Source of the DNA: Microgenomates group bacterium | GTDB taxonomy: Bacteria > Patescibacteriota > Microgenomatia > Daviesbacterales > UBA10151 | Length of the DNA stretch: 64,000 nt | NCBI GenBank assembly: GCA_041659805.1 | Contig: JBAZXP010000001.1 | Location: 880,224 to 944,223, forward strand | Direction: 5' to 3' | Shown: positions 1 to 64,000 of the stretch, piece after piece | How the letters are laid out: every line of letters begins with the position of its first letter | How positions within the stretch are numbered: the first letter of the stretch is position 1 | The notes under the pieces: model-generated | Databases searched by the model: none | What the model saw: only the letters and a program-made list of their open reading frames with translations | What the model was told of the DNA's origin: nothing | Translations under genes and position numbers: made by a program

Positions 1-1103
1 GTAACCACCAAATTCTGAAGGTCGTGAGCATGAGCACTGCCTCCAATAGACACTTGTTCAGTGCCTTTTATATAAGTAACCACACCACCCATATAGGTTT
101 TAAAATCCAAATCATATAATGTAGTAGTCCAGCTTGGACTTCCTGAGGACCAATTATCCGACCATTTACTCAAACCCCTAGTATATCCCTGCAGTGAGTC
201 TGCTGACCAAACCCAGTAATTGGAAGCATTATATGAGGTATCAAGCACAATCCAGTAAGAAGTGTCTGCTGCAAGAAAAGGCGAAGAATTAAAAGCAACA
301 TCCACCCAGCTATATTGTGTGGTAACTAAATTTGAAGTTAGAGTACCGGTTGTTAAAACACTATTTTTGTCTGGTTTTCCATTATTATCACTTAATAATC
401 TTACTGTTATATCAGGCGGCGTTCCTACTTTTTTTAGCATGGCTGAAATTTTATTTATATTTCCGCTGACAGTCGGTTTAAAACTTTGAGCAACATCTAA
501 TATATTATTGCCTGCTACGTTTTTCCCAAAAACATAGTCGCTACAACCCGGGCTCACACAGAAGTTTTGCTGATCTGCGGCCGGAGCAGTTCCGCCAGCA
601 ACATAAGCATCTCCGGAGATAGAAGTATTATTGCTCATATTAATATTGCCATTCGAGTAAACGGATCCATAAACATTACTATTATTTTCCATTTCTAAAC
701 CTCCTTCTCCAACCTGCATTGCATAATTAAAAGCATATCCAACTCCCTTTGAAGCAGTGATTTTTACAGTTCTTTGAGACTTCGGATTCGATTTTGACGG
801 AACATAGCCTGTCGCTTCAATAATTTTTGATGATTGATTCGGACTGGTTACTTTAATCGAGATTGATCCTTCATCTAACTTAATTTCTGTGTCCCCAGAA
901 TATGAACCACCTAAATTCAGAGAGGCCAGTGCTTTTTCAACTCCTGCCTCAGCCAAATTAATTGCCTGAGTAGAAGTTACTGAATAATTAGTATTCTGGG
1001 AATAAATATTTGCTCCGCCAATAATTGCCAGAGAATTTACCAACACCAAACCGACTACAATAATTGCCAAAACTAATACTTGTCCAGATTGGTTGTGTTT
1101 CAT
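1..1103 (-). CDS. PilX-like type IV pilus assembly protein, partial (C-terminus beyond window edge)
   Basis: Reverse-strand ATG at 1101-1103 gives MKHNQSGQVLVLAIIVVGLVL..., a PilX_N-like N-terminus with a TM helix. It is a paralog of the 2088..3029 product. The open frame runs off the window and is not in the ORF track. It overlaps the next gene by 4 nt. Confidence 0.5.
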   Translation of the reverse strand, partial: MKHNQSGQVLVLAIIVVGLVLVNSLAIIGGANIYSQNTNYSVTSTQAINLAEAGVEKALASLNLGGSYSGDTEIKLDEGSISIKVTSPNQSSKIIEATGYVPSKSNPKSQRTVKITASKGVGYAFNYAMQVGEGGLEMENNSNVYGSVYSNGNINMSNNTSISGDAYVAGGTAPAADQQNFCVSPGCSDYVFGKNVAGNNILDVAQSFKPTVSGNINKISAMLKKVGTPPDITVRLLSDNNGKPDKNSVLTTGTLTSNLVTTQYSWVDVAFNSSPFLAADTSYWIVLDTSYNASNYWVWSADSLQGYTRGLSKWSDNWSSGSPSWTTTLYDLDFKTYMGGVVTYIKGTEQVSIGGSAHAHDLQNLVV

Positions 1104-1666
1104 ATATTTCTTAAATTAGTCACGATAACTGAGTTTCTTGATTTATCTGCTACCCCTCCGGTCGGCTGTACATTTACTTCAGTTTTTACCTTTACAGCAG
1201 ACGTGGGGGAGACGATATTGTCGTTTTGATCTAAATAGGTAAATGCAATTGATTGTAAAATACTGGAAAGAACCTTGGTTTGCGAAATTCTTTTACTAGC
1301 AGAATCAGGAAAAACATAGAGCATAAGGAGGTTTGTTTTCACCGCATCTTTAGTAATTACTACATAATCATATGTATTATTAATAATTCCGCTGACATCA
1401 AAAGAAGGAATTTTAAGAACCAGGGTAGTTCCATTTGTAGTATAAAGAGGAGTAATTAGTGGATAACTATTTACAACAGCTGACGCCTGTCTGATGTTAG
1501 TTTCAATTTCACTAACAGCATCGTTTATACTCAAGCCTGATGTAACCAATGACGTTTGCTTATTATATAGACCAGTGTTATTTACCAAAATACTTGCCAA
1601 AAGCGTTCCTACAATAATAAAAACAGCAGCCACAACCAATGTCTCCACAAATGTGAAGCCTCTCAT
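1100..1666 (-). CDS. prepilin-type N-terminal cleavage/methylation domain protein (minor pilin/pseudopilin)
   Basis: N-terminus MRGFTFVETLVVAAVFIIV matches the class III signal (G|FT.E + hydrophobic helix). Confidence 0.7.
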   Translation of the reverse strand: MRGFTFVETLVVAAVFIIVGTLLASILVNNTGLYNKQTSLVTSGLSINDAVSEIETNIRQASAVVNSYPLITPLYTTNGTTLVLKIPSFDVSGIINNTYDYVVITKDAVKTNLLMLYVFPDSASKRISQTKVLSSILQSIAFTYLDQNDNIVSPTSAVKVKTEVNVQPTGGVADKSRNSVIVTNLRNI

Positions 1667-2091
1667 TGTCCCAAACCTCTTTCTGTCATAAGAGTTGAAA
1701 GTTCAACTTTTTTTACAACTCCTGCTTCTTGCCAAAAAACCGTTACCTTTATTTTCTTTGCAACCTCGCCTGATGCACAAACTTCTATAGGACAATCTGA
1801 TACTTCATATTGAGCGGCAGGGGAGGGGAGCTTAAATAAACTCGCGTCAGTAAAAGTATTCATACCGTTTGATAAACCTGAGTAAGGTTGCTTCCTTAAA
1901 AGATCAATTTCTTTATTGGCAATCTCTTTTGCCAAAGAGGTATTTCCGCTATTCCTAATGCTTTGAATTGAAGCTGGAAGAGATGCAATAAGAACGGCAA
2001 GTACTCCCACTGCAACAACGACTAGTATAAGTTCTATTAATGAGATTCCTCTCTGATTTTTAATTTTAAGCACCGGGTTTATATTGTTCAC
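1663..2091 (-). CDS. prepilin-type pseudopilin
   Basis: KNQRGISLIELILVVVAVGVL prepilin motif. Confidence 0.65.
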   Translation of the reverse strand: MNNINPVLKIKNQRGISLIELILVVVAVGVLAVLIASLPASIQSIRNSGNTSLAKEIANKEIDLLRKQPYSGLSNGMNTFTDASLFKLPSPAAQYEVSDCPIEVCASGEVAKKIKVTVFWQEAGVVKKVELSTLMTERGLGQ

Positions 2092-3029
2092 TCTTTTTTT
2101 AAGTTGCTTGCGGAAAATAATACATAGTCAAAAAGCTGAGGCATCACCCCGCGGTAATTTGTCACCTCAAGAGATCTCTTTACATCACCTGAAGTACCTG
2201 AGGCTCTGTAAATATTAGCCTGAGTCGGAAGGGAACCTATTCCGGGTTTTAAAGCAACAGGATGTTCAGTATCAGTGTAAAGTAACCTGACCCTTACCAT
2301 GATCAATATATTATTACCTGAGTGGGGCAAGATGCTGGGAACATCAGAGGTTGAAGGAACACGGACCTGGCAGTAATAATTAGCTGTTGCACCATCATCA
2401 ATAAGTGTAGAAGTGTCGCGCACGTCGCAAGAAGAAATACTCGATTGAGTAGTATTATTTATACGCGGAGCATTAATAAGACTTCCGTCCCTGTACGAAT
2501 CATAGTATTTCTTTAGAGTCTTATATTTTTTGTCAGTATCATCCCAATACACGATATCCAATTCAACCGCGGGCTGATTGGCCAATCTGCCTCCTTTAGT
2601 CTCATCGTACTTATCGTGATTAGGATCTCCGAAGTAAAGATAAAAGTAATCTTCATTATACGAACGCGCCATTGTCTCGGGATTAGCTAACCAAAACTGG
2701 GCAAAGGTGCGTTTGGTATAAGGAGCAAAACTGAGAGCATTACTCCCAACAGGGGTTGCACCAGCTGAAGCAGAGGCAGCAGCAGCATTGCTTAAATTAA
2801 AAGGATTTACCTGAGTAGTAGTAGTTCCTCCAATATTATTCTCGTTTTGTTTTATCGCTTTTTCTATAGCAGCTTCTGCAGCAGAAAAAGCCCGGGAAGA
2901 GTCTTCGCTTTTCCTTGAGGTTGATACTTCGAGGATGCTTCGTCCTATGGTTGATAAACCAATAGCAAGTGCTACTACCATAATCAACAGAAGCAATATC
3001 ACAACCTGTCCTGAACTATTATTTTTCAT
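2088..3029 (-). CDS. PilX-like pilus assembly protein
   Basis: MKNNSSGQVVILLLLIMVVALAIG...AAEAAIEKA, a PilX N-terminal-like region, followed by a Ser/Thr/Asn-rich extracellular part. Confidence 0.5.
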   Translation of the reverse strand: MKNNSSGQVVILLLLIMVVALAIGLSTIGRSILEVSTSRKSEDSSRAFSAAEAAIEKAIKQNENNIGGTTTTQVNPFNLSNAAAASASAGATPVGSNALSFAPYTKRTFAQFWLANPETMARSYNEDYFYLYFGDPNHDKYDETKGGRLANQPAVELDIVYWDDTDKKYKTLKKYYDSYRDGSLINAPRINNTTQSSISSCDVRDTSTLIDDGATANYYCQVRVPSTSDVPSILPHSGNNILIMVRVRLLYTDTEHPVALKPGIGSLPTQANIYRASGTSGDVKRSLEVTNYRGVMPQLFDYVLFSASNLKKE

Positions 3030-3691
3030 CTTATGCCCCCTCTTACTTGTACGGAAGTTGCAAAAGGTATCCCGTTATCCGCAACAGTCACGTCATAAGC
3101 ATAACCTGCCAAAACTCCGGCTGACGCATTAAATTTGATTAATACATTATCTCCTCGTCTGTCAAAAATATCTTGCCCAGGTGGGGTATAATCAATAGAA
3201 ACACCGTTTACAGGATCAGCATCTGTTAAAGACTGAATAAAATTACTTCCTGTATTTAAATTGGTTTCATCATGTTCTGTACAAAGCTGATCATCAGTTA
3301 CATCACCGGCAAGATCATTTCTAATAAAATTAATTTTTTGGATTTTACCGTTCAACATAGCAGAAGGAGAGGAAAACTTATACTGAGTATACGTTCCTCC
3401 CTTAGTTATGACAAGCGTATCTTTGGGAGACACTCCTGGATTATGAAATTTATCAACACAAACTATACCGTCAGCATCCCTAATCTCATTTGATAATTTA
3501 TCCAGTACAACCTGTCCGTTCTGCTTCACCTGATTGATTGCCTTAACCTTATTCCTCCCCCTTAAAGCATCAATCAATATATTAGTAAAAATTACGCCCA
3601 AAACAACCATAATAGACACTACAACAAGTAACTCTATAATGGTAAAACCGTTATTTTTATTATTTATATTTTTATCTTTATATACAATCAT
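3026..3691 (-). CDS. prepilin-type pseudopilin
   Basis: NNKNNGFTIIELLVVVSIMVVLGV. The likely start is the internal Met (MIVYKDKN...). The track ORF extends to 3736. Confidence 0.6.
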   Translation of the reverse strand: MIVYKDKNINNKNNGFTIIELLVVVSIMVVLGVIFTNILIDALRGRNKVKAINQVKQNGQVVLDKLSNEIRDADGIVCVDKFHNPGVSPKDTLVITKGGTYTQYKFSSPSAMLNGKIQKINFIRNDLAGDVTDDQLCTEHDETNLNTGSNFIQSLTDADPVNGVSIDYTPPGQDIFDRRGDNVLIKFNASAGVLAGYAYDVTVADNGIPFATSVQVRGGIR

Positions 3692-4247
3692 AATTTGGTT
3701 TTGTAATAACTGTTTCCAAATCAGAACTATGTGCACCAGACGTATCGCTCCAACTTACACCTACAGTTACGTTAACATAGTCTGTCGCAACGGCACGATT
3801 TGGCTGACTCACTTGGATTTGCCTTGTAAATATACTATCCGGTATTTTGACGCTTTTTGCAAAGGGGGGACTATCTGTATTACCCAGAAAGGCAAGGGTT
3901 CCACTTTCGGTTAAATCATAGTAGCATACTTTACCTGGTAGGCCGCAAAAAAAGTCTGTACCACTTGTATTATTCCATAGCTCCATAAAACACTTAGATA
4001 CTGTCGGGCTAGTTAAAGTATTGTAAGCATTGTTATCCCGGAGAATCCTAATTCTATCTATCGTATCTTGAGCTAATTTTGTTGCCTGAGTCTGATTTTG
4101 TGCAAACTGGGCATTTTTAAGGCTCGATAAAATAATCATTACTAAAGCAATAATCATTATGGCAGATACAACTCCTACTACCAGTACTTCAATTAAACTC
4201 TGACCTTTTTCATTGATTCTTAACATAAATACCTCCTCCTTTTTCAA
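3678..4247 (-). CDS. prepilin-type pseudopilin
   Basis: INEKGQSLIEVLVVGVVSAIMIIALV. The track start looks like TTG; the ATG (MLRINEKGQS) about 20 nt downstream is the probable start and overlaps the TGA stop of the upstream gene. Confidence 0.55.
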   Translation of the reverse strand: MKKEEVFMLRINEKGQSLIEVLVVGVVSAIMIIALVMIILSSLKNAQFAQNQTQATKLAQDTIDRIRILRDNNAYNTLTSPTVSKCFMELWNNTSGTDFFCGLPGKVCYYDLTESGTLAFLGNTDSPPFAKSVKIPDSIFTRQIQVSQPNRAVATDYVNVTVGVSWSDTSGAHSSDLETVITKPNYDCI

Positions 4248-4782
4248 CTACCACCTTCCTTGTATTCCCGGATGAAGATAAGGTAATCTCCAAATTAGAA
4301 TTAGTTTCATCCACGCATCTCGGTGAATTTGGATCATTAAAGGATATGTTTGAGGTAATATTGTTAAACTTTACTTGAAGCGGTAAGGTGCCCGCTACAT
4401 TACATGGAGTAGTGCTACCGCTGATTACCACAGGAACAATTGCTACATTAGATACAATGACTCCTGCACTAAGATCGGTTTCCACTGCCGGTTGAGAACC
4501 CCCTTCGCAAACAGGGGATAGCGAATAGAATGTATTGAGACTAGGATCACTACTTATATCTATGCGCCAATAAAGTGCTCTGCTGTCATCTTTACAAACA
4601 GTGCCGGTTTGGGCGTTATTTTGGGCGTGACGCAACACAGCCTGCAACTGATTAACAGCCTCAGCTAATTTTTGATTATTGCTGTAATCATTATAGGAAG
4701 GCACTGCTACAACTACGATAATGGCTATAATTGCAATTACCACCATTAATTCTATCAGAGTAAAACCCCTATATCCCCGCAT
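4210..4782 (-). CDS. type IV pilin-like protein (GspH/FimT-like)
   Basis: MRGYRGFTLIELMVVIAIIAII with a short leader before G. It ends in a TGA stop. Confidence 0.65.
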   Translation of the reverse strand: MRGYRGFTLIELMVVIAIIAIIVVVAVPSYNDYSNNQKLAEAVNQLQAVLRHAQNNAQTGTVCKDDSRALYWRIDISSDPSLNTFYSLSPVCEGGSQPAVETDLSAGVIVSNVAIVPVVISGSTTPCNVAGTLPLQVKFNNITSNISFNDPNSPRCVDETNSNLEITLSSSGNTRKVVVEKGGGIYVKNQ

Positions 4783-4820
4783 ACATTAAACGTACCAATT
4801 TTTAGCGCAATTAGCAATTA

Positions 4821-5300
4821 TTACTGCGAAGAAAGTCCGATATTACAATTTTCTCCACATGTTCCGGCCGGTAAATCACCACAAGCTACAAGATCATTGG
4901 AAGTATCTGAGCTTTCTCTGCTGGCACAAAGATTAAAATTAGTACAAGCTGTTTCTTTGGAAAGATTGTCGCAAGCACCAGACGGACCATAAGCAGAATA
5001 ATAATAATTTCTATTTGAATCCATGTCTTTGGGAACCGATGCAAGATAAACAGTATTCCCATTTGTTAACGTAATACCGTTTGTGGTTAAGATAAAAATA
5101 TCTGCCAGAGGATAACTATGCACATCCCCCCGATAAAGCTCCAGCGCCTGTTTTATAGTCTGTAAATCCCTTAATCTTTGGGAATCTCTGCTTCTAGATA
5201 GAACTCCTCCAAAAAAAACCATGGCAACAGCAGAGAGGATACCAATAATTGCCACTGTGATTATTAATTCGACTAGAGTGAAACCATCTTTCTTAACCAT
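4821..5300 (-). CDS. type IV pilin / GspG-like pseudopilin
   Basis: MVKKDGFTLVELIITVAIIGILSAVA...RDSQRLRDLQTIKQALELY, a GspG/PulG-type motif. Confidence 0.7.
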   Translation of the reverse strand: MVKKDGFTLVELIITVAIIGILSAVAMVFFGGVLSRSRDSQRLRDLQTIKQALELYRGDVHSYPLADIFILTTNGITLTNGNTVYLASVPKDMDSNRNYYYSAYGPSGACDNLSKETACTNFNLCASRESSDTSNDLVACGDLPAGTCGENCNIGLSSQ

Positions 5301-5303
5301 ATT

Positions 5304-5765
5304 TCATGGTGCACTAACCTGATACTGAGCTGATGCAGAGGCACAAGGAGGATCAGAAGCCAAAACAGCATTCGATTCGTTTTCCACATTCGCAAAAAGA
5401 CAATAATTTGTGCAGTAGGTATTAGGATCATTGTCATTGTCAGTACAAGAACCGGGGTACTTTGCGTAGAAGTAAGTTCCCGGCGGTATCTCTTGGGGAA
5501 CTTTTGACATATATACCTTAGCTCCTCCGGGATCTACCAAAGTTGTACCTAAGGTTAGAGGGTAATATCCCTGATCTGCATGATATTGTTCCAAAGCTGA
5601 TTGGATTGTTGATATGTCTGATTTTCGTCTGGCATCCCGACCATTTTTTTGGATATTTCCATAGGAAATTAAAGCAATTGTCATTAGAACCGACAATATA
5701 GAAATGGTAACCAAAAGCTCAATAAGGGTAAAACCCTCACAAAATCTTTTACATTTTCCCCTCAT
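5304..5765 (-). CDS. type IV pilin / GspG-like pseudopilin
   Basis: EGFTLIELLVTISILSVL...RDARRKSDISTIQSALEQY. Confidence 0.7.
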   Translation of the reverse strand: MRGKCKRFCEGFTLIELLVTISILSVLMTIALISYGNIQKNGRDARRKSDISTIQSALEQYHADQGYYPLTLGTTLVDPGGAKVYMSKVPQEIPPGTYFYAKYPGSCTDNDNDPNTYCTNYCLFANVENESNAVLASDPPCASASAQYQVSAP

Positions 5766-5856
5766 ATTATTATATTAGCACATATATTTTGTTTATTTAC
5801 AGCATTATCTATTTACACAGTCAACATGATCGTGTATACATTAAGTCTATAAAAAT

Positions 5857-8010
5857 ATGACATATAGTAATATACTTTCATTTTTAAATAAAAAGATTGT
5901 ACATATTATTGTGCTGCTTCTGATAGTTGCTGCTGCTTATGTAAATATCTTTCAAAATGATTTTGCCTTTGATGATCCAACATTTATTACCGGATGGAAA
6001 GACATACAAACCACAACAGAGATTCCTTATTTATTAAAAGGAAGTCTTCCTTTGGGACATACGGGATTATATAGACCCTTAAGGAGCATGTTCTATGTCC
6101 TAAGTTACCATTTGTGGGGCGAAAATACCTTCGGCTATCACTTACAATCGTTATTTATAATAATAAGCCTGACATTGCTCACATATCTTATTGTTTCAAA
6201 TCTGACAAAAAAACATTTTACGGCAATGGTTGCAGCCATGCTATTTGGTTTACATCCGATTCACACCGAATCAATTACATTTATGACTGCCAGTTTTGAT
6301 GCAATAGGAACAGTTTTCTTTTTCCTTTCCTTTTACCTATATATTAAATACAGAAACAATAGCGAAAGGGTTCTTTTTTTACTATCTATTCTTACCGCGA
6401 CTATTGCATTTTTTACATATGAAGTTACGCTTACATTACCGCTACTATTATTTTTATATGATTCATTGTTTTTAAAAAAGAGTTTTCAGTTCAAATCAAA
6501 AATAATGTTAAGTCAGATATCTCCATATATTCCATACTTAACGATTCTTGCTTTCTATCTTTATACCAGGATGTTTTATTTGCAAATCGTAGAAAGGGGA
6601 GCTTACCTTTTAGGAAGCCCGTTTATTACTTTCTTAGTCCAGGTTCAAGCCATTACCTTATACATCAGGTTACTATTTTTACCAGTAAACTTAACAGTAA
6701 ATCACTTGATAGCACCCGGTATTGTTGCGTTCACCTGGGCTGAAATATCTGAAAAAGCACTCAGGGCTCAATCTCTTTTTTCCATAGAAGTTCTAACCTC
6801 AATTATTTTAATAATAAGTATATTTACAATCGCCATAGTATGTTTCAGAACAAGATCGTGGGTGACATTTTGTATTTTCTGGTTTTTTATTTCCTTGGCA
6901 CCTGTATTAAATATTATTCCACAAGGTGCTGTCATGACTGAAAGATATTTGCTAATTCCATCTTTTGGTTTTTGCACATTGATTGCTGTCATTATCGGAA
7001 ACGTTTATAAATTAAAAGCTAAGAATTTAAACTATAAATATCTGATAATCACTTTTCTGATCATCACATCCGGTTTCTTTTTTATACAAACTGTTTACAG
7101 AAATTCTGAGTGGAGAAGCAGCATAACGCTTTGGGAAAGTGCAAATAGGTTAAACTCAAATAGCTATATTAACGTCACAAATCTGGCAGTAGGCTATGCA
7201 ATCGCCAACAATCCTCAAAAAGCTTTAAATCTATTTCAAAAGGCGGAGAATATTGCATCTAATAACTACCACACTCATCAAAATCTTGGGGTACAGTACT
7301 TTAAAATGAAGAAATACGACCTAGCAATCGAAGAATATTATAAGACAATTCAATTGGAGCCAAAATTGTCATATTTATACACTGCATTAAGCGTCGCTTA
7401 TCTGGAAAAAGAAGATTATGATAGGGCAATCACTTCTTCTAAAAAAGCGATTGAGGTTAGTGAAGGCTTGGATCCGATGGCTTATTTCCATTTAGGGGAA
7501 GCTTACAGCAAACAAAATAGAACTGATCTGGCAATTGATAATTATAAAAAAGCTCTTCATGTTGATCCCAAAAACCCAACAACTCATTTCAGACTCGGCT
7601 ACACCTACTATGAGCAGGGGAAATATAAAGAGGCTATTTCTGAATACGAAGAAGCATTAATCTTTAATCCTAAATCGTCTGAAATTTATTACAATATGGG
7701 GAAATCCCTGGAGAGTCTTAACCGGCCGGATTTAGCATTACAACAATATAAAAAAGCTATTGAGCTTGATCCTAAATCAGCAGCTGCTCACAATAATGCC
7801 GGAATTATTTATACCGGCTATAATAGATCGGATGAAGCTGAAAAAGAATTTAACACAGCAATTTCTCTTGATCCAAATTTAGCTGAAGCATATTTTAATC
7901 TCGCATACATATATAAAACACAAAACAAAATAGACCTAGCAACAATACAATTACAGAAGGGTTTACTTTTGGATCCTACAAACGAAAAAGCTAAAAAATT
8001 GTTAAACTAA
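5857..8010 (+). CDS. polytopic membrane protein (GT-C/PMT-like glycosyltransferase fold suspected) with a C-terminal TPR-repeat domain
   Basis: About 12 predicted TM helices in the N-terminal 450 aa, with FDD near the N-terminus. The C-terminal 270 aa consists of canonical 34-aa TPR repeats (AxxxLGxxYxxxxxYxxAIxxYxKALxLDP). Confidence 0.5.
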   Translation: MTYSNILSFLNKKIVHIIVLLLIVAAAYVNIFQNDFAFDDPTFITGWKDIQTTTEIPYLLKGSLPLGHTGLYRPLRSMFYVLSYHLWGENTFGYHLQSLFIIISLTLLTYLIVSNLTKKHFTAMVAAMLFGLHPIHTESITFMTASFDAIGTVFFFLSFYLYIKYRNNSERVLFLLSILTATIAFFTYEVTLTLPLLLFLYDSLFLKKSFQFKSKIMLSQISPYIPYLTILAFYLYTRMFYLQIVERGAYLLGSPFITFLVQVQAITLYIRLLFLPVNLTVNHLIAPGIVAFTWAEISEKALRAQSLFSIEVLTSIILIISIFTIAIVCFRTRSWVTFCIFWFFISLAPVLNIIPQGAVMTERYLLIPSFGFCTLIAVIIGNVYKLKAKNLNYKYLIITFLIITSGFFFIQTVYRNSEWRSSITLWESANRLNSNSYINVTNLAVGYAIANNPQKALNLFQKAENIASNNYHTHQNLGVQYFKMKKYDLAIEEYYKTIQLEPKLSYLYTALSVAYLEKEDYDRAITSSKKAIEVSEGLDPMAYFHLGEAYSKQNRTDLAIDNYKKALHVDPKNPTTHFRLGYTYYEQGKYKEAISEYEEALIFNPKSSEIYYNMGKSLESLNRPDLALQQYKKAIELDPKSAAAHNNAGIIYTGYNRSDEAEKEFNTAISLDPNLAEAYFNLAYIYKTQNKIDLATIQLQKGLLLDPTNEKAKKLLN

Positions 8011-8022
8011 AATAGATAAAAG

Positions 8023-8406
8023 TTAGCGTTGTTGACTCTTCTGGCAGTAGCTTCCACCTGCTTCTAAGACAGCGCAGATGTTGTATCCTGTTGTATTAGA
8101 GGTAGCTGATGGAATATCCCAATATGGAGCTGCTCCTGCTAAACCTGTAGGAATAGATCCTGAAGCAAACATTGAACCTGCTGCAGGTGTATAAAGGTTT
8201 GTGCTGGTGTTGTAATTTGCCTCCATAGCGTTAGCAATTGCCTGAATTTCTGATCTTCTGGAAGCATCTCTGGCATTTCTTTGTAAACCTGAGAATACAG
8301 CAGTCCCGATAACAGCTAAAATGGCGATAATTGCAATAACAACCAGAAGTTCAACTAAAGTAAAACCTTGAGGATTTTCAGATGTCTTGGGCAGTAGTTT
8401 TTTCAT
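8023..8406 (-). CDS. type IV pilin (major pilin candidate)
   Basis: MKKLLPKTSENPQGFTLVELLVVIAIIAILAVIG...RRSEIQAIANA. It is a monocistronic small gene, and a TTGACA -35-like hexamer lies upstream. The track ORF extends to 8439. Confidence 0.7.
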   Translation of the reverse strand: MKKLLPKTSENPQGFTLVELLVVIAIIAILAVIGTAVFSGLQRNARDASRRSEIQAIANAMEANYNTSTNLYTPAAGSMFASGSIPTGLAGAAPYWDIPSATSNTTGYNICAVLEAGGSYCQKSQQR

Positions 8407-8454
8407 TTGTTTTATCTTTATCTTTCTAATTATTGACATACAGAATAAACTCTG

Positions 8455-9369
8455 TCAATAGACCAATTTGAAGCTGGAAATGTACCAATTTAAAATTTGA
8501 GTACCCCAAATTAGAGCAATATATGCACCGACGCTTAAAAAAGGTCCAAAAGGAATTGTTTGTCCAAAATGCTTTTTCCTAAAAAGTAATAGTGCTATAG
8601 AAAATAGAGCACCAATTAAAAACGCCAGAAAAAGACCAATTATTGCATTTGGAAAACCCAATGCAATCCCTAAAAATAAAACAAATTTCACATCGCCCCA
8701 ACCCATCCCTTTTCCTTTTGTAATTATTATCAAAAAAACAAAAAAGAGAGACGCAATAATTCCAGCTGAAACTGCATATAGAGCAGGTTGCCAAATTCTA
8801 TATATTAAAGTCCAGATATAGTTAGAATATGGAGGCAGAAAATATTTTCCAATAAGATCAACTTTCAAACTTGTATACAAAAAATAAGAGTTCAAACCTG
8901 AAACAACAAGCCAATAAGTAATCGCAGCGTAAACAGAAGGGTAAGTTATTTTGTCTGGAAGTAAACCTGTTTTTAGGTCTGTCAAAAAAAGAATAAACAA
9001 AATCGTTACTATAAATATTTTAAATAAGAAATTAATAAAAAAGGGCAATGATTGAATGGTGGGATTTATAAGTAAGGTTTGGTCAAATGTTTGAGTCAAA
9101 AAAATACCGGCGACTAAAATTCCCACTATTATTTCTGCGGTAAAATTCGCAAAGGGAATATGTTTATGACAATATCTGCATTTTCCGAATAACATAAGGT
9201 ATGAGAGAATAGGAAAAAGGTCGTACCAGGCAAGAGTATGTTTACAACTCGCGCAATACGACCTTCCCCTCAAAGTGTTTTGCGTTTTTAACCTATCAGC
9301 CATAGCTTTCGCAAAACTTCCTAAAACCGTACCTATAAAAAACCCTAAAACAATAAATCCGATAGACAT
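8455..9369 (-). CDS. pilD: prepilin peptidase (A24 family)
   Basis: N-terminal CxxC...CxxC zinc motif (CASCKHTLAWYDLFPILSY...CRYCHKHI), polytopic membrane protein, and an GMGWGDVKF active-site region. Confidence 0.85.
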   Translation of the reverse strand: MSIGFIVLGFFIGTVLGSFAKAMADRLKTQNTLRGRSYCASCKHTLAWYDLFPILSYLMLFGKCRYCHKHIPFANFTAEIIVGILVAGIFLTQTFDQTLLINPTIQSLPFFINFLFKIFIVTILFILFLTDLKTGLLPDKITYPSVYAAITYWLVVSGLNSYFLYTSLKVDLIGKYFLPPYSNYIWTLIYRIWQPALYAVSAGIIASLFFVFLIIITKGKGMGWGDVKFVLFLGIALGFPNAIIGLFLAFLIGALFSIALLLFRKKHFGQTIPFGPFLSVGAYIALIWGTQILNWYISSFKLVY

Positions 9370-9375
9370 GATAAT

Positions 9376-9909
9376 TTAATAGGTACAGGTTGCGATAACA
9401 GCAGTAGTCATGTCTGATCCTACTTCATACATAGTATCGCTTAAGCCTCCATCAGCCAACATCTTTGGTTTCTGTTGATCAGATTCCAAGACTGTTTCAA
9501 TTCTCCAAGTTTCTCCATTTCCACAATATGTGTAATGATATGCAGTGCTGTTAATTGGATCTATAGGCAGTGTTGGAACAGAAACACTTTTCTGGTTCGC
9601 GAAATTTATTTTAACCCAACCATTTCCGTCTATACCACGATATCCTGTAACGTTATTTGTACTTTTATCAGTACAATCACCTGCAACTGTGTTACAAGCA
9701 ATATATTGGCTGGATTGTGTTGATTCCTGTACAGCAACATTAATAGCTGTTTGCAGGTTAGCAAGATCAGTTAACCTGGCAGCATCACGACTTCTTTTCA
9801 TAAGTTCTAATGGATTAATAATCAACACCACAACAGCGGCTAAAATAGCAATAATTGCGATAACTACTAAAAGTTCTACTAACGTAAAACCACGGGCAGT
9901 TTTTTTCAA
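9376..9909 (-). CDS. type IV pilin
   Basis: MKKTARGFTLVELLVVIAIIAILAAVVV. Confidence 0.7.
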   Translation of the reverse strand: MKKTARGFTLVELLVVIAIIAILAAVVVLIINPLELMKRSRDAARLTDLANLQTAINVAVQESTQSSQYIACNTVAGDCTDKSTNNVTGYRGIDGNGWVKINFANQKSVSVPTLPIDPINSTAYHYTYCGNGETWRIETVLESDQQKPKMLADGGLSDTMYEVGSDMTTAVIATCTY

Positions 9910-9983
9910 ATTCTTTCACCTCCTTTCATCTCTTATTTAAGATTGTCATAGTTTTAAATTTTCGTCAAGAGTTCCAAAGCTCG

Positions 9984-11192
9984 TTACTTTATGTTTGTTG
10001 TCAACTGGTAAATAGGCAGGATTATTGAAATAACCAAGAAACCAACCCCAATACCTAAAACCACCAAAACAATCGGCTCAATCAATGTAGTTACGTTTTT
10101 TAATGAGTTATCTGATTCTGACTCAAAATAATCAGCCAATTTGAACATAATTTCATCTAGTTTTCCTGTCTCTTCGCCGGTTTTAATCATCTGCCCGATA
10201 ATCCGGGGGAATTCTTTCAGCCTCAAAATCTGACTTGAAAAGGATAATCCTCTTTCAACACCCTGATAAGCAAGCTCTAAACCATCCTGATAAACACGGT
10301 TCCCGGTTATTGCTGCCACTATTTTAATTGAATCCAAAATTGATAATCCGGAAGAAACCAATAAACCAAATGTTCTGGTAAAACTTGTTAAAATAATAAG
10401 GGAAGTGATCTTACCGATAACAGGAGCCCTCAGTAAAAAAGAATCGATCCTTAAACGTCCATCAGCTGTTTGGGAATATCTTCTGAAAGAGATAATCATA
10501 ATTACTAAAACTATCAGCAAGGCCCACCAATAACCCAGCATAAAATTAGAAAAACCAATCATGATTTGTGTAGGTAACGGAAGCTCAATATTAGATTCAC
10601 TATATAAGCCCAACAGCTTAGGCATAACAAAAAATACCATTATTAACATCACACCAATCATCATGGTCATAACCACAACCGGATAAATCATTGCTCCTCG
10701 GATTTTGCCCTGAAATTCTCTTTCTTTTTCCAGATTGGTTGCCAATTGCAAAAGTATAGTATCTAATTTTCCTGATGCCTGACCGGCTGCAACTAACTGG
10801 CTATAAATTGGAGGGAAAACTTCCGGAAATTTTTGTAAAGCTGAAGCAAAATCTAAACCGCCTTTAATATCTGCCAAGATATCTGCCAAAACCTTCTTAA
10901 ACTTCTTATTTTCCTGTTGGTCCTGCAAAATATCCAAGGCCTCTGATAAAACAAGTCCTGCCTGAATCATCGTAGCCAACTGACGGGTCATAATAACAAC
11001 CGCGCTAAACGGGATTTTATTAAAGGTCTTTTCAAAAAGATTCTCTTTATTTTTATTTTTTTCTTTGATGGAAATGATAATTAATCTTTTGCGTCGGAGT
11101 AGGGTAGCAGCTTGAAATTCATCGACAGTTTCAACATCACCCTTGTGATATTCTCCGTTCATGTCTTTGGCTGTGTATGAAAATACAGGCAT
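9984..11192 (-). CDS. pilC: type IV pilus platform protein PilC (GspF family)
   Basis: 402 aa with two T2SF-like repeats and 3 TM segments. It sits between pilT and the pilin genes. Confidence 0.85.
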   Translation of the reverse strand: MPVFSYTAKDMNGEYHKGDVETVDEFQAATLLRRKRLIIISIKEKNKNKENLFEKTFNKIPFSAVVIMTRQLATMIQAGLVLSEALDILQDQQENKKFKKVLADILADIKGGLDFASALQKFPEVFPPIYSQLVAAGQASGKLDTILLQLATNLEKEREFQGKIRGAMIYPVVVMTMMIGVMLIMVFFVMPKLLGLYSESNIELPLPTQIMIGFSNFMLGYWWALLIVLVIMIISFRRYSQTADGRLRIDSFLLRAPVIGKITSLIILTSFTRTFGLLVSSGLSILDSIKIVAAITGNRVYQDGLELAYQGVERGLSFSSQILRLKEFPRIIGQMIKTGEETGKLDEIMFKLADYFESESDNSLKNVTTLIEPIVLVVLGIGVGFLVISIILPIYQLTTNIK

Positions 11193-11196
11193 AATA

Positions 11197-12249
11197 TTAC
11201 CCTAAAATTTTGGCTAACAAGTCCGGCCTTAAACTGTAAGCCTGGGCCATCTCAAAAGTTATTTTGCCTTCTCTTACCAACTTAGCAAGAGACGCCTCCA
11301 TCGAGATCATTCCCAGCTCACCGGAAGTTTGAATCAAATTATCAATCATATGAGTTTTTGCGTCACGGATCAAAGATGAAAGCGCATTGTTTTTAAGCAA
11401 CAATTCAACTGCTAAAACTCGTCCCGGGATAATTGTCGGAATCAGTCTTTGAGAAATAATTGCCTCTAAAACCGCGGCCAATTGTAACCTGATTTGGGGC
11501 TGTTGGTTTTCAGGAAAAACATCGATCATACGGTCGATTGATTGAGCCGCAGAATTGGTATGTAATGTGGCAAATACCAAATGACCTGTTTCTGCAATAG
11601 TTATTGCCGCAGCAATTGTTTCGTAATCACGCATTTCTCCCACCAACACAACATCAGGATCTTCACGAAGAGCTGCTCTTAAGGCGTTCGGCCAGGTTTT
11701 GGTATCCAGTAAAAGCTCTCTTTGAGAAACTATTGATTTGCCCTTCGGATAAACGTACTCAATCGGATCTTCTATTGTTAATATATGAGACGTGTGTTCC
11801 TTGTTAATCTGGTTAATCATAGAAGCGAGTGTTGTTGATTTACCGTGGCCGGTCGGACCGGTAACTAAAATAAAACCCTGACGGGGAATAATTAACTTTT
11901 TAGTTGCATCAGGTAAGCCCAATGTGCTCATATCCGGAATTTGTAATGGAATTAGCCTTAAGGCAGCCGCCAAATGACCCTGCTCTTTAAAAAGATTCAC
12001 CCTGAACCTGGCTTTATCTTCAAAAGACATGCCAAAATCAAGTTCCAGATTTTCATCAAAAGCCTTCTTTTGATTTACCGAAAGCAGGGGAGTTACCAAA
12101 CCGATAACATCAGAATTAGAAAGAGGAGTAGTGCCTGCAATTGGCAATAGCTCTGAATGAATGCGGAGGGATGGTGGATAACCCACCACAAGATGTAAAT
12201 CTGAAGCTTTTCTGGCAACTGCAATATCTAATAGTTGATGTATATTCAT
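11197..12249 (-). CDS. pilT: twitching-motility retraction ATPase PilT
   Basis: Walker A GPTGHGKSTT, about 350 aa, PilT-type Asp and His boxes. Confidence 0.85.
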   Translation of the reverse strand: MNIHQLLDIAVARKASDLHLVVGYPPSLRIHSELLPIAGTTPLSNSDVIGLVTPLLSVNQKKAFDENLELDFGMSFEDKARFRVNLFKEQGHLAAALRLIPLQIPDMSTLGLPDATKKLIIPRQGFILVTGPTGHGKSTTLASMINQINKEHTSHILTIEDPIEYVYPKGKSIVSQRELLLDTKTWPNALRAALREDPDVVLVGEMRDYETIAAAITIAETGHLVFATLHTNSAAQSIDRMIDVFPENQQPQIRLQLAAVLEAIISQRLIPTIIPGRVLAVELLLKNNALSSLIRDAKTHMIDNLIQTSGELGMISMEASLAKLVREGKITFEMAQAYSLRPDLLAKILG

Positions 12250-12250
12250 T

Positions 12251-13960
12251 TTATTCTTCAGCCACCCTCAGAACTTCTTCCAGGCTGGTAACTCCTTCTA
12301 ATGCCTTCATATACCCGTCTTGTTTTAAAGTTATCATACCTTCTGCTATTGATTCAGTTTCGATTGCCTGAGCAGAAGCGCGTTCCAAAATCATTTGCAT
12401 TATTTTAGAAGAAACCGTAAGAACTTCGAAGATTCCGATTCTTCCCTGATAACCCGTTCCGCCGCACTCTGCACATCCGCCACCCTTAAAAAGTAAAATC
12501 GGTTTTTCTGCAGGGTAAAGTTTACCTAAAACCTTTCTAAAACTAGCCTGAATTTCAGGCAAAGGAGTATAACTGCTTTTGCAGTGAGGACAAATTTTTC
12601 TTAAGATCCTTTGACCGACACAAGCATTAATAGACGAGGCTAAAAGAAACGGTTCCATACCCATATCTAAAAGTCGAGGCAGAGCACCAGAGGCTGTGTT
12701 TGTATGCAAAGTCGAGAAAACCTGATGACCGGTTAAGGCTGCCTGAATTGCGAGCTCGGCTGTTTCAGCATCCCGAACCTCTCCTACCAACATGATATTA
12801 GGATCCTGTCGCAAAAACGACCTCAAGGCGGATGCAAAAGTTAAACCAATTGTCGGGTTAACCTGAACTTGATTGGCTCCCGGAATCTGGTACTCAACCG
12901 GGTCCTCAACAGTCACCATATTTACTTTTGTGGTTGAAAGTCTGGTCAAAACAGAATAAAGGGTCGTGGTTTTACCGCTACCCGTAGGACCGCAGATTAA
13001 AATGATACCATGAGGTCTTAAAATTTGAACCTCAAAGTTCTTTAAAGCAATACCGCGCAACCCCAATTCCTGTAAAGTCGGAGGAATGGTTGTTTTAGGC
13101 AACAACCTCATCACGACTTTTTCGCCATAAATTGTCGGAACAGTTGAAACACGCAGATCATATATGTCTTTACCGGCACTGTAACTAAAACGTCCGTCTT
13201 GCGGCAATCTTTTCTCTTCAATCTTTAAGTTAGACAATATCTTGATTCTGGAAACAAGGGCATCGTGCACTGTTCTGGGTAAAATAATTTTTTCATGCAA
13301 AATTCCGTCAATACGATAGCGCACTCTAGTCCGGTCATCTAATGGCTCAATATGAATATCTGAAGCCCTGCTTGACACTGCAAATTGAAGAAGTTGGGTA
13401 ATAATGTTGGCCACAGGTGCTTCATGAATAACCTCAGCCTTCTCTTCTTGAGCTTCAGCTGCTTTCTCTGACTGTAGCTCTGACACCTCTTTCAATGCAG
13501 ATGTCACCTCTGAGGTTAGATTTTGAGAATACTGATCATTTATAGCTTTCGTGATATCTTCAGTAACAGCCAAATATGGTTTTACATATAGGGCAGACTT
13601 TTTCTCAATGAATTGAATAACCTGTAAGTCCAAAGGATCTGCCATAGCCACAAATAATTTATCGCCTTTTTTGTCAAAAGGAATAATGCGGTATCGCCTG
13701 GCAACCACCTCCGGAACAAAATTTAAAACTTCAGAGGAAACAGCTTTACCTTCGAGGTTAATAAAAGGAACTCCCATCAAAGTAGCTCTGGCAGCTGCCA
13801 TTTTAGCCGGAGCGACCAATTGATGTTGAGCAAGTATCTGTTCTGTTGTTTGACCGCTGTTAATTGCTTCTAATTTAATTGCAGAAAGTTGCTGTTGAGT
13901 AATAATACCCTGCTTAAATAAAACATCTTCTATACCAAATTGTTCTTGGGCAGTTGCCAT
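12251..13960 (-). CDS. pilB: type IV pilus assembly ATPase PilB (GspE family)
   Basis: GPTGSGKTTTLY Walker A, N-terminal GspE_N-like region, and a C-terminal tetracysteine CPHC...CAEC. Confidence 0.85.
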   Translation of the reverse strand: MATAQEQFGIEDVLFKQGIITQQQLSAIKLEAINSGQTTEQILAQHQLVAPAKMAAARATLMGVPFINLEGKAVSSEVLNFVPEVVARRYRIIPFDKKGDKLFVAMADPLDLQVIQFIEKKSALYVKPYLAVTEDITKAINDQYSQNLTSEVTSALKEVSELQSEKAAEAQEEKAEVIHEAPVANIITQLLQFAVSSRASDIHIEPLDDRTRVRYRIDGILHEKIILPRTVHDALVSRIKILSNLKIEEKRLPQDGRFSYSAGKDIYDLRVSTVPTIYGEKVVMRLLPKTTIPPTLQELGLRGIALKNFEVQILRPHGIILICGPTGSGKTTTLYSVLTRLSTTKVNMVTVEDPVEYQIPGANQVQVNPTIGLTFASALRSFLRQDPNIMLVGEVRDAETAELAIQAALTGHQVFSTLHTNTASGALPRLLDMGMEPFLLASSINACVGQRILRKICPHCKSSYTPLPEIQASFRKVLGKLYPAEKPILLFKGGGCAECGGTGYQGRIGIFEVLTVSSKIMQMILERASAQAIETESIAEGMITLKQDGYMKALEGVTSLEEVLRVAEE

Positions 13961-14020
13961 AATAATATATGTCCGATATTACGGACCCCTCTTTATCTAT
14001 TATTGCCTGAGTGAGTATAG

Positions 14021-14704
14021 GTGTCAATGATATATAATCTGTTCATGATTCCGAAATTAATTATCCACCCACAGATAAGTGAACGGGAACAGCATATTCA
14101 AAATTTGGTTTCTGATTTAGGGTTTAATCAAAACCATCCTGATTTATTATGGTTCGGACCCGAAGAAAAAATGGGTATGGATCAGGCTAAAAAAATCAAA
14201 AACTTTCTTAAACTTAAGCCCTATCAGGCTTCAGGACAAATGATAGTCATTGTTGCTTCTGAAAAACTGACGTCTGACGCCCAAAATGCATTACTTAAAA
14301 CCCTTGAGGAACACGCTGATGGAGTTAATTTAATTCTGGGAGCGGGCCAAGAAGATCAATTACTTGAAACTCTAATTTCCCGCTGCCAAATAATTAATTT
14401 AAATCAAAATACTAACAGAGAAAGCCCGGAAGCATTAAATAAATTATCCAAACAAATAGAAACTTTAGCAACGTCTTCCACAGAGGAACGTTTTAAATTT
14501 ATTGAAAAATTGGAGGATAAAGATTTATTTTTATTGGCATTAACTCATTATTTCAGAGATAAGCTTCCACGAGAAGAGTCTGTCTACTTTTTAAAGGACT
14601 TACTGACTGCTCAAAAATGGGCAAATCAGAATGTTAATATCAGGGCAATTTTAGAATATTTAATGCTGAAAATGCCTAAAAAAAATTTAAGGCAAAAATG
14701 TTAG
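14021..14704 (+). CDS. holB: DNA polymerase III delta-prime-like subunit (short form)
   Basis: HPDLLWFGPEE...QNALLKTLEE matches the conserved clamp-loader delta-prime motifs (ANALLKTLEEP). Only 227 aa. Confidence 0.55.
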   Translation: MSMIYNLFMIPKLIIHPQISEREQHIQNLVSDLGFNQNHPDLLWFGPEEKMGMDQAKKIKNFLKLKPYQASGQMIVIVASEKLTSDAQNALLKTLEEHADGVNLILGAGQEDQLLETLISRCQIINLNQNTNRESPEALNKLSKQIETLATSSTEERFKFIEKLEDKDLFLLALTHYFRDKLPREESVYFLKDLLTAQKWANQNVNIRAILEYLMLKMPKKNLRQKC

Positions 14705-14705
14705 A

Positions 14706-14731
14706 GTTTAGATTGTTAAAACAATCTAAAC
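14706..14731. promoter_or_regulatory. perfect 12-bp inverted repeat (gtttagattgtt-aa-aacaatctaaac) between holB-like and gyrB
   Basis: Read directly from the sequence. No T-run follows, so it is an operator-like site or a protein-dependent terminator. Confidence 0.4.
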
Positions 14732-14744
14732 CAACTACACATAT

Positions 14745-14773
14745 TTGCATAAATTTAACTAACCTGTTAATAT
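14745..14773 (+). promoter_or_regulatory. sigma70-like promoter for gyrB (TTGCAT-17-TAATAT)
   Basis: Hexamers with 17-nt spacing, 8 nt upstream of the gyrB ATG. Confidence 0.4.
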
Positions 14774-14775
14774 AA

Positions 14776-16737
<1,962 letters not shown>

Positions 16738-16745
16738 TCCCAGAA

Positions 16746-17510
16746 ATGGACAAATTTGATCCAAGTAATTTAGCCGCCATTGTGCTTGCAGGAGGCAAGG
16801 GAACCCGAATGCAGACAACTCTACCCAAAGTTTTACATCACATTGTTGATAAACCGATGATTTTTTATACACTGGAAAACATCAACAAACTGGGCTTAAA
16901 CCAAATTTATGTTGTTGTGGGCCACCAATCTGAAAAAGTAAAAGAAAAAATCTGTTCCAAATTTAATTGTGAATTTGCCTTACAGGAAAAACCAATAGGA
17001 ACAGCTGATGCAGTCAGAACAGGACTTGAAAATGTTGACGAAAATGTTGAAGAGATTATTGTAATGAATGGTGATGATTCAGCGTTTTATAAAGTTTCAA
17101 CATTGAAAAATTTTTTAGCATCGCATATCGGAAGTAAATGTCCGGTCAGTATGATGACAATTAATATCAAAAGAGAAAGAAGACTGGGAAGAATCATCAG
17201 AGACATAAAGGGTAATTTTGAAAGTATCATCGAAGCAGAAAAAGATCCTTCAAAGGGAATCACCAGTGATGAAATTAATTGCGGACTATATGTTTTTAGT
17301 AACGAATGGCTAAAGGCAAATATCAATAAAATTAAGTTGAGTGATAAAGGAGAGTATTATTTAACTGATATTTTTAACCTGGCAAAGAAAAAAGGAGACT
17401 GTATCAACCTATTCCAACTTAAAAATAAAGATGAATGGGTGGGAGTAAATACGCCTGATGAACTGATGTTAGCAAACGAAAAAATGAAGAAAAAATTAAT
17501 TAAGAAATGA
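16746..17510 (+). CDS. N-acetylglucosamine-1-phosphate uridylyltransferase domain protein (GlmU N-terminal-like; no acetyltransferase domain)
   Basis: AIVLAGGKGTRMQTTLPKVLH...GEYYLTDI matches the GlmU pyrophosphorylase domain. The TGA stop overlaps the murC ATG (ATGA). Confidence 0.7.
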   Translation: MDKFDPSNLAAIVLAGGKGTRMQTTLPKVLHHIVDKPMIFYTLENINKLGLNQIYVVVGHQSEKVKEKICSKFNCEFALQEKPIGTADAVRTGLENVDENVEEIIVMNGDDSAFYKVSTLKNFLASHIGSKCPVSMMTINIKRERRLGRIIRDIKGNFESIIEAEKDPSKGITSDEINCGLYVFSNEWLKANINKIKLSDKGEYYLTDIFNLAKKKGDCINLFQLKNKDEWVGVNTPDELMLANEKMKKKLIKK

Positions 17511-18796
17511 AAAAGGTACATTTTTTAGGGATTGGGGGGTCCGGTACTTCAGCTGTTGCTAAAATTGCAGAAGCTCAAGGGTTTAAAATAACAGGCTGTG
17601 ACCTTGATATTGATAATGAATTTACAACAGGCTTTAAAAAAGACCAGCTCTTCATAGGCCATTCTCCTAAACACCTTGAAAACATTGATATTCTAGCGAT
17701 AACTCCTGCGATTTATTCACTTAATCCTGATAATCCTGAACTTTTAGAAGCCAAGAAAAAAGGAATAGAGATTTTAACCTGGCAGGAATTTATGGGTAAA
17801 TACCTGGAAAAGGGGAAGTTCGTCATTGCTGTTTGCGGAACGCATGGAAAATCCACCACCACTGCTATGATTGGAAAAATATTGGAAGATGCCGGCCTTG
17901 ATCCGACAGTAGAGTTGGGAGCAATTGTTCCAGAGTGGGGAACTAATTACCGTGTGGGACAAAGCCAGTATTTTGTGACAGAAGCTGATGAATTTAATGA
18001 TAATTTTCTTACTTCACATCCTGATATTACAGTTGTCACAACGATAGAAATGGATCATCCTGAATATTTTAAAGATTTTGAAACTTACAAGGGATCTTTC
18101 GGTAAATTCTTAGGACAAACAAAAGAAAAAATTATTGCCAATTTATCAGATAAGGGAGTAACAGAGGTTTTAGCTTTACACACCGGGAGTCACTCCCGAT
18201 GTGTAGGCACAGTTATTAATTATTCAAAGATATTAATTGATTTTCCCTTAAAAATACCCGGGGGATTTAATATTTTAAATGCTTCAGCAGCTTTTCAGGT
18301 TGGACTAGCTTTGGGAATTGAACCAAAAATTATAAAAAAGAGTTTAGAAAAGTTTACTGGAATTGGTAGGAGATTTGAATATTTAGGAGAAACCCGGGGT
18401 GCAAAAATATATAGTGATTTTGGACATCATCCAACGGAAATAAAACTGACTTTAGAGACAGCACGAATGGAATTTCCTGAAAAAAAAATCACAATTATTT
18501 TCCAACCCCATATGTTTTCCAGAACTAAAGCCTTGTTTGATGATTTTGTAAATGTTTTGAAAAAAGCCCCTGTTGATGAAATTTTTATACTTGATATTTA
18601 TCCGTCCCGTGAAGTAGATACAGGGCTTGTCACAAGTAAACAATTGGTTGAAGCAATAAACGAAACAAATGTGATCTATATTCCTGAAAATAAAATATTA
18701 GAAAAAGTTGAATCTGAGCCTGAAAAATATGATATCTTATTTTTCCTGGGAGCAGGGAATACGCATAACTTAGCAAAAGAGCTGCTTAAAGATTAG
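17507..18796 (+). CDS. murC: UDP-N-acetylmuramate--L-alanine ligase
   Basis: VHFLGIGGSGTSAVA N-terminus and the GTHGKSTTTAMI Mur ligase P-loop. Confidence 0.85.
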   Translation: MKKVHFLGIGGSGTSAVAKIAEAQGFKITGCDLDIDNEFTTGFKKDQLFIGHSPKHLENIDILAITPAIYSLNPDNPELLEAKKKGIEILTWQEFMGKYLEKGKFVIAVCGTHGKSTTTAMIGKILEDAGLDPTVELGAIVPEWGTNYRVGQSQYFVTEADEFNDNFLTSHPDITVVTTIEMDHPEYFKDFETYKGSFGKFLGQTKEKIIANLSDKGVTEVLALHTGSHSRCVGTVINYSKILIDFPLKIPGGFNILNASAAFQVGLALGIEPKIIKKSLEKFTGIGRRFEYLGETRGAKIYSDFGHHPTEIKLTLETARMEFPEKKITIIFQPHMFSRTKALFDDFVNVLKKAPVDEIFILDIYPSREVDTGLVTSKQLVEAINETNVIYIPENKILEKVESEPEKYDILFFLGAGNTHNLAKELLKD

Positions 18797-19592
18797 TTAG
18801 AATAACTTTTTTGAGTCCTCCCGGAAGAGGATTCCCCAAAAACTGCTCAACCAAAAGCTGCACTCTATCTGGAGCATCAGTCACATAAATTTCAAGGCTA
18901 CCCTTAACTGGTTCATTATTCAATAATTCTTTTTCTTTTAAAATTGATTTTAAAGTTTCAGCTGTTGGATGAGCAGAATCAACTACTATCACATCGCTAC
19001 CTACCTCTTTTTGAATGGTGTTTAGCAAAAGAGGGTAGTGTGTACAACCTAAAATTAAAATATCTAGTGCTGCATTTTTAAATTCAGCCAAATATTCCCT
19101 GGCCAGAAGTTCTGTTGCAGGATGATCACCCAAACCCTCTTCAGCAATTGGCACAAATAAAGGACAACTTGCCGTAATAACATTAGATTCTGGATTTTTA
19201 TTTTTAATTTCTGTTTCATAAACCTTACTGCCAATTGTAGCCCTGGTTCCGATTACGCCAATCGTATTACCTTTACTTTTTCGAAGAGCATAATCAACAG
19301 TCGGATCAATCACACCTAAAACAGGTACTGGAGAAACCTCGATAATTTTATCCAAACAAACAGCAGAGATAGTATTACAAGCAACTACCAAAAACTTCAC
19401 TTTTTTGGAAAGCAAAAAATCTACCATTTCCAAGGCAAATTTTGTAATTACTTCTTTGCCTCTGGTCCCGTACGGGACACGGGCAGTATCACCTAGATAA
19501 GTAATATCTTCATGAGGCAAAGCTTTAACTATTTCTTTTACTACAGTTAAGCCGCCAATACCTGAATCAAGTACACCGATTGAACCTTGCAT
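18786..19592 (-). CDS. murI: glutamate racemase
   Basis: MQGSIGVLDSGIGGLTV...YLGDTARVPYG...GCTHYP. The start is set at the internal Met; the track ORF extends to 19670. Confidence 0.85.
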   Translation of the reverse strand: MQGSIGVLDSGIGGLTVVKEIVKALPHEDITYLGDTARVPYGTRGKEVITKFALEMVDFLLSKKVKFLVVACNTISAVCLDKIIEVSPVPVLGVIDPTVDYALRKSKGNTIGVIGTRATIGSKVYETEIKNKNPESNVITASCPLFVPIAEEGLGDHPATELLAREYLAEFKNAALDILILGCTHYPLLLNTIQKEVGSDVIVVDSAHPTAETLKSILKEKELLNNEPVKGSLEIYVTDAPDRVQLLVEQFLGNPLPGGLKKVILTNL

Positions 19593-19633
19593 AGTGTTGT
19601 TAATTTTAACAGATTTGTCTAAAATATATCCAT

Positions 19634-20992
19634 ATGACGGATTTACACACAGAAGACAACACCCAGACAAGATTCAAAGGGAAAAAAGTATTGATTTTAG
19701 GATTGGGAGTCAACCAAGGTGGAGTAGGGGCAACCAAGTTTTTCGTTAAAGCAGGGGCGCAAGTAAAAGTAACAGATATCAAAAACAAAGAAAGCTTAGC
19801 CAGCTCACTGCAAGAATTGGAAGAATTTGCAGGAATAGAATACACTCTTGGAGAACATAAATACGAAGATCTCGATTGGGCGGATCTAATTATTAAAAAC
19901 CCAGCCATTAAACCTGACAATCCATACCTGTTATATGCTATAAATCATGATAAACAAATTGAGATGGACATGGGTATTTTCCTACAACTCGTGTCTCCGG
20001 CTCAACTCATAGGGATAACCGGCACTAAAGGAAAATCAACTACTTCTACTCTAATTTACGAAATCCTGAAAAAATCTAATGATAATGTAATATTTGCAGG
20101 AAATATCGGTAAAAGCATCCTCGATACAGTCCCAATAATGAATGCTGAGAGTACAATTGTTCTGGAGTTATCTTCTTTTCAGCTGGAAGCTTTTGCCTTA
20201 CATCACATCTCACCTCATATTGCAGTCATAACAAATATTTTTCCAGACCACTTAAATTATTACAATACGATAGAAGAGTACATTGAAGCCAAAAGATTAA
20301 TTGCTAGAGAACAAGAATTAACTGATTATTTAGTTCTCCGCAAAAATGATACTATTACCAGCTCTCCTCATTTTCAAAACAATTTGGTGGGTAAAATAAT
20401 TTATTTTTCTCCTGAGGATTTACCTTCAGATATTCAACTCAAAATACCTGGAGAATACAATCTTTATAATGCTGCAGCAGCACTCGCAGTTGCAAAAATC
20501 CAAGGAATAGATGAAAAAGATGCCCTAGATACAATCAAGAACTTTAGTGGAGTAGAGTATCGGCTGCAATTGGTAAAAGAAACAAATGGTATAAAAATTT
20601 ATAATGATTCAGCCTCAACCATGCCTGAATCTGCAATTTGGGCAATTAAAAGCCTTAAAAATAGCATCATGATTTGTGGTGGAATGAATAAAAATCTGAA
20701 TTACAAGGAAATGGCAGGAGCATTAGCCTCTGACGCCAAAATGATTTATTTTATTGACGGCGATGCAACAGATGAAATAAAAAAACAGCTATCAGCCATC
20801 AGTCCTCAGTCGTCAGACAAGATAAAAGGGACGTATAGCGATTTAGAAAAACTTCTGACTGATGTAAAAGCAGTTGCAAAACCAGGAGATACTATTGTAT
20901 TTTCACCCGGCGCAACTTCTTTTAATTTCTTTCAAAATGAGTTTGACAGAGCCCGTAGATTTAACACTGCTGTTGAAAAAGTCTTTGGTTAA
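19634..20992 (+). CDS. murD: UDP-N-acetylmuramoylalanine--D-glutamate ligase
   Basis: KVLILGLGVNQGGVGATKF...GITGTKGKSTTSTLI Mur ligase motifs. Confidence 0.8.
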   Translation: MTDLHTEDNTQTRFKGKKVLILGLGVNQGGVGATKFFVKAGAQVKVTDIKNKESLASSLQELEEFAGIEYTLGEHKYEDLDWADLIIKNPAIKPDNPYLLYAINHDKQIEMDMGIFLQLVSPAQLIGITGTKGKSTTSTLIYEILKKSNDNVIFAGNIGKSILDTVPIMNAESTIVLELSSFQLEAFALHHISPHIAVITNIFPDHLNYYNTIEEYIEAKRLIAREQELTDYLVLRKNDTITSSPHFQNNLVGKIIYFSPEDLPSDIQLKIPGEYNLYNAAAALAVAKIQGIDEKDALDTIKNFSGVEYRLQLVKETNGIKIYNDSASTMPESAIWAIKSLKNSIMICGGMNKNLNYKEMAGALASDAKMIYFIDGDATDEIKKQLSAISPQSSDKIKGTYSDLEKLLTDVKAVAKPGDTIVFSPGATSFNFFQNEFDRARRFNTAVEKVFG

Positions 20993-21774
20993 TTTACAGC
21001 CCACAGCATTTCAAAAATAGCTCTTTGAGAAGCGGCTATTGGCTGGCTTTCTAAAATAACCCCAATAATATCCTTGTTATAATCCAAAATTGCTACCTTA
21101 TTATCATAAATATAAGTTTCAGGACTAAATTTATATCCTTCTGGCAAAAGCTTTGTCTGACGTAAGCATTTACCATCAGATTTGATTAAAAGTTTCCCTT
21201 CTTTATTATTAACTGCCAAAACCCTGATGGGAATATTTCGTCTTACTCTTTCTTCAATAAATTTCAGGTGTAAATTTTCATTAAAAAATAAATTTTCTGT
21301 TTCCTGATTAGTCCAAAGCAAGACCTCACCCTTTGATGATAAAATATCTTTCCAGACAGAAAGTAAACCGTTGTTGCCTTCAAAAACCTTTGCCTTTGGA
21401 CGAATTTCAGAAACTTGATACATACTTTGTAATTCAGGCAAATTTTCCTCAAGCTCTACTTCTTGTCTGCGTAAGCTGCGTTGTTTAGCTGCAACCATTC
21501 TTAAAATATCTTTTGGTTCTGCTGTAAATATTGTTTTTTTATATGATTTTAAATCCTCTTTAATAAAACCCTTATTAGTAAGAGACTCTACCATCAGGTA
21601 AGCAGTAGAACGCTCAAGCTTTGATTCTTTGATCACTTCATTAATAGAAGCAGGTCCAACTTTAAAACATGCCAAGAAAAATTTAATTTCCTTGGGTGTT
21701 AAATCCAAAGACTGAAGCGATTTAATAATTATCTTATCCATATAAGTAGGACTTATTTTACACCTATACTTCAT
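20989..21774 (-). CDS. TrmB-family-like transcriptional regulator (wHTH)
   Basis: LTPKEIKFFLACFKVGPASINEVIKESKLERSTAYLMVESLTNKGFI winged-helix region. The start may be the Met at 21741. Confidence 0.5.
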   Translation of the reverse strand: MKYRCKISPTYMDKIIIKSLQSLDLTPKEIKFFLACFKVGPASINEVIKESKLERSTAYLMVESLTNKGFIKEDLKSYKKTIFTAEPKDILRMVAAKQRSLRRQEVELEENLPELQSMYQVSEIRPKAKVFEGNNGLLSVWKDILSSKGEVLLWTNQETENLFFNENLHLKFIEERVRRNIPIRVLAVNNKEGKLLIKSDGKCLRQTKLLPEGYKFSPETYIYDNKVAILDYNKDIIGVILESQPIAASQRAIFEMLWAVN

Positions 21775-21888
21775 TGATGTCCAATGTTTTTGGACAACTT
21801 GTCTTTTAGGTTCAATTTAAAGCTAATAAAAAATATCAAATCCAGTGATTCTTGTGAACCATAGTTATTCAACGTAGAATAACTATCT

Positions 21889-22980
21889 ATGAGTAAACTA
21901 AAACCTGTTTGTTTGGGGCAGGGGACACCATATTTAGATTCTGATCAAGCTATCAGGAAATTCGTCATAAAAGCGATTAATGATAATAAGGTTGATAAAT
22001 ACACTGATTCACAAGGAGTTTTAGGAATACGCGAATTAATCAGTAAAAAACTAAAGGAGGAGGGGATGGAATATAATCCCGAGGAAATTGTCTTAACAAC
22101 AGGGGCACTTGAAACAATTCATTGTATATTCTTATCACTTCAAAAATATAAAAATCCCGAAGTTCTAATTCCTGTTCCAACATATTTTAGATATTTTGAG
22201 CTAGCTAAACTTGCAGGAGTAAATCTAATTCCTGTCCCTTTAAATGAAGAAAAAAACTGGGATTTGGATATCGATCTTTTGAAACAAAAAATTACTCCTA
22301 ACACAAAGGCAATTTTAATTTGTAGCCCCAACAACCCCACAGGAAATATAATTCCCAAAGATAAAATTTTGGAAGTTTGTAAACTGGCGAAATCCAAAAA
22401 TATTAAAGTGATTATGGATGATATCTATTCCACTTTTTGTTTTGAAGGAAAGTTATTTAATCCTGCAACAAAATCAGAATTTAAGGATACAATCATAAGG
22501 GTAGTCAGTTTTTCTAAAACATATTCCTTAACAGGGTGGAGAATTGGATATGTCCATAGTGATATAAAAAATATCCAACCGATTTTTGATATGCATTCCA
22601 CAATTTCAATTTGTGCTCCAGCTGTTTCACAATATGCAGGAATGGGTGCATTACTTTCCGGAGAAAGAATTGCTAAAGAAACGTTTGAAATTTACAAAAT
22701 GAACAGGACATTAATGGGAGATTGCCTGGAAAAAATGCCACAACTAGAGGTAGCTTGGCCTCAAGGGGGATATTATTTTTTTCCTAAAATTAAGGGATTA
22801 AAAAATGATGTAATTTTTTGTCGGGAATTAAAAAGACAACAAAATCTGACAGTTTCACCTGGTTCTTCATTTGGAAGCGGGGGAGAAGGACATGTTAGAA
22901 TATGTTTTGGTAAATCTGAGTCAGATATTAAAGAAGGCATGAAAAGATTGGCAAATTTTTTAAAGGATTTTAAAAATTAG
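21889..22980 (+). CDS. pyridoxal-phosphate-dependent aminotransferase, class I/II
   Basis: ICSPNNPTGN...SFSKTYSLTGWRIGY, with the PLP lysine in SFSK. Confidence 0.75.
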   Translation: MSKLKPVCLGQGTPYLDSDQAIRKFVIKAINDNKVDKYTDSQGVLGIRELISKKLKEEGMEYNPEEIVLTTGALETIHCIFLSLQKYKNPEVLIPVPTYFRYFELAKLAGVNLIPVPLNEEKNWDLDIDLLKQKITPNTKAILICSPNNPTGNIIPKDKILEVCKLAKSKNIKVIMDDIYSTFCFEGKLFNPATKSEFKDTIIRVVSFSKTYSLTGWRIGYVHSDIKNIQPIFDMHSTISICAPAVSQYAGMGALLSGERIAKETFEIYKMNRTLMGDCLEKMPQLEVAWPQGGYYFFPKIKGLKNDVIFCRELKRQQNLTVSPGSSFGSGGEGHVRICFGKSESDIKEGMKRLANFLKDFKN

Positions 22981-23874
22981 ATGAATATTTTACTTATTAC
23001 AGGAGGATTATCCAGCGAAAGAAGTGTTTCTTTGATCTCTGCCAGTGAAGTAAAAAAAGCATTGGAAAAAAATAACCACCATGTTCAGATGTTTGATATT
23101 AAAAACAGTGCTAAAAAACTGTCTGAATTAATTAACAATTGCGACGTAGTTTTTCCGGTACTTCATGGTGAAGATGGCGAAGGAGGAGAGTTGCAGAAAT
23201 TTTTACTAAAATCTGGCAAACCTTATGTCGGGGGGGACCCTAAGGGATTAAAACTTGGTTGGTATAAAATTCCTTTTAAAGAATTTTGTGATAAAAATAA
23301 TATTCCAACTGCTTCCTGGAAAAAAATCAAAACTATTCAAGATGTTATAGACTTTGGACTTCCCTGTGTTGCAAAAAGCACTAATGGAGGATCATCTAAG
23401 GAAGTAGCTATCTTAAAAAACTCCATTGATTTAAAAAAGAAAATATTTTTAAATTTATTTAAATTAAATCAGTCTTTATATACAGAAAGATTTTTACCAG
23501 GAACAGAGATAACTGTAGGCATTTTAGGTGATAAGGCTTTGCCTGTTGTAGAAATCATACCTCCTGAAGGAAGTTGGTTTGATTTTAAAAATAAATATTC
23601 AGGAAAAACAAAAGAAATAGTTGACACACCAAATTTAAGCGCAAAGATAAAAAAACAATCTCAGGAGATTGCTCTAAAAATACATCAAACTCTAAACCTT
23701 GGTCAATATTCCAGAATAGATTTTATTGTAGTAAATGATATTCCTTATGTTTTAGAAGTAAATATTATTCCTGGCATGACTCCAAACAGTCTTTTTCCAA
23801 AAGCCGCCCTAGCTGCAGGTTTCACTTTCCCAAAATTAATCCAAAAGTTAGTTGAATTAAGCCTGCACAAATAA
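22981..23874 (+). CDS. ddl: D-alanine--D-alanine ligase
   Basis: MNILLITGGLSSERSVSLISA...ATP-grasp domain. Confidence 0.85.
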   Translation: MNILLITGGLSSERSVSLISASEVKKALEKNNHHVQMFDIKNSAKKLSELINNCDVVFPVLHGEDGEGGELQKFLLKSGKPYVGGDPKGLKLGWYKIPFKEFCDKNNIPTASWKKIKTIQDVIDFGLPCVAKSTNGGSSKEVAILKNSIDLKKKIFLNLFKLNQSLYTERFLPGTEITVGILGDKALPVVEIIPPEGSWFDFKNKYSGKTKEIVDTPNLSAKIKKQSQEIALKIHQTLNLGQYSRIDFIVVNDIPYVLEVNIIPGMTPNSLFPKAALAAGFTFPKLIQKLVELSLHK

Positions 23875-23896
23875 CCTATTTTTACCCCTAAAAGGC

Positions 23897-23926
23897 TTGC
23901 CTTTATACACTCAAAAAGGGTATAAT
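23897..23926 (+). promoter_or_regulatory. sigma70-like promoter for gyrA (TTGCCT-18-TATAAT)
   Basis: Hexamers read directly from the sequence upstream of gyrA. Confidence 0.4.
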
Positions 23927-23952
23927 AATTAAAGAGCTTAAGGCTTTTTTTT

Positions 23953-26544
23953 ATGTCTAATATAGGTAAAATAGAATTAACCCCAATTGTAGAAGAGATG
24001 CGCAGGTCATACCTTGACTATGCCATGTCTGTTATTGTTTCCCGTGCTTTGCCTGATGTACGAGATGGCTTAAAGCCTGTGCAAAGAAGAATAATCTTTG
24101 TTATGTATGAGCTAGGCCTTTTACATTCTTCAACTTTTAGAAAATGTGCCAAAATTGCAGGTGACACTTCTGGAAATTACCATCCACACGGTGAATCAAA
24201 TGTTTATGGCGCTTTGGTAAATTTAGTGCAGGACTTTTCCATGCGTTATCCATTAATTGACGGTCAGGGAAACTTTGGTTCAGTTGATGGAGACATGCCT
24301 GCTGCCATGAGGTACACTGAAGCGCGTTTGGCAAATATTTCTGAGGAAATGCTCAGAGATATTAACAAAGGTACTGTTGATTTTATTCCAAACTATGACC
24401 AAACAAAAAATGAACCAACAGTTTTACCTGCAGGAATTCCAAATTTATTACTTAATGGTGCGTCAGGTATTGCTGTTGGTATGGCAACTCAAATTCCACC
24501 TCATAATTTAGGAGAGTTAATTAATGCATTGACTTTCATGATTGATCATCCAGTAAAGCCAGAGGTTCAGCAAAAGTCAGCAAATCAGCAAATCAGCACG
24601 TCAGCGGATCAGCAGGAAAAAGACACTAATTCTGCCGATACTCCGACACTCCGACCTACTGACATTCAGATTCCAGCTGAAACTACTGGAAAATTCCGCT
24701 CAGAAGCCACGGTTGAAGATTTATTAGAATTTGTAAAAGGCCCTGATTTTCCAACAGGTGGATCAATTTATGATCAATCAGAAATTATTAATGCTTATGC
24801 AACTGGTAAGGGCAGAATTGTAATGAGGGCTAAAGCAGAAATTGAAGAAGCCAAAAATGGCAGATTTGATATTATCGTGACAGAACTTCCATACCAGGTT
24901 AATAAGGCAACCTTAATCACCAGAATTGCAGAATTACACAAAGACAAAAAAATAGAAGGAATTTCAGATCTCCGGGATGAATCAGATAGAAGGGGAATGA
25001 GGATTGTAATGGAGTTAAAGCGCGATGCAAAGCCCCAATCTCTACTTAATAACCTTTATAAACACACCTCAATGCAGTCAGTTTTTAATGTAAATATGGT
25101 GGCTTTAGTTGATGGAGTACCTCATTTACTACCACTCAAATATATTCTGGAAGAATTTATCACCCACAGACAAATTATTGTCAGGCGTAGATCAGAGTTT
25201 GAATTAGCAGAAGCCAGAGCCCGTGAACATATCCTGGAAGGGTTAAAAATTGCTGTTGATAATATTGATGAGGTTATTGCCACAATCAGAAAAAGCAAGG
25301 ATGCAGATGACGCCAAGACTAATTTGATGACCAAATTTAAGCTAAGTGACTTGCAAGCTCAGGCAATTTTGGACATGCAACTGCGCAGGTTGGCAGCCTT
25401 GGAAAGACAAAAAATTGAAGATGAGCTTAAGATGGTTCGCGAAACCATTGCCTACTTAGTAGACCTCTTGGCACATCCTGAAAAAATACTGGGAGTTATC
25501 AAAGATGAACTGGCAAAAATTAAGGATAAATTTGCAGACGAGAGAAAAACCCGCGTTTACAAACAAAAAATTGGCGAATTCTCTGAAGAAGATTTAGTGG
25601 CAGATGAACAAACAATAGTAACAATCACTGAAGGAGGTTATATTAAAAGACAACCACCTTCAACTTTTAGAATACAAAATAGGGGAGGAAAGGGTGTTTC
25701 TGGTATTACTACCAAAGAAGAAGATGCAGTTTCCCATATTTTCTACACCAAAACATTAGATAATATTTTGTTCTTTACAGATAAGGGTAGGGTTTTCCAA
25801 ATGAAGGTCTGGGAGATACCAGAAGCCTCCAGAATAGCCAAAGGGCAGGCGATTGTTAATTTAATTAACATTGAGCAAGGAGAAAAAATTACTGCTATTT
25901 TAACGCTCCGACAAAAAGATTCAACTAAATACTTATTCATGTGTACTAAATTCGGTAATGTTAAGAAAACAGAAATAGGAGAATACTCTTCTATTCGGAA
26001 AAATGGTTTAATTTCCATTAAACTGGACGAAAACGACGAGCTGGGATGGGTAAATCCGACAACAGGGGAAGACGAGATGATTATTGTGTCCCGTGATGGT
26101 CAATCAATCAGGTTTAGTGAACACGATGTCAGATCTACACACAGAGATACTGCCGGGGTTAGAGGAGTGAAGCTAAATAAAGGAGATACTGTTGTTTCAG
26201 CTCAAAAGATTGATGATCCAAAATCAGATACAGTTTTAGTGGTTATGGCAAATGGCTTAGGCAAAAAAACCATGATCGCCAATTGGACCAGACAAATTAG
26301 AGGAGGAATGGGTGTTAAAGCAGCCCAGGTAACAGAGAAGACAGGCCCAATTATGACAGCCCAGATTGTTGAAAAAGGCGTTGATACATTGGTGCTTACT
26401 TCTAACAAAGGTCAGATTATTAAATTAAATTTAAATGATGTTCCAACACTTCAAAGACAAACTCAGGGGGTAATCCTCATGAGAATGCGGGAAGGTGAAA
26501 AAGTAGCTGCAGCAGCTATTGTTTCATCCAAGGAAAAAGAGTAA
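23953..26544 (+). CDS. gyrA: DNA gyrase subunit A, with an in-frame low-complexity insertion
   Basis: LPDVRDGLKPVQRRI...QIPPHNL...GPDFPTGG and C-terminal beta-pinwheel repeats. There is a ~45-aa Q/S/T/D-rich insertion between IDHP and VEDLLEFVKGPDFPTGG. Confidence 0.95.
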   Translation: MSNIGKIELTPIVEEMRRSYLDYAMSVIVSRALPDVRDGLKPVQRRIIFVMYELGLLHSSTFRKCAKIAGDTSGNYHPHGESNVYGALVNLVQDFSMRYPLIDGQGNFGSVDGDMPAAMRYTEARLANISEEMLRDINKGTVDFIPNYDQTKNEPTVLPAGIPNLLLNGASGIAVGMATQIPPHNLGELINALTFMIDHPVKPEVQQKSANQQISTSADQQEKDTNSADTPTLRPTDIQIPAETTGKFRSEATVEDLLEFVKGPDFPTGGSIYDQSEIINAYATGKGRIVMRAKAEIEEAKNGRFDIIVTELPYQVNKATLITRIAELHKDKKIEGISDLRDESDRRGMRIVMELKRDAKPQSLLNNLYKHTSMQSVFNVNMVALVDGVPHLLPLKYILEEFITHRQIIVRRRSEFELAEARAREHILEGLKIAVDNIDEVIATIRKSKDADDAKTNLMTKFKLSDLQAQAILDMQLRRLAALERQKIEDELKMVRETIAYLVDLLAHPEKILGVIKDELAKIKDKFADERKTRVYKQKIGEFSEEDLVADEQTIVTITEGGYIKRQPPSTFRIQNRGGKGVSGITTKEEDAVSHIFYTKTLDNILFFTDKGRVFQMKVWEIPEASRIAKGQAIVNLINIEQGEKITAILTLRQKDSTKYLFMCTKFGNVKKTEIGEYSSIRKNGLISIKLDENDELGWVNPTTGEDEMIIVSRDGQSIRFSEHDVRSTHRDTAGVRGVKLNKGDTVVSAQKIDDPKSDTVLVVMANGLGKKTMIANWTRQIRGGMGVKAAQVTEKTGPIMTAQIVEKGVDTLVLTSNKGQIIKLNLNDVPTLQRQTQGVILMRMREGEKVAAAAIVSSKEKE

Positions 26545-26555
26545 ATTTAATATAG

Positions 26556-26759
26556 ATGGAAAAAAAATTAACTGCCATAGCTGTTTTTTATTTTGTGATT
26601 GGATTAGTCTTTGCCATTGCCTTCGCTATTTTTTACCACTGGCCAACACTTTCATACTTTAGCCCAAATTTTTATTCAGTGGTCTTAACCTGGCCATTTC
26701 AAATTCCGGGATTTATAACTGATTTTCAATACTACGGCCTAGCCGGAAAATTATATTAA
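26556..26759 (+). CDS. small hydrophobic protein (hypothetical)
   Basis: 67 aa with one TM helix. It overlaps the convergent recombinase gene by 4 nt. Confidence 0.3.
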   Translation: MEKKLTAIAVFYFVIGLVFAIAFAIFYHWPTLSYFSPNFYSVVLTWPFQIPGFITDFQYYGLAGKLY

Positions 26760-27682
26760 GATATATCCTTATTCCCACTATGAAAAGTCTTATGCACATC
26801 TTTTAAGTGTTTATTGGTTACATGAGTATAGATTTGAGTTGTGGAGATATTGGAATGACCAAGCATTTCCTGCACAGACCTGATATCAGCCCCATTAATA
26901 AGCAAATCTGTGGCAAAAGAATGCCTTAAGGTATGTGGTGTAGCTTTTACTAAAATCCCGGCAGCTTTAACATATTTTTCTACAATTCTTTCAATTGATC
27001 GGGGAGTGAGCCTCATTCCTTCACCTCCAGGACTAACATCAACTGTGCCCTGAAACCTGATAAACAAAGGTGAAAAACTATCTTTTCTGTTTTTTAAATA
27101 CTGATCAAGCCAGTAAATTGCAGACTCACTCAAAAATACCACCCTTTCCTTGGATCCTTTTCCGACAACAGAAAACTCTGCCCGGTCTAAATTTATTGAA
27201 TCGCGGTTTAAAGAAGCTAATTCTGCCACACGAAGCCCTGTTGAAAAAAGAGTTTCCAGAAGAGATCTATCACGCAAACCTCCGATTGTATTTGTTTGGG
27301 GAGATTCAAGCAGTTTTTTTAAGGATTCGTCATCGAGAACTTTAATAGGGGAGGCATCAGTCTCACCAAGCTCAATTTGTTCTGCTGAGAGCGATTCTAT
27401 GCCTTGTTTTGACAAATACCTTAAAAAAGCACGCAGGGCAATCATAAAAAAATTTTGAGTAACTCGCTTTAGTGGCTCTTTTGTTTTGGGATCTGTCCAG
27501 CGGTTTAAAAAAAGGCGGTATTTGCGAACTAAGCTTAAGTTAATATCTGATGGTTTAATATCACCGGCAAAATCCAGAAACCGTTTTAAATAATGATCAT
27601 AATTTTGGATTGTTTTTTGAGACGTATTACGCTCAATTTCCAGATATTCCAAAAAGTCTGTTATAGTTGCAGAAAGAGTCAT
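26756..27682 (-). CDS. tyrosine recombinase XerC/XerD family
   Basis: C-terminal HTLRHSFATDLLINGADIRSVQEMLGHSNISTTQIYTHV (R..H..R..Y catalytic residues). It abuts the cohesin gene. Confidence 0.8.
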   Translation of the reverse strand: MTLSATITDFLEYLEIERNTSQKTIQNYDHYLKRFLDFAGDIKPSDINLSLVRKYRLFLNRWTDPKTKEPLKRVTQNFFMIALRAFLRYLSKQGIESLSAEQIELGETDASPIKVLDDESLKKLLESPQTNTIGGLRDRSLLETLFSTGLRVAELASLNRDSINLDRAEFSVVGKGSKERVVFLSESAIYWLDQYLKNRKDSFSPLFIRFQGTVDVSPGGEGMRLTPRSIERIVEKYVKAAGILVKATPHTLRHSFATDLLINGADIRSVQEMLGHSNISTTQIYTHVTNKHLKDVHKTFHSGNKDIS

Positions 27683-28381
27683 TTAGCGTCTTGCCAAAGA
27701 AATAAAACCCAGGAAAGTTAAAACCCCACCGACTGCAATCAACATTAGAGTAGTATTTAAATCCGCGGTACCGGGTAGCGGCGCAGCTGGGGCTCTTGTA
27801 ATCGGAGCTTCTGTTATAGTTGCAGAAGGTGTTGATATTGGCGCTCCTGTACCGCTACAAGCTCCGGTACCGATAACAAAATTACCATTAACAACCTGAT
27901 TTAAAGTTTCTGCCATAGTTCCTACTTCTACAACATTCGAATCAGTGGTTTTGCTTTTATCATTTGCATCGAAATCGAATTTAATTTGAGTTGCCCCTAC
28001 AGGTGCGGTTTCCAGGACTGTAAAATCAACTGTTGCTAATGTTCCTGAGCCTTTATAGGAAGAAGTCGCAGACGCTAAACCTGAAACTAAAACAGTTCCG
28101 GTAGCTGTATCAATGTTGTTACCGGGGTAATCAGGATAAATACTGCCATTATTTATTTTATTTGCAATAAAGCGGGTTGTATCGTAATTTAAAATCACAT
28201 CTGTGCCTGCAGTATCATAACCACCGGTATCCAGTAAAATCTGCAAAGAAAACTTACAATTTTTGTTAAATGTCCCAGTAGCAGGGGAGAGTGAAAGAGT
28301 AGACCCAGCAGCAAACACCACAGCAGGACTCGTAAAAAGAACGCTTATTATGCTTAAGATTGTTAAAATTACTTTTTTCAT
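27683..28381 (-). CDS. cohesin-like domain protein with a C-terminal LPXTG-type (LPGTA) sorting signal
   Basis: Signal peptide. A cohesin-like beta-sandwich segment (DVILNYDTTRF...GTLATVDFTVLETAPVGATQIKFDF). C-terminus LPGTAD + hydrophobic stretch + ARR. Confidence 0.6.
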   Translation of the reverse strand: MKKVILTILSIISVLFTSPAVVFAAGSTLSLSPATGTFNKNCKFSLQILLDTGGYDTAGTDVILNYDTTRFIANKINNGSIYPDYPGNNIDTATGTVLVSGLASATSSYKGSGTLATVDFTVLETAPVGATQIKFDFDANDKSKTTDSNVVEVGTMAETLNQVVNGNFVIGTGACSGTGAPISTPSATITEAPITRAPAAPLPGTADLNTTLMLIAVGGVLTFLGFISLARR

Positions 28382-29007
28382 TGAGTTATTGTTATATCCA
28401 GGTTTTTAACTTCCTCCAAGACATCATCAGAAGTTTTACTGTCAATTAGGTTTGTATCGTTTGTTCTTTTGGGCGCAAACTCAAGAAAAATCTTAGCTTT
28501 CCCTGCAGCCTTAGCCTGAAAAATAATTGTACCAAATAACCCCTTGGGTACAACTCCTCCAACTTTATTGGTAATTCCTGAAACTGTAATAACTCCGTTT
28601 TTTTCATCAACAGAATTAATAGGGTATTCATCATAAAGATTTCCCAAACTAACAGGAGTTTTTGATGCGTTTGAGGCTAAACTCAAAAGGTTGGCATCAT
28701 AATGAATAATCAAATCTGCGCCGGCCGTCATTTTGTTTGAATCTATATTTATTCCGATCGGCACAACCTCACCAATTTTAAATTGAGTTTTAGGTGAGGT
28801 TAAAGAAATAGTATTTGAGTTCCCAGTTTGTGCCACAGAGGTAGATGTTGAGGTTGCGGTTGGTTGGTTTTGGTTCTGTTTGTTAATTGCCTGATAAGCC
28901 CAAACCCCTTCAGCACCTATTATAATCACAACCAAAATTATTAAATAAATTGGCTTAATATTGCTTAGTATTGATGATATTTTTGTTTGTATATTGGACA
29001 GGTCCAT
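28378..29007 (-). CDS. cohesin-like domain protein with an N-terminal membrane anchor
   Basis: N-terminal TM (IYLIILVVIIIGAEGVWAY), a Q/N/T/S linker, then ADLIIHYDANLL...GTIIFQAKAAGKAKIFLEF, which is cohesin-like. Confidence 0.55.
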   Translation of the reverse strand: MDLSNIQTKISSILSNIKPIYLIILVVIIIGAEGVWAYQAINKQNQNQPTATSTSTSVAQTGNSNTISLTSPKTQFKIGEVVPIGINIDSNKMTAGADLIIHYDANLLSLASNASKTPVSLGNLYDEYPINSVDEKNGVITVSGITNKVGGVVPKGLFGTIIFQAKAAGKAKIFLEFAPKRTNDTNLIDSKTSDDVLEEVKNLDITITQ

Positions 29008-29070
29008 TAAATAAAAATCCTTACTTTAATTGAATCACAAAGGGTTGTCTTCTGTCTAGTTTTATCATAT

Positions 29071-29340
29071 TTATTGTGTTGCTGCTGAAGTCGATTCTGG
29101 TGCAGGAGGACCAAGAGGAGAACGCAGTTCAACGGTTAAAGCAGTTGAGCTGGTTGTTCTTTTATCAGGACTAACATTATCTCCTGTAAATGTAATTGGA
29201 TCTGCTGCTGCTTTTGACCTTAGGAACTGTTGCTCTGAAGCTAATTTTACTCCGACAGGAATTACCAGCACCATAATTCCGATAATCAACAGGGTTATAA
29301 TATTTTTCTTATTTAATGTGCGTGTATTATTCTCGTCCAT
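29071..29340 (-). CDS. truncated paralog of the 31879..32583 product (shares the N-terminal TM + QQFLRSKAA..ITF signal)
   Basis: 89 aa that align with the first ~90 aa of the 234-aa protein. It may be a gene fragment. Confidence 0.4.
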   Translation of the reverse strand: MDENNTRTLNKKNIITLLIIGIMVLVIPVGVKLASEQQFLRSKAAADPITFTGDNVSPDKRTTSSTALTVELRSPLGPPAPESTSAATQ

Positions 29341-29342
29341 AT

Positions 29343-31877
29343 TTAATCTCCACTCTTATTATAATTATTTTGTAAGCAAGAGTAATCAACAGAGTTAACC
29401 CTACCATCATTATTTAAATCACCAGGTCTGGTAACATCAGAATTAATTGCCCATTCTCTGGACATCTCACCTTTATCAAAAGCATTAACTTTATTATCAG
29501 GGGAGGAAACTGGATAGATATCTCCTACGTATAGAACAATTTCACCCAGATTAGTCGTTCCTTCTTCTGCCACAAACTCAACTCTTCTACTGACAGTTTT
29601 AGGAGCTTTAAGACTCAACACATAAGTTTTTCCGATTTCAATACCAGGTGTAAAATCAACAGGTTTACCTTCTTTATCAATTTTAATCTTTTTATTAATC
29701 AGGGATTTAGCACCTTCAACCTTTTCTTTGATATCAACCGCTACATTATCCATTGATAAATCACCGCCAGAAGCCAAACAAGTAGTTTTCTCTGTAAAAT
29801 CGACTGTTGTCAGGTCCAGTGAACAATAACCATTTACCACAGTACCATCATCCAAAGTGAGCACAATTTGATGACGACCTCCGGTTAGTTTCTCATTCAC
29901 ACTGGATCTAATCTCATACCTGGTATCATTGTTTGCTCGGACAGCACCAGACTGAGTTGCAGACCCAGAAGAAGTTGTTTCCCTCCCCAAAGCTATCCAG
30001 GAACTAATATTTGCCCGCTTACCTTCAACGCTAATATTCCCAGAACCTTGTTCATCGTGTGGTCCAATATTTATACCTCTGACGTTCACCAATGTTCCGG
30101 TTCCTAAAGGATTAAATGTGCAGGTTGCTGAAGTAACTCTTGGTTGACCACCAATATATTTAATACTTTTTGTAACAACAGGACTTTTATTGCCTTTATT
30201 ATCTCTAAACTGACAAAACAGGTTCAAATTTCCACCAGGGACAACGTTATAAGTAAACTCATAATTAAATAATATAGGGGCGCCAGATCCATCTTGATTC
30301 CTGTACGTCTTCCATTGTGGGGCGCTTGAACCAGCATCATCCTTATCAAAACTTTGTTCTGAACACCTGTAATCCGTGGTATAGGTAGGAATTGTAGGAG
30401 TTGGCGGAGGAGGAGTAGGAGTAGGAGTAACATAAGTAATTTGACGTTGGCTAACTTCACTGGTGGTAGTCTGATCAGATTTTTTAAACTGAACAAATAC
30501 AGTATAAACTTTTCCTCCTACAGGATTGGATAGGGTATGACCAAAGAGTGTTAAAGTATCACTGCCGCCTGCAGGAGAATATGATCTCCAGGGATATGAA
30601 GCGTTTTCAGGATCTCCACCATTAAAAGGCACATCAACAGAATAGCGGTATTGGTAAGTTCTGTCGGTGGAAGATGGGGGATTTGTGACTGTAGGAGCAT
30701 CATTCCTTACAATGATTGTTTTTACACTAGAGCCCCCGCAAGAAGTAACATTACCCGTATTCCCTGGGATACCAGTACCACAATCTATACAATTTATGCC
30801 CGCAGGACAACTCGTAGCCGAAAATGACCATTTACAAAAAGCGTTGCCTGAACATGATATTCTGGCTGAACCATTTACCTCTGAGCTATGTGAAGTTATA
30901 AAAGGACCTACATAATATGTACCTGCAATAGTTGGGGTAAACCCACCTGAAAATGAACCGGAATTAGGGCCAGACCTTCTGTCTGCAGAGTTTGTTAAGT
31001 CTGCAGGCACTGCGCTTACATTACAATAGATATTATTACTACCGCCACCCTCCAAATTACTTGTAGGACAACCTGTCGTATCTCTATTTTGGCGACTCCA
31101 AAAAAGTTTGGTGCTTGCTAACCCTCCGGGAACATTACCCCCATTAACATCAACCCTAAAATCAAGCCTTGTACCAGGACGGACATTATTCGGATCAACA
31201 CCAGAGGTAGTAAGGTTCACTACTGCTGAAATTGGACCTGAACCATCAGTGCTACCTGGAGCAGCATTAGCATCTCTAGAAAACCAAACGTGATTCCATC
31301 TACAATTACCCCAATCGTCTGTAGATGATGTAGGTTTCCTAATAGCTTTAATTTCTATAGACTGGTCATTAGAAGGTGTTGCAAAAGTTCCTTGCTGAAT
31401 AGGAATTCCACAATCGTTACCTAAATTATCAGTCAGTTTATGAAACCATTTGGTTAACTTAAAATTAGGATCATCAACATGTATTGACACTCTTGTTGGT
31501 ACACCATCCGCTGTACCCAAAGGAATACTTATACGTTCAAAAGTATAAAAAGGCTCATCATGGACAAAAGTACTACCTTTTCCAGAAGGGTCAGGGTTAC
31601 AGCCACTTGAAAATGAATCACCATCAGTTCCTTGACTCCAAGTCACCTTATAAGTTGGACCGCCTTGACAAGAAAGGCCTCCGCAAGAACCGCCAATTAT
31701 TTTTCTTTGGTTAGGACAACTACCATAAAGTGATGAATCCTCATCTGTCACTTCACCAAGTAAAACAGCTCCCTCTCGTGAACCGTTCCAAACAGCTGAT
31801 GCTTTTTGGGCAGAAAAAACAAAACAGACTGTTAATATTAAGCTAAATAAATATGTAAATACTTTAATTTTTTTCAT
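29343..31877 (-). CDS. large secreted cysteine-rich protein with a C-terminal dockerin-like Ca-binding repeat
   Basis: Sec signal peptide (…SAQKASA|V), a PTPTPPPPTPT linker, and C-terminal GDLNNDGRVNSVDYSCLQNNY, which matches the dockerin repeat consensus. Confidence 0.6.
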   Translation of the reverse strand: MKKIKVFTYLFSLILTVCFVFSAQKASAVWNGSREGAVLLGEVTDEDSSLYGSCPNQRKIIGGSCGGLSCQGGPTYKVTWSQGTDGDSFSSGCNPDPSGKGSTFVHDEPFYTFERISIPLGTADGVPTRVSIHVDDPNFKLTKWFHKLTDNLGNDCGIPIQQGTFATPSNDQSIEIKAIRKPTSSTDDWGNCRWNHVWFSRDANAAPGSTDGSGPISAVVNLTTSGVDPNNVRPGTRLDFRVDVNGGNVPGGLASTKLFWSRQNRDTTGCPTSNLEGGGSNNIYCNVSAVPADLTNSADRRSGPNSGSFSGGFTPTIAGTYYVGPFITSHSSEVNGSARISCSGNAFCKWSFSATSCPAGINCIDCGTGIPGNTGNVTSCGGSSVKTIIVRNDAPTVTNPPSSTDRTYQYRYSVDVPFNGGDPENASYPWRSYSPAGGSDTLTLFGHTLSNPVGGKVYTVFVQFKKSDQTTTSEVSQRQITYVTPTPTPPPPTPTIPTYTTDYRCSEQSFDKDDAGSSAPQWKTYRNQDGSGAPILFNYEFTYNVVPGGNLNLFCQFRDNKGNKSPVVTKSIKYIGGQPRVTSATCTFNPLGTGTLVNVRGINIGPHDEQGSGNISVEGKRANISSWIALGRETTSSGSATQSGAVRANNDTRYEIRSSVNEKLTGGRHQIVLTLDDGTVVNGYCSLDLTTVDFTEKTTCLASGGDLSMDNVAVDIKEKVEGAKSLINKKIKIDKEGKPVDFTPGIEIGKTYVLSLKAPKTVSRRVEFVAEEGTTNLGEIVLYVGDIYPVSSPDNKVNAFDKGEMSREWAINSDVTRPGDLNNDGRVNSVDYSCLQNNYNKSGD

Positions 31878-31878
31878 C

Positions 31879-32583
31879 TTAGTGCTGTGGCGGTACCGTC
31901 AATAAATCGTTCGGCCCACAACGTGGGTTTTGCGGAATAGTAGCAACCGGATTACCAGTACAATAAACCATACCATTAAGTGTCTGTGCGTTAGCTACAA
32001 TGTAATAACGTTGACTATCATTTGGGTATACCCATGTACCAGAAGCTGTACATGTACTGGCTCCGCCACAATCATTATTAACCGCTACCTGAGTCCAGGA
32101 ACTTGCCAGTGTTAAATTAGATGCTTGATTAGCTACATATACCCATGCTTTTCTGAGATTTACTCCTGTTGCAGTAGTGGTATATGTATTATTTGGTCCG
32201 GAAGATACAGAAGCAGAAAGTCCTGGAAACGGAGAAGGAGAAATTGGAGCTGAAGTTGGTACTTGTGTCACACTAGCTGTGGGTACTGTGGTAGTAGTTG
32301 GATTTGCTGTCGCAGTAGGGGTTACAGAACCGGGTTCTCCATATGGGCCAAAAGGAGAATGAAAAGCTATATCTACATTAGGCGAAGTAGTTCTACAACC
32401 GCTAGTATCACAAGTAACGCCTGTCCCACCAAAAGTAATTGCCTCACCTGCAGCCCTGGAGCGAAGTCTTTGTTGCTGTTGAACTAAATAAACGCTTAGA
32501 GGAACTGCTACAACTACTAAGATTAAAACAACAGCAGCTATGATATTTCTTCGAGTTAAAAAGGATTTTATAGAGTCATTCAT
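31879..32583 (-). CDS. surface protein with a conserved N-terminal TM + QQQQRLRSRAAGEAITF motif, a T/P-rich linker and a Cys-containing C-terminal domain
   Basis: First gene of the cohesin/dockerin operon. It is a paralog of the 89-aa product. Confidence 0.55.
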   Translation of the reverse strand: MNDSIKSFLTRRNIIAAVVLILVVVAVPLSVYLVQQQQRLRSRAAGEAITFGGTGVTCDTSGCRTTSPNVDIAFHSPFGPYGEPGSVTPTATANPTTTTVPTASVTQVPTSAPISPSPFPGLSASVSSGPNNTYTTTATGVNLRKAWVYVANQASNLTLASSWTQVAVNNDCGGASTCTASGTWVYPNDSQRYYIVANAQTLNGMVYCTGNPVATIPQNPRCGPNDLLTVPPQH

Positions 32584-32635
32584 GTAAAGTAGGGCATTAG
32601 ATCCAGATTAGAGCAAAAGGACAACGATTGTCAAG

Positions 32636-32772
32636 CACAGTTCAGCAAATCAGCAGTTCAGCAAATCGGCAAATTCAGCGAGTCAGCAAGACAGAATGTC
32701 AAATGAGTGGTTTATATTGTACGACAAGACATCAGTAGATCAGCATGTCGGCGAATCGGCAAATTCAGCAGA
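32636..32772. repeat. iteron-like degenerate direct repeats (cagcaaatc[a/g]gcaaattcagcgagtcagcaag family) in a divergent promoter region
   Basis: At least five tandem or dispersed copies are visible. Inverted copies lie at 33163-33203 and 33961-34030, and a related copy inside gyrA at 24568-24616. Confidence 0.6.
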
Positions 32773-32801
32773 GTAATAGATCTGATAATATATAAATTAG
32801 C

Positions 32802-33152
32802 ATGATAAAAGATGTGACAGATTTGGAGGTTTACAAAGAATCAATGTATTTGTTGCATGAAGTAAATACTTTAACAAGTTTAATCTCACAAACAGAAAAG
32901 GATTTGATCTCGCAGATTAAAAGAGCCTCGAGATCTATTCCTGCAAACTTAGCAGAAGGGTTTGCAAAAAAATCTTCTACAAAGGAATTTAAGCGCTACC
33001 TGATGATCTCCTTAGGCTCAAGCGATGAACTTATAACTCATTTCAGGGTCTTAATAATAATTAATCCAGGTTTACAAAGTCAGTCCGAAGATATTTTAAA
33101 AAAATACCAAATTTTATCTAAAAGACTTAACGTCCTATACCACAAATGGTAG
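32802..33152 (+). CDS. four-helix-bundle protein of the 23S rRNA intervening-sequence / DGR Avd (accessory variability determinant) family
   Basis: SQIKRASRSIPANLAEGFAKKSSTKEFKRYLMISLGSSDEL matches the family signature (SQ..RAa.Si..NIAEG..r.s..ef..fl.iA.GS..E). Confidence 0.75.
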   Translation: MIKDVTDLEVYKESMYLLHEVNTLTSLISQTEKDLISQIKRASRSIPANLAEGFAKKSSTKEFKRYLMISLGSSDELITHFRVLIIINPGLQSQSEDILKKYQILSKRLNVLYHKW

Positions 33153-34031
33153 TTTTTATTAATACTGACTCGCTGAAACTCCGATCTCCCGATACTCTGA
33201 AGCTCCGTAGCCACGAGACCCTAGAAGGCCCCTAAAACGGCCGGAAAGCAGGGAAGTGGTATGGTAAGCTATCTAAAGATTAGGTTGTCCTAAAGCCCCA
33301 AACTCATTAGAGGCAAAACATAAGTAAGACGAAAAATTAGTGGACAAATTATCAGGAAAAAGTGGCAAAAATAGCACGAATAAAACCGGCTTAAAAATCT
33401 ATAAAAAAATCATTCATGCGCAAATTTATGGATTTATACCTCTTCCCTTAAGCGTGTGTCCGTCGTCGCATAAGATACATTGTACGACTAGATAATTGGG
33501 AAGTATAATCAAAATGCATATTCCCGGGAGTGGAGTTAAACATACACTAAGAGAGGGGCGTGCTTCTGTTCCTCTTAACCAGTCCTTGCCATAGATATGA
33601 ACAGAAGCTATTTACTCTCTCCTCCATTCATGTAGATCCTCTTTTTTCACGCGTGAAAACTCAATTAGCACTAACTATATCATTTTGACAGTATTAGCCT
33701 CAAAACAGAGTACTCTACCCTCAAAAATATTAAAGAAAATTGCTATTTTTTGAGGCTAAATCGAAGCTAAAAATTAAACCCAGAAGAGTACTATACCCTA
33801 TAGTTTTAGCTTCAAAGTTATCCACAGTTTATTCTCTATCTGTATCAAACTATATCAACTATACTACCCTATAGTTTTTATGTTCGGGTTTTGTTCAATA
33901 CTATCAAACTATATCATTTAAACCTAAAATCACCATTTCTCTCTCCTCCACTTTCTTTCTGATTTTGCCGATTCTCTGATACTTCGACTCTTGCTGATTC
34001 TCTGACCCCGCCGATACCCCGATATTCTGAA
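33153..34031. other. ~880-bp ORF-free region rich in repeats and stem-loops; possible ncRNA or decayed element
   Basis: No ORF of 60 aa or more in any frame. Stem-loops at 33719-33755 and 33763-33813. Direct repeats aactatatca (x3), taccctatagttttt (x2) and agagtact[c/a]taccct (x2). Terminal inverted copies of the 32636-32772 repeat family. Confidence 0.4.
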
Positions 34032-34871
34032 CTATCCTGTCCAGGAAGTTGTGATTAATGCAATTAAAAATATTCCCAATCCAAATCCAAGAAATAACCA
34101 AATATCTACTTCGGTAATCCTCTCTTTCAAAGTATGAGTCGCTATCCCCAATGTTACATAAAGTCCTGTTGAAACAATTAAGGATGACATTGGCTTGGCA
34201 ATCGGCCAAAACGACAGAGCAATTGCCATCTCCCCTATTATTAAGGCTAAAACAGCTGAGTAAACTAAAATAAAAGCACTTATACCCTCCATATCCAGAG
34301 ACCAAATCACCTGTAAAATTAATGGAAATCCAATTAAAAATACCGCTAACCCATTCCAAATAAAAAATAAATTTAAAGAAAATACTACGTTGAACAACAT
34401 AAAAGCAGTTATAAGAGTTAGCACGAAAACCGTTGTTGAAGCCACTCTATATAAAGGAATAGTTCTGATGGAAGCCACATTAAACACATTTTGTGAAAGT
34501 AGCAAAGTATAAAAAACTAGGCCAAAGGCAAAAGCCACTGGTAATCTGGTAAGCCATCTGACCGGCAAAAGAAAATAATAGCTGGCAACAGCCAAAGTAA
34601 ATGCCATCGGGAGTATCATTAATATAATTGCTTTCAAGCTATTTAAACCTTCCCATAAAGCCCAAATTGATAGGACAAAGGAAAGTAATGCTAACCCTAC
34701 AATAAAGCGGTTTGTTAAAAAAACCGGCACTAATTGGGTTGATAAAAGCCCCAAGGAAAGTATGATAGAAACTAAAATAATTTTATGCCTTTTTTCAAAA
34801 GATAATTTCTCACGGGTTAGGGTAAGGAATATTTTTATTAGAAAATCACTGAATCTAAAAATTAAATTCAT
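34032..34871 (-). CDS. polytopic membrane protein (hypothetical)
   Basis: About 8 TM helices. Co-oriented and overlapping with ruvC (4 nt). Confidence 0.5.
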   Translation of the reverse strand: MNLIFRFSDFLIKIFLTLTREKLSFEKRHKIILVSIILSLGLLSTQLVPVFLTNRFIVGLALLSFVLSIWALWEGLNSLKAIILMILPMAFTLAVASYYFLLPVRWLTRLPVAFAFGLVFYTLLLSQNVFNVASIRTIPLYRVASTTVFVLTLITAFMLFNVVFSLNLFFIWNGLAVFLIGFPLILQVIWSLDMEGISAFILVYSAVLALIIGEMAIALSFWPIAKPMSSLIVSTGLYVTLGIATHTLKERITEVDIWLFLGFGLGIFLIALITTSWTG

Positions 34872-35419
34872 TTTGCGACTAATTTTAAAACATGACAGAT
34901 GGCAATAGCAAGTGCATCCACTGCGTCATCGGAAAATTTCTTATCTCTTCTTTTTAAACCAGACATAGGCTTTAAAAGTTCTCTGGTTTTATTTCCATTT
35001 TTACCCAAAAATTTTCTAACTCCTTCGTGAACTTCTTTCTTATCAGCTCTTCCCCCACCTGCTACCATTAATTTAACCTGAGGGCCTGTGTATTCATGAA
35101 TAGGTATATTTCTCATCCCCGCAGATAACATTATGACTCCCCTGGCCTGACCGACAGATATTGCTGTTCTGGTGTTTGATCCGAAAAATAACATCTCAAT
35201 TACAATCATATCAGGATTAAAATTCTCTACAATTTTTTCCAGTTCATGGTGTAATACCACCAACCTTTTTTCCATCACCTGATCTTTTTCTGTAGTAATA
35301 AAACCGTAATCTACAAGTTCTATATCATAGTTAAATTCCCGTTCCAAAATATCATCAGGAATTTTAATCAAACCATAACCGGTAGTGGCTGTCCCCGGGT
35401 CAATGCCTAAAATTATCAT
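34868..35419 (-). CDS. ruvC: crossover junction endodeoxyribonuclease RuvC
   Basis: MIILGIDPGTATTGYGLI N-terminus with an RNase H-like fold. Confidence 0.85.
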   Translation of the reverse strand: MIILGIDPGTATTGYGLIKIPDDILEREFNYDIELVDYGFITTEKDQVMEKRLVVLHHELEKIVENFNPDMIVIEMLFFGSNTRTAISVGQARGVIMLSAGMRNIPIHEYTGPQVKLMVAGGGRADKKEVHEGVRKFLGKNGNKTRELLKPMSGLKRRDKKFSDDAVDALAIAICHVLKLVAK

Positions 35420-35422
35420 AAA

Positions 35423-36166
35423 TTAAGTGAGAATCTCAAAATTTGCCCAAACTTTATGGATATCATCATGATCTTCTAGTTTTTCTGCAAAGTTCATCAC
35501 CTTTTCTGCTATAGCTTCATCTTTTATTTCCACTAAAATATTTGGTTTAAAAATTATTTCAGACTCCTCAATCTCATATCCGGCCTGAGTAATTTTTGTA
35601 CCCATAGTATTTAGTTCCAGGCTTGTTACATATACTAAATACATTTGCTTTCCTTCGTCCAAATAATCTTCAACATCCTCGGCTCCAAAATCTATAAGCT
35701 CAAGCATTTCATCATCCACACTTTTCCCTTTCCCCTTCACCCTTACCTCTCCCTTTTTATCAAACATGTAAGATGTGGAACCATTTGCTCCCAACACTCC
35801 CCCGTTTTTATCAAATATAAATTTAATTTCCTGGTTAGTTCTTAAACGGTTGTCCGTTACACCTTCAAGTAAAAATGCTACTTTACCTGGCCCAAAACCT
35901 TCGTAAACAACTTCCTCCAGTGTTTGGCCCGGTAACTTTCCCAAGCCTCTGTCTATAGCCCTCTGAACGTTTTCTTTGGGCATGTTAACTTTTTTAGCTG
36001 CTTCCAGTTCCATCCGAAGTCTGGGGTTAAAATCCGGGTCTCCGGAATTTCCAAGCCTGGCTGCGATAGAAATTGCATTTGCTGTTTTAGTAAAAGTTGC
36101 AGAACGTTTTATATCGGCAACGCCTTTAGCGCGCTTGATGGTGCTCCATTTGCTGTGTCCTGACAT
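35423..36166 (-). CDS. yebC: YebC/PmpR family DNA-binding transcriptional regulator
   Basis: MSGHSKWSTIKRAKGVADIKRSATFTK signature N-terminus. Confidence 0.9.
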   Translation of the reverse strand: MSGHSKWSTIKRAKGVADIKRSATFTKTANAISIAARLGNSGDPDFNPRLRMELEAAKKVNMPKENVQRAIDRGLGKLPGQTLEEVVYEGFGPGKVAFLLEGVTDNRLRTNQEIKFIFDKNGGVLGANGSTSYMFDKKGEVRVKGKGKSVDDEMLELIDFGAEDVEDYLDEGKQMYLVYVTSLELNTMGTKITQAGYEIEESEIIFKPNILVEIKDEAIAEKVMNFAEKLEDHDDIHKVWANFEILT

Positions 36167-36197
36167 AACGTTTAGATATTACTGTATATATTTGGGA

Positions 36198-36227
36198 TTG
36201 ACAAGGTACTCAAAAAACCGATATACT
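36198..36227 (+). promoter_or_regulatory. sigma70-like promoter (TTGACA-18-TATACT)
   Basis: Consensus -35 hexamer. It sits 10 nt upstream of the ATG at 36237. Confidence 0.45.
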
Positions 36228-36236
36228 CGTTCCTTG

Positions 36237-36980
36237 ATGACTAATGATTCCACTATCGAATTACAACAACTGGCAATTAAAGCTGCTTTAAACTCAAACT
36301 GGCAACAAGCAATTGATTTTAATTTACAAATTTTAGAAGAAGAACCCAAAAGTGTTGAAAGCTTAAACCGTCTTGGAAGAGCTTATTTTGAAATAGGAGA
36401 ACTTGCTAAATCAAAAGAATCTTTTGATAAATCCTTGGAAATTGATCCGTACAATCAAATTGCAGCAAAATTTATTAAACGGATCGAAACATGCAAGAAA
36501 AAAGGATCAAAAAACATAAATACACTCGGCTCCAGTCATAACTGTGCGCAAGTTGACAGTGATCTGTTTATTGAAGAACCGGGCAAAACTAAATTAGTTA
36601 CCCTTTTAAAGGTTGCAGAACCACAAAAACTTTCATTACTGTCCCCTGGTGCTTTAGTCAATTTGAATATTAAAAATAAAGTCGTTGCTATTAATGACGC
36701 TGACGGAGAATATCTTGGTGTTCTACCGGATGATTTATCCCGCCATTTAGTCAGACTAATTCATGGTGGTAATAAATATCAGGCAATTATTAAGACTGCC
36801 AAAATCAATGGCTTAACAATTTTAATCAGGGAAACATATCGCTCTGCCAGATTTAAAAACCAACCTTCATTTTTGGATAATCTGAATATGGCTCAAACCT
36901 ATTCTTCTGATAATATCGTAATTTTAGATGAAGGCGAAGAGGATGCAGGCACTGATTCAGATGAAGAAGAAAGAGCTTAA
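36237..36980 (+). CDS. TPR-repeat protein with an acidic C-terminal tail
   Basis: Start reset to MTNDSTIELQQLAIKAAL. The upstream part of the track ORF overlaps yebC on the opposite strand. TPR-like helices are present and the C-terminus is EGEEDAGTDSDEEERA. Confidence 0.5.
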   Translation: MTNDSTIELQQLAIKAALNSNWQQAIDFNLQILEEEPKSVESLNRLGRAYFEIGELAKSKESFDKSLEIDPYNQIAAKFIKRIETCKKKGSKNINTLGSSHNCAQVDSDLFIEEPGKTKLVTLLKVAEPQKLSLLSPGALVNLNIKNKVVAINDADGEYLGVLPDDLSRHLVRLIHGGNKYQAIIKTAKINGLTILIRETYRSARFKNQPSFLDNLNMAQTYSSDNIVILDEGEEDAGTDSDEEERA

Positions 36981-36983
36981 GTC

Positions 36984-37748
36984 CTAGTTTAACAAATCTT
37001 TTATATCCTCAATTGTTACCACAAAATGCCCACCCTCTTTATTCAAAGTATTTTGAGGTAAAGCTCTTTTTTGATAATGTTTCAATATTTGTATTGTTGA
37101 AAAAGCCTGTGGAACAGTAACCAGATTTGTATTTTTCACTTTTTCATCTATCTCAGATTTAATCATCCTGGCTTTGCCATCATCACCGGTTATTACAACA
37201 ACTCTAATTAAGGTTTTAAATAAAATCTGCAAGCCATCTCTTTCACACTTTGGCTGGGTAACTACCTGCCACCATAGCTCCTCTGAATCAGACAAATCAG
37301 CAGAAACTTCCTTCAAACCTAAAATTGGATCATCTTTTCCTTCGTATTCTAAAGGCTTATCCTCTTTCCGGAAGTCCTTAGAGCTAATTTCCCAGGCTAA
37401 AACGCCTTTGGGAATTGTGTCACCATATTTTACACTGTAGTCTTCCAATTCTACCAAGTCCAACTGAGTGATAAATTGTTTTAAAATCACGGTTGGCCCG
37501 TAAACCACCAATGCTTTTTTAGAACCTTTATACAACCTTTCAAAAGATACAATTAATCTTTTCTGATTGATGATTTTATCTATTTTTTCTAAAATTTCCT
37601 TATTTAAACCTGCTTCGTTTTTGACCAAGTATAAAGAATAAACAGTATCTGAATGAATAGGCATGCTGGCATAATCGCGCATAGACCTTAAAGCTAAAAT
37701 CAGAGAAGCCACAATAATAAAACCGAATAGAATAACCCAAATGATCAT
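36984..37748 (-). CDS. hypothetical membrane-anchored protein
   Basis: N-terminal TM; no recognisable motif. Confidence 0.45.
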   Translation of the reverse strand: MIIWVILFGFIIVASLILALRSMRDYASMPIHSDTVYSLYLVKNEAGLNKEILEKIDKIINQKRLIVSFERLYKGSKKALVVYGPTVILKQFITQLDLVELEDYSVKYGDTIPKGVLAWEISSKDFRKEDKPLEYEGKDDPILGLKEVSADLSDSEELWWQVVTQPKCERDGLQILFKTLIRVVVITGDDGKARMIKSEIDEKVKNTNLVTVPQAFSTIQILKHYQKRALPQNTLNKEGGHFVVTIEDIKDLLN

Positions 37749-37785
37749 AATAACCCCTATATAATACCATAGAGGCTAGCCTGGA

Positions 37786-38937
37786 TCACTTTTGATACTT
37801 TAGAAAGGAGTCTTCTCCTAAAATGATAGTAATATCGGCCCGCGATGAATCGAGAGATACAGCATCAGAAGCACAAGCTTCACCCTGGTCTAAACCAAAT
37901 AATGGAATCTTTTGCCAAAAGGAAGAAGTTTTGGGTTGCGGACAATATAGATTCAATGCCTTAGAAATATAGTTTGAGGTATAGCTTTTTTTAGAAATAA
38001 TCGTGCTTTTGCTAACTTTATCAAGATGATTAGATGTGAAAATCACTCTGCCACCCATATTAGTCAATACTCTCGCAGCTCTTTCGGCCAAACCAGGAAC
38101 ATCGGTCGCATTAAAAATTCCAATTGATAATCCTTCTTTTTTAATCTTTTCAGTTTCAAAATAACCAACTTCAAATTGATCCAACTTAATTTCATCAATC
38201 GCAATCACCCTACTACCATCAGGCAAAAGCAACCATTTTGTTAGTTCTGATTTTTCTAAATCAATTGTTTTAATCTTGTCTCCCCTAACCTCTTTTATTG
38301 CCCACCAAACTTTAAAAAACTCTACTAAGTTAAGATCTGTCTTTGCTTTTGACAAAATATCAATTCCGGGCAAAAAGCTAGCTCTTTCTGAGTTAATTAA
38401 ATCAGGCAAGCTTTCCCGTTTATCATTAAAGATTAAATAACCGTCTGCCAAAATATCAAAAGAAATATTAATTGAGTCTCTTAAAAGATACGGTCCCATC
38501 GGTGGTTTTTCTGCCTGTCCCAAATCATAGATACTGCGCATAGGCCAGTTTCCAAAACCGTATGGCACATCCAAATTCAAATCTTCAGGAAATTTAATTA
38601 TGGTTAACTCTTTTCCCGCTGGCTGATATGATAAAAGATAAGAATTATCCATCTTTACCACCAAATTGAAATCACTTTGTCCATCCCAGGAATTTAGTTT
38701 AGGATGATTATTTATTGATAGCTGCGGATTTAAACCACCTAAAAATCCAAATATTTTTCCGAATATAATCAGCGCAATTAAGAAAAATATTGCTGTTATC
38801 CCCAATGCAATTGGGTTATTCGAACGCGTTGATTTTATTTTTTTCTTTTTAGGAGTTGCCGCAAGACGAATCGAGGCTTTTCGTTCATATTTTTTCCAAT
38901 TTAAAGTAGCAGTCTTTTTCCGGGCAGGCTTAGACAT
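37786..38937 (-). CDS. LytR-CpsA-Psr (LCP)-like cell-envelope protein with a LytR_C-like C-terminus
   Basis: Basic N-terminal tail + TM, an LCP-like core (FNLVVKMDN...RSIYDLG), and a C-terminus LSIGIFNATDVPGLAERAARVLTNMGGRV that is LytR_C-like. Confidence 0.5.
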   Translation of the reverse strand: MSKPARKKTATLNWKKYERKASIRLAATPKKKKIKSTRSNNPIALGITAIFFLIALIIFGKIFGFLGGLNPQLSINNHPKLNSWDGQSDFNLVVKMDNSYLLSYQPAGKELTIIKFPEDLNLDVPYGFGNWPMRSIYDLGQAEKPPMGPYLLRDSINISFDILADGYLIFNDKRESLPDLINSERASFLPGIDILSKAKTDLNLVEFFKVWWAIKEVRGDKIKTIDLEKSELTKWLLLPDGSRVIAIDEIKLDQFEVGYFETEKIKKEGLSIGIFNATDVPGLAERAARVLTNMGGRVIFTSNHLDKVSKSTIISKKSYTSNYISKALNLYCPQPKTSSFWQKIPLFGLDQGEACASDAVSLDSSRADITIILGEDSFLKYQK

Positions 38938-38950
38938 AAAAATTGCTTAT

Positions 38951-39082
38951 TTACCTTTCCTTTTTTTCCTTGCTGATTACCTCAGGTGGAGTAAAAACAG
39001 GAGCAAAACCGGTATATGAATCTGAAACATTTTTCTTCTTTTTCTTTTTTTCGCCTTTATAAAAGCTACCAAATGATCCCAT
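38951..39082 (-). CDS. small lysine-rich protein (43 aa), hypothetical
   Basis: ATG preceded by a strong Shine-Dalgarno, aagaaGGAGGTGtgatatATG. Product: MGSFGSFYKGEKKKKKKNVSDSYTGFAPVFTPPEVISKEKKER. It is below the ORF-track length cutoff. Confidence 0.3.
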   Translation of the reverse strand: MGSFGSFYKGEKKKKKKNVSDSYTGFAPVFTPPEVISKEKKER

Positions 39083-39104
39083 ATATCACACCTCCTTCTT
39101 TGTG

Positions 39105-39299
39105 TCACATAAACAAATACAACAATACTGTCATTAAAAGTAAGGCAATACCGGAATATAAAGTTAATATAGGTGTAAGTTGTATTAAACCCATACCAGC
39201 CAGTGTTAAAAGAAGACCTGAGACTCCTGTTAATACAATTAAGATTACCTTTTTGAACCTGTTAAATAAATTCTGTAAAGAAAATTTTATTCCATCCAT
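39105..39299 (-). CDS. small membrane protein (64 aa), hypothetical
   Basis: Two predicted TM helices. It lies directly upstream of the 43-aa ORF and the LCP gene. Confidence 0.3.
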   Translation of the reverse strand: MDGIKFSLQNLFNRFKKVILIVLTGVSGLLLTLAGMGLIQLTPILTLYSGIALLLMTVLLYLFM

Positions 39300-39448
39300 A
39301 TTATAAGTTTAGAGTAAAAGTCATCTTCAAATCAAGTATCAGTCACAAATTTAGATTAGTTAGCTGTACACCTCTCAGGTGTACAATGCGTACACCTGGC
39401 AATTTAGCTACACAAACCGAAGACTGGGTCTCCATCCAGAATTATTTT

Positions 39449-41158
39449 TTAGTTGAAAGTAGTGTGCTTGTGGGAAAGTTTGTTAAGCTCAATTTTAGAA
39501 CGGTCTTTGAAAAAATCCATATTAGGCCAATGGTTTCTAAGCATTTGAGTCACAAAATCACCGGAAACTACATCCGGCAGGATCACATAATCAACTCCAA
39601 CCTTGTAAAGAGCCTTTGCTTCTTCCTGGTCTGTGGCCCTAATCACAATTGCTGCTCTGGAATTCTTACGTCGGAGTTCTGTAGCCAACACCAAGTTATC
39701 TTCAGGGCTATCTGTTGTGGAAATAATTAACTTTGCCCTGTGCAAATCCAAAAACTCCAAAACCTCAGGGTCTCCGATATCCCCAAATAGCACATGCACT
39801 CTTTCGCTAACTAATTTTTTTACAACATCCGGATCTATATCAACCACCAAAAAAGGGATTCCTTCACGTTTTAAATACTTTATTATTTCACCGCCCATCC
39901 ATTTTGCTCCGACTAAAACTACATGATCTTCCATGGAGGCTGATTTTTTCTCTATTGGTTTAGTTGATCCTCCGTGCTCAAAAAACCCGACGAAGTCCTC
40001 CATTTTTTCATAAATCTGTCTTGAATAAGAGATTAAGATAGATGAAAAGATTATAGAAATAACCCCTACCAATGCCATAGCAGTTAACGTACTTTGAGGA
40101 ACCATACCAAGACGCACACCAACTACCATAATTATTAATGAGAACTCAGAAATTTGAGAAAGATTAATTGCTGTTTGAAACATTGTATGTTTACGGAAAC
40201 CAAAAGATCCCAAAATTAAAAGAAATATTAACGGCTTAATAACTATGGCATAGAGAGTAAAAAGAATTATGATTGGTAATACCTCTGAAACATTAGAAAA
40301 CATGACCTGAGAACCTAAATACACAAAAAATAAGGTCACAAAAAAATCACGGAGCGGTTTAACTTTACCCTGAATTTCAAAATGAAATGGCGAATTAGCT
40401 AAAGCTATTCCTGCCAAAAACGCACCGATTACTACTGAAAAGCCCATTGCTTGTGCTAAAACAATATAAATAAAACACCAAGCCAAAGAGGATAAAAATA
40501 AAAGCTCTGCAGATTTAGCTACCGCATTAAAAATTTTGGTTAAAAAATACCGGGATAATATTATTGACAGTAGGAAAAGCAGGATTCCTTTTGCAAACAA
40601 GGCAACCAGAGGTAAGCTGCTTTGCAGACCGGTATGTGCAAAAGAGGAAGAAACAGTCATGGCCATTAAAACCATGATTGCAACTAAATCTTCCACCAAT
40701 AAAATACCGATACTTAATTTCCCGTATAAAGAGCTGAGATCTTTTTTCTCAAGCAGCATTTTAACTACAACTATAGTTGAAGAAAATGAAAGTCCAGCAC
40801 CTAAGTAAAAACTAACAGTTTGCGAGTATCCTAAGAATGTTGAAATTAAAAATCCAGTTAAAAAAGCAAATAAAATTTGCCCCAATGAGGCTGCAGCAAT
40901 AGGCTTGCCTAAGGATTTTAATTCTTTCAGATCAAGCTCCATTCCGATAAAGAACAATACAAAAGCCACACCAATATCAGGTAAAAATGTGGCGAACTGA
41001 AAAGTGGCTGAATTAAAAATTTGAAAAAGAGATAAAATTACTCCAGCTACCAAATAAGCAATAACCAAGGGAAACTTAAAAATCCTGACTAAAAACCCCA
41101 AGACAGATGATAAACCCAAAACTATTGCCAGTTGTATAAATAAAGAGCTTGATGCCAT
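39449..41158 (-). CDS. Kef-type K+/H+ antiporter (CPA2 family) with a C-terminal RCK/TrkA-N domain
   Basis: About 12 TM helices, then VVLVGAKWMGGEIIKYLKREGIPFLVVDID, a Rossmann-type regulatory domain. Confidence 0.8.
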   Translation of the reverse strand: MASSSLFIQLAIVLGLSSVLGFLVRIFKFPLVIAYLVAGVILSLFQIFNSATFQFATFLPDIGVAFVLFFIGMELDLKELKSLGKPIAAASLGQILFAFLTGFLISTFLGYSQTVSFYLGAGLSFSSTIVVVKMLLEKKDLSSLYGKLSIGILLVEDLVAIMVLMAMTVSSSFAHTGLQSSLPLVALFAKGILLFLLSIILSRYFLTKIFNAVAKSAELLFLSSLAWCFIYIVLAQAMGFSVVIGAFLAGIALANSPFHFEIQGKVKPLRDFFVTLFFVYLGSQVMFSNVSEVLPIIILFTLYAIVIKPLIFLLILGSFGFRKHTMFQTAINLSQISEFSLIIMVVGVRLGMVPQSTLTAMALVGVISIIFSSILISYSRQIYEKMEDFVGFFEHGGSTKPIEKKSASMEDHVVLVGAKWMGGEIIKYLKREGIPFLVVDIDPDVVKKLVSERVHVLFGDIGDPEVLEFLDLHRAKLIISTTDSPEDNLVLATELRRKNSRAAIVIRATDQEEAKALYKVGVDYVILPDVVSGDFVTQMLRNHWPNMDFFKDRSKIELNKLSHKHTTFN

Positions 41159-41164
41159 AAAATA

Positions 41165-41947
41165 TTATTTTACTTCTTGTAAGCTATCCAACGCTTCCTG
41201 CAAATCTTTTGGAAGAGGACTATCAAAGCTCATCCTTTTTGCAGTTTGAGGGTGGTTAAATTCAAGATGAGCAGCATGCAAAAACTGCCTACTAATCCAT
41301 CTATGATCTAATCTGGTGGTTTTTCTGCCACCGTATTTATCATCCCCCACTATTGGAAAACCTAGGTATTTTAAATGTACCCTAATTTGATGTGTCCGTC
41401 CAGTCAGGGGATAACACCTAACCAGGGTAAATTCTTTGTAATTCATGGCTCCCAGTTTCCTTATTTGGATTTTTGAATAATCAGAAAATAACTCTGACAG
41501 TTTTTCATCACTGAATTCAAATCTTTCGATTGGTTTATACTCCGTCACTGCTTCCCGAGCGTTTATCCCCTCACTTTTAAACTTAAGCTGATCTATTGTG
41601 GTAAATTTTTCACGGTCTCCGGGATGTCTTAAAATGCTGGCGTTAACCATCCCCTCTTTCACGATACAACCATGAACTAAAGCCAGATACTCTTTTTTAA
41701 CCCCCCGTTCCTTAAACTGGGTTTGCAAACTCTCTAAAGAGCTTTCTGTCTTAGCAACTACCAGTAAACCTGAGGTATCTTTATCAAGCCGATGAACAAT
41801 TCCTCCTCTCTCAATATTAATTTTAAATTCTGAAACAAGGATATCCTGTAAGGAAGGTTCTATTTGCGTTTCCGAAGAAGTAGTTACAAGTCCTGCAGGC
41901 TTTTCAATCACCAAAAGGCTGTCATCTTGAAAAACTACAGGAATCAT
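41165..41947 (-). CDS. RluA-family pseudouridine synthase
   Basis: HRLDKDTSGLLVVAK catalytic-Asp motif. Confidence 0.8.
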   Translation of the reverse strand: MIPVVFQDDSLLVIEKPAGLVTTSSETQIEPSLQDILVSEFKINIERGGIVHRLDKDTSGLLVVAKTESSLESLQTQFKERGVKKEYLALVHGCIVKEGMVNASILRHPGDREKFTTIDQLKFKSEGINAREAVTEYKPIERFEFSDEKLSELFSDYSKIQIRKLGAMNYKEFTLVRCYPLTGRTHQIRVHLKYLGFPIVGDDKYGGRKTTRLDHRWISRQFLHAAHLEFNHPQTAKRMSFDSPLPKDLQEALDSLQEVK

Positions 41948-42327
41948 TATTTAGATAAAAAATTCTTAATTTCTTTTATAACTTCTTCAGGATTTAAGGC
42001 TGATTTTATTAAATACCCGGAAGCTCCTAAACTAAAAGCCTCATTGATAATTGTATTATTTCCTAAGTTTGTCAAAACAATAATGGGACCAATATTTAAA
42101 GATGATGATTTAAGGTTGAGGTTTTTTAAAATTTGTATCCCGTCCATTTTAGGTAACATAATATCCAACAAAACAATATTCCACCCACCCTGTTTAATTT
42201 TGTCCAAAGCCATCTCCCCGTCAGACGCTGTTTCAACCTTATACCCTTCCTGAGTGAATAACTCCTCGTAAAATTCTCTTATAAACTGATCGTCCTCGAC
42301 AATTAATATTCTTGTGGTGTTTGCCAT
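41947..42327 (-). CDS. single-domain response regulator (CheY-like receiver)
   Basis: ILIVEDD...LLDIMLPKMDG...receiver fold. It is adjacent to the histidine kinase. Confidence 0.75.
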   Translation of the reverse strand: MANTTRILIVEDDQFIREFYEELFTQEGYKVETASDGEMALDKIKQGGWNIVLLDIMLPKMDGIQILKNLNLKSSSLNIGPIIVLTNLGNNTIINEAFSLGASGYLIKSALNPEEVIKEIKNFLSK

Positions 42328-42376
42328 ATATTAAATATATATCATAATCCAGTAAATACTTACATACATCCGTTTA

Positions 42377-44611
42377 CTAAATTGTTACCATAGCTAATTC
42401 CTTAGCTTCTCCGATAGGTTTTTTAGCATAGTGTTCAGCATTAGCCAATACTTCAGGTGTTAAAACCGGAAGAGTAAAAGTAAATGTCGACCCTTTCCCT
42501 GTTCCTTCTGAAACAGCCCAAATTTTACCATGCATCAAATCTATCAAGCTTTTCGAAATAAATAGACCAAGACCAGTTCCTCCGGAAGTAGCTGCTGCAG
42601 CATAAGAATTATCTAACCTCCCGAATTTCTGGAATAATTTAGCCAAATCGTCCCTGGAAATTCCCACTCCGTTGTCACGGATTGATGCTTCCACTACTTT
42701 ACCATCGGTAAAAAAACTAATAGAAACTTTTCCGTCAACCGGAGTAAACTTCAAAGCGTTACCCAACAAATTTAAGATCACCTGAGTTATCTTATCCGGA
42801 TCAGCAAAAACAGTCGGAACCTTGCTTTTAACAACTTCTACTTTTATATTCTTTTCACCTGCTTTTGGTAAGACCATTGAGACAATTTCTTCTGCTAAAG
42901 ACTGAATATCAAACTCTTTTGGTTTAATTTCAATACTGCCTGATTCAATTCGGGAAACATTCAACATATCATTTACTAAATTAATCAAACGTTCTGTTGA
43001 AATATATGCCCTGGATAAATATTTTTCCATTTTCAGGGATAATGGAGAATCCGGTCTTTTGAGTGCCATCCAAAGATAAGACCTAATGGCTGTCATAGGA
43101 GTGCGAAGCTCATGGGAAGCTATACTTACAAAATCATTTTTTAAACGGTCAAGTTCTTTTAAGCGTAAATTAGCTTTTTGTAAATCAAAAGTTGCCTTTT
43201 TAACCTCTTCTTCTAAAGTAACATTAAAGCGCTTTATTTTTTCATAAGACTCTGCATTTTGAATAGCCACAGAAAGCTCCGGTGACAAAATATCAAATAC
43301 TTTTAGATCCCTTTCTGCATATGTTTCTCCTGAAGATTTTTCACCCAATATCAAAGAACCGACAACATCATTATTAATATGTAAGACCTTAACAATAGAT
43401 ATTCCCAACACCCTCATAGAGTCTTTTAACTTACCTTCTTCCAAATCATCAAAAACAACAATTTTGTGTATATCTAAATCAAATGTAAAACAACAGTTAA
43501 AAGTTGTGAGTTGTTGGGTAAATCCTTCTGAAATAATTTCATACTGATTATTACTTGTATTTAAAATTAATGCACCCCTGGAAATCCTCATTTCTTTTAG
43601 AATTGACTGTAGCGTTTGACTCACAAGGGGTCTGATTTCTATATTTGTACTCATAATATGGGATAAAACAGAAAGAACCTGATTTTCATCATAATGGCTG
43701 TGATAAAAAATCCTGTCGGTAAACCTCTCCAACATTTCCTTAAGAGATTGAAAAGTAAAAGCGACAAATAAAGTCAAGGTTGTTGAAATAACCAAACTAA
43801 TGACACTAGTTTGCTGTTTGATAAGATAAGTACTTACAAGAAATAGACCCCCTGTATAAAAAGAACCGATAATTACAAGCAAAACTATATAAGCAACCGA
43901 GCGCGCCACAATAAAACGTATGTCCAAAAAATGATGTCTGACAATTACATAAGTTGCAACAAAAGTGAAAAATAGACTGGCGACACTACTTGTCGAAAAT
44001 AAACTCGTGTTATTATAGGCAATCGGTAAAATAATATCGGAGATTGTTGCAAAAATACCAAATAAACTAAAGCTACTTAAAAAATATATTAGCTGAGTTC
44101 TGTTTCTTCCTTGAAGATTTTTAATATTAAGTAAAAAAATACTAATAGCCAAAAATAATTCACCCCAAATAGCAGATGCCCACCAAATATAATTTTTACC
44201 GATAACTGTATGCAAACCTTTAACAGGATCTATAACTACATCTACTACCCAGGTATCGGTAAAAAATAAAAGATAAACTGTTAAACTTATAAAAAACAAG
44301 CTATAGAGACCGCCTACAGGCCATAATCGCCTGAAAGATGGTTTTGGAAAAATAAAGGCAAATGCCATAATAGAGATTTCATTTATCGAAATTACCAAAT
44401 AAGTTGCCTTAATCCAAAAAATACTGTTAAAAATAACAGGAAATTCATAAAACAGCAAACAAAAAGCCCAAACACCGTAAAGAAAACTAATAAAGAAAAA
44501 AATCTGGTTGATTAAATTCTTGGAGTTACGTCCTAAAACCAAAAACGCCAAGAATATATTGATTATTCCTGTTAAAGAGATAACTGTAACTTTAATTAAA
44601 TCTAAGGGCAT
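42377..44611 (-). CDS. sensor histidine kinase with an N-terminal multi-TM sensor domain
   Basis: At least 7 TM helices, a central GAF-like region, an H-box SHELRTPMTAIRSYL, and an HATPase G-box GTGLGLFISKSLIDLMHGKIWAVSEGTGKGSTFTF. Confidence 0.8.
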   Translation of the reverse strand: MPLDLIKVTVISLTGIINIFLAFLVLGRNSKNLINQIFFFISFLYGVWAFCLLFYEFPVIFNSIFWIKATYLVISINEISIMAFAFIFPKPSFRRLWPVGGLYSLFFISLTVYLLFFTDTWVVDVVIDPVKGLHTVIGKNYIWWASAIWGELFLAISIFLLNIKNLQGRNRTQLIYFLSSFSLFGIFATISDIILPIAYNNTSLFSTSSVASLFFTFVATYVIVRHHFLDIRFIVARSVAYIVLLVIIGSFYTGGLFLVSTYLIKQQTSVISLVISTTLTLFVAFTFQSLKEMLERFTDRIFYHSHYDENQVLSVLSHIMSTNIEIRPLVSQTLQSILKEMRISRGALILNTSNNQYEIISEGFTQQLTTFNCCFTFDLDIHKIVVFDDLEEGKLKDSMRVLGISIVKVLHINNDVVGSLILGEKSSGETYAERDLKVFDILSPELSVAIQNAESYEKIKRFNVTLEEEVKKATFDLQKANLRLKELDRLKNDFVSIASHELRTPMTAIRSYLWMALKRPDSPLSLKMEKYLSRAYISTERLINLVNDMLNVSRIESGSIEIKPKEFDIQSLAEEIVSMVLPKAGEKNIKVEVVKSKVPTVFADPDKITQVILNLLGNALKFTPVDGKVSISFFTDGKVVEASIRDNGVGISRDDLAKLFQKFGRLDNSYAAAATSGGTGLGLFISKSLIDLMHGKIWAVSEGTGKGSTFTFTLPVLTPEVLANAEHYAKKPIGEAKELAMVTI

Positions 44612-44650
44612 TAAGATTTATTATAGCGGGAAGTAGATAAAATAAAAATA

Positions 44651-46081
44651 CTAGCGGACTTTTTGAAGGGCTTCAAAAACTTCTTTGCTCGAAGTTGTAG
44701 TAGAAGTTACAAGTAAAGGGTTTGTATATTTTACGATATTAAAAAACCGTGGAGCATTACTTAAATAGCTTCCAACAACTCTGTATAAATCATCAAGGTC
44801 AGCAAATGTCTTCCCCTCTCCTATTTGTGAAAATAGTCCTTTTTCATGTATCTTCCTGACTTCTTCCCCATTCCTCCGGAGCATTGCCATTGGCAACATA
44901 CCTGATCTTTCAGCTACTTTAGTCGCTGTATTAAATGCAACCGTATTATATAAACCATATTTTTCGGCAGCATAGACAGGCACACCAAGTCCTGCAACCG
45001 ACTCCCATTTACGGACAGGATCAGTTGCAAATTCTAATAAGCTGTATTGTTCATTAAAAGTTCTTCTGATTGCAGGTAAATAACGCTTGTCATCTTCAGT
45101 TGCCTGATCCGTTAGCTCCCAAGCCCATGGTTCTACAAAATATTTACCGTCTCTTTTAAAAACAGTGGCTTTACCTTCCAACTCTGCTCCTGGTTGAGGT
45201 ATTTGTACAATTCCATTACTCGCATTATAAATTTCATCATCCAATAGTAGAGTAGTTCTATAAACATCCCCAAAGATTGTTTCTTTTGCCTCACCTTCCA
45301 GTTTTAGGTTTACCCCTGTATATCCATCAAAATATAAAAGACGGCTGGATTTTAAAGGCAAAATCCCGGATGTAATATTTTCTTCAGTTATTTCAATCGG
45401 TGAATGAATAACATCACCATTAATACCTGCAACACCACAATGACTCATTAGCCATTCAACAGTTCCTGCCGGACCACCATCGTATTGAGAAGCAAGGGAT
45501 AAAACTGAAATATCGCCCTTTACTCCATTCAGATAGTTATGGTCACCTGGGTATATTTCAATTCCTTCTGAATTCAACAAACCTGCATTTTCAAAAGCTA
45601 AGACTGATGCCTTAGCTGCTGCTACAATAAAGGGAATATTATCAAGACCCTTCATAAATCCCGGTTGCAACTTCTTAGGCATCTGCGGCAGATGTGCACA
45701 AAAAGAAGTCCCTAGTTCTATCATTGAATAGCCTGGTCTTATTGCCCCACAAGCCATTAAAGCACCGATTGATTTGTGATAAAAATCAGGATGAAATGCT
45801 CCAGATAACATCACCAACCTTCCTACTTCTCCTTTAACTATTTCATCAGCAGGAATATGAGGGTTACATTCCCTCATTGATTTTTCAATTTCCGGTTGTT
45901 GGATAATACCAGTCACCCGCTGCAGTAAAGCACCATCAAATGTAGGAACATAGAGCTCGTTTGATGCAACAGGTGCATGGTAACTTCTTCTTATCAAGGA
46001 TTGTTCTATCATTTTCTTTAGATTTGAATAATTGTACTGTTCGAACCGTAAATTTTCAATATCCCCTTGTATAGCAATCAA
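44651..46081 (-). CDS. conserved hypothetical protein (476 aa), family not recognised
   Basis: Long clean ORF with codon usage consistent with its neighbours. I do not recognise a motif. Confidence 0.5.
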   Translation of the reverse strand: MIAIQGDIENLRFEQYNYSNLKKMIEQSLIRRSYHAPVASNELYVPTFDGALLQRVTGIIQQPEIEKSMRECNPHIPADEIVKGEVGRLVMLSGAFHPDFYHKSIGALMACGAIRPGYSMIELGTSFCAHLPQMPKKLQPGFMKGLDNIPFIVAAAKASVLAFENAGLLNSEGIEIYPGDHNYLNGVKGDISVLSLASQYDGGPAGTVEWLMSHCGVAGINGDVIHSPIEITEENITSGILPLKSSRLLYFDGYTGVNLKLEGEAKETIFGDVYRTTLLLDDEIYNASNGIVQIPQPGAELEGKATVFKRDGKYFVEPWAWELTDQATEDDKRYLPAIRRTFNEQYSLLEFATDPVRKWESVAGLGVPVYAAEKYGLYNTVAFNTATKVAERSGMLPMAMLRRNGEEVRKIHEKGLFSQIGEGKTFADLDDLYRVVGSYLSNAPRFFNIVKYTNPLLVTSTTTSSKEVFEALQKVR

Positions 46082-46106
46082 AGAACCAATTAGTTAAAAT
46101 AAATAA

Positions 46107-46550
46107 ATGAAATCTATAAAATCAGATGATTTTGAATGTATAAATTGCTACAAAAAGATAAGTGCCTCTGCTATTGGGACTGCAAACAGAAATCATTGCC
46201 CTGATTGTTTATATTCAAAACATGTTGATTTTTGTTCACCAGGTGACCGCAAAGCAACTTGTCAACAAAAAATGAAACCGATCGGGCTTACTTTTAAAAA
46301 CGAAGGCAAAGACAAATATGGAAATGACAAACATGGAGAAATTATGATTATCCATCAATGTTTGGGCTGTAATAGAATATCGATTAACAGGATTGCGGGC
46401 GATGATGATCCCCAATCAATCTTTGATATTTTAAATGAATCAAAAAACCTTGATTTATCTTCCAAACTTGAACTTGAATCAGCCAATATAAGATTAATAA
46501 CCGACTCTGATCTAAACGAGGTGAATACCCAGCTATTCGGCAAAAAATAG
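46107..46550 (+). CDS. RNHCP-domain zinc-ribbon protein
   Basis: Contains the literal RNHCPDC motif plus additional CxxC pairs (CINC...CPDC...CLGC). Confidence 0.6.
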   Translation: MKSIKSDDFECINCYKKISASAIGTANRNHCPDCLYSKHVDFCSPGDRKATCQQKMKPIGLTFKNEGKDKYGNDKHGEIMIIHQCLGCNRISINRIAGDDDPQSIFDILNESKNLDLSSKLELESANIRLITDSDLNEVNTQLFGKK

Positions 46551-46561
46551 TATAATTAGAA

Positions 46562-47152
46562 ATGGAACAAACAGGAAAATTAATTGTTATCACAGGTGCC
46601 ACTGTTTCCGGCAAAGATACAGTTGTTGCTTCCCTTCTAAAGGCCCACCCTTTCTGGAAAAGAGTTGTAACCACCACAACCAGACCCATCAGAACCGAAG
46701 AAACCAATGGAATTGACTACAATTTTATTGATAAAGAAACATTCCAAAAGATGAAGGAAAATGATGAATTCCTTGAAACGGTTGAGTATGCAGATAATTA
46801 TTATGGCACTACAAAATCTATTTTAGACCCGGCTCTACAAGGTCAGATTCTTATCTGGAGAATTGATGCTTCCCGTGCTGCACAAGTTAACAAACTATTT
46901 GAGGATTCGTTTGACGCCAAAATTGCTAATTATTTAAAAGCCAACACAAAAGTCATTTATCTTAAGTTGGAAAATAATTCAGTCCGACAAAAACATTTTT
47001 TAGAAAGAGGCATGATTAAAGACGATATCAATAAAAGACTTAAACAAGATGAAATCGATTATCACGTCGGTAATTTTAAAAATATAGTTATAAATTACGA
47101 AGGAAAGCTGGAACAAACTATGGCAAGTGTAGAAGAAATTATAAATTCTTAA
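46562..47152 (+). CDS. gmk: guanylate kinase-like protein
   Basis: GATVSGKDT P-loop and TTTRPIRTEETNGIDYNFIDKETF (GMP-binding TTR motif). Confidence 0.7.
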   Translation: MEQTGKLIVITGATVSGKDTVVASLLKAHPFWKRVVTTTTRPIRTEETNGIDYNFIDKETFQKMKENDEFLETVEYADNYYGTTKSILDPALQGQILIWRIDASRAAQVNKLFEDSFDAKIANYLKANTKVIYLKLENNSVRQKHFLERGMIKDDINKRLKQDEIDYHVGNFKNIVINYEGKLEQTMASVEEIINS

Positions 47153-47526
47153 ACGTGTTCTACAATATAATTTTTAACTTCTGCCACAAATTGATCAGGG
47201 GTTAATTCCGGTTTATGCAAAAACCCACTGGCTCCCAATGATATTGCTTCATTGATTACTGTATTTTGATCTAAGGCAGACAACATAACAATCGGTCCGT
47301 TTTTTGGAGGAGGGTTAATAGCTTTTAATCTTCTAAGTACCTCTAGCCCGTCAATCTTTGGCATCATGATATCCAAAATAATTAAATCATAACCCCCGGC
47401 AGTAATTTTTGCCAAAGCTGTCTGCCCATCAACTGCTGTTTCAACAATATAGCCTGCAGTGATTAGAAGCTCTTCATAGAGATTACGTAATTCAGTATCA
47501 TCATCTACTAATAATATTCTGGCCAT
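47149..47526 (-). CDS. single-domain response regulator (CheY-like receiver), paralog of 41947..42327
   Basis: ILLVDDD...LILDIMMPKIDG. About 45% identity to the other receiver. Confidence 0.75.
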   Translation of the reverse strand: MARILLVDDDTELRNLYEELLITAGYIVETAVDGQTALAKITAGGYDLIILDIMMPKIDGLEVLRRLKAINPPPKNGPIVMLSALDQNTVINEAISLGASGFLHKPELTPDQFVAEVKNYIVEHV

Positions 47527-47539
47527 ATATTTTTAATTA

Positions 47540-47902
47540 TTACCTATTTTTCTTTTTAGAGCAAGACAGGCAAAGAGTGGCAGTAGGCATAGCTTCAAGC
47601 CTTTCTATCTCTATCTGTTTGCCACAATTTTCACATTTCCCATAAGTTCCTTTTTTAAGTTTAACTAAGGATTCTGCAATTCTCTTTGAGAGGTAGGTCA
47701 AATCACCTTTCACCATTGAAAGCCTGCTATGAACATCTGCCATCCAGGAATCTGTACCTGATTCAGAAGCTTCAGGAGCCAAATCTTTATTGGTAACAGG
47801 ATCGTCTTTTTCGATTCCTTCAAGTTGTTTTTCAACAGACTTTTTCTGCCTTTGCAGCACTTTTTTAATCTTATTAATAGTTTCTCGGGGTAGATTTAAC
47901 AT
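47540..47902 (-). CDS. DksA/TraR-family C4-type zinc-finger protein
   Basis: Coiled-coil N-terminus and C-terminal CENCGKQIEIERLEAMPTATLCLSC. Confidence 0.7.
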   Translation of the reverse strand: MLNLPRETINKIKKVLQRQKKSVEKQLEGIEKDDPVTNKDLAPEASESGTDSWMADVHSRLSMVKGDLTYLSKRIAESLVKLKKGTYGKCENCGKQIEIERLEAMPTATLCLSCSKKKNR

Positions 47903-48854
47903 TTAGCTTTTTCTTAAGTTTCCTTGGAAGTACTCTTAGGTTAGTTTTTGTTGTTCCGAACCTGATCCTCCAACTTATTTTAGCATTATAACAATGTTTA
48001 ATTAATCTTTGTAGTACCAAGTTTCGCTTTTTACCCGAGGTCATTGCACGGGCAATTAGCGATAAATCCTGTATAAAAACCCTTTTAGAACGATTATAAA
48101 ATACGACCACACCGATAATAAATATTACTAGCGGCGCAAGAGCATCCTGGAAATAACCGCCCCGCAATAAATACTCTGCAAGAAACCTTTCCAGACCCAA
48201 AAGCATCAGAGTAATTGATACGATTTTCCCGTTGAAATGAAAACGGGTAGCATTTTTCCATAGCCAAAAGAAAAATAATAAGTATATAAAACTTTCAAAA
48301 ATATTTACAGGAAGTCTTTTGCCGATTAAACCTACCACAGGTACTGCAACCGGCAAAGAAGAAACTACTCCATAACCACACCCTCCAAGAAAACAACCGA
48401 AGCTGCCAAAAACCAAGCCCATCATAAGCCCCACAGCAGCCATGTCAGCAATCTGCCAAAAATTTAATTTAGCCCTCATGGTTAATAACTTAAGTGTAAG
48501 CACACCACCAATCAGCGCACCCCATAAAGCAAGCCCCGGATAAAGATTAATCAAAAAAATATGGGAAAGATTAGTAAAATATCGGAGATTCAAGAGTATA
48601 AAATATGCTCTTGCAAAAATTAAACCTCCGAAAAAAGTAAGCAAACCTAAATCTAAAATTTTACTTTCATCCAGATCATATGCTTTAGCCAGTCTCCATG
48701 CAACAAAAGTAGCAGCTAAAAAACCCAGGGCTAAGAATAATCCGAAAGAAGAAACCGGAATGGCACCTATAGAAAATAAAATCGGTAACATAATTGGTAT
48801 GATACCAAATTTTGACTTATACTTCCTCCCCTTGTTATACTGATTATTAGACAA
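47874..48854 (-). CDS. lgt: prolipoprotein diacylglyceryl transferase-like membrane protein
   Basis: Multi-TM protein with Lgt-like segments (FGGLIFARAYFIL; G-rich GCFLGGCGYG). The assignment is tentative. Confidence 0.45.
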   Translation of the reverse strand: MSNNQYNKGRKYKSKFGIIPIMLPILFSIGAIPVSSFGLFLALGFLAATFVAWRLAKAYDLDESKILDLGLLTFFGGLIFARAYFILLNLRYFTNLSHIFLINLYPGLALWGALIGGVLTLKLLTMRAKLNFWQIADMAAVGLMMGLVFGSFGCFLGGCGYGVVSSLPVAVPVVGLIGKRLPVNIFESFIYLLFFFWLWKNATRFHFNGKIVSITLMLLGLERFLAEYLLRGGYFQDALAPLVIFIIGVVVFYNRSKRVFIQDLSLIARAMTSGKKRNLVLQRLIKHCYNAKISWRIRFGTTKTNLRVLPRKLKKKLNVKSTPRNY

Positions 48855-48859
48855 AAGTT

Positions 48860-49303
48860 ATGACTGCAACTGCACACGCATTAATCGGAGGAGCTGTTGC
48901 CTCAACAATATCCAGCCCGGAGCTTGGCTTAAGCCTTGCTTTTATTTCACACCCCCTGCTTGATCTAATCCCACATTGGGATTTTGCCAACAATTGGAGA
49001 ACAAAAAATAAAACAAAATTATTTATTGAGGCATCGCTTGATCTGTCCTTTGGAGTAATCCTGACTTATATATTATTTGGCCAGGGTGTAAATATGTGGT
49101 ATTTTTTTGGCTGTATCTTTGTGAGCGAAGTATGGGATATTATTGAAGCACCTTATTGGCTTCTTAATTGGAAATTCCCACCAATCTCCTGGGTTTATAA
49201 TATTCAATCAAGAATGCAGGGAAAAGCTCCGCTTCCATGGGGAATAATTACACAAATAGTAACTGTTGTGTTGGCAACAGTTGTACTACAAAGCCTTACT
49301 TAA
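48860..49303 (+). CDS. hypothetical membrane protein
   Basis: 147 aa with 3-4 TM helices. Confidence 0.4.
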   Translation: MTATAHALIGGAVASTISSPELGLSLAFISHPLLDLIPHWDFANNWRTKNKTKLFIEASLDLSFGVILTYILFGQGVNMWYFFGCIFVSEVWDIIEAPYWLLNWKFPPISWVYNIQSRMQGKAPLPWGIITQIVTVVLATVVLQSLT

Positions 49304-49856
49304 CTCTTTCAATATATTGACCTGAACGGGTATCTACTTTTACTTTATCTCCGACTTTCATAAACATCGGAACTTTAACAGTCAAACCATTATCCAAAGT
49401 TGCGTCTTTGTAAACATTGGAAACTGTATTTCCTTTTTCACCAGGACCTGTTTCTGAAATTTCATAGATTAGAGTATTCGGAAGCTCTAAACCAAGTGCA
49501 GTATCATCAGCCACAATCAATATAACATCCAGCCCGTCCTTTAGGAATTTACCAGCATCCCCCACTGTATCTTTGGAAATTGGGAATTGCTCAAATGAAA
49601 CAGGGTCCATGAAATTGTATGTTTCACCATCTGCATACAAAAACTGGGTTTTTTTCTTCTCTACTCCTGCTTCTTCAACCCTGGCTCCTGTGATAAAAGA
49701 TTTTTCTGATGTGGCTCCTGTTTTTAAATTTCTGATCTTAACTTTAATATTCCCTGATCCCCTACCCATTTTTATGTGCTCATAAGTAACAACCTGCCAG
49801 AGCTGGTTGTCTTCTTTAAAAACCACACCATTTCTTAAATCGTTTACGTTTATCAT
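49296..49856 (-). CDS. efp: translation elongation factor P
   Basis: MINVNDLRNGVVFKEDNQLWQVVTYEHIKMGRGSGNIKVKIRNLKTGA. The ATG overlaps the pepA TGA stop (ATGA). The track ORF extends to 49937. Confidence 0.85.
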   Translation of the reverse strand: MINVNDLRNGVVFKEDNQLWQVVTYEHIKMGRGSGNIKVKIRNLKTGATSEKSFITGARVEEAGVEKKKTQFLYADGETYNFMDPVSFEQFPISKDTVGDAGKFLKDGLDVILIVADDTALGLELPNTLIYEISETGPGEKGNTVSNVYKDATLDNGLTVKVPMFMKVGDKVKVDTRSGQYIERVK

Positions 49857-51313
49857 TGTGAGATTAATTCTACCAAAGTTTTTATGCCTATTCCAGTAGC
49901 TCCCGGTGAACTGTAAGGACTGGCATTTAAGTCCCAAGCTGTACCTGCAATATCTAAATGAATCCAGGGGGTATTTTCTTCTATTACAGTTTCAATAAAT
50001 TTAGCTGCAGTAATCGATCCTGCTGAAGAAGGAATAGGACCTCCATGAGCTATATTAGAAATATCGGCAATATCAGATTTAATCATGTCAGTATACTCTT
50101 CTCCCAAAGGCATCTTCCAAAATTTTTCGCCTACAGTTGCTCCCAAATTTATAAATTTTTCTGAAAACATATCATTATTACTAAAAAGACCGGTAATTTT
50201 ATGGCCCAAAGACACAACCATTGCTCCTGTTAAAGTAGCCAAATCGATTACTTTGGTTGCTTTTAAATCTTTTTGAGCTAAGGTAACCACATCCATCAAA
50301 ACCAGCCTTCCTTCGGCGTCAGTATTTAAAATTTCTACGGTTTTACCATTGTAACTTTTTATAATATCCCCCGGTTTTAAGGCTTTACCTGAAGGTAAAT
50401 TTTCAGTTAATGCTAAAACAGCCGAAACATTAACACGGGGTTTAAGTTCACCAATAATTTGCATCACTCCTAAAACATTGGCAGCCCCGCACATATCATA
50501 TTTCATCTCATGCATACCTGAACTTGGTTTTATGGAGATTCCGCCTGAATCAAAAGTTAAGCCTTTTCCGACTAATCCGTATTTGTCCTTACTTCTGGGA
50601 TTTCCTAAATATTCCATCGTCACAATAAAGGACGGTTCGTCTGATCCTTTTGCAACTCCTGCAAATCCACCCATACCCTTTTTTGAAGCCATTTTCTCAT
50701 CAATTACAGCAATTTTCAGTTTATAATCTTTGGCAATTTTTTTAGCTGCTTCCACAAAATATGAAGGCGTTACTTCATTTGCAGGCAAATCCCCCAGCAT
50801 TCTGGCCAAATTTATGCCACCTGCAACAACGGAAGCTTTTTTAATTGCAATTTTATCTTCTCCCCTAGCTTTTTCCAGATAAATTTGTAAACCGCCAAGT
50901 TTTGTAGGTTCTTTTTCTGTTTTGAATCTGGTTGAAGGATCATGAAAAGCAATTTCTGCACCCAGGACAAGCGCATAAATCACAGCATCTGAAGATAATT
51001 GTTCTGACTCAGCTGGTGGAATTAATGTAGCGTCCTTGAATTTATTAATTAAATATTTAGAAACCGTGCCTCCGAAATTCTGACAAGTTTCAAAATTAAA
51101 TTTGTCCTTCTCCCCCACTCCAACCAAAAGAAAACTTTGCTCAGCATTAAATAAGAGTTGTAGCTCATTGGGTTGTCCAAATTTAGGATTATCCTTCAAA
51201 AAATCCTGAATCAGCTGATTCTTGAATTGTGGCACTTCATTTAAAAAAACCGGGATAGCAATAATCTTAACTTCTTTCAGAGACTCTTGGTCTGTAGATA
51301 GCTGAATTCTCAT
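49853..51313 (-). CDS. pepA: leucyl aminopeptidase (M17 family)
   Basis: NTDAEGRLVLMD signature and Zn ligands. Confidence 0.85.
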   Translation of the reverse strand: MRIQLSTDQESLKEVKIIAIPVFLNEVPQFKNQLIQDFLKDNPKFGQPNELQLLFNAEQSFLLVGVGEKDKFNFETCQNFGGTVSKYLINKFKDATLIPPAESEQLSSDAVIYALVLGAEIAFHDPSTRFKTEKEPTKLGGLQIYLEKARGEDKIAIKKASVVAGGINLARMLGDLPANEVTPSYFVEAAKKIAKDYKLKIAVIDEKMASKKGMGGFAGVAKGSDEPSFIVTMEYLGNPRSKDKYGLVGKGLTFDSGGISIKPSSGMHEMKYDMCGAANVLGVMQIIGELKPRVNVSAVLALTENLPSGKALKPGDIIKSYNGKTVEILNTDAEGRLVLMDVVTLAQKDLKATKVIDLATLTGAMVVSLGHKITGLFSNNDMFSEKFINLGATVGEKFWKMPLGEEYTDMIKSDIADISNIAHGGPIPSSAGSITAAKFIETVIEENTPWIHLDIAGTAWDLNASPYSSPGATGIGIKTLVELISQ

Positions 51314-51339
51314 GAGGCTAATGATACGCTTATGTGCTC

Positions 51340-52122
51340 AGTAAGTCAATTCCAGCCTTGTAAGGACCAACCTTGCACGGCTAATAAAAATTTAGTAAGT
51401 TATTCTTATGCCATCAAGAAACAGAGTTAAGCAATATCTTGATAATGGTTATTACCATATCTACAACAGAGGTGTTGAAAAAAGGTTGATCTTTCTTGAT
51501 GAACAAGATTATGCAGTTTTCGTCTCTTATTTACGGGATTACTTATCACCAAAAGATGAAAAGACATTAATAACTAAGCTTTCTGACCCAAGCACATACT
51601 ATAAAGACAAGGATAAGATTCTAAAATTACTCCGATTAAAAAACTTTGCTGACAATATAACTTTATTAGCTTATTGTCTTATGCCAAATCATTTCCATTT
51701 ATTTATAAAACAAACTGAAGCAAAATCAATTGATAAATTTATGAGATCCCTTGCCACAAGATATACTATGTACTTCAACCAAAAATATAAAAGGGTAGGC
51801 AATTTATGTCAGGATATTTATAAGGCAGTACTTGTAAACACCACAGAACAATTTCTTTATCTCTCTGCCTATATTCATTCCCAAGCTTTACCCTTGCAAG
51901 GACCAACCCTACGAGGCTATAAATATATATCATCTTATTCAGAATATCTTGGAATACAACAAACGGAATGGATTCGTCCTGAAGAAATTCTTTCTCTCTT
52001 CTCTAAAACTAACCCCAATCTTTCTTACAAATCATTTGTAGAAAAAACTAATGATTTCTCTATCATTCAGCAAATTACTGTTGATATCTAGCCTCTCAAG
52101 GACCAACCCTGCAAGGCTAACA
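51340..52122 (+). mobile_element. IS200/IS605-family / REP-associated tyrosine transposase (RAYT)-like element with subterminal hairpins
   Basis: A single HUH-transposase ORF. It is flanked by direct copies of an imperfect palindrome, ccttg[c/t]aaggaccaacc[c/t]tgca[a/c]ggct, at 51355-51383 and 52091-52118, with a third copy inside the ORF at 51891-51918. Confidence 0.65.
51408..52091 (+). CDS. HUH-superfamily Y1 transposase (IS200-like / RAYT)
   Basis: YYHIYNRG...LLAYCLMPNHFHLFIK (HUH) ...RYTMYFNQKY (catalytic Tyr region). Confidence 0.75.
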   Translation: MPSRNRVKQYLDNGYYHIYNRGVEKRLIFLDEQDYAVFVSYLRDYLSPKDEKTLITKLSDPSTYYKDKDKILKLLRLKNFADNITLLAYCLMPNHFHLFIKQTEAKSIDKFMRSLATRYTMYFNQKYKRVGNLCQDIYKAVLVNTTEQFLYLSAYIHSQALPLQGPTLRGYKYISSYSEYLGIQQTEWIRPEEILSLFSKTNPNLSYKSFVEKTNDFSIIQQITVDI

Positions 52123-52191
52123 ATGACAAAGTAGTTTATTTTAAGTATAATTTCAGAGTAAATGCCGAAGTGCTATAGCACTGAGCTTTTT

Positions 52192-52274
52192 GCCGAAGTG
52201 GCGGAATGGTATACGCGGTAGTCTCAAAAACTACTGATCGCAAGGTCTTGTGGGTTCGACTCCCACCTTCGGCA
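52192..52274 (+). tRNA. tRNA-Leu(CAA)
   Basis: Acceptor stem GCCGAAG/CTTCGGC + discriminator A. Anticodon stem GTAGT/ACTAC with loop CTCAAAA. Long variable arm. T-arm GTGGG-TTCGACT-CCCAC. No encoded CCA. Confidence 0.8.
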
Positions 52275-52307
52275 CACAATAGGTCAAGTTTTATTTTTTT
52301 GATTCTT

Positions 52308-53030
52308 ATGAGTAAAAATATAAAACTTATAACTGATCCGGAAAAATCCTCACAACAACCTCATAAATATTTAGGTATTTTAGGAATGATCTGGTTAACT
52401 TTTTTAATTATTGCTGTATTTACAGCTGCCAAGACATTTTCTGTAGGTCAAATTACTTTTTCTGTCGCGATTCTTAATTATCCATTCGTGTATATTTTTG
52501 CAGATATTTTTACTGAAGTTTATGGGTATAGAGTTACCCGCAAAATTGTATGGACAGGATTTTTTTGCATACTTCTTGCCACTTCAATTGCTTACCTCTA
52601 TAGTCTCATCCCTCCAACCCCTACTTTTACTAGCAATGATGCTTTCACTATTATTTTCCGGGCCAGTCCAATCATTGCTTTAGCAAATATCGTTAGTACT
52701 TTTTCAGGTGAGATAACCAATTCATTTGTCGTTGCTAAAGTAAAATTATTAACCGGTAATTCACATAAGTGGTTAAGGTGGATAAGTTCAACTTTTTTTG
52801 GACAAATAGTTGATAATGGAATTTTTTTCACTGCAACTTTTCTTGCTGCCGGATTATACACAGCCAAAGAAATTTTCCCATTAATTTTAAGTTCAGTAAT
52901 TTTTTGTACTACTTGGGAGATATTTGCACTCCCCATAACTTACAGAGTAATTAAGCTGATAAAACAAAAAGAGGGTCTTGATACTTATGACCATGGAACA
53001 GATTTTAATCCGCTTAATCTGCGCCAGTAG
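52308..53030 (+). CDS. queuosine-precursor transporter-like protein (YhhQ/DUF165, VUT family)
   Basis: Start reset to MSKNIKL, because the track ORF begins inside the tRNA. Motif PFVYIFADIFTEVYGY and 6 TM helices. Confidence 0.55.
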   Translation: MSKNIKLITDPEKSSQQPHKYLGILGMIWLTFLIIAVFTAAKTFSVGQITFSVAILNYPFVYIFADIFTEVYGYRVTRKIVWTGFFCILLATSIAYLYSLIPPTPTFTSNDAFTIIFRASPIIALANIVSTFSGEITNSFVVAKVKLLTGNSHKWLRWISSTFFGQIVDNGIFFTATFLAAGLYTAKEIFPLILSSVIFCTTWEIFALPITYRVIKLIKQKEGLDTYDHGTDFNPLNLRQ

Positions 53031-53280
53031 TTTTATCTAAATATTTAAATCTGGGGACTGATTTGCCCTCCACAACTATGTTTTCCAAGAACATTTTCTT
53101 TGGTCTTACCCATAAAGCATTTTCGTCGTAATCAGGGTGATTATATAAAGCCTTATAAACTACCAGCTCTTCCAGAGTTTCACTATGATGTGCTATTCCC
53201 ACAACTTCATAAAAGTTTCCCTTGAAATGCTGATATCTGCCTAGTTTAACTTTAGGACTATTTGCCATCTGATTCTTCAT
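53014..53280 (-). CDS. DUF1653-family protein
   Basis: KLGRYQHFKGNFYEVVGIAHHSETLEELVVYKALY. The start is set downstream of the dnaB stop. Confidence 0.5.
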   Translation of the reverse strand: MKNQMANSPKVKLGRYQHFKGNFYEVVGIAHHSETLEELVVYKALYNHPDYDENALWVRPKKMFLENIVVEGKSVPRFKYLDKTTGAD

Positions 53281-54607
53281 GAGGCGGTCTTCCTCTTCCT
53301 CTTTCCATACCATAAAACTTTACCTTTTCTGGGATAAACATTAATTTAATCTCTCCTGTAGGACCATTTCTGTGTTTTTGAATATCCAAAGTTGTGTCTT
53401 TCATATTGTCTGCGTCCTCTCGATAGATAAACATAACAACGTCGGCATCCTGTTCAATTGCTCCTGATTCCCTAAGGTCAGCCAATTGCGGTCTTCTTGA
53501 ACCCCTTGACTCAACAGCACGAGATAGCTGAGACACACAAAGAACAGGCACTTTTAATTCCCTGGCTAAATTTTTAAGTCCCTGTGAAATTTCAGAAACC
53601 TCCTGAACCCTGTTTTCCTGTCCCCTACCATGAATAAGTTGCAAATAGTCCACAATCAGGAGTTTCAAACCATGTTCCATCTGCAATCTTCTGGCCTTTG
53701 TCCTGATATCTGCTAAAGATACACCCGGAGTATCATCAATAAATAAAGGTGCCTCCGCCAATTCTCCGTAAGCATGGGAGATTCTATCAAAATCATTATC
53801 ATCCAGCTTTCCTGTTTTTAATTTCCAGGCTTCAATTTCAGATTTTGAAACAATAATCCTATCTACCAACTCTTCCTGAGACATTTCCAAAGAAAAAATA
53901 CCTACAGGCATACCTGCTTTTACAGCCACATGTTCTGCCACATTAAGCACGAACGATGTTTTTCCCTGACCGGGACGGGCAGCAAAAATAATCAAGTTTG
54001 ATTCCTGCATACCAGCCAATTTATTGTCTAAATCCTTAAACCCTGTCGGAACTCCACGTAATTTTCCTGAAGTTTTTTGCAACTCATCTAATCTATCAAA
54101 TGAAACAGTTAATAAATCCTTAAGAGGCACAAAATCACGTTTCAAACTAGCTTGGGACAGAGAAAAAATCCCCTGCTCAGCGTTTTCCAGTAAAGTGGGA
54201 ACAGGCACCGACTCGTCATAAGCCGTTTCTACCAATTTAGTTGCCTGAGAAATTAACCCGCGGCGGATGGCGTGTTCCTTGATAATCCTGGCATAATGTT
54301 CAATATGTGCAGAGGTTGGGACAATATTAACCAAGGTTGACAGGTAGGCTGATCCTCCTACAATATCCAGACTTTCTCCCTGACGGAGTTTTTCCGTAAC
54401 CGTCACCAAATCAATCGGTTCACGCTTATCATAAAGATTAAGGATTGCTTCATAAATCTTGCCGTGTTGTTCGGAACGGTAAAAATGGTGGGGAGCAACT
54501 ATTTCAGCAATCTTGATTACAGCATCTTTATCAATAAGAAGTGCCCCTAAAAGGGACTGTTCAGCTTCAATATTTTGCGGCGGAAGTTTCGATGTTTGAC
54601 TAGCCAT
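53258..54607 (-). CDS. dnaB: replicative DNA helicase
   Basis: PPQNIEAEQSLLGALL N-terminus and a RecA-like C-terminal domain with GARPGQGKT. Confidence 0.9.
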   Translation of the reverse strand: MASQTSKLPPQNIEAEQSLLGALLIDKDAVIKIAEIVAPHHFYRSEQHGKIYEAILNLYDKREPIDLVTVTEKLRQGESLDIVGGSAYLSTLVNIVPTSAHIEHYARIIKEHAIRRGLISQATKLVETAYDESVPVPTLLENAEQGIFSLSQASLKRDFVPLKDLLTVSFDRLDELQKTSGKLRGVPTGFKDLDNKLAGMQESNLIIFAARPGQGKTSFVLNVAEHVAVKAGMPVGIFSLEMSQEELVDRIIVSKSEIEAWKLKTGKLDDNDFDRISHAYGELAEAPLFIDDTPGVSLADIRTKARRLQMEHGLKLLIVDYLQLIHGRGQENRVQEVSEISQGLKNLARELKVPVLCVSQLSRAVESRGSRRPQLADLRESGAIEQDADVVMFIYREDADNMKDTTLDIQKHRNGPTGEIKLMFIPEKVKFYGMERGRGRPPHEESDGK

Positions 54608-54621
54608 AAAGCTTATTTATC

Positions 54622-55266
54622 TTAGCTTTTGGACAGAACCACAACTATTGTGGCTTCAGGCAGTTTATCACGGGTTATTGATAATTTTGGTTGCACTTCT
54701 GCGTTTTCCGCACCCATTTCTTTTAGAAACGCATCTACTTTTTCAAGCCCCTCAATTTTTAATTCCGGAATCAGGTAATGCATTGGGATGACGATTTTTG
54801 GCTCCAACTGAGCCACAACTTCTACAGCCAGTTCTGCATCCAAGGAAAATTTACCACCCACAGGAATCATTAATATATCTGTGCTATCAATTTTACTCAA
54901 CTGACTCTCAGTTAATTTATGTCCTAAATCCCCAAGATGCACAATGTTAATTCCATCCACTAATAAATGATATGCAGTATTTGTGCCTTTTTCTGCGCCG
55001 TTTGCATTGTCATGAAAAGTGGCAATCCCTTCAACGCTTACCCCGGCAACCTCATATTCACCTGGTCCGGCAATCACCAAAGGCGATCCGGTTACAGCCG
55101 CAACATTATTATGATCTTCATGAGAATGAGTGGATAGCGCAACTTGAGCATCTAAATCCTTAGGTAATTTTAATCCTGTGAATTCGGGATTAAAGGGATC
55201 AATAACTATGGTTGCGGTTTTACCTTTAATTTTAAAACAAGATTGGCCAAGCCAATAAATATCCAT
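54622..55266 (-). CDS. MBL-fold metallo-hydrolase
   Basis: HSHEDHNN (HxHxDH) motif. Confidence 0.7.
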   Translation of the reverse strand: MDIYWLGQSCFKIKGKTATIVIDPFNPEFTGLKLPKDLDAQVALSTHSHEDHNNVAAVTGSPLVIAGPGEYEVAGVSVEGIATFHDNANGAEKGTNTAYHLLVDGINIVHLGDLGHKLTESQLSKIDSTDILMIPVGGKFSLDAELAVEVVAQLEPKIVIPMHYLIPELKIEGLEKVDAFLKEMGAENAEVQPKLSITRDKLPEATIVVVLSKS

Positions 55267-55442
55267 GGCGAAATATTACCATAAATTTTGCCACAATCAC
55301 AAGATGACTTTAATATATTAATCTATTGCTTCTGGGGTATAATAGATTGGTGCATCTGACCCGAGTAACTGAAAATTCTGTCCAAACTGAACCTGACAAG
55401 ATATCCCTTGAGGTAAGCAATTTTGATAAGTTAAAACAAAAA

Positions 55443-55868
55443 ATGACTAAAAATTTAGGTACTAGCTCTTTTATTTTTTCAATGATCTTAATTTTGCTTG
55501 TGGCTTTGGGATTTTTTATGTATCTACATTTTTTTGTAAACCCTAAAGAAGAACCCTCAACCATTCTTAATTACCAACCAGTTACCACCAATCCCTTAAG
55601 CTTAACTTTAAACCTTTCCAGTCCTGATGATAACTTGTTGGTATACGATACCAATCTTCTTGTTTCAGGCCAAACTACATCCGGAACTTTGGTTTTAATA
55701 ACTATTAATGAAAACAATCAAACCTTAAACGCCTCAAAGCAGGGAGATTTTTCTCAAACCGTTAAATTGCAGTCAGGAATCAATCAAGTAATCGTGTCTG
55801 TTTTTGATAATCAGGGAAATTATAAAAGTGAAGAAAGATCCATTTACTATTCAGAGGAGAAGCTATAA
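55443..55868 (+). CDS. hypothetical membrane-anchored / secreted protein
   Basis: The internal Met precedes a TM helix (SSFIFSMILILLVALGFFMY), and the remainder is an extracellular beta-rich domain. The track ORF begins at 55326. Confidence 0.4.
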   Translation: MTKNLGTSSFIFSMILILLVALGFFMYLHFFVNPKEEPSTILNYQPVTTNPLSLTLNLSSPDDNLLVYDTNLLVSGQTTSGTLVLITINENNQTLNASKQGDFSQTVKLQSGINQVIVSVFDNQGNYKSEERSIYYSEEKL

Positions 55869-55872
55869 AAAA

Positions 55873-56661
55873 ATGTATAATTTAAAATTTAAAATTAATA
55901 ATTTCAGGAAAATAATAATTATTTTTGTTTTCTCATTCTTCATTCTTCATTCTTCATTCTTCATTCCCAAAGCTTTTGCTGCAGATTCCTCACCCAGCGC
56001 TGACATAAAAGAAAAGCTCAAACTCCTGCAAGAAGAAATTGCCTCACGAGCTGCAAACATTAAAAATGAAGTCAGTAAAAAACTTTTGAACAAAGCTTAT
56101 ATTGGAGAAATTACAACAAAAGATACAACTTCATTAACTGTAAACCTGAAATCAGGCCCAGGAAATATAACCATAAATGAATTTACTGAATATATTATTA
56201 AATCAAAAACATATACAGGAGATGCAGGATTGAAAAATCTGAATATTTCAGATTTCATTGCTGCTTTAGGAGACGCTGATGATAAAGGAGTTGTAACTGC
56301 CAAACAAATCGTTAAAATCACCAAACCAAACCCTAAAAAGATTGTTTATGGAATTTTAATAACTGTTGGCAAAGACTCAACCACTTTAAAAACCAACCAA
56401 AACGATCAGTTTTCAATAAATTTTGATAAAAATACTGATTATCAATTAAATAGCGTAGACAGCAGTTTTAAAGAAATTAAAGAAAACAGATGGATTATTG
56501 TAGTGGGAGAAGAAATTAAACCAGTTGAAAACAAAGCTAGCACGGTCTCTGCAACTCCTGCACCTCCCCCTGTTCTTTTGGCAAAATTCGTCTATATTTT
56601 CCCGAGTGGTATTACACCCAAACCTAAAGCTTCTACTCCCTCAACTACTATAAAACCTTAA
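55873..56661 (+). CDS. secreted hypothetical protein with a signal peptide
   Basis: MYNLKFKINNFRKIIIIFVFSFFILHSSFFIPKAFA|ADSS. The signal-peptide codons contain a heptanucleotide tandem repeat. Confidence 0.5.
   Translation: MYNLKFKINNFRKIIIIFVFSFFILHSSFFIPKAFAADSSPSADIKEKLKLLQEEIASRAANIKNEVSKKLLNKAYIGEITTKDTTSLTVNLKSGPGNITINEFTEYIIKSKTYTGDAGLKNLNISDFIAALGDADDKGVVTAKQIVKITKPNPKKIVYGILITVGKDSTTLKTNQNDQFSINFDKNTDYQLNSVDSSFKEIKENRWIIVVGEEIKPVENKASTVSATPAPPPVLLAKFVYIFPSGITPKPKASTPSTTIKP
55930..55967. repeat. heptanucleotide tandem repeat (CATTCTT)x4.7 inside a coding sequence
   Basis: ttctCATTCTTCATTCTTCATTCTTCATTCTTCATTCcc, read directly from the sequence. Confidence 0.8.
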
Positions 56662-57773
56662 AGATATTCTTCCTGATTGTTTTCTTTGAGTTTTTCTATC
56701 ACTTTTTTTACATCCTGAGTTTTATCCTTATGACAAATTAAAATGGCATCTTTGGTATCAACCACAACAATATCTTTTAAGCCAATCATGGCAATTAATT
56801 TTTGATTTCCTTCCACTAAACAATTCTCACTGTTTACATTAATCAGTAGACCATCTTCATCATCTACCACGTTGCCATTTTCATCTTTTTGTTTGGTATC
56901 ATAAATAACTTTCCAATCCCCCACATCATTCCAACCAAAATCCCCAGGGATTACCACCAAATTATCAATTTTTTCAGAGACAGCCACGTCAATTTGAACA
57001 TTTTCTGCTTTCTCATAAATATTCTTAACCACTTCCTTCTCGTCTTGTGTTTCAAGACTATCATATATCCTTTCTAATTCTTTATTTAAAGCAGGTGCAT
57101 TTTTACCTATTGCCTTAGAGATTACCTCAACTGACCAGCAATACAAATTTGCGTTCCATAAATAGTTGCCCGAATCCAAAAATTTCTGGGCAGTTTCCAA
57201 GTCAGGCTTTTCTTTAAAACCATCTCCTTTATATACAGATACAGTTTCATTGGAATATTTATCTAAGTGTGTTCCTGTTTTTATATAACCCAAACCGGTA
57301 TGAGCGAATGTCGGTTTAATCCCGATTGAAACAATATGATCATCTGAACCTGCAACCACCAAAGCACCATTAATCGTTTGCCTGAAAGTATTTTCATCCT
57401 CAATTAATTGATCTGCTGCCAGATTTACGATTACTGCTTTTGGATCTCTTTTTCTGACAACAGTTGAGGCATAACCCATGGCCAAAGCTGTATTTTTACC
57501 CATCGGCTCTGCAATAATGTTTTCTTCCAAAAGTTCTGGAAGCTGCTCTTTTATATCATTAACATAACTTTCCAGGGTAATTAAAAAAATTCTTTCTTTG
57601 GGAATAAGAGGCACAATTCTATCAAAAGTTTGTTGCACCATGGTTTTTTTACCATAAAGTTTTAGTAAATGTTTAGGAGTTTTTTTGCGGGATTTTGGCC
57701 ATAATCTGGTTCCCCCACCCCCTGCTAAAATCACAGCATAAAAATTATCAGAATTTCCCATTCGCTTACCCAA
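56658..57773 (-). CDS. mannose-1-phosphate guanylyltransferase-like sugar nucleotidyltransferase
   Basis: YAVILAGGGGTRLWPKSRKKTPKHLL N-terminus plus a C-terminal LbH-like region. Confidence 0.75.
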   Translation of the reverse strand: MGKRMGNSDNFYAVILAGGGGTRLWPKSRKKTPKHLLKLYGKKTMVQQTFDRIVPLIPKERIFLITLESYVNDIKEQLPELLEENIIAEPMGKNTALAMGYASTVVRKRDPKAVIVNLAADQLIEDENTFRQTINGALVVAGSDDHIVSIGIKPTFAHTGLGYIKTGTHLDKYSNETVSVYKGDGFKEKPDLETAQKFLDSGNYLWNANLYCWSVEVISKAIGKNAPALNKELERIYDSLETQDEKEVVKNIYEKAENVQIDVAVSEKIDNLVVIPGDFGWNDVGDWKVIYDTKQKDENGNVVDDEDGLLINVNSENCLVEGNQKLIAMIGLKDIVVVDTKDAILICHKDKTQDVKKVIEKLKENNQEEYL

Positions 57774-57816
57774 TATACACCACCCTTTATAAATCTTTCA
57801 AGTCTTGAGTAGATTT

Positions 57817-57844
57817 CATCCCACCCCAAGGGTGGGATGTTTTA
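57817..57844 (+). terminator. hairpin (catcccaccc-caa-gggtgggatg) followed by TTTT
   Basis: Perfect 10-bp stem with a T-run on the plus strand. It sits between convergent-side manC and the hisS leader. Confidence 0.4.
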
Positions 57845-57895
57845 CACAATAGCCTTTTTGCGCTAAACCTGCTTTTTATGAGATAATAACTTAAT

Positions 57896-59161
57896 ATGAA
57901 ACAAATTATTCCACCAGTAAAAGGCACCAGAGATTTTTATCCGGAACAAATGGCTTTCCGGAACTGGCTGTATGAAAAAATTCAAGTTTTGAGTCAAAAA
58001 TATGGATATCAGGAATATGATGGACCTGTTTTAGAATATCTTGACCTTTATACAAATAAAACAAGCGAAGAAATATTAAAAACCCAGGCTTTTACCTTGC
58101 AGGATCGTGACGGGCGTTTCCTAATCCTGCGCCCCGAACTTACCCCTACTTTTGCCCGAATGGTTGCTCAAAAAGCTGAACAATTACCTAAAGAAATACG
58201 TTGGTTCTCTTTTGGCAGAGCCTGGAGGTATGAACAACCACAAAAAGGAAGAGGTAGAGAATTTTTTCAGTGGGAAATTAATCTTTTAGGCCCGGAAAGT
58301 CCGGAAGCTGATGCTGAAATTTTGGCGATAGCAGCAGATTACCTAAAATCCCTGAATCTTACTCCAAAAGAAGTAGTTATCAAGGTCAGCGACAGGAGTT
58401 TTATGCAGGAGGAATTAAAATCATATGGTTTAACAGAAGAACAAATTATGCCTGTTTTTAGAATTATCGACCGCAAAAATAAAATTTCTGCAGAACAATT
58501 TAATCAGGATTTAGCCAAAGAAGGTATAAATTTAGAACAAGCCAAAAAAATTGAAAAACTTTTAAGTGAAAAAGATTTCTCTAAATCACCTTGGCTTTCT
58601 AAGATTTTTGAATCCTTAAAGTTATATGAAGATATTTTTGAGTATTTTGAATTTGATCCTACCATTATCCGCGGTTTTGATTATTACACAAAAACTGTTT
58701 TTGAAGCCTGGGATAGAGGTGAAGGATTTAAAAGAGCCTTATTTGGAGGAGGAAGATTTGATAATTTAACTTCACAAATAGGTGGCCCAAAAGTCCCTGG
58801 TGTGGGCATGGCTCCCGGTGATTATGCTGCTCAGGTAATTTTAGAGGAGTACGGGAAGATGCCAAATATTTCTCCCAAAACTGCGGCTGTTTTAGTGACT
58901 GTTTTTAATCCTGAACTATCCTCAGAATCCTTAAAATTAGCAGCTGAGTTACGAAAAGCTAATATTAATACAGAACTTTGGGCAGAAAACGAAGCTAAAT
59001 TAGATAAACAATTAAAATATGCAGATCAAAAAGGCATCCCTTATGTGCTAATTATTGGTCCTGAAGAAGCAGAAAAAAATCTTGTTACCTTAAAAGACCT
59101 GGAAAATAAATCCCAGCAAACTTTATCACTTGACGAAGCCATCTCCAAACTGACATCATAA
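57896..59161 (+). CDS. hisS: histidine--tRNA ligase
   Basis: GTRDFYPEQM...FRYEQPQKGRGREFFQ class II motifs and an anticodon-binding C-terminus. Confidence 0.9.
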   Translation: MKQIIPPVKGTRDFYPEQMAFRNWLYEKIQVLSQKYGYQEYDGPVLEYLDLYTNKTSEEILKTQAFTLQDRDGRFLILRPELTPTFARMVAQKAEQLPKEIRWFSFGRAWRYEQPQKGRGREFFQWEINLLGPESPEADAEILAIAADYLKSLNLTPKEVVIKVSDRSFMQEELKSYGLTEEQIMPVFRIIDRKNKISAEQFNQDLAKEGINLEQAKKIEKLLSEKDFSKSPWLSKIFESLKLYEDIFEYFEFDPTIIRGFDYYTKTVFEAWDRGEGFKRALFGGGRFDNLTSQIGGPKVPGVGMAPGDYAAQVILEEYGKMPNISPKTAAVLVTVFNPELSSESLKLAAELRKANINTELWAENEAKLDKQLKYADQKGIPYVLIIGPEEAEKNLVTLKDLENKSQQTLSLDEAISKLTS

Positions 59162-59167
59162 ATATAG

Positions 59168-60199
59168 ATGTTTTCATCAACTTTAAAAAAGTCCTGGCCT
59201 TATATTGCAATCTTACTTGCCCATACAATCTGGGGTGTTAATTTTATAATTGCCAAATTAACTTTGCAGGAAATCCCTCCTATGACAATCGCTTTTATAA
59301 GATTTACTTTTGCAAGCCTTTTATTGCTTCCCTTTTTAATTATTGCCCGTGAATCACCATGGAACGATCTCAGAAAAGTTTTTAAATTCCTTCCTCAGGG
59401 AGACGGATTTAAGAAAAACTCCATTGATATGATGGAAGGAAATACCCAAAATCATATTGATAAAAAAGATTTACCAAAAATTATTGCTGTTGGTGTTTTG
59501 ATGATTACTTTAAATACCTCATTTTTTTTACTGGGACTTGAAAGAACCACTGCTACCTCAGCTTCAATCTTGTCTTTAAGTGTTCCAATTTTATCAGTCA
59601 TTGTGGGATGGACAATACTCAAAGAAAAAGTCTATGTAGTAAATGTTTTTGGAGTAATTGCAGGCCTTGCAGGAACTATTGCAGTCCTTGGAGTTCCTTT
59701 AATTTCAATTGGTGCCGGTTTATCTGCTGAAGCTATGATTGGAAATTTGCTAATTATTTTAGCAGCTGTTACATGGGTAACAGGTGCCTTGTTTTCGAAG
59801 CAACTATTGCAGAAATATTCCACATTAACTCTAACCTCAATGATGTTTTTTACAGGATCTGTAACTTTTTTAATCCCTGCAATCAATGAATATTTCCAAA
59901 ACCCTTCATGGACTCAACATGTCACATTTTTAGGAATGTTCGGCATCTTCTATATGACGCTGGCTTCATCAATTGCTGCTTATTTCCTTTTTGAGTGGAG
60001 TATGGATCAAATCGGCTTAGTCAAAGCAGATTTCTTCCAATATCTGGAGCCTTTAGTTGCAATTAGCCTGGGAATCTTCATTTTAGGAGAACAGCTACGC
60101 TTCTCCTTTGTAATAGGAGCAGTATTAATCATTTTGGGTTCCTATTGGAGCACTCTGGCTAAAACAGCCCATAAGTACCATAAGGCACACCGGCATTAG
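59168..60199 (+). CDS. EamA/DMT-family transporter
   Basis: Ten TM helices in two EamA-like halves. Confidence 0.7.
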   Translation: MFSSTLKKSWPYIAILLAHTIWGVNFIIAKLTLQEIPPMTIAFIRFTFASLLLLPFLIIARESPWNDLRKVFKFLPQGDGFKKNSIDMMEGNTQNHIDKKDLPKIIAVGVLMITLNTSFFLLGLERTTATSASILSLSVPILSVIVGWTILKEKVYVVNVFGVIAGLAGTIAVLGVPLISIGAGLSAEAMIGNLLIILAAVTWVTGALFSKQLLQKYSTLTLTSMMFFTGSVTFLIPAINEYFQNPSWTQHVTFLGMFGIFYMTLASSIAAYFLFEWSMDQIGLVKADFFQYLEPLVAISLGIFILGEQLRFSFVIGAVLIILGSYWSTLAKTAHKYHKAHRH

Positions 60200-60262
60200 C
60201 CTCGTACCTTGCGACCTTCGGTCTTAAAGCCCATAGGAACTGAACAGACATTAATCTGTGGC

Positions 60263-60291
60263 TAGCTTCTTGAAAAAAATTCTGATATAAT
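60263..60291 (+). promoter_or_regulatory. extended -10 promoter (TAGCTT-17-TGATATAAT) for rpmE
   Basis: TGnTATAAT, read directly from the sequence. Confidence 0.4.
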
Positions 60292-60311
60292 CACTAACGA
60301 AAGTTATAAAT

Positions 60312-60638
60312 ATGAAAGCCAGCGTCCATCCTGATTGGAATAAAGAAGCCAAAGTAACCTGTGTCTGCGGGAATACATTTACCGTAGGCTCAGTCTTACC
60401 TGAAATAAGGGTAGAAATCTGCAGTGCCTGTCACCCGTTCTTCACCGGCCAACAAAAATTCGTTGATACTCAGGGACAGGTTGAAAAGTTCAGTAAGGCA
60501 TTAGAAACCGCTAAAGCTAAAAAAGAAGTCAGAGAACAAATCCTTGCAAACCGCGCTGCCAAAGTTCAAACAGAAAAAACAGAAAAACCCTCACTCCGCG
60601 ATCTTTTAATGCAGGCCCGCAAAAAAACCGCTTCTTAG
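60312..60638 (+). CDS. rpmE: 50S ribosomal protein L31 with a lysine-rich C-terminal extension
   Basis: MKASVHPDW...CVCGN...[13 protein letters not shown]. Confidence 0.85.
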
Positions 60639-60689
60639 ACTAGCTTTCAGTCTTCAGCCATCAGTCTTCAGACTATGTATAATTAACCT

Positions 60690-61631
60690 ATGGATAACTA
60701 TCTTGAACAACAAATTAATGACTTAAAAACAAGAATCGACGAGGCTAAAAAGCTGATCAATGACCCTGAACTAAAAGATTTGGCCCAAATGGAAATCGAA
60801 GAACTTGAGGCTCAAATTGAAGAATTGGAAAATTCTGCCTCAACCCCCATGGAAACAAGTTCAGAAGCAGAAGAAGATTTTGAATCAGACATTAACCCCA
60901 ATATCGCTATTTTGGAAATCAGATCAGCTGCCGGTGGAGATGAAGCAGGGCTTTTTGCCAATGATTTACTTAGAATGTATACCAGGTTTGTTGCTATTAA
61001 AAACTGGAAAATGGAAGAGCTTTCCCGTTCAGAAGGAAAATTAGGACAAATCAAAGAAATAGATTTAAAAATTAACGGGAAGAGTGCCTATGACAGCTTA
61101 AAGTTCGAATCAGGTGTGCACCGTGTTCAAAGAGTTCCGGAAACAGAATCTGGAGGCAGAATTCATACATCCACTGCAACTGTAGCGGTTTTACCAGAAG
61201 TTAATCCTACTCAAATTTTTATTAATCCCTCTGATATAGAATTTGATTCTTTCAGATCAGGTGGAGCTGGTGGACAAAATGTTAATAAAGTTAATACTGC
61301 TGTCAGAATAAAACATATTCCCACAGGAATTGTGGTTACTGCTCAAACAGAACGTTCACAGCTACAAAACAGAGAAAATGCCATGAATTTACTCCGGGCA
61401 AAGCTTTGGGATTTAGAAAATGAAGAAAAAATGAAAAACGTTGGCGGTCAAAGATCCAATCAGGTTGGCTCAGGAGACAGATCAGAAAAAATCAGAACCT
61501 ATAATTTCCCTCAAAACAGAATTACAGATCACAGAATAGGCAAATCCTGGCATAATTTAGAAACTATTTTAGAAGGAAATTTGGAACCTGTAATTAAATC
61601 CTTACAAGAAGCAGAAAATAATGAAAATTAA
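60690..61631 (+). CDS. prfA: peptide chain release factor 1
   Basis: GGQ motif (SGGAGGQNVNK) and an RF1-type PxT tripeptide (PET) in RVPETESGGRIHTS. Confidence 0.85.
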   Translation: MDNYLEQQINDLKTRIDEAKKLINDPELKDLAQMEIEELEAQIEELENSASTPMETSSEAEEDFESDINPNIAILEIRSAAGGDEAGLFANDLLRMYTRFVAIKNWKMEELSRSEGKLGQIKEIDLKINGKSAYDSLKFESGVHRVQRVPETESGGRIHTSTATVAVLPEVNPTQIFINPSDIEFDSFRSGGAGGQNVNKVNTAVRIKHIPTGIVVTAQTERSQLQNRENAMNLLRAKLWDLENEEKMKNVGGQRSNQVGSGDRSEKIRTYNFPQNRITDHRIGKSWHNLETILEGNLEPVIKSLQEAENNEN

Positions 61632-62325
61632 TTCTAATATTCCTGATGCTTACCAAAAAGGCTGGGTGGAATTCTACAAATTAAAATTCAAAGTCACTCC
61701 TGATGTTTTAATCCCCAGACCGGAAACAGAGCTTTTGGTAGATGCTGTCTTGGAACGTATCAAGTATAAAGAATCCGGTATAAAGGGAAACGGAATTATG
61801 GTTTTAGATATAGGAACAGGCTCTGGAGCAATTGCCATCTCTGTCGCCAAGAATCTAACCTCGGGGGTTAGAGTAAAAATAATTGCAACAGATATATCTG
61901 CAAAAGCACTGAAAATTGCAAAACAAAATGCAAAACTTCACAGAGTTGAAGATAAAATAACTTTTAAACAAAGCAATCTACTTACAAAAATTTCCTATAC
62001 CCTAATTCCTAAAACCTGTACCCTAATCATTGTCACAAATTTGCCTTATATCCCCACAGACCGTATCGCCTATCTTGATTCATCTGTAAAAGATTTTGAG
62101 CCTTTTATAGCTTTAGATGGAGGTGAGGATGGTTTTCAGCTTTACAGAAAATTATTTTCTCAAATTATTAAAAAGGGGTTAAAACCAAAATTAATTGTGG
62201 GAGAAATTGATTATACCCAGGGTGAAACAGCAATTTATGAAGGACAAAAATATTTTCCTGAAGCAAATGTGGAAGTTAAAAAAGATCTCGCCCACTTACA
62301 AAGAATTTTAAATATTTCATCCTAG
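61621..62325 (+). CDS. prmC: release-factor glutamine N5-methyltransferase
   Basis: IVTNLPYIP (NPPY-type motif), a SAM-binding DIGTGSGAIAI motif, and co-location with prfA. Confidence 0.8.
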   Translation: MKINSNIPDAYQKGWVEFYKLKFKVTPDVLIPRPETELLVDAVLERIKYKESGIKGNGIMVLDIGTGSGAIAISVAKNLTSGVRVKIIATDISAKALKIAKQNAKLHRVEDKITFKQSNLLTKISYTLIPKTCTLIIVTNLPYIPTDRIAYLDSSVKDFEPFIALDGGEDGFQLYRKLFSQIIKKGLKPKLIVGEIDYTQGETAIYEGQKYFPEANVEVKKDLAHLQRILNISS

Positions 62326-62368
62326 ACATCCCTTTTTACAAAAAGTATAATTTTTAAGACTTAAATTT

Positions 62369-63094
62369 ATGACAAATGATAAATTGAAATACGACAGAGT
62401 CTTATTAAAAATCTCCGGAGAACTTTTCGGAGATGATAGTGGTCATGGGATTAATTTTTCTGCTTTTGAGAAAATTGCCAGGGATTTAATAGACATCAGA
62501 GAAAAAACCAAGGTTGAACTGGCTTTAGTGGTTGGCGGAGGAAATATATTCCGGGGCAGGTATAAAGCAGAACACGTTGATGAAGCTACAGCAGACTATA
62601 TGGGTATGATGGCAACAGTTATCAACGGTCTGGGCTTGCAGGAGGCTTTAGAACGTCTAGGAGCACCCACCAGAATGATGACTGCAATTGAAATAAAAGC
62701 AGTGGCTGAGCCATATATCAGAAGAAAAGCCTTGAAACACTTATCCAGAGGCAGAATTGTCATATTCACAGCCGGTACAGGCAATCCTTTCTTTACCACA
62801 GATTCAGGTGCAGCACTCCGGGCTGCTGAGTTAAATTGCGATGTAATCTTAAAGGCTACTAATGTTGATGGCGTTTATACCTCAGATCCGAATAAAAATC
62901 CTAATGCCAAATTACTCACTAAAATCACTTATCAGGAAGCAATTGAGAAAAATTTAGAAGTAATGGATGCAACAGCTTTTGCCCTTTGTAAAAGACAAAA
63001 AATCCCAATAGTAGTTTTTAATATTGATAAGCTGGACGACATTGATAATATATTAAACGGACATAATTTCGGAACACTGGTTACAGAAGATTAA
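62369..63094 (+). CDS. pyrH: uridylate kinase
   Basis: RVLLKISGE...VVGGGNIFRG. Confidence 0.9.
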   Translation: MTNDKLKYDRVLLKISGELFGDDSGHGINFSAFEKIARDLIDIREKTKVELALVVGGGNIFRGRYKAEHVDEATADYMGMMATVINGLGLQEALERLGAPTRMMTAIEIKAVAEPYIRRKALKHLSRGRIVIFTAGTGNPFFTTDSGAALRAAELNCDVILKATNVDGVYTSDPNKNPNAKLLTKITYQEAIEKNLEVMDATAFALCKRQKIPIVVFNIDKLDDIDNILNGHNFGTLVTED

Positions 63095-64000
63095 ATTTGT
63101 TTCTCTATTACCTCTAAAGCCTTCTCTAATTGATTATCTTTTAAAGGATTCTTATCATCGGCTTTAAATTCAACAACCACGTCTGGTGTTAAACCTGTTC
63201 CGTGAATCCATCTGCCCAACGGAGTCAGCCATTTGGCTGTGGTGATATGAATCCCTGTTCCCTGAGGCAAATCTTCTGTTGATTGGATAGTACCTTTTCC
63301 AAATGATTGTTCACCGACAATTGTTGCCCTCTTATCATCCTGCATTGCCCCGGCTAAAATTTCTGAAGCGGAAGCAGATCCTTTATTAATCATAACTACC
63401 AAAGGAATTTTTAACATTCTGCCCTGTCTTACAACCCTCAACTCCTGTTTTTGACCTGATGAATTTTCCTGTAATACAACAGGACCGGACCCAATAAATT
63501 CCGAAGCTAAATAAACAGCAGATTCCAAATACCCGCCAGGATTGTTCCTGACATCAACAATCACTCCCTGGGTATTTTTAGTTAAGGCCTCTGAAATAGC
63601 ACCATCCCATTCATTATCAGTCTTATCTCCAAATCCTGATAATCTGATATAGGCAATATTTTTACCCAGGGGAGATGTTTTCATGGTTAAATCAACAGTC
63701 CGAACAATAATCGTATCCCGGGAAAGAGTAACATCCCGTGGTTTATCGGTATTTTCGCTAAAAATAGAAAGAGCAACAGATGTTCCTTTTGGTCCGCGGA
63801 TCATGGCAACAGCGTCAGGCAAAGAAATGTTTGAAACATCTTTTTTATCAACCGTAAGTATTAAATCACCGGCTTTTATTCCTGCTTTATCTGCAGGAGT
63901 ATCTTTCAAAGGAGCGATTACCACCAATCTTTTATCCTTGTTGTACCCTAATTGCATCCCGACGCCTTCAAAAGACCCGTTCAATTGTTCCTTAGTATTT
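63091..64000 (-). CDS. C-terminal processing peptidase (S41 family), partial (N-terminus beyond window edge)
   Basis: PDZ segment (KAGIKAGDLIL) and the S41 core VVDVRNNPGGYLESAVYLASEF. The frame is open to the window edge. Confidence 0.8.
   Translation of the reverse strand, partial: NTKEQLNGSFEGVGMQLGYNKDKRLVVIAPLKDTPADKAGIKAGDLILTVDKKDVSNISLPDAVAMIRGPKGTSVALSIFSENTDKPRDVTLSRDTIIVRTVDLTMKTSPLGKNIAYIRLSGFGDKTDNEWDGAISEALTKNTQGVIVDVRNNPGGYLESAVYLASEFIGSGPVVLQENSSGQKQELRVVRQGRMLKIPLVVMINKGSASASEILAGAMQDDKRATIVGEQSFGKGTIQSTEDLPQGTGIHITTAKWLTPLGRWIHGTGLTPDVVVEFKADDKNPLKDNQLEKALEVIEKQI

Follow-up and report, generated by a model that had tools for sequence, protein, structure and literature searches.

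The gyrA Gene and Its 50-Residue Insertion

The window, i.e., the whole 64,000-nucleotide stretch analysed here from the genome of a Daviesbacterium (Microgenomates, CPR), contains an ORF on the + strand (23953–26544) whose product matches at 100% a protein annotated as "DNA gyrase subunit A, Microgenomates group bacterium" (P0001). The translation carries the Pfam domains PF00521 and PF03989 and the catalytic-tyrosine motif AAMRYTE (AAMRYTEARL) that characterizes the A subunit of type IIA topoisomerases; a GyrA box, QNRGGKG (pattern QxRGGxG; FRIQNRGGKGVSG), together with the PF03989 beta-pinwheel, indicates a gyrase rather than ParC. The best PDB match is B. subtilis GyrA (4ddq, E 3.7e-164), and the gyrB partner lies at 14782–16737, its product being 95% identical to the GyrB of the relative L001. 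On these sequence features, the ORF encodes DNA gyrase subunit A and not ParC. The features of the gene are as follows:

23953–26544, + strand: gyrA CDS, 863 aa (ORF and translation, protein match, PDB matches)
24553–24702, + strand: in-frame insertion of 50 aa (VKPEVQQKSANQQISTSADQQEKDTNSADTPTLRPTDIQIPAETTGKFRS), aa 201–250 (two-stretch alignment to solved GyrA/ParC)
24550–24616, + strand: (+) arm of 8 phased YCAG units (CCAGTAAAG CCAGAGGT TCAGCAAAAG TCAGCAAA TCAGCAAA TCAGCACG TCAGCGGA TCAGCAGG) (sequence, TRF)
24635–24662, − strand: (−) arm of four TCRG-family octamers (TCAGTAGG TCGGAGTG TCGGAGTA TCGG...) (pattern matches, TRF)
24663–24702, + strand: right insertion edge, a CCAGCTGA palindrome and the conserved ...GKFRS anchor, closing a predicted hairpin with the left edge

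When the protein is compared with PDB by phmmer, the alignment is split in two for 48 out of 48 GyrA/ParC matches; for 4ddq, query residues 10–200 align to 12–202 and residues 251–516 to 203–468. Because the two stretches break there, the insertion corresponds exactly to residues 201–250. The original prediction had quoted the peptide and its DNA correctly and at the right place; it described an in-frame low-complexity insertion, which stands, of about 45 aa, which the PDB alignments revise to 50 aa. Relative to the 48 solved homologues, this is a pure insertion, located between B. subtilis GyrA residues 202 and 203 (presumably about 201/202 in the E. coli numbering), where the helix after the GIAVGMATQIPPHNL strand ends. 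In the AlphaFold2 model, residues 204–245 have a pLDDT below 50 and no secondary structure, and the insertion block averages about 29; the loop 201–250 is, hence, predicted to be disordered. Its putative nearness to the DNA gate is a suggestion of the original prediction. Relatives without the insertion read HP-E/D/S/A-ATVE at this site, with a clean empty site, HP|EATVE, in L138, L128, L129, L132, L137, and L185, where the window has HP[50 aa]EATVE. A unit-like seed, CCTGAAGC, is already present in the empty site.

An Inverted Pair of Octamer Arrays

The left half of the insert is made of 6 to 8 YCAGnnnn units on the coding strand. TRF reports a period-8 array at 24567–24614 (5.8 copies, consensus TCAGCAAA) and a second array at 24635–24655 (CCGACACT, 2.6 copies); the (+) arm contains six clustered TCAGC with spacings of 10, 8, 8, 8, and 8, and 8 is also the top autocorrelation lag. 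This arm begins at the insertion junction and, its period not being a multiple of 3, is translated in all three frames, resulting in a peptide rich in S, A, N, Q, and I; owing to this three-frame translation, the low complexity of the protein is best seen as a by-product of a repeat at the nucleic-acid level.

The second array belongs to the opposite strand: minus-strand TCRG octamer matches at 24635–24654 and 24643–24662 form a chain of four units of period 8, and the "ctccgacactccgac" duplication is made of opposite-strand units of the TCRG family (TCGGAGTG TCGGAGTA). As (+) units precede (−) units of one family, the insert is an imperfect palindrome, and the simple direct expansion and duplication first proposed has to be replaced by an inverted pair of arrays. 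The (+) arm runs in the stop-free TCAG orientation; in the (−) arm, the in-frame YGA is CGA (Arg), not TGA, and one unit only falls in the stop-prone frame.

A CCAG...CTGG stem closes the insert. The predicted RNA fold of the loop is one imperfect hairpin with a z-score of only −1.7 to −1.9; nine array-bearing loops gave single imperfect hairpins with individually weak z-scores of −0.9 to −4.3 (−4.3 for L144; mean about −2.1), and two loops without arrays gave −0.4 and −1.2. In L001 and L002, the arms differ in period, so no long stem is possible. We looked for a target-site duplication at the insert and found none that is convincing: the sole direct repeat on its flanks, AAGCCA, does not fit the register of the reading frame and is missing from L001. 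Given the great age of the insertion, such a duplication may have been lost. No second full-length copy was found in the 64 kb analysed, out of a genome of 1.13 Mb, or in related loci; only the unit family recurs, in the window at 32636–34030, 60647, and 20792.

Other repeats in coding sequences call for separate comment. In gyrB, TGCTGA × 4.3 (16307–16333) resembled the gyrA repeat read on the opposite strand but was rejected as a coincidence, its product being the conserved Toprim motif LMTDADVDG with no indel relative to L001; the phased TCAG × 4 in murD (20792–20816) is no insertion either when compared with the MurD of L001. These genomes also contain 7-mer arrays of unrelated sequence, including one within a signal peptide (55933–55966).

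The Same Repeat Family Flanks a PF05635 Gene

A likeness between the insert and a repeat at 32636–32772 had been pointed out from the start. The likeness holds, but the repeat is not an isolated intergenic one; it is the flank of a PF05635 gene, with the following layout:

32636–32770, + strand: two TCRG octamer arrays (32642–32689 and 32732–32768) with a TTTATATTGTACGACAA motif between them, upstream of the PF05635 gene (TRF, pattern matches, chains)
32802–33152, + strand: gene for a 23S rRNA intervening-sequence protein/four-helix bundle (PF05635; Pfam E 2.6e-22)
33165–33200, − strand: TCRG octamer array directly 3' of the PF05635 gene (pattern matches, inverted repeat, chains)
33950–34030, − strand: outer TCRG array that complements the (+) arrays upstream of the gene (inverted repeats I1–I3, chain 33994–34030)

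The Pfam call scores 79.5 bits for a cutoff of 33.8, and the protein has 501 homologues, mostly from contigs of 1–3 kb. The neighbours of this Avd-like gene encode a DUF5656 protein, RuvC, an unknown 233-aa protein, and a dockerin protein.

That the gyrA insert is encoded by this very family, as was claimed, is confirmed by several measures. The TRF consensus of the array at 32642–32689 is TCAGCAAA, identical to that of the gyrA array; CAGCAAATCAGCA, with at most one mismatch, is expected 0.05 times and matches at 4 places, of which two lie in gyrA and the others at 32643 and 32659; the pattern TCRGN4TCRGN4TCRG occurs 13 times where 0.01 would be expected, with no match outside gyrA and 32642–34030; and 12 9-mers are common to the gyrA loop and the PF05635 flanks, with a chance expectation estimated at about 0.4. 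Between loop units and PF05635-flank units, 9-mer sharing showed no matching specific to a genome, leaving concerted evolution within each genome unsupported.

Within the locus, a 13-nt perfect inverted repeat pairs the 33165–33200 array with 32674–32686, and the outer (−) array pairs with the upstream arrays through the inverted repeats I1–I3 (80–86%), closing a unit of about 1.4 kb around the PF05635 gene and a non-coding stretch that is conserved, with the same layout in L213. The upstream array and its TTTATATTGTACGACAA motif have homologues in L001, L146, L213, L215, and L217. Inverted TCRG arrays flank the PF05635 gene in eight of the nine cases examined in Microgenomates (window, L146, L213, L204, L208, L215, L216, and L217), the ninth having a different inverted repeat instead; in L204, a Daviesbacterium, the PF05635 gene and a LAGLIDADG gene lie between 16S-like sequence blocks. 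The flank arrays follow closely on a conserved TATAAT-ATTGTGCGACA motif on one side and on the stop codon on the other, and they look like transcribed 5' and 3' stems. Intergenic arrays precede start codons: those at 32642–32768 lie ahead of the ATG at 32802, and the one at 60647–60671 lies ahead of the ATG at 60690.

Rfam identified one tRNA alone in the window and nothing in 32500–34100 even at E ≤ 1; for the conserved non-coding block after the PF05635 gene, the covariation term computed on 5 sequences is positive, i.e., unsupportive. A replication origin at 32.6–34.0 kb was rejected, with one perfect DnaA box (33818), 23 boxes for 20.7 expected, and no GC-skew turn. Scanning genome contigs for (TCAGCN3) × 4 returned at least 120 loci from unrelated phyla, with no Patescibacteria among the matches listed; a PF05635 gene is present at 2 of the 120 loci among these matches, so TCAGC arrays elsewhere are mostly not linked to IVPs. 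Our literature searches returned neither a description of this GyrA insertion nor any report connecting arrays with PF05635 genes.

Variation and Distribution across Relatives

Between IPPHNL and GPDFPT, the segment measures 76, 68, 61, and 60 aa in orthologues of 100, 94, 94, and 87% identity, respectively, which bears out the length polymorphism anticipated among close relatives. The anticipated lineage restriction is found as well, the segment being an invariant 26 aa in all of the approximately 55 non-CPR GyrA loci. Nearly all of the 119 GyrA of Daviesbacteria examined have 10–62 extra residues at the site, with conserved edges (HPxK... and ...[KR][FY]xS) and a hypervariable centre, and chains of at least four units were detected in just 3 of the 119 loops by a peptide-compatibility test, most loops having no recognizable array. 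The repeat is truly present in GyrA, but the idea that its expansion created the insertion does not survive, since an insertion with conserved edges exists in essentially all 119. The insertion at the GyrA site is old, and the repeat fills just its hypervariable centre, in only a few sublineages.

Loops differ in both unit number and period between orthologues of 94–95% identity; outside the loop, such orthologues can be about 97% (96.8%) identical. The period of the (+) arm is 8 in the window and L001, 10 in L002, and 7 in L003, and that of the (−) arm 8 or 9; all array variants are in frame and stop-free. The (+)-then-(−) YCRG order of the window clade is seen in the window, L001, and L002 and is weaker in L003. 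At 71–77% identity, the Daviesbacteria L212, L213, L214, and L146 carry 8-nt YCRG arrays in the same position and frame; the loops of L136 and L144 have GAGTCnn units and then nnGACTC, again in inverted order, and those of L133/134 a direct GCAGTAA array. Relatives at about 60–71% identity have no insertion in GyrA, and other lineages have independent insertions of 39–94 aa at the same site. A conserved module of about 17 aa (LGQ[ST]VEELKQETYYQS; ESQGQWIDEQVQKGFRS) has come to form the C-terminal portion of the insertion in some subclades.

Purely local microsatellite dynamics could be proposed to account for these data, with 7–10-nt units expanding by slippage from seeds such as CCTGAAGC in the least constrained DNA of gyrA and the likeness to the PF05635 flanks reflecting a genome-wide mutational or compositional propensity. 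The different unit numbers and periods of near-identical orthologues, the seed in the empty site, the unrelated 7-mer arrays found elsewhere, signal peptide included, the lack of a second insert copy and of a target-site duplication in the 64 kb and related loci, and the absence of arrays from most Daviesbacteria loops all fit. However, slippage yields direct repeats, whereas inverted order is seen with YCRG in the window clade and with GAGTC/GACTC in L136 and L144; exact 13-mers and the 12 shared 9-mers tie the loop to the PF05635 flanks; and the TCAG/TCGG core is fixed while the other 3–4 positions vary, unlike neutral decay, though ascertainment bias applies to this last point. We find this explanation rather unlikely.

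It is quite improbable that the insertion is an adaptive protein module, i.e., a selected flexible linker or an interaction/modification site (S/T/P/K/E-rich) tuning gyrase, with repeats as a route to diversification. Edges conserved clade-wide, the 17-aa module of some subclades, and the independent insertions of other lineages speak for it; against it, the centre in the window clade has no conservation of sequence or length even at 97% flanking identity, a non-triplet period implies that copying does not act on the peptide, disorder is predicted for the loop, and the insertion is absent in the 60–71% relatives.

A functional nucleic-acid signal in gyrA, either a hairpin for mRNA processing or regulation or a periodic binding site for a YCRG-binding protein, with the peptide as its price, would explain why the core is kept across three frames and in orthologues with different peptides; the PF05635 flank arrays, after TATAAT-ATTGTGCGACA and after the stop codon, resemble transcribed stems, and RNA-binding regulators were proposed for the TAACTGA repeats (MacGregor 2015, PMC4679880). 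Most Daviesbacteria gyrA loops have no arrays, however, and some relatives no insertion, so there is no conserved requirement for such a signal; the fold z-scores are weak as well, and this sequence-based proposal seems very unlikely to us.

Finally, it is hardly credible that the insertion results from faulty assembly or gene calling or that it is a removable element of the intein, intron, or DGR-target kind. Repeats can mis-assemble, but the same GyrA protein is found in the NCBI, JGI, ENA, and Logan assemblies, and homologous array-bearing loops were recovered from independent samples. True inteins are present in the GyrA of some relatives, in a different position (P0040; PF14528/PF14890), and the neighbouring PF05635 protein is Avd-like; yet, the insert is stop-free and in frame in every case, which suggests that it is read through and not excised. 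An insert of 50 aa, predicted to be disordered and with neither domain nor splicing motifs, is too small for an intein. As for a DGR variable region, no Pfam match to a reverse transcriptase lies beside the PF05635 gene, and there are tandem octamers instead of a template/variable pair.

Comparison with Known Systems

Rickettsia palindromic elements (RPEs) are inserted in frame within genes (Ogata et al. 2000, as summarized in PMC10969869). In that account, RPEs resemble the gyrA insert, itself an imperfect palindrome, as palindromic repeats of about 100–150 nt in frame in housekeeping genes, with a translated extra surface peptide tolerated by the fold and related copies in non-coding or RNA contexts; they differ, in the same account, in having dispersed copies with a conserved consensus and a conserved peptide in dozens of genes. 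The gyrA insert has phased 7–10-nt units with a 4–5-nt core rather than a full-length consensus, affects one gene in 64 kb, and differs in content between near-identical strains. Relative to RPEs and MITEs, we have an in-frame insertion with an empty site but no dispersed consensus copies in the 64 kb and related loci.

The TAACTGA heptamers of Beggiatoaceae, Cyanobacteria, and Bacteroidetes (MacGregor 2015, PMC4679880) and the cyanobacterial STRR heptamers resemble the gyrA arrays in their tandem 7-nt units, CTGA/TCAG core, and whole-unit indels. They are mostly intergenic near start codons and occasionally found at tolerant positions in ORFs, including an RNA polymerase beta'-like ORF, and within ORFs TAACTGA (= TCAGTTA) is accepted only when its orientation gives no stop codon (PMC4679880). 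A link to PF05635 flanks is not reported in PMC4679880, which has no mention of "intervening", "S23", or "helix bundle". Our gyrA and PF05635 arrays have the tandem core-conserved units, whole-unit indels, start-codon proximity, and stop-free ORF orientation of this group but differ in their mainly 8-nt units, variable non-core bases, inverted pairs, and CPR host.

One repeat family forms both the inverted PF05635 flanks and the gyrA arms, a likeness to rRNA intervening sequences (IVSs). IVSs with PF05635 ORFs are of the Leptospira/Coxiella type; they are excised from the rRNA at the RNA level and remain untranslated. From its sequence, the gyrA insert looks like an ORF-less pair of arms of an IVS/PF05635 element; it differs from an rRNA IVS in lying in a protein gene with no ORF and no rRNA context and is, hence, not itself an IVS.

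The gyrase subunits of the apicoplast, whose genome is reduced and AT-rich, also bear lineage-specific low-complexity insertions (PMC4297366); these are homopolymer or triplet repeats (Asn runs) at other positions (PMC4297366), not non-triplet inverted arrays.

Origin and Maintenance of the Insert

We give about an even chance to the reading in which the gyrA insert is a translated, selfish-DNA-like palindromic element of short tandem repeats, or the arms of one, lodged in a permissive GyrA loop. Daviesbacteria and some other Microgenomates carry an old insertion with conserved edges and an unconstrained centre predicted to be disordered; in the lineage of the window, this centre, and even the left edge, is built of YCRG-core tandem repeats with periods of 7–10 nt, in the same (+)/(−) arrangement that is also found, in these genomes, around rRNA intervening sequences and PF05635 genes. 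Units would be gained and lost through slippage, and selection would purge the variants that break the frame or make a stop. The insertion is real but probably a passive passenger at a tolerant site, where the loop would be translated as part of GyrA with no specific protein function. We infer an origin from, or exchange with, an IVS-type palindromic element; mobility is unproven, since neither a second full-length copy nor a target-site duplication was found in the 64 kb and related loci. As most Daviesbacteria loops have no array, the arrays could also be secondary colonists of the loop or arise in situ. The weak individual hairpin scores, the unequal arm periods of L001 and L002, the unit-like seed in the empty site, and the lack of genome-specific matching to PF05635-flank units speak against the element reading as well.

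A bolder and, in our opinion, improbable extension makes the YCRG arrays working parts of a Microgenomates IVS-type family, acting either as stems in a transcript or as periodic sites to which the PF05635 four-helix-bundle protein, or an RNase, might bind. Such a family could colonize rRNA, intergenic DNA, and even an essential gene, there as a translated "protein IVS"; the copy in the gyrA mRNA could then couple gyrase expression to the machinery that processes the element.

Significance

If the arrays are merely passive, the gyrA insert would be an RPE-like curiosity. The insert shows that a DNA repeat of non-triplet period can reside in an essential, highly conserved CPR enzyme, giving a strain-variable disordered loop. 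The site at B. subtilis 202/203 appears permissive, with 0–94 extra residues tolerated, which may be useful for engineering, and the loop calls for caution in Patescibacteria alignments, phylogenies, and gyrA-based markers. The poorly understood PF05635 genes of Microgenomates are now linked to a defined flank (TATAAT-ATTGTGCGACA motif, (+) YCRG arrays, ORF, and (−) arrays), and this flank is connected to the TCAG/CTGA heptamers of Beggiatoaceae, cyanobacteria, and Bacteroidetes, which may offer a handle on how such elements spread and on what binds them.

Extent and Distribution of the GyrA Insertion

The gyrA product is identical to a DNA gyrase subunit A annotated "Microgenomates group bacterium" on a 1.13 Mb contig, and its closest relatives are Candidatus Daviesbacteria. 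The peptide and DNA quoted for it in the original prediction were found in the sequence as stated. A phmmer search of all PDB chains returned 48 GyrA/ParC matches, every one split into two stretches (for B. subtilis GyrA 4ddq, query residues 10-200 correspond to 12-202 and 251-516 to 203-468), so that the extra segment is exactly residues 201-250; the insertion is thus in frame, as predicted, but 50 aa long by PDB alignment instead of about 45.

Features of gyrA in the window
23953-26544, + strand: gyrA ORF, translated into an 863-aa GyrA
24553-24702, + strand: 50-aa insertion, residues 201-250 (phmmer against PDB)
24550-24616, + strand: (+) arm, YCAG units CCAGTAAAG CCAGAGGT TCAGCAAAAG TCAGCAAA TCAGCAAA TCAGCACG TCAGCGGA TCAGCAGG
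24567-24614: period-8 array, 5.8 copies, consensus TCAGCAAA (Tandem Repeats Finder)
24635-24655: second period-8 array (Tandem Repeats Finder)

In the AlphaFold2 model (98-sequence alignment), residues 204-245 lack secondary structure and have pLDDT below 50 (block means of 29); helix 186-198 precedes them and helix 254-258 follows. The insertion site lies about 27 residues past what we take to be the DNA-bending Ile (I174 in E. coli numbering).

Lengths were compared over the segment between IPPHNL and GPDFPT. It measures 26 aa in about 55 remoter, apparently non-CPR GyrA loci (43-48% identity) and in 103 of the 150 closest 50%-cluster representatives, 30 others of which have 1-9 extra residues and seven unrelated insertions of 39-94 aa at the same site; across 119 Daviesbacteria GyrA it spans 36-88 aa, in keeping with the suggestion that the insertion may be lineage-specific. 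It is found all through the Daviesbacteria GyrA clade (neighbour-joining ordering), and six relatives at 60-71% identity (loci L128, L129, L132, L137, L138, and L185) have a clean empty site, HP-x-ATVE. The edges are conserved (left HPxK..., right [KR][FY]xS), the centre is hypervariable, and conserved C-terminal modules evolved within the insertion in some subclades; this clade-wide occurrence, with conserved edges around a hypervariable centre, indicates an old insertion whose centre is unconstrained. Conservation of the frame suggests that the loop is translated; that it serves as an adaptive linker seems improbable to us.

Tested against the defining features of each class, the gyrA insert proved to be neither an intein, nor a DGR target, nor an excised rRNA intervening sequence (IVS). 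A true intein (PF14528/PF14527/PF14890) lies upstream of the loop in some 1280-aa Daviesbacteria GyrA (protein P0040; loci L133, L134), which also have a 28-aa loop insertion made of GCAGTAA heptamers.

An Inverted Pair of Arrays from a Repeat Family Shared with a PF05635 Locus

The claim that gyrA and 32636-32772 carry the same repeat family is borne out: the Tandem Repeats Finder consensus is identical, the 13-mer CAGCAAATCAGCA (at most one mismatch) occurs four times in the window against 0.05 expected, twice in gyrA and twice at the partner locus, and TCRGN4TCRGN4TCRG has 13 matches (0.01 expected), all within gyrA or 32642-34030. These matches lie on the plus strand at 24577-24612 and on the minus strand at 24635-24662 in gyrA, with plus-strand matches left and minus-strand matches right in 32642-34030, a layout that makes the gyrA insert an inverted pair of arrays.

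Features of the partner locus
32642-32689, + strand: first array upstream of the PF05635 gene, consensus TCAGCAAA as in gyrA (Tandem Repeats Finder)
32732-32768, + strand: second upstream array, with TTTATATTGTACGACAA between the two
32802-33152: PF05635 "23S rRNA intervening-sequence protein" gene (E 2.6e-22)
33165-33200, - strand: array directly 3' of the gene, 13-nt perfect inverted repeat with 32674-32686
33200-33970: ORF-free stretch of about 770 nt between the two (-) arrays
33950-34030, - strand: outer array

The gyrA (+) arm begins exactly at the insertion junction when YCAG is taken as the core. With a period of 8, the unit passes through all three reading frames, giving QQKSANQQISTSADQQ; in the (-) arm, the sole unit with an in-frame YGA has CGA (Arg), not TGA. 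The insert RNA folds into one imperfect hairpin closed by the insert edges (z = -1.7 to -1.9); nine array-bearing loops have fold z of -0.9 to -4.3 (mean about -2.1), and two array-free loops -1.2 and -0.4. We give little credence to the arrays being a functional RNA or DNA signal.

The order (+) arrays, PF05635, (-) arrays recurs in L146, L213, L204, L208, L215, L216, and L217, and a TATAAT-ATTGTGCGACA motif precedes several such loci; an inverted repeat of another kind accompanies one additional PF05635 gene in L213. In L204, PF05635 and LAGLIDADG genes are tentatively placed between 16S-like blocks, with CACCGCCCGTCA on the upstream side and GGATCACCTCCTT on the downstream side (1253-2545; also L205-L207); this segment of a Daviesbacterium looks like an IVS, in a locus with a scaffold gap and a cmscan SSU match covering 1-954 only. 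Most PF05635 homologues are on 1-3 kb contigs. In the close relative L001 (94% identical), a GIY-YIG nuclease gene replaces the PF05635 cassette (L001 18768-19345 for window 32687-33201) and the first array is kept; the spot may be one at which small mobile genes insert often. The gyrA loop and the window PF05635 flanks have 12 9-mers in common (about 0.4 expected, by our estimate), and for the L212 loop the number is 13; this sharing between loops and flanks has no genome-specific pattern.

L001 19346-20121 matches the ORF-free stretch at 73% identity, and the first 90 nt or so of the stretch (CCGTAGCCACGAGACCCTAGAAGGCCCCTAAAACGGCC...) adjoin PF05635 genes in L003, L146, L213, L215, and L217. 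It has no Rfam match at E<=1, and five sequences gave no covariation support. Perhaps it is a processed transcript or an RNA not yet described. The (+) arrays are immediately preceded by a conserved (TATA)ATATTGTRCGACA motif, which occurs again inside this non-coding stretch (window 32710-32727 and 33476-33490; L146 18365-18380; L215 1-15; L217 885-900); it looks like a -10 element with a transcription start.

Turnover of the Arrays between Orthologues

Over the 813 ungapped residues outside the loop, GyrA identity between the window and L001 is 96.8%; the loops (50 and 42 residues) have only their edges in common. A DNA alignment of four gyrA orthologues confirmed length polymorphism among relatives, in both unit number and period.

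Arms of the array in four gyrA orthologues
Window: (+) arm of one 10-nt and five 8-nt units, TCAGC core; (-) arm of period 8
L001: (+) arm of four 8-nt units; (-) arm of period 9
L002: (+) arm of three 10-nt units; (-) arm of period 9
L003: (+) arm of four 7-nt units; no phased (-) chain found

Arrays of 8-nt YCRG units occupy the same position and frame in Daviesbacteria L212, L213, L214, and L146 (71-77% identity). In a peptide-compatibility test, period-8 TCRG chains of at least four units occurred in 3/119 loops and of at least three units in 5/119, against 1.1% of shuffles; the arrays are therefore sporadic. In array-bearing loops, the DNA autocorrelation is highest at lag 7 or 8; the analysis also brought out further unit families at this position: GAGTCnn then nnGACTC in L136 and L144, and GCAGTAA in L133/134.

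Similar Arrays Elsewhere

In the window, a perfect heptamer array (TCATTCT x4.9, 55933-55966), just preceded by AAAATTT x5, lies within a signal peptide, in its hydrophobic core (FVFSFFILHSSFFIPKAFA), in an ORF running from ATG 55873 to 56661; here, as in gyrA, a repeat of non-triplet period is read in three frames where the coding sequence tolerates it, the second such case. A heptamer TCAG array (TCAGTCT TCAGCCA TCAGTCT TCAGAC, 60647-60671), nearly the same as the L003 gyrA heptamers, lies 19 nt ahead of the ATG at 60690, flanked by a stop codon and a TATGTATAAT box. In murD, four TCAG cores are phased at 7 nt (20792-20816, QLSAISPQSSDK), and the length equals that of L001 MurD. Heptamer arrays also end the 19.6 kb Daviesbacteria contig L212 (1-30 AGGCAAC; 19572-19598 CTGTAAC); such arrays evidently break assemblies.

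Intergenic (TCAGCnnn)n directly followed by (nnnGCTGA)n occurs in Rubrobacteraceae and Chloroflexota, sometimes just before a start codon (L037 6763-6828; L070 6796-6860; L017 6802-7001; L046 2334-2530; L027 2829-2982), so inverted TCAGC octamer arrays are widespread outside CPR. Among the TCAGC-array matches listed in the genome contig scan, which lie outside Patescibacteria, 2/120 have a PF05635 gene nearby. An Anaerolineae PF05635 gene (L123 3388-3975) lies between inverted heptamer arrays GTAGACG / CGTCTAC; inverted flanks made of short repeats may characterize this gene family in general.

Cohesin-domain and dockerin-domain proteins are encoded in a conserved cluster downstream of gyrA/xerC (27683-31877; Pfam matches in 29343-31874 and in the syntenic genes of L001); such cell-surface machinery is unusual for a CPR bacterium.

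Origin of the Insert

Pure slippage, an unlikely origin of the gyrA arrays in our view, finds support in the unit-like CCTGAAGC already present in the empty site, in the failure to find a second insert copy in the 64-kb window of the source genome, and in that to find a target-site duplication at the insert. Slippage makes direct repeats only, which leaves the inverted order unexplained. The same three observations, together with the weak hairpins of the insert, count against an IVS-type element; this origin is nevertheless favoured over slippage by the inverted (+)/(-) order of the arms, the units common to the gyrA loop and the PF05635 flanks, the array-like left edge of the insertion, and the inverted GAGTC/GACTC 7-mer arrays in the same loop of other lineages.

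The closest analogues are Rickettsia palindromic elements, whose insertions within ORFs are in frame (PMC10969869), and the TAACTGA (= TCAGTTA) heptamer repeats of Beggiatoaceae, cyanobacteria, and Bacteroidetes, which are mostly intergenic and, inside ORFs, occur in the stop-free orientation only (PMC4679880). Unlike both, the gyrA insert is made of octamers, non-triplet units that conserve a short core; the units are paired in inverted orientation and linked to PF05635 flanks, and the insert sits in a single essential host gene.

We put at about even the chance that the GyrA insert is an element-derived, translated passenger. It would descend from, or exchange with, a palindromic IVS-type element; the repeat would be a DNA-level one, lodged in a permissive, disordered GyrA loop that selection would keep in frame and stop-free, and the peptide would be a by-product.

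Follow-up and report, generated by a model that had tools for sequence, protein, structure and literature searches.

Six genes in a genome of the Microgenomates group place cohesin-like and dockerin-like surface proteins directly beside a tyrosine recombinase, which raises the question of what such a set of proteins does in this organism. A first-pass annotation of the 64,000-nucleotide stretch analyzed here (the window) had described the block as a minimal cellulosome-like architecture, not expected in a small-genome lineage and possibly mediating attachment to a host or substrate. With a probability of about 0.6, we consider it instead a cell-surface display system that uses cohesin–dockerin pairing outside a cellulosome and belongs to the core genes of Candidatus Daviesbacteria (Microgenomates, CPR).

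Organization of the Locus

The six genes at 26756–32583 are co-oriented and closely packed on the minus strand, and checking of the ORFs at these coordinates reproduced the orientation and gene order of the first-pass annotation. The features of the locus are as follows:

33463–33490, minus strand: candidate dif-type Xer core site of 28 bp (11-6-11 pattern and conservation)
33208–33305, minus strand: "Block B", a conserved non-coding element of ~100 nt (nhmmer)
32600–32640, minus strand: probable operon promoter, read from sequence
31879–32583, minus strand: 234-aa protein, first gene of the operon (ORF)
29343–31877, minus strand: 844-aa secreted dockerin protein (ORF)
29352–29879, minus strand: XDoc module, residues 667–842 of the 844-aa protein (PF00404 and Foldseek)
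29367–29498, minus strand: dockerin proper, residues 794–837 of the 844-aa protein
29071–29340, minus strand: 89-aa protein, a stand-alone N-module (ORF)
28378–29007, minus strand: cohB, 209 aa (ORF)
27683–28381, minus strand: cohA, 232 aa (ORF)
26756–27682, minus strand: Xer-family tyrosine recombinase of 308 aa, final gene in the block (ORF)

Intergenic spacing within the block ranged from −4 to +63 nt, that is, from overlaps to gaps, and no terminator-like site was found inside it. The recombinase indeed abuts the operon, its start codon directly adjoining the cohA stop. Elsewhere in the window, no other cohesin, dockerin or N-module genes were detected.

The probable promoter consists of a TTGACA box at 32629–32634 and a TAATCT box ~18 nt further on, which leaves ~20 nt to the first start codon. 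These boxes are preceded by GCTGAnnT repeats with an 8-nt period, and the whole block (CTGTGCTTGACA…CTCTAATCT…TAATGCCCTA) is kept in the nearest relative. A strict consensus promoter scan did not pick up the TTGACA/TAATCT pair, so this promoter is one that we infer.

Two Single-Cohesin, Putative Surface Proteins

Both cohesin candidates scored above the Pfam gathering cut-off for PF00963 (24.1 bits), with 33.3 bits for cohA and 25.5 bits for cohB. More than 417 homologues of cohA were identified, and among the ~120 matches listed nearly all carried a precomputed PF00963 assignment; PF00963 also matched 52 of 59 cohB orthologues (best E-value 3e-14). The two proteins are paralogues (27% identity, E = 6e-10).

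The AlphaFold2 model of cohA (pLDDT 73) retrieved exclusively cohesins among its top 50 Foldseek matches in the PDB, with E-values from 1.7e-9 to 1e-4 and TM-scores to target of 0.6–0.76. These matches support a predicted nine-stranded flattened β-sandwich (jelly-roll) cohesin fold for cohA, while cohB is tied to this fold by paralogy. Sequence identity to characterized cohesins is low, at 12–20%, and the sequence-profile comparison with the PDB gave E~0.009.

The topology of the two proteins differs. CohB has an N-terminal transmembrane (TM) anchor (~residues 20–41), followed by a linker rich in Q, N, S and T and a single cohesin module, which bears out its earlier description as a membrane-anchored cohesin-like protein. 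CohA begins with a cleavable signal peptide and a single cohesin module; a linker rich in P and T, an LPGTA motif, a C-terminal TM helix and an ARR end follow.

The LPGTA–hydrophobic–ARR arrangement, previously read as a sorting signal, is present in cohA; however, it is common to the closest relatives only. Most cohA orthologues carry LPPAG, LPQSG or GKGPG and a TM helix ending in LALL, without a basic tail, and the family consensus (LPPAGSEQLTF-TM-LALL, or GKGPG…) does not read as a canonical sortase signal. Since LPGTA…ARR is clade-specific, we treat the sortase signal as putative. No NCBIfam sorting-signal model gave a match, and no TLxTC-type sortase was found in the window or in ~1.2 Mb of related loci; one complete Microgenomates genome has been reported to encode a sortase (PMC7143001).

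A Predicted Secreted Protein with an X-Module–Dockerin Tail

The sequence of the 844-aa protein agrees with its description as secreted, Cys-rich and dockerin-ended. It has a Sec-type signal peptide (…QKASA|V) and 21 Cys residues, of which 15 lie in residues 1–479. Its head (~residues 29–479) is Cys-rich, lineage-specific and without a known domain, the stalk (~residues 480–660) contains two Ig-like/IPT β-sandwich domains, and the C-terminal part (~residues 667–842) combines an X-module-like Ig domain with the dockerin, including GDLNNDGRVNSVDYSCL at the C-terminus.

PF00404 matched the isolated module with 28.3 bits and the full-length protein with 23.2 bits (cut-off 22.9); the full-length score barely clears the threshold. 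Among orthologous tails, 63 of 65 matched PF00404, with a best E-value of 1e-12. Searched against the PDB, the dockerin family profile aligned with the CelS dockerin (1daq, 2e-9) over both Ca-loop segments, and with other dockerins and XDoc chains as well. The first F-hand (DIYPVSSPDNKVNAFD) is degenerate, lacking the D1/N3 ligands in the window as well as in the family consensus; the second (DLNNDGRVNSVD) is canonical. Helices are predicted at residues 799–811 and 829–838.

Structural comparison gave the same assignment. In Foldseek, the C-terminal 165 aa matched type II XDoc chains (2b59_B, 4wi0_B, 5m0y_B, 5g5d_B and 5k39_B) over ~164 columns, with TM-scores of 0.59–0.65 (0.62–0.65 for 2b59_B, 4wi0_B and 5k39_B) and E-values of about 1e-5, and the Coh-X-Doc segment of CipA with 4e-10. 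The confidence of the underlying model is moderate (pLDDT 75; 47–70 within the dockerin). In this model, an Ig-like X-module lies directly N-terminal to the dockerin and is predicted to pack against it as a type II-like XDoc dyad. Thus, the profile-HMM and structure-prediction checks proposed with the first-pass annotation both came out in its favor: PF00963 and PF00404 scored above their gathering thresholds, the cohA model matched solved cohesins and the C-terminus matched X-module–dockerin dyads. At the level of the families, the support is considerably stronger than for the window proteins by themselves.

The N-Module and Accessory Proteins

The 234-aa protein, which matched no Pfam or NCBIfam family, begins with a module composed of a KKN-type n-region, a TM helix, QQQxLRSRAA and an ITFxG…SPFGP mini-domain (N-module). 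A P/T-rich linker and a Cys-containing C-terminal domain of ~150 aa follow. The protein and its orthologue from the nearest relative share 63% identity, compared with 90–96% for flanking housekeeping genes. An HMM of the N-module recovered it with E = 5e-29.

The same motifs make up the 89-aa protein (TM helix, QQFLRSKAA and ITFTG…LRSPLGPP). This ORF had been taken for a fragment, but it is a conserved gene of 80–100 aa in many relatives. The N-module family comprises 96 proteins from 52 loci, in which the module is always N-terminal, and includes many stand-alone members of 80–100 aa. A wider search of 1.84 billion proteins returned 239 representative clusters at E ≤ 1e-3, with lengths of 75–1321 aa. 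We regard the N-module as a new, system-specific N-terminal module.

Conservation and Turnover of the Cassette

About 66 Daviesbacteria species share the gene order RuvC–DUF5656–[variable cassette]–cohB–cohA–Xer, and the GC-content of the operon is near average. The suspected genomic island is consequently a core, syntenic locus, and an operon regarded as unexpected in a small-genome lineage is the rule in Daviesbacteria. Across 48 loci, cohB adjoins cohA in 44, Xer lies directly downstream of cohA in 47, and the XDoc gene is directly upstream of cohB in 40; it stands one gene further upstream in the window and in the two relatives closest to it.

The operon evolves faster than its surroundings: its proteins are 59–78% identical to those of the nearest relative, versus 90–96% for GyrA, Xer and RuvC. 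The pairwise distances of cohB and XDoc correlated with r = 0.63, and controlling for Xer left the partial correlation at 0.63 (p = 0.001). The corresponding values were 0.18 for cohA–XDoc, 0.08 for XDoc–Xer and 0.46 for cohA–Xer. CohB is thus the fast-evolving cohesin that co-varies with XDoc, and cohA is the conserved "core" cohesin. Co-variation of this kind could also come from co-transfer of adjacent genes instead of physical co-evolution.

These patterns bear on the reading that the cohesin-like proteins are S-layer or cell-wall β-sandwich modules without a dockerin partner, the dockerin-like tail being a Ca-binding stabilizer and the adjacency reflecting envelope co-expression only. The low identity to characterized cohesins, the weak sequence-profile match and the degenerate first Ca-loop of the window dockerin are all compatible with it. 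However, the cohesin pair and the XDoc gene co-occur strictly in about 45 species, cohB co-varies specifically with XDoc, and high-affinity type II complexes typically have the architecture of an XDoc dyad. Furthermore, the same cassettes encode additional, canonical dockerins, as well as adaptor-like proteins carrying both a cohesin and a dockerin. We therefore regard the envelope-module reading as quite unlikely and retain cohesin-based display.

Across loci, conservation of the 844-aa protein is limited to ~residues 480–844 (stalk and XDoc). Only the closest relative has the same head (68% identity); the next-closest carries a different one. Heads at other loci contain TIG, β-helix, ConA-like lectin, discoidin, SdrD-B, CBM60, TSP1 and CARDB modules.

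A genuine (mini-)cellulosome, in which the cohesin proteins would hold polysaccharide-degrading enzymes with dockerins at the cell surface to hydrolyze a substrate, would use the same toolkit of cohesin and dockerin modules with XDoc-type anchoring. A few cassette proteins elsewhere carry CBM60, CBM4_9 or pectate-lyase-like β-helices, with one GH5/Glyco_hydro_cc match, and Microgenomates have been reported to be richer in glycoside hydrolases than other CPR (PMC7143001), which also speaks for enzymatic cargo. Nevertheless, Pfam and NCBIfam searches found no catalytic domain in the operon proteins of the window, and of the 106 head or accessory segments from 60 loci, a single one gave a GH5-like match. 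The working definition of a cellulosome, as quoted in PMC13487519, calls for a scaffoldin with at least two cohesins plus a dockerin-fused glycoside hydrolase; here, each cohesin protein carries one cohesin, and no dockerin-fused glycoside hydrolase was found. The cellulosome-like interpretation thus gives way, and enzyme scaffolding is very improbable. The proposed attachment role, as opposed to cellulolysis, would fit the non-enzymatic cargo seen across loci.

The Xer Recombinase and Its Candidate dif Site

The recombinase matched Phage_integrase (1.8e-42) and an N-terminal SAM-like domain in Pfam. Among NCBIfam models, XerC (248 bits) and XerD (244 bits) remained under their cut-offs, whereas the XerA-type model passed (221.6 versus 220 bits). 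It shares 90% identity with its counterpart in the nearest relative.

A dif-like site, TAGTCGTACAA TGTATC TTATGCGACGA, with 11-bp inverted arms and a 6-bp spacer, lies 5.8 kb upstream of xer. Its core (AATGTAT·TTATG) matches that of E. coli dif. The site occurs once in the window (0 expected), at 33463–33490, and the operon therefore sits between dif and xer. Each of 28 other ~20-kb loci contains exactly one copy, always between DUF5656 and the cassette. Over the 29 loci, the arms hardly vary, in contrast to the central 6 bp, and no RNA-type covariation was observed in the arms. Near 34 kb, GC3 skew shifts in magnitude while its sign does not flip. The same core site was found on 51 phage-like contigs, without a nearby integrase. 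This is probably the dif site of the adjacent Xer, which is most likely the housekeeping chromosome-dimer resolvase.

"Block B" lies between the dif-like site and the operon and had nhmmer matches in 37 loci. It showed no consensus RNA fold and no Rfam match, manually proposed helices had no covariation beyond shuffles, and the element is missing from the viral contigs bearing the dif-like site.

Two other types of element were rejected. An integron was dismissed, as no repeated sites lie between or flank the cassette genes and the recombinase is co-oriented at the distal end. A diversity-generating retroelement was considered because of an Avd-like PF05635 gene at 32802–33152, but neither a reverse transcriptase ORF nor a TR/VR-type repeat was present at 26–35 kb.

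The position of the operon could also mean that the locus is a recombinase-serviced variable surface antigen, with Xer exchanging or acquiring cohB and XDoc cassettes at the dif-like site in an IMEX-like manner, or like the Xer-driven surface switching of Mycoplasma. In ~29 loci the operon sits exactly between the single conserved site and xer, minimal loci such as L035 and L057 consist of dif–cohA–xer alone, and cohB evolves jointly with XDoc but independently of Xer and cohA. Close relatives differ by swapped heads, 15 loci carry a second recombinase at this position while the right arm of their site has degenerated, and phage contigs carry the core site with no integrase nearby. On the other side, none of the loci has a second (pseudo-)site or a half-site bracketing the cassette, and no cassette-flanking repeats were found in the two-recombinase loci. 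Inversion-type phase variation is impossible, since all genes are co-oriented, silent copies are absent and there is one site. The conserved "Block B" between site and cassette also argues against Xer-mediated exchange, and the swapping would be explained equally by ordinary homologous recombination in conserved flanks, with block B or the N-module on one side and cohA on the other. Consequently, we consider a recombinase-serviced antigen locus rather unlikely. It would add to the display mechanism, with Xer adjacency being functional, and would not replace display.

The display mechanism does not require Xer, although the dif-adjacent position may favor cassette turnover.

Proposed Mechanism

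In the favored display system, two single-cohesin proteins would be held on the cell surface, cohB by its N-terminal TM helix and cohA by its C-terminal TM helix, preceded by the LPxxG-like motif. The 844-aa protein would be exported by Sec, and its X-module and Ca-binding dockerin would plug into a cohesin, most likely cohB. The Ig/IPT stalk and the fast-evolving, exchangeable Cys-rich head would then project from the cell, the head most likely serving as an adhesin- or lectin-type module that binds a partner cell or the surface of a polymer. With their system-specific N-terminal membrane module, the 234-aa and 89-aa proteins would be accessory components of the same assembly. The analyses above establish domain identities, folds, topology signals, operon structure, conservation and co-variation; physical cohesin–dockerin binding, the choice of cohesin partner and the adhesive role are what we infer. 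Operon linkage and the cohB–XDoc co-variation lend indirect support to the binding.

The window head has no recognizable domain, and its binding function is therefore extrapolated from other loci. The XDoc proteins of many relatives bear the N-terminal TM module too, and may hence already be membrane-anchored, which makes it less likely that the dockerin simply serves as an anchor.

A more elaborate version would describe a socket-and-plug adhesin at the dif/xer locus, with cohA as the conserved socket, cohB and XDoc as a co-evolving pair, and the exchangeable head setting the attachment partner or surface. Cassettes would be gained at a dif-adjacent hotspot, possibly by Xer-dependent (IMEX-like) events related to dif-mimic phages, and the N-module would act as a new signal for sorting or assembly, for instance as a ligand of cohA. 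Taken as a whole, this version is speculative and unlikely.

Comparison with Known Systems

In Ruminococcus flavefaciens, ScaE, with a single cohesin and a C-terminal surface anchor, receives the dockerin of CttA, a non-catalytic protein encoded in the same gene cluster (PMC2930009). The Daviesbacteria system resembles ScaE/CttA (and ScaB) in that cohA and cohB are anchored single-cohesin proteins and the 844-aa protein is non-catalytic, with an X-module-like Ig domain and a C-terminal dockerin. In contrast to the canonical, sortase-linked LPXTG of ScaE, anchoring here relies on TM helices, and conservation of the LPxxG-like motif is lacking. An enzyme-bearing scaffoldin layer (ScaA/ScaB) is absent, and the cargo head is hypervariable and no cellulose-binding module. 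Further differences are the CPR lineage with genomes of about 1.1 Mb, the system-specific N-terminal module and the locus between dif and xer.

Structurally, the C-terminal 165 aa match best the type II system of Clostridium thermocellum (CipA XDoc with SdbA/OlpB/Orf2p; 2b59_B, 5k39_B, 5g5d_B), together with CipA Coh9-X-Doc (3kcp, 4fl4). There, too, a large secreted protein is attached to cell-surface cohesins. However, sequence identity to the window XDoc is only 15–21%, the C. thermocellum anchors combine SLH domains with several cohesins, and their dockerin protein is a nine-cohesin enzyme scaffold. Structural matches of cohA also include the non-cellulosomal cohesin of Archaeoglobus fulgidus (2xdh) and a cohesin-like protein of C. 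perfringens (2jh2). Unlike these cases (cohesin-like/FIVAR-Doc toxin complexes in the latter), the window combines cohesins and a dockerin in one conserved operon that shows signs of paired evolution and is core to a CPR class-level lineage. The literature searched yielded no description of a Daviesbacteria cohesin–dockerin operon.

The single Xer recombinase with a nearby 28-bp 11-6-11 site resembles XerS/difSL, XerH/difH and archaeal XerA/dif, the difference being that genes for surface proteins occupy the 1–10 kb that separate the site from xer. As with IMEX elements at dif, phage contigs bear the core site, but no flanking pseudo-dif was found.

Implications for Daviesbacteria

To our knowledge, partner recognition and attachment in CPR/Patescibacteria are largely unknown beyond type IV pili. 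A display operon with a swapped head is a candidate determinant of host or substrate specificity in Daviesbacteria. With its signs of paired evolution, it would take operon-paired cohesin–dockerin assembly into a lineage with minimal genomes and beyond enzymatic cargo. The candidate CPR dif beside a single Xer, mirrored on phage contigs, may in turn offer an entry to chromosome-dimer resolution and to Xer-exploiting mobile elements in CPR.

Organization of the Operon

ORF calling recovered the six minus-strand genes at the coordinates given in the first-pass annotation. In order of transcription, they are:

31879-32583 (-), ORF, 234-aa protein
29343-31877 (-), ORF, 844-aa dockerin protein
29071-29340 (-), ORF, 89-aa protein
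28378-29007 (-), ORF, cohB, cohesin protein of 209 aa
27683-28381 (-), ORF, cohA, cohesin protein of 232 aa
26756-27682 (-), ORF, tyrosine recombinase of 308 aa

Intergenic spacing ranged from a 4-nt overlap to 63 nt, and a sequence scan revealed no terminator-like sites inside the six-gene block. A conserved TTGACA box is located ~45 nt 5' of the first start codon of the operon. The recombinase gene abuts the operon as described earlier, its start codon adjoining the stop of the 232-aa gene; both motifs quoted for the encoded proteins, GDLNNDGRVNSVDYSCL and LPGTA followed by a hydrophobic stretch and ARR, were also found. Hydrophobicity analysis predicted signal peptides on the 844-aa and 232-aa proteins and N-terminal TM helices on the 209-, 89- and 234-aa proteins; the 232-aa protein also has a predicted TM helix at its C terminus. 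The window lies on a 1.13-Mb contig of a Microgenomates-group MAG, the nearest relative of which is a Candidatus Daviesbacteria MAG. In the public annotation, both cohesins are already named, and the 844-aa, 234-aa and 89-aa proteins are listed as "hypothetical".

Cohesin and Dockerin Identity

The proposed cohesin and dockerin assignments were borne out by Pfam, with cohesin scores of 33.3 bits for cohA and 25.5 bits for cohB (cut-off 24.1) and a dockerin score of 23.2 bits for the tail of the 844-aa protein (cut-off 22.9). Because these margins are thin for the window proteins, identity was tested at the family level. More than 417 homologues of cohA were found, nearly all with a precomputed cohesin match; cohesin was matched by 52 of 59 cohB orthologues (best 3e-14) and dockerin by 63 of 65 orthologous C-terminal modules (best 1e-12). 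The tail-family profile matched solved cellulosomal dockerins over both Ca-loop segments (CelS dockerin 1daq, 2e-9), as well as solved chains combining an X-module-like Ig domain with a dockerin (XDoc). Of the two dockerin loops, the second (DLNNDGRVNSVD) is canonical; the first (DIYPVSSPDNKVNAFD) is degenerate, as it is in the family consensus. cohA and cohB share 27% identity (E = 6e-10) and are paralogues. The cohesin modules take up residues ~25-175 of cohA and ~70-209 of cohB, and the XDoc module residues 667-844 of the large protein.

Against PDB sequences, the cohA profile gave only a marginal solved-cohesin match (4ums, E = 0.009); therefore, structures were modelled and folds compared. 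All 50 of the 50 best PDB matches to the cohA model (pLDDT 73) were cohesins, with a lowest E-value of 1.7e-9 and a highest TM of 0.76, including the non-cellulosomal Archaeoglobus cohesin. In the model of residues 480-844 of the 844-aa protein (pLDDT 75), two helices come after three β-sandwich domains. This model was matched best by CipA Coh-X-Doc (4e-10) and type II X-module–dockerin chains, the latter with TM 0.59-0.65 over ~164 columns.

Conservation of the Locus

A scan of one genome per species yielded 66 loci, every one of them in a Daviesbacteria or Microgenomates MAG. Gene order, derived from our own ORF calling and HMM searches of the loci, was constant: YebC – RuvC – DUF5656 – non-coding element – one to four variable genes – XDoc protein (the 844-aa protein and its orthologues) – cohB – cohA – Xer. 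Linkage was counted in the 48 loci that extend 4 kb or more upstream of cohA. cohB adjoined cohA in 44 of them, Xer lay directly downstream of cohA in 47, and 40 had an XDoc gene immediately upstream of cohB. The window and the two relatives closest to it have one further gene between XDoc and cohB. GC-content of the operon genes was 0.36-0.43, compared to a window mean of 0.366. The constant order and near-mean GC indicate a core operon and not the island that had been considered possible.

Sequence conservation of the 844-aa protein across loci was limited to residues ~480-844, above all 660-844. Its N-terminal head (residues ~29-479) was common to the nearest relative only (68% identity) and was replaced in the next-nearest one, though GyrA there is still 87% identical. 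Compared to the nearest relative, operon proteins were 59-78% identical, versus 90-96% for GyrA, Xer and RuvC. Word-indexed homology searches with the 844-aa protein returned 4 and 7 relatives only, and locus-based HMMs were needed to reveal the family. As a separate observation, the window GyrA (23953-26544, plus strand) appears to have a low-complexity insertion rich in Q/S/T/D, …QQKSANQQISTSADQQEKDTNSADTPTLRPTDIQIPAETTGKF…, at residues ~205-250, immediately ahead of the conserved GPDFPTGG motif.

Cargo Modules and Predicted Anchoring

The head of the window protein had no Pfam or NCBIfam match, and the C-terminal domain of the 234-aa protein showed no significant similarity to it. The cargo was surveyed in segments from other loci, 60 of them heads and 46 accessory or tail regions. 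The recognizable domains included IPT/TIG (14) and a pectate-lyase-like β-helix (6); ConA-like lectin, discoidin, SdrD-B, fn3, CBM60, TSP1 and CARDB domains also occurred, together with further cohesins (8) and dockerins (6). In some relatives cohesin and dockerin reside in one protein, e.g., a 975-aa XDoc protein (L031), and among L058, L062, L065 and L034 the XDoc genes were noted as tandem pairs of paralogues similar in length (e.g., 943/939 aa and 961/961 aa); such arrangements indicate assemblies more elaborate and adaptor-like than that of the window.

Two cohesin anchors with a dockerin cargo had been read as a minimal cellulosome-like architecture. However, no catalytic domain was detected by Pfam or NCBIfam in the surface proteins of the window operon, and GH5/Glyco_hydro_cc was matched only once across the cargo of the other loci. 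A true cellulosome is therefore unlikely; judging from domain content, the system would be one that displays binding modules and not an enzyme complex.

The sorting signal ascribed to cohA was upheld in part: LPGTA, the hydrophobic stretch and ARR are present in the window protein, but they are limited to its clade, and no NCBIfam sorting-signal model matched cohA. In most cohA orthologues the C terminus reads …TLPPAGSEQLTFTLAIVGSVLTILGILGLALL or GKGPGTPELTF… and carries no basic tail. Searches by motif and by phmmer (S. aureus SrtA query) detected no sortase in the window or in ~1.2 Mb of flanking sequence from related loci; one Microgenomates genome has been reported to encode a sortase (PMC7143001). 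Given the clade-limited motif, the lack of a sorting-signal match and of a sortase in the searched sequence, cohA was treated as C-terminally membrane-anchored, and its LPGTA…ARR end as no more than a putative sortase signal.

Probable Cohesin Partner of the Dockerin

Co-variation of the components was assessed from pairwise distance matrices over 45 loci.

Correlation of pairwise distances between operon components
cohB – XDoc: r = 0.63; partial r = 0.63 controlling for Xer, p = 0.001
cohA – XDoc: r = 0.18; partial r = 0.16, p = 0.06
cohA – Xer: r = 0.46
XDoc – Xer: r = 0.08

Mean p-distance was highest for cohB and XDoc (0.6), followed by cohA (0.38) and Xer (0.30). Together, the correlations and divergence indicate that cohB and XDoc act as a co-evolving or co-transferred unit; cohA and Xer would form a vertically inherited core. 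The XDoc gene was absent in three loci, two of which (L035 and L057) keep cohA–Xer only. This pattern points to cohB as the cognate socket for XDoc, a signal that gene linkage alone could also yield. That these are envelope proteins which do not interact is less likely, because the components strictly co-occur and co-vary.

N-Terminal Module

The 234-aa and 89-aa proteins have in common an N-terminal membrane module (N-module) consisting of a KKN-type n-region, a TM helix, the motif QQQxL(K/R)S(K/R)AA and a ~35-aa ITFxG…LxSPLGPP mini-domain (residues 45-85 of the 89-aa protein). It was found in 96 proteins from 52 loci, N-terminal in every case, both as stand-alone proteins of 80-100 aa and at the start of many accessory and XDoc proteins. 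The 89-aa ORF, previously described as a fragment, is thus a conserved minimal member of this family. The window XDoc protein carries an ordinary Sec signal peptide in place of the module. An exhaustive search of 1.84 billion representatives returned only 239 clusters at E ≤ 1e-3 (lengths 75-1321 aa); consequently, a general CPR (Patescibacteria) leader was rejected and the module is regarded as specific to this system.

Recombinase and dif-Like Site

Sequence analysis places the recombinase in the Xer family as a catalytically complete enzyme; it scores above the XerA-type NCBIfam cut-off and below the XerC and XerD cut-offs. Upstream of the operon, an 880-nt "non-coding" stretch is conserved, and a ~300-nt element within it recurs in 37 loci, directly after DUF5656. 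The most conserved core of this element is:

33463-33490, candidate dif site, TAGTCGTACAA TGTATC TTATGCGACGA

This 28-bp site consists of two inverted 11-bp arms separated by a 6-bp spacer and resembles E. coli dif, GGTGCGCATAA TGTATA TTATGTTAAAT. It occurs once in the window (0 expected by chance) and has a single copy in each of 28 other loci (29 Daviesbacteria loci with the window), always between DUF5656 and the surface cassette and 1-10 kb from xer. The arms are near-invariant and the centre varies (TGTATC, TGTAGC, TATAGC, TGATAA…), which is the behaviour of tyrosine-recombinase core sites; the sole variable arm position lacked covariation of the RNA-stem type, and the 28-mer arms were accordingly rejected as an RNA stem. 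The site is a candidate for the dif of this CPR lineage, and its position places the whole surface operon between a probable dif and xer. The gap between site and xer is 5.8 kb in the window and ~1.1 kb in minimal loci. As a guide to the replication terminus, plus-strand GC3 skew was computed; it is about -0.17 to -0.20 right of ~34 kb for genes of both orientations and near zero and mixed to the left, a change in magnitude without a sign flip.

In the 41 loci that include DUF5656, the intact site and a second tyrosine recombinase were perfectly mutually exclusive. The site was intact with no second recombinase in 26; the other 15 (L003, L016, L020-L022, L024, L027, L028, L033, L041-L044, L049 and L068) carry a second gene of ~335 aa between DUF5656 and the cassette and retain the left arm only, the right arm being non-conserved. 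No right half-sites were found elsewhere in the two-recombinase loci, and no secondary PWM matches of at least 12 bits occurred in the loci. A degraded second recombinase in the 880-nt gap was sought by tblastn and nothing was found.

The position of the cassette between site and xer makes Xer-serviced cassette exchange an attractive if hypothetical addition to surface display. However, no footprint of such exchange was found: att or pseudo-dif sites bracketing the cassette were rejected, as the two-recombinase loci had no flanking repeats and no pseudo-site or right half-site was detected.

An arms-only scan of IMG/VR viral contigs identified 51 contigs (L070-L120) with GTCG·ACAA-N6-TTAT·CGAC. 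Their unconstrained positions are strongly biased to the chromosomal consensus, and their centres include TGTATA. The flanks are phage-like (terminase, portal and major head genes), with an integrase near the site in one contig only within the stretches examined. The core site is all these contigs have in common with the chromosomal element. The pattern suggests dif-mimicking phages, possibly ones that infect CPR bacteria and exploit Xer in an IMEX-like way.

Other Features of the Non-Coding Region

A ~100-nt sequence, block B (33208-33305), separates the dif-like site from the operon. It is conserved in 37 loci and absent from the viral contigs; weaker conservation was observed at 33790-33925. 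A structured RNA in the conserved element was rejected, with no Rfam match (gathering, E ≤ 1) and no structure from RNAalifold, and manually proposed helices in block B showed no covariation above shuffles. Block B could be a regulatory or accessory recombination sequence.

A plus-strand PF05635 gene (23S rRNA IVP/Avd-like, four-helix-bundle) is located at 32802-33152; the nearest relative has a GIY-YIG gene at this place. Around it, the 15-mer ATCGGCAAATTCAGC occurs in two direct copies and one inverted copy (3 matches versus 0.14 expected). Repeats lie at 32642-32769 and 33959-33979, and the 15-mer copies are embedded in GCTGAnnT repeats of 8-nt period, immediately upstream of the promoter of the operon. 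Gene and repeats may represent either a small inserted selfish element or a group of operator sites. As the gene is Avd-like, a DGR was considered and rejected, with no RT and no TR/VR repeats found.

Proposed Surface Display Model

The domain identities and architecture of the locus are best accounted for by a surface-display model. The XDoc protein would be exported by Sec and would dock through Ca-dependent cohesin–dockerin binding on membrane-anchored cohB, and possibly on cohA. Docking would present a rapidly evolving binding head, presumably adhesive, on an Ig-like stalk. The N-module proteins would be accessory components, and Xer a housekeeping resolvase with its dif next to the locus. 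Another candidate attachment structure in the window is encoded at 8023-8439 (minus strand), where a type IV pilin-like gene carries the prepilin motif (…GFTLVELLVVIAIIAIL…).

The closest functional analogue is Ruminococcus flavefaciens ScaE with CttA and ScaB; ScaE is a single-cohesin surface-anchored protein that takes the XDoc of a non-catalytic binding protein of the same cluster (PMC2930009). The nearest structural matches are the C. thermocellum type II XDoc complexes. The present system differs in its anchors, the lack of an enzyme layer, the hypervariable head, the dedicated N-terminal module, the lineage and the dif–xer position. No description of cohesin–dockerin systems in Daviesbacteria or Microgenomates was found in the literature searched. 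The locus is put forward as a candidate attachment-specificity determinant for a CPR lineage.

Follow-up and report, generated by a model that had tools for sequence, protein, structure and literature searches.

Typical Sec signals, as described by von Heijne, have an h-region of about 7-15 residues and a c-region of about 3-7 residues, and several specialised versions are known. In YSIRK-G/S signals (TIGR01168), a conserved motif within a Sec-type signal cleaved by signal peptidase marks a subset of surface proteins, with sortase/LPXTG partners nearby. The KxYKxGKxW signals with their AST segment, which use accessory Sec (SecA2/Y2), are long and have a conserved n-region as well as a conserved segment opening the mature protein. 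SipW-dependent signals of TasA/TapA (TIGR04088) occur only on the products of a small operon, extracellular proteins with a structural role, which have a conserved strand-forming segment right behind the cleavage site. In cellulosomes, dockerin-bearing cargo is combined with cohesins and sortase-anchored scaffolds. Here, we describe an N-terminal signal present in two proteins (the carriers) encoded on a 64-kb stretch of DNA from uncultivated Microgenomates, hereafter the window, which resembles each of these systems in part.

Like signals of the classical Sec/signal peptidase I route, it has a basic n-region, a hydrophobic core, Ser at -3, Ala at -1 and no Pro at +1, and it seems replaceable by a classic signal on homologous cargo. 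It differs in its length (about 44-60 residues versus about 22-32), in having an 18-residue core and a fixed c-region of 13 residues, where only 4-7 residues separate core and site in classic signals of the same loci (…SAQKASA|V, …AVVFA|A), in being conserved throughout (KKN, P.G) and in its use in one operon. As in YSIRK-G/S proteins, a conserved motif within a Sec-type signal, here with predicted cleavage, marks a subset of surface proteins and sortase/LPXTG partners are nearby; however, there is no sequence kinship (NCBIfam, E<=1), the hosts are CPR Microgenomates, and the conserved motif lies mainly in the c-region, not at the n/h boundary. The length, the conserved n-region and the conserved segment opening the mature protein (here a hairpin) recall the KxYKxGKxW signals, but there is no homology, the hairpin is optional, and SecA2/SecY2 or glycosyltransferase genes are present in none of the loci. 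The limitation to a small operon of extracellular proteins, and a strand-forming segment predicted right behind the cleavage site, are shared with TasA/TapA, whereas the loci contain no SipW-like or S26 peptidase and no HMM match was obtained. In NCBIfam searches at E<=1, neither carrier matched the YSIRK, KxYKxGKxW or SipW-cognate models. Finally, two cohesins (one of LPXTG type) with dockerin cargo are cellulosome-like, but the system is tiny, with single-cohesin proteins in a ~1.1-Mb CPR genome, and its cargo is equipped with a dedicated N-terminal signal and a hairpin, which to our knowledge have not been described for cellulosomes.

The two carriers and their modules are located in the window as follows:

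31879..32583, minus strand: 234-aa carrier, identical to a protein of a Microgenomates MAG (NCBI WCV81_03825), with signal, hairpin, Pro/Thr linker and C-terminal beta-sandwich
32452..32583, minus strand: its signal module (aa 1-44), with leader, RRN, 18-residue uncharged helix containing Pro, and QQQQRLRSRA, ending at the invariant Ala44
32338..32448, minus strand: its hairpin module (aa 46-82), GEAITFGGTGVTCDTSGCRTTSPNVDIAFHSPFGPYG, matched by the hairpin-only HMM with 53 bits
29071..29340, minus strand: 89-aa stand-alone carrier (NCBI WCV81_03815), with signal and hairpin only
29209..29340, minus strand: its signal module (aa 1-44), ending ...EQQFLRSKA, delimited by motif scan, column conservation and geometry
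29101..29205, minus strand: its hairpin module (aa 46-80), ADPITFTGDNVSPDKRTTSSTALTVELRSPLGPPA, matched by the hairpin-only HMM with 51 bits

A six-frame regex search of the whole 64 kb found LRS[KR]AA, Q.LRS and [KR]AA..ITF in these two ORFs only, and an HMM of the module detected no third carrier within the window. The two proteins are 37% identical over 81 residues (BLASTP, E = 2e-15), and therefore the shared element is an N-terminal unit of ~80 residues that extends beyond the juxtamembrane motif, with the layout leader, KKN/RRN, TM helix, QQxLRS[KR]AA and ITFxG ... RSPxGP. The scan and the alignment agree with the first-pass annotation that both ORFs, at the coordinates above, share the motif as a positionally fixed N-terminal signal. 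Neither carrier has a Pfam or NCBIfam match. For the 234-aa protein, AF2 predicted a helix (11-41), a small sheet (50-73), disorder (76-119) and a beta-sandwich (121-208), and a Foldseek search with this model returned generic Ig-like matches only, all weak (E>1e-3). For the 89-aa protein, a helix was predicted at 11-39 and the remainder is of low confidence, the hairpin having no confident fold (mean pLDDT 67). Orthologues of the 89-aa protein with 65-78% identity occupy the same operon position in other genomes.

A related-locus search with a narrow alignment recovered two genome loci, and a profile search against 1.84e9 representatives yielded 659 protein clusters at E<=1e-3, 246 of which reached E<=1e-10. 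In the 150 matches listed of the 659, the matched part lies no more than about 40 residues from the N-terminus, and the carriers are between 68 and 1321 aa long. According to the first-pass annotation, confinement to these two paralogs would refute its reading; since 659 clusters of otherwise unrelated proteins carry the motif, this is not the case. The taxonomy of the cluster members gave nothing beyond Daviesbacteria. The N-terminal signal, with its optional hairpin, is previously undescribed and matches no Pfam/NCBIfam model; our literature search found nothing on the motif, on DUF5656 (see below) or on cohesin systems in Microgenomates, Patescibacteria or Daviesbacteria.

The signal spans ~45 residues: KKN is followed by an uncharged helix of 18 residues, in which a Pro is nearly invariant, and then by exactly 13 residues (QQQxLKSRA), the last of which is an invariant Ala. 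Across 156 sequences, the commonest residue was counted at K11 (126), K12 (127), N13 (133), P28 (154), L33 (139), Q37 (125), Q38 (129), S42 (138) and A44 (156/156). Lys or Arg is present at both columns 11 and 12 in 147/156 sequences, as in the basic n-region of a Sec signal, and the uncharged run, with a median of 18 residues (IQR 18-18), forms the hydrophobic h-region. The invariant Ala lies 13 residues past this core (IQR 13-13). Counted in 151 sequences, the -1 position is always Ala (151/151) and -3 is Ser in 134, Ile in 6, Thr in 6, Pro in 3, Ala in 1 and Gly in 1, while the residue at +1 is A, T, S, V or G among others and never Pro. Ser at -3, Ala at -1 and the missing Pro at +1 fit the classical (-3,-1) pattern of signal peptidase I. 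In addition, there are relatives that have the signal only, in which similarity ends exactly at ...KSRA and unrelated, often Cys-rich sequence continues beyond it (e.g., L009|8845, L002|8005, L014|9992, L015|1169, L016|9983, L017|9057 and L023|1009). The signal HMM matched 53 unique proteins, none of them internally. Thus, the first-pass view that the motif is not a Sec cleavage site did not stand up to the Ser at -3, the absence of Pro at +1 and the end of signal-only homology at Ala; the spacing alone is atypical. Indeed, the 13-residue c-region and the 18-residue core both exceed the short c- and h-regions of signals cleaved by signal peptidase I, and the core, as long as a TM anchor, counts against a signal peptidase I reading. 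The AF2 helices stop at residues 39-41, leaving the S-R-A region non-helical and of low confidence. Moreover, the conservation of KKN and of the intramembrane Pro/Gly goes beyond generic Sec needs and points to a possible specific partner.

Other signal classes did not account for the carriers. A Tat signal has an invariant RR in S/T-R-R-x-F-L-K. Although TRRNII is present in the 234-aa protein, the two columns read K126/R21 and K127/R20 across the family; because this consensus is KK, not RR, the signal is not a Tat signal, as the first-pass annotation had stated. A lipoprotein signal, for which signal peptidase II needs a lipobox with an invariant Cys at +1, was excluded, as Cys is not among the six commonest residues at any signal column and is missing from the window sequences. 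Also, neither carrier has the C-terminus of a sortase substrate (LPXTG, hydrophobic stretch and basic tail).

Behind the signal, a hairpin of ~35 residues (PITFxG…SPLGPP) is optional and is followed by a Pro/Thr linker, which is present in most large members. All 24 matches of the hairpin HMM (24/24) lie directly after the signal and none behind a classic signal peptide, and many carriers have no hairpin, so that signal and hairpin are separable modules. The motif QQxLRS[KR]AA..ITF, treated as a single one in the first-pass annotation, therefore falls into two: the signal ends at A44, and ITF opens a hairpin that many carriers lack. In the 234-aa protein, AF2 predicted short strands for the hairpin at 50-73. 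The cargo carries domains of adhesin-like or carbohydrate-active type (TIG, SdrD_B, F5/8C, PKD and GH5). A separate attachment device, a C-terminal Pfam Dockerin_1, was found in 16/81 large carriers. In the fetched loci, hairpin and dockerin seemed to exclude each other (1/19 versus 8/16, Fisher p = 0.005); however, the idea of mutually exclusive anchors was weakened by the wider set, in which those 16/81 large hairpin proteins bear the dockerin, and therefore exclusivity is at most a tendency.

Genomic context was examined next to the carriers. In the ~17 loci with usable context, all carriers occupy one slot, co-oriented, in the order YebC-RuvC-DUF5656, carriers, two cohesin genes and XerC; the statement of one locus per genome covers these ~17 loci with <=10 kb of flank on each side. 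In the window, the slot and its boundaries comprise, besides the carriers:

34032..34871, minus strand: DUF5656 polytopic membrane protein (Pfam DUF5656), the upstream slot boundary, overlapping the end of ruvC
32584..32801, minus strand: operon upstream region, with a -35/-10-like pair and two blocks of 8-nt-periodic GCTGA repeats
29343..31877, minus strand: operon partner of 844 aa, which starts with a classic Sec signal (…SAQKASA|VW) and has a type I dockerin at its C-terminus (Pfam Dockerin_1 above cut-off)
28378..29007, minus strand: cohesin protein A, 209 aa, with an N-terminal TM anchor and Pfam Cohesin above cut-off, its position kept in all loci
27683..28381, minus strand: cohesin protein B, 232 aa, with a classic signal peptide, Pfam Cohesin and a C-terminal LPGTA, hydrophobic stretch and RR, kept in the loci
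26756..27682, minus strand: XerC-like tyrosine recombinase (Pfam Phage_integrase, 1.8e-42), the downstream slot boundary

The promoter-like pair (TTGACA at 32634-32629, a 16-nt spacer and TCTAAT at 32612-32607) was called by eye and is absent from the scan table; ahead of it, the GCTGA repeats (repeat family D1) lie at 32642-32687 and 32724-32769. DUF5656 is directly upstream in every locus with upstream context, and 15 distinct orthologues adjoin carriers. It looks co-transcribed with yebC-ruvC, and it is a candidate partner solely because of this adjacency. As a hidden protease it was rejected, given that neither a Cys/His nor a Ser/Lys catalytic signature is conserved in it. The XerC-like recombinase is present in all loci with downstream context, while the gene content of the slot differs among close relatives, with an extra integrase in L016, L025 and L026 and other mobile genes elsewhere. 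Cohesin and dockerin domains are encoded together at the operon level: the window has two cohesin matches and one Dockerin_1 match above the Pfam cut-off, and the metagenome loci have 11 cohesin and four dockerin matches. Cohesin B ends in a sortase-type sorting signal (…LPGTADLNTTLMLIAVGGVLTFLGFISLARR). The C-terminal 350 aa of the 844-aa protein are 66% identical to a 663-aa protein of another locus (L002) that bears the special signal, and judged from these sequences the special signal is exchangeable for a classic one on homologous cargo. A clustering of carriers with a particular protease, as proposed in the first-pass annotation, was not observed, since no family of peptidases or translocases is conserved beside the carriers in the loci with usable context. 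The PilD, S41 and M17 peptidases of the window were discarded as nearby proteases, as they lie 20-30 kb off and are absent from the other loci.

Our main reading, to which we give about an even chance, is that the motif forms the C-terminal end of an extended signal peptide of Sec type, presumably cleaved and specific to lineage and locus. Based on its residues, the signal most probably closes with a signal-peptidase site of ordinary appearance and not with a wholly new processing motif. A short cytoplasmic leader ending in (K/R)(K/R)N would be followed by the 18-residue uncharged helix with near-invariant Pro and Gly and, on the outer face, by a fixed 13-residue polar segment (L-x-Q-Q-Q-x-L-K-S-R-A) ending at the invariant Ala. 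The protein would be inserted N-in/C-out via Sec/YidC and cut behind this Ala (S-[RK]-A | A/T/S), with signal peptidase I as the simplest candidate enzyme. Cleavage would free the mature part, with predicted N-termini at A45 of AADPITFTGDNVSPDK and AGEAITFGGTGVTCDTSGCR (AADPITF… and AGEAITF…). In both window proteins, the mature part would open with the ~35-residue beta-hairpin or mini-sheet (PITFxG…V.V.L.SPLGPP) and then the Pro/Thr linker; that of the 89-aa protein would be the hairpin module alone, to which the 234-aa protein would add an Ig-like beta-sandwich. Any role of the hairpin is putative. The signal appears to be used in one operon only, next to secreted proteins that bear classic signals. 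Accepting this reading, the signal would mark the cargo of one conserved, hypervariable surface-protein operon in Daviesbacteria-like Microgenomates. Two cohesin proteins always close this operon, of which the first is TM-anchored and the second of LPXTG type, and dockerin-bearing proteins are encoded in it as well.

A less probable but still appreciable alternative is that of an uncleaved type II signal-anchor, in which the helix is retained, QQQxLKSRA is a rigid juxtamembrane stalk, and the cargo is tethered across the wall by hairpin and Pro/Thr linker; Ser and the invariant Ala would then be structural (e.g., a helix cap or a partner contact). This would agree with the 18-residue uncharged core, the predicted helix running on to 39-41 and the site 13 residues past the core, versus 4-7 for classic signals in the same loci; conservation of Pro28/Gly30 and of the cytoplasmic KKN suggests lasting helix-partner contacts, and an N-terminal TM anchor is also present in cohesin A, encoded in the same operon. 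The Pro/Thr-rich linker behind the hairpin of most large members could likewise serve to span the wall from an anchor that stays in the membrane. Nevertheless, a retained helix does not explain why homology of the signal-only proteins ends exactly at Ala or why the -3/-1/+1 residues form a cleavage-site pattern, it would leave the many carriers with a C-terminal dockerin tethered at both ends, and homologous cargo apparently works with a classic cleavable signal. We consider it unlikely that leader/KKN, P.G and QQQxLKSRA are recognised by dedicated machinery, be it a specialised peptidase, an accessory translocase or DUF5656, and not by generic Sec/signal peptidase I, by analogy with YSIRK, KxYKxGKxW/accessory Sec and SipW-dependent signals. 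Conservation above that of generic signal peptides, n-region and membrane core included, would support such sorting or processing, as would the fixed spacing, the one-operon use next to classic signals on neighbouring secreted proteins, DUF5656 directly upstream wherever upstream context exists and a hairpin that never follows a classic signal. Yet no peptidase/translocase family is a conserved neighbour, the window PilD, S41 and M17 are distant and non-syntenic, a classic signal substitutes on homologous cargo, and DUF5656 overlaps ruvC, looks co-transcribed with yebC-ruvC and has no Cys/His or Ser/Lys signature. In its fullest form, to which we likewise assign a low probability, the signal would be the address tag of an undescribed CPR surface-display pathway with dedicated machinery, for which the adjoining DUF5656 protein would be the only candidate in sight, and the hairpin would be a new attachment or assembly element, possibly a ligand of one cohesin or a donor strand. 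Hairpin and dockerin could then build a minimal hypervariable surface complex for host or particle attachment.

That the conservation reflects DNA-level events (cassettes being shuffled, or gene conversion) in a hypervariable locus bordered by tyrosine recombinases, and no function of the protein, is already largely refuted and very improbable. Slot content does vary between close relatives, some loci have extra integrases or mobile genes, and the Xer-like recombinase is always beside the slot. However, the 5' coding regions of the two window carriers have a DNA identity of 55%, with a longest identical run of 7 nt, so that neither a recent duplication nor a gene-conversion artefact can explain the similarity; the genes are not connected by long repeats, direct or inverted, the carriers are all co-oriented, and the invariant residues are kept across 50%-identity cluster representatives. 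Selection on the carrier N-terminus thus seems, from these comparisons, to act at the level of protein and not of DNA. It is hardly credible that the signal is a divergent pilin-like (class III) one, cut by the prepilin peptidase of the window, with the helices as filament core. The short leader, the conserved hydrophobic helix with Gly/Pro, the variable C-termini (including very small subunits) and a type IV pilus cluster with PilD 20 kb off would be in line with it, but Asn (N13, 133/156) stands where Gly is expected at -1, there is no conserved Glu at +5 and the carriers never adjoin pilus genes in other loci. In addition, Pfam N_methyl matches neither carrier, while six other proteins of the window are N_methyl pilins and PilD is also encoded there, in agreement with the first-pass annotation, which had set the motif apart from the class III prepilin signal.

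The prevailing view is that CPR/Patescibacteria live attached to other cells. The family now has a signature, namely an N-terminal module in which one position is invariant and several others are nearly so, present in 659 clusters, and a concrete putative processing site, S-[RK]-A | A, can be named. In Daviesbacteria-like Microgenomates, a conserved hypervariable slot couples this signal with a miniature cohesin-dockerin system and a sortase-type anchor. If it is merely a long Sec signal, it would still be useful for annotation, because the Pfam/NCBIfam models miss it. If the signal is operon-selective, the specialised Gram-positive signals (YSIRK, accessory-Sec) would have an equivalent in CPR, and the signal would provide a handle to predict the surface-exposed, rapidly varying proteins of these organisms.

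Both proteins of the window that carry the N-terminal unit (carriers) are real ORFs, each with an exact match in a Microgenomates group bacterium MAG, and the closest relative is a Candidatus Daviesbacteria MAG. They belong to a six-gene operon:
31879-32583, minus strand, gene 1: 234-aa carrier (WCV81_03825), with signal, hairpin, linker and beta-sandwich
minus strand, gene 2: 844-aa protein with a classic signal and a C-terminal dockerin
29071-29340, minus strand, gene 3: 89-aa carrier (WCV81_03815), with signal and hairpin only
minus strand, gene 4: cohesin A, with an N-terminal TM anchor
27683-28381, minus strand, gene 5: cohesin B, with a classic signal and LPGTA, a hydrophobic stretch and RR
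minus strand, gene 6: XerC-like recombinase, the downstream boundary

The first-pass annotation had described a TM helix followed by QQxLRS[KR]AA..ITF in both carriers, and this shared motif was borne out. Scanned with regexes in all six frames, the window has LRS[KR]AA, Q.LRS and [KR]AA..ITF in these two ORFs only, and BLASTP aligned the proteins over 81 residues (37% identity, E = 2e-15); the common N-terminal unit therefore spans about 80 residues, beyond the juxtamembrane motif. The resemblance is kept at the protein level: the 5' coding DNA is 55% identical, with identical runs of at most 7 nt, and no long repeats joining the two genes were found. Neither protein has a match in Pfam (E<=0.01) or, except for one chance-level hit, in NCBIfam (E<=1).

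The unit is not confined to these two paralogs. In an exhaustive search of 1.84 billion cluster representatives, a profile built from 11 relatives matched 659 proteins at E<=1e-3, of which 246 reached E<=1e-10, and, where a source name exists, the carriers are all from Daviesbacteria or Microgenomates. Among the 150 matches listed, the unit stands at the very N-terminus of proteins of 68-1321 aa. At most 15 residues follow it in 65/156 proteins (stand-alone, 80-100 aa) and more than 200 in 49/156. Conservation in the signal (n=156) is highest at A44, which is invariant (156/156), with K11 in 126, K12 in 127, N13 in 133, P28 in 154, G30 in 103, L33 in 139, Q37 in 125, Q38 in 129 and S42 in 138; the hairpin columns are I49 (133), F51 (143), G53 (117), S76 (132), P77 (143) and G79 (128).

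What had been read as one motif turned out to be two separable modules, a signal (aa 1-44) and a hairpin (the ~35 residues after it, PITFxG…SPLGPP). In many ORFs of the related loci, only the first ~45 residues are kept and similarity ends exactly at …QQQxLKSRA, past which the sequence is unrelated and often Cys-rich, as in these examples (slash, boundary):
L009 ORF 8845: …QQQQLKSQA/AGEFICDG
L016 ORF 9983: …EQQILKSRA/DDSSACVY
L017 ORF 9057: …QQQILKSRA/SDPSCFGP
L002 ORF 8005: …QQQNLRSKA/AGGVEVG
The signal-only HMM matched 53 unique proteins, at the N-terminus in all. The hairpin-only HMM (PITFxG…V.V.L.SPLGPP) matched 24, directly after the signal in 24/24; none of these matches was internal or behind a classic signal peptide. 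Given the signal-only ORFs and the separate HMMs, QQxLRS[KR]AA thus closes the first module and ITF opens an optional second one.

Classical signal peptidase I substrates follow a (-3,-1) residue pattern. For a putative cut after the invariant Ala, -1 is Ala in 151/151, -3 is S134/I6/T6/P3/A1/G1 (n=151), -2 is mostly R/K/Q, and +1 is A/T/S/V/G and others, with Pro in none. The -3/-1/+1 residues are those of the classical pattern, which lends no support to the earlier view that this is not a Sec cleavage site. In its residues the signal obeys the rules for a signal peptidase I substrate, but in length it departs from the usual ones: its uncharged core has 18 residues (IQR 18-18) and lies 13 residues (IQR 13-13) from the invariant Ala, versus 4-7 residues from core to site in the classic signals of carrier operons (…CFVFSAQKASA/VW in the 844-aa protein, …SPAVVFA/AG in cohesin B). 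In the AF2 models, one unbroken helix starts at residue 11 and ends at 39-41; the S-R-A region is non-helical and of low confidence.

The special signal probably terminates in a cleavage site of the conventional kind; we give cleavage roughly even chances and rank it above a retained anchor. Cleavage is favoured because the homology boundary falls at the invariant Ala, because the -3, -1 and +1 residues fit a cleavage site, and because classic and special signals swap on homologous cargo. Over its C-terminal 350 residues, including the dockerin, the 844-aa protein of the window (classic signal) shares 66% identity with a 663-aa protein of L002 (special signal); the two signal types are therefore interchangeable on such cargo. 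The same three points speak against a retained N-terminal membrane anchor, which would also be redundant for dockerin carriers (Dockerin_1 is the commonest Pfam domain among large carriers, 16/81). Although the long uncharged core, the distance of the putative site from it, the conservation of KKN and of P.G within the membrane, and the Pro/Thr linkers after the hairpin all agree with an anchor, we consider it unlikely. A dedicated machine reading the signal appears improbable. Of the proposed dedicated sorting or processing motif, the conserved, dedicated N-terminal signal stands, but its cleavage site is probably conventional, and the signal has no link to a protease gene: in the per-locus gene tables of the related loci, the carriers have no peptidase family as a conserved neighbour, against the idea of clustering with a protease. 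The enzymes and membrane protein considered in the window are:
8455-9369: PilD, prepilin peptidase, distant from and not syntenic with the carriers
49853-51313: M17 peptidase, likewise distant and not syntenic
63091-63984, minus strand: S41 peptidase (Ctp-type, PDZ-containing), at the window edge
47874-48854, minus strand: prolipoprotein diacylglyceryl transferase (Lgt)
34032-34871, minus strand: DUF5656 protein, ~8 TM segments, start overlapping the ruvC end by 4 nt
The three peptidases lie 20-30 kb from the carriers and none is syntenic with them, and S41 and Lgt are general envelope-processing enzymes unconnected to the surface operon. DUF5656, always the last gene ahead of that operon, has conserved polar residues (E74, R105, R109, Q127, N128, R136, R142, E214, R251), none of them protease-like.

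No description of the signal was found in the literature. It resembles the YSIRK-G/S, KxYKxGKxW (with AST domain) and SipW-dependent signals, which are Sec-type and mark subsets of surface proteins, but it is not a member of these classes, since none of their models matches. Prepilin, Tat and lipoprotein signals were rejected, as the defining features of each are absent from the family. The first-pass annotation was right to set aside the class III prepilin signal, whose features are present in six window proteins with the N_methyl pilin motif, our positive control, encoded in one cluster:
1100-13960: complete-looking type IV pilus cluster (PilB at 12251-13960, a second T2SSE ATPase, PilC (T2SSF) and PilD)
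It was equally right about Tat, the family consensus being KK. The 234-aa protein has a twin-arginine mimic, T-R-R-N-I-I, at aa 10-13 (32545-32556), most likely coincidental because the consensus at those positions is KK. We read the unit as a specialised signal peptide followed by a small N-terminal module that is new.

The cargo is adhesin-like or carbohydrate-related, with TIG, SdrD_B, F5/8 type C, PKD, Big_7, GH5 and pectate-lyase-like beta-helix domains. In the AF2 model of the 234-aa protein, a small four-stranded sheet (50-73, pLDDT ~70) is followed by a disordered linker (76-119) and a beta-sandwich (121-208); for the model, Foldseek returned weak Ig-like similarity only. Hairpin and dockerin seemed to be alternatives in the fetched loci (1/19 vs 8/16, p = 0.005), but the anticorrelation did not hold in the wider set (16/81), and we do not propose them as such.

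Upstream of the window operon lie yebC, ruvC and the DUF5656 gene. The order YebC-RuvC-DUF5656, then 2-5 co-oriented carrier and dockerin genes, then cohesin, cohesin and XerC defines a slot that carriers occupy in all related loci with usable context, ~17 distinct loci including the window (L001, L002/L006, L005, L007, L009, L010, L011, L012, L014, L016, L017, L019/L020, L022, L025, L026/L027, L028), even where the loci were picked from metagenomes by the bare pattern QQQI[LFI]KSR. L006 (CAZDEH010000008.1), deposited as 'uncultured Gammaproteobacteria bacterium', is probably a mislabelled bin, since its gene order and proteins match Microgenomates/Daviesbacteria loci. Gene content of the slot varies among relatives, and its upstream edge, with mobile genes (extra integrase, GIY-YIG, toxin-antitoxin pair, Y1 transposase-like), resembles a hotspot of insertion. 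Features of the space between DUF5656 and the first carrier, and of the region before the 234-aa gene, are:
32802-33152, plus strand: window gap, 23S-rRNA-IVP-family protein
gaps elsewhere: L001 2984-3352, L005 6138-6413, L010 5520-6043, L016 6731-8274, L025 528-2103, L026 3034-4567
32642-32687 and 32724-32769, minus strand: 8-nt-periodic repeats TTGCTGAA/CTGCTGAT/TTGCCGAT…, within the region 32584-32801 upstream of the 234-aa gene
32634-32629 (TTGACA) and 32612-32607 (TCTAAT), minus strand: -35/-10-like pair just downstream of the repeat blocks
The gap gene, small or mobile, differs per genome, being elsewhere GIY-YIG, PhdYeFM/ParE, or an extra tyrosine recombinase with a ~180-aa protein. The repeat blocks may be an operator array of the surface operon; at 33959-33979 there is a copy that is partly complementary.

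Cohesin B has a sorting signal of the sortase type at its C-terminus; the window families listed include no sortase gene. At the operon level, the special signal is part of a miniature cohesin-dockerin system that has a sortase-type anchor, and it is probably tied to this one operon rather than used genome-wide.
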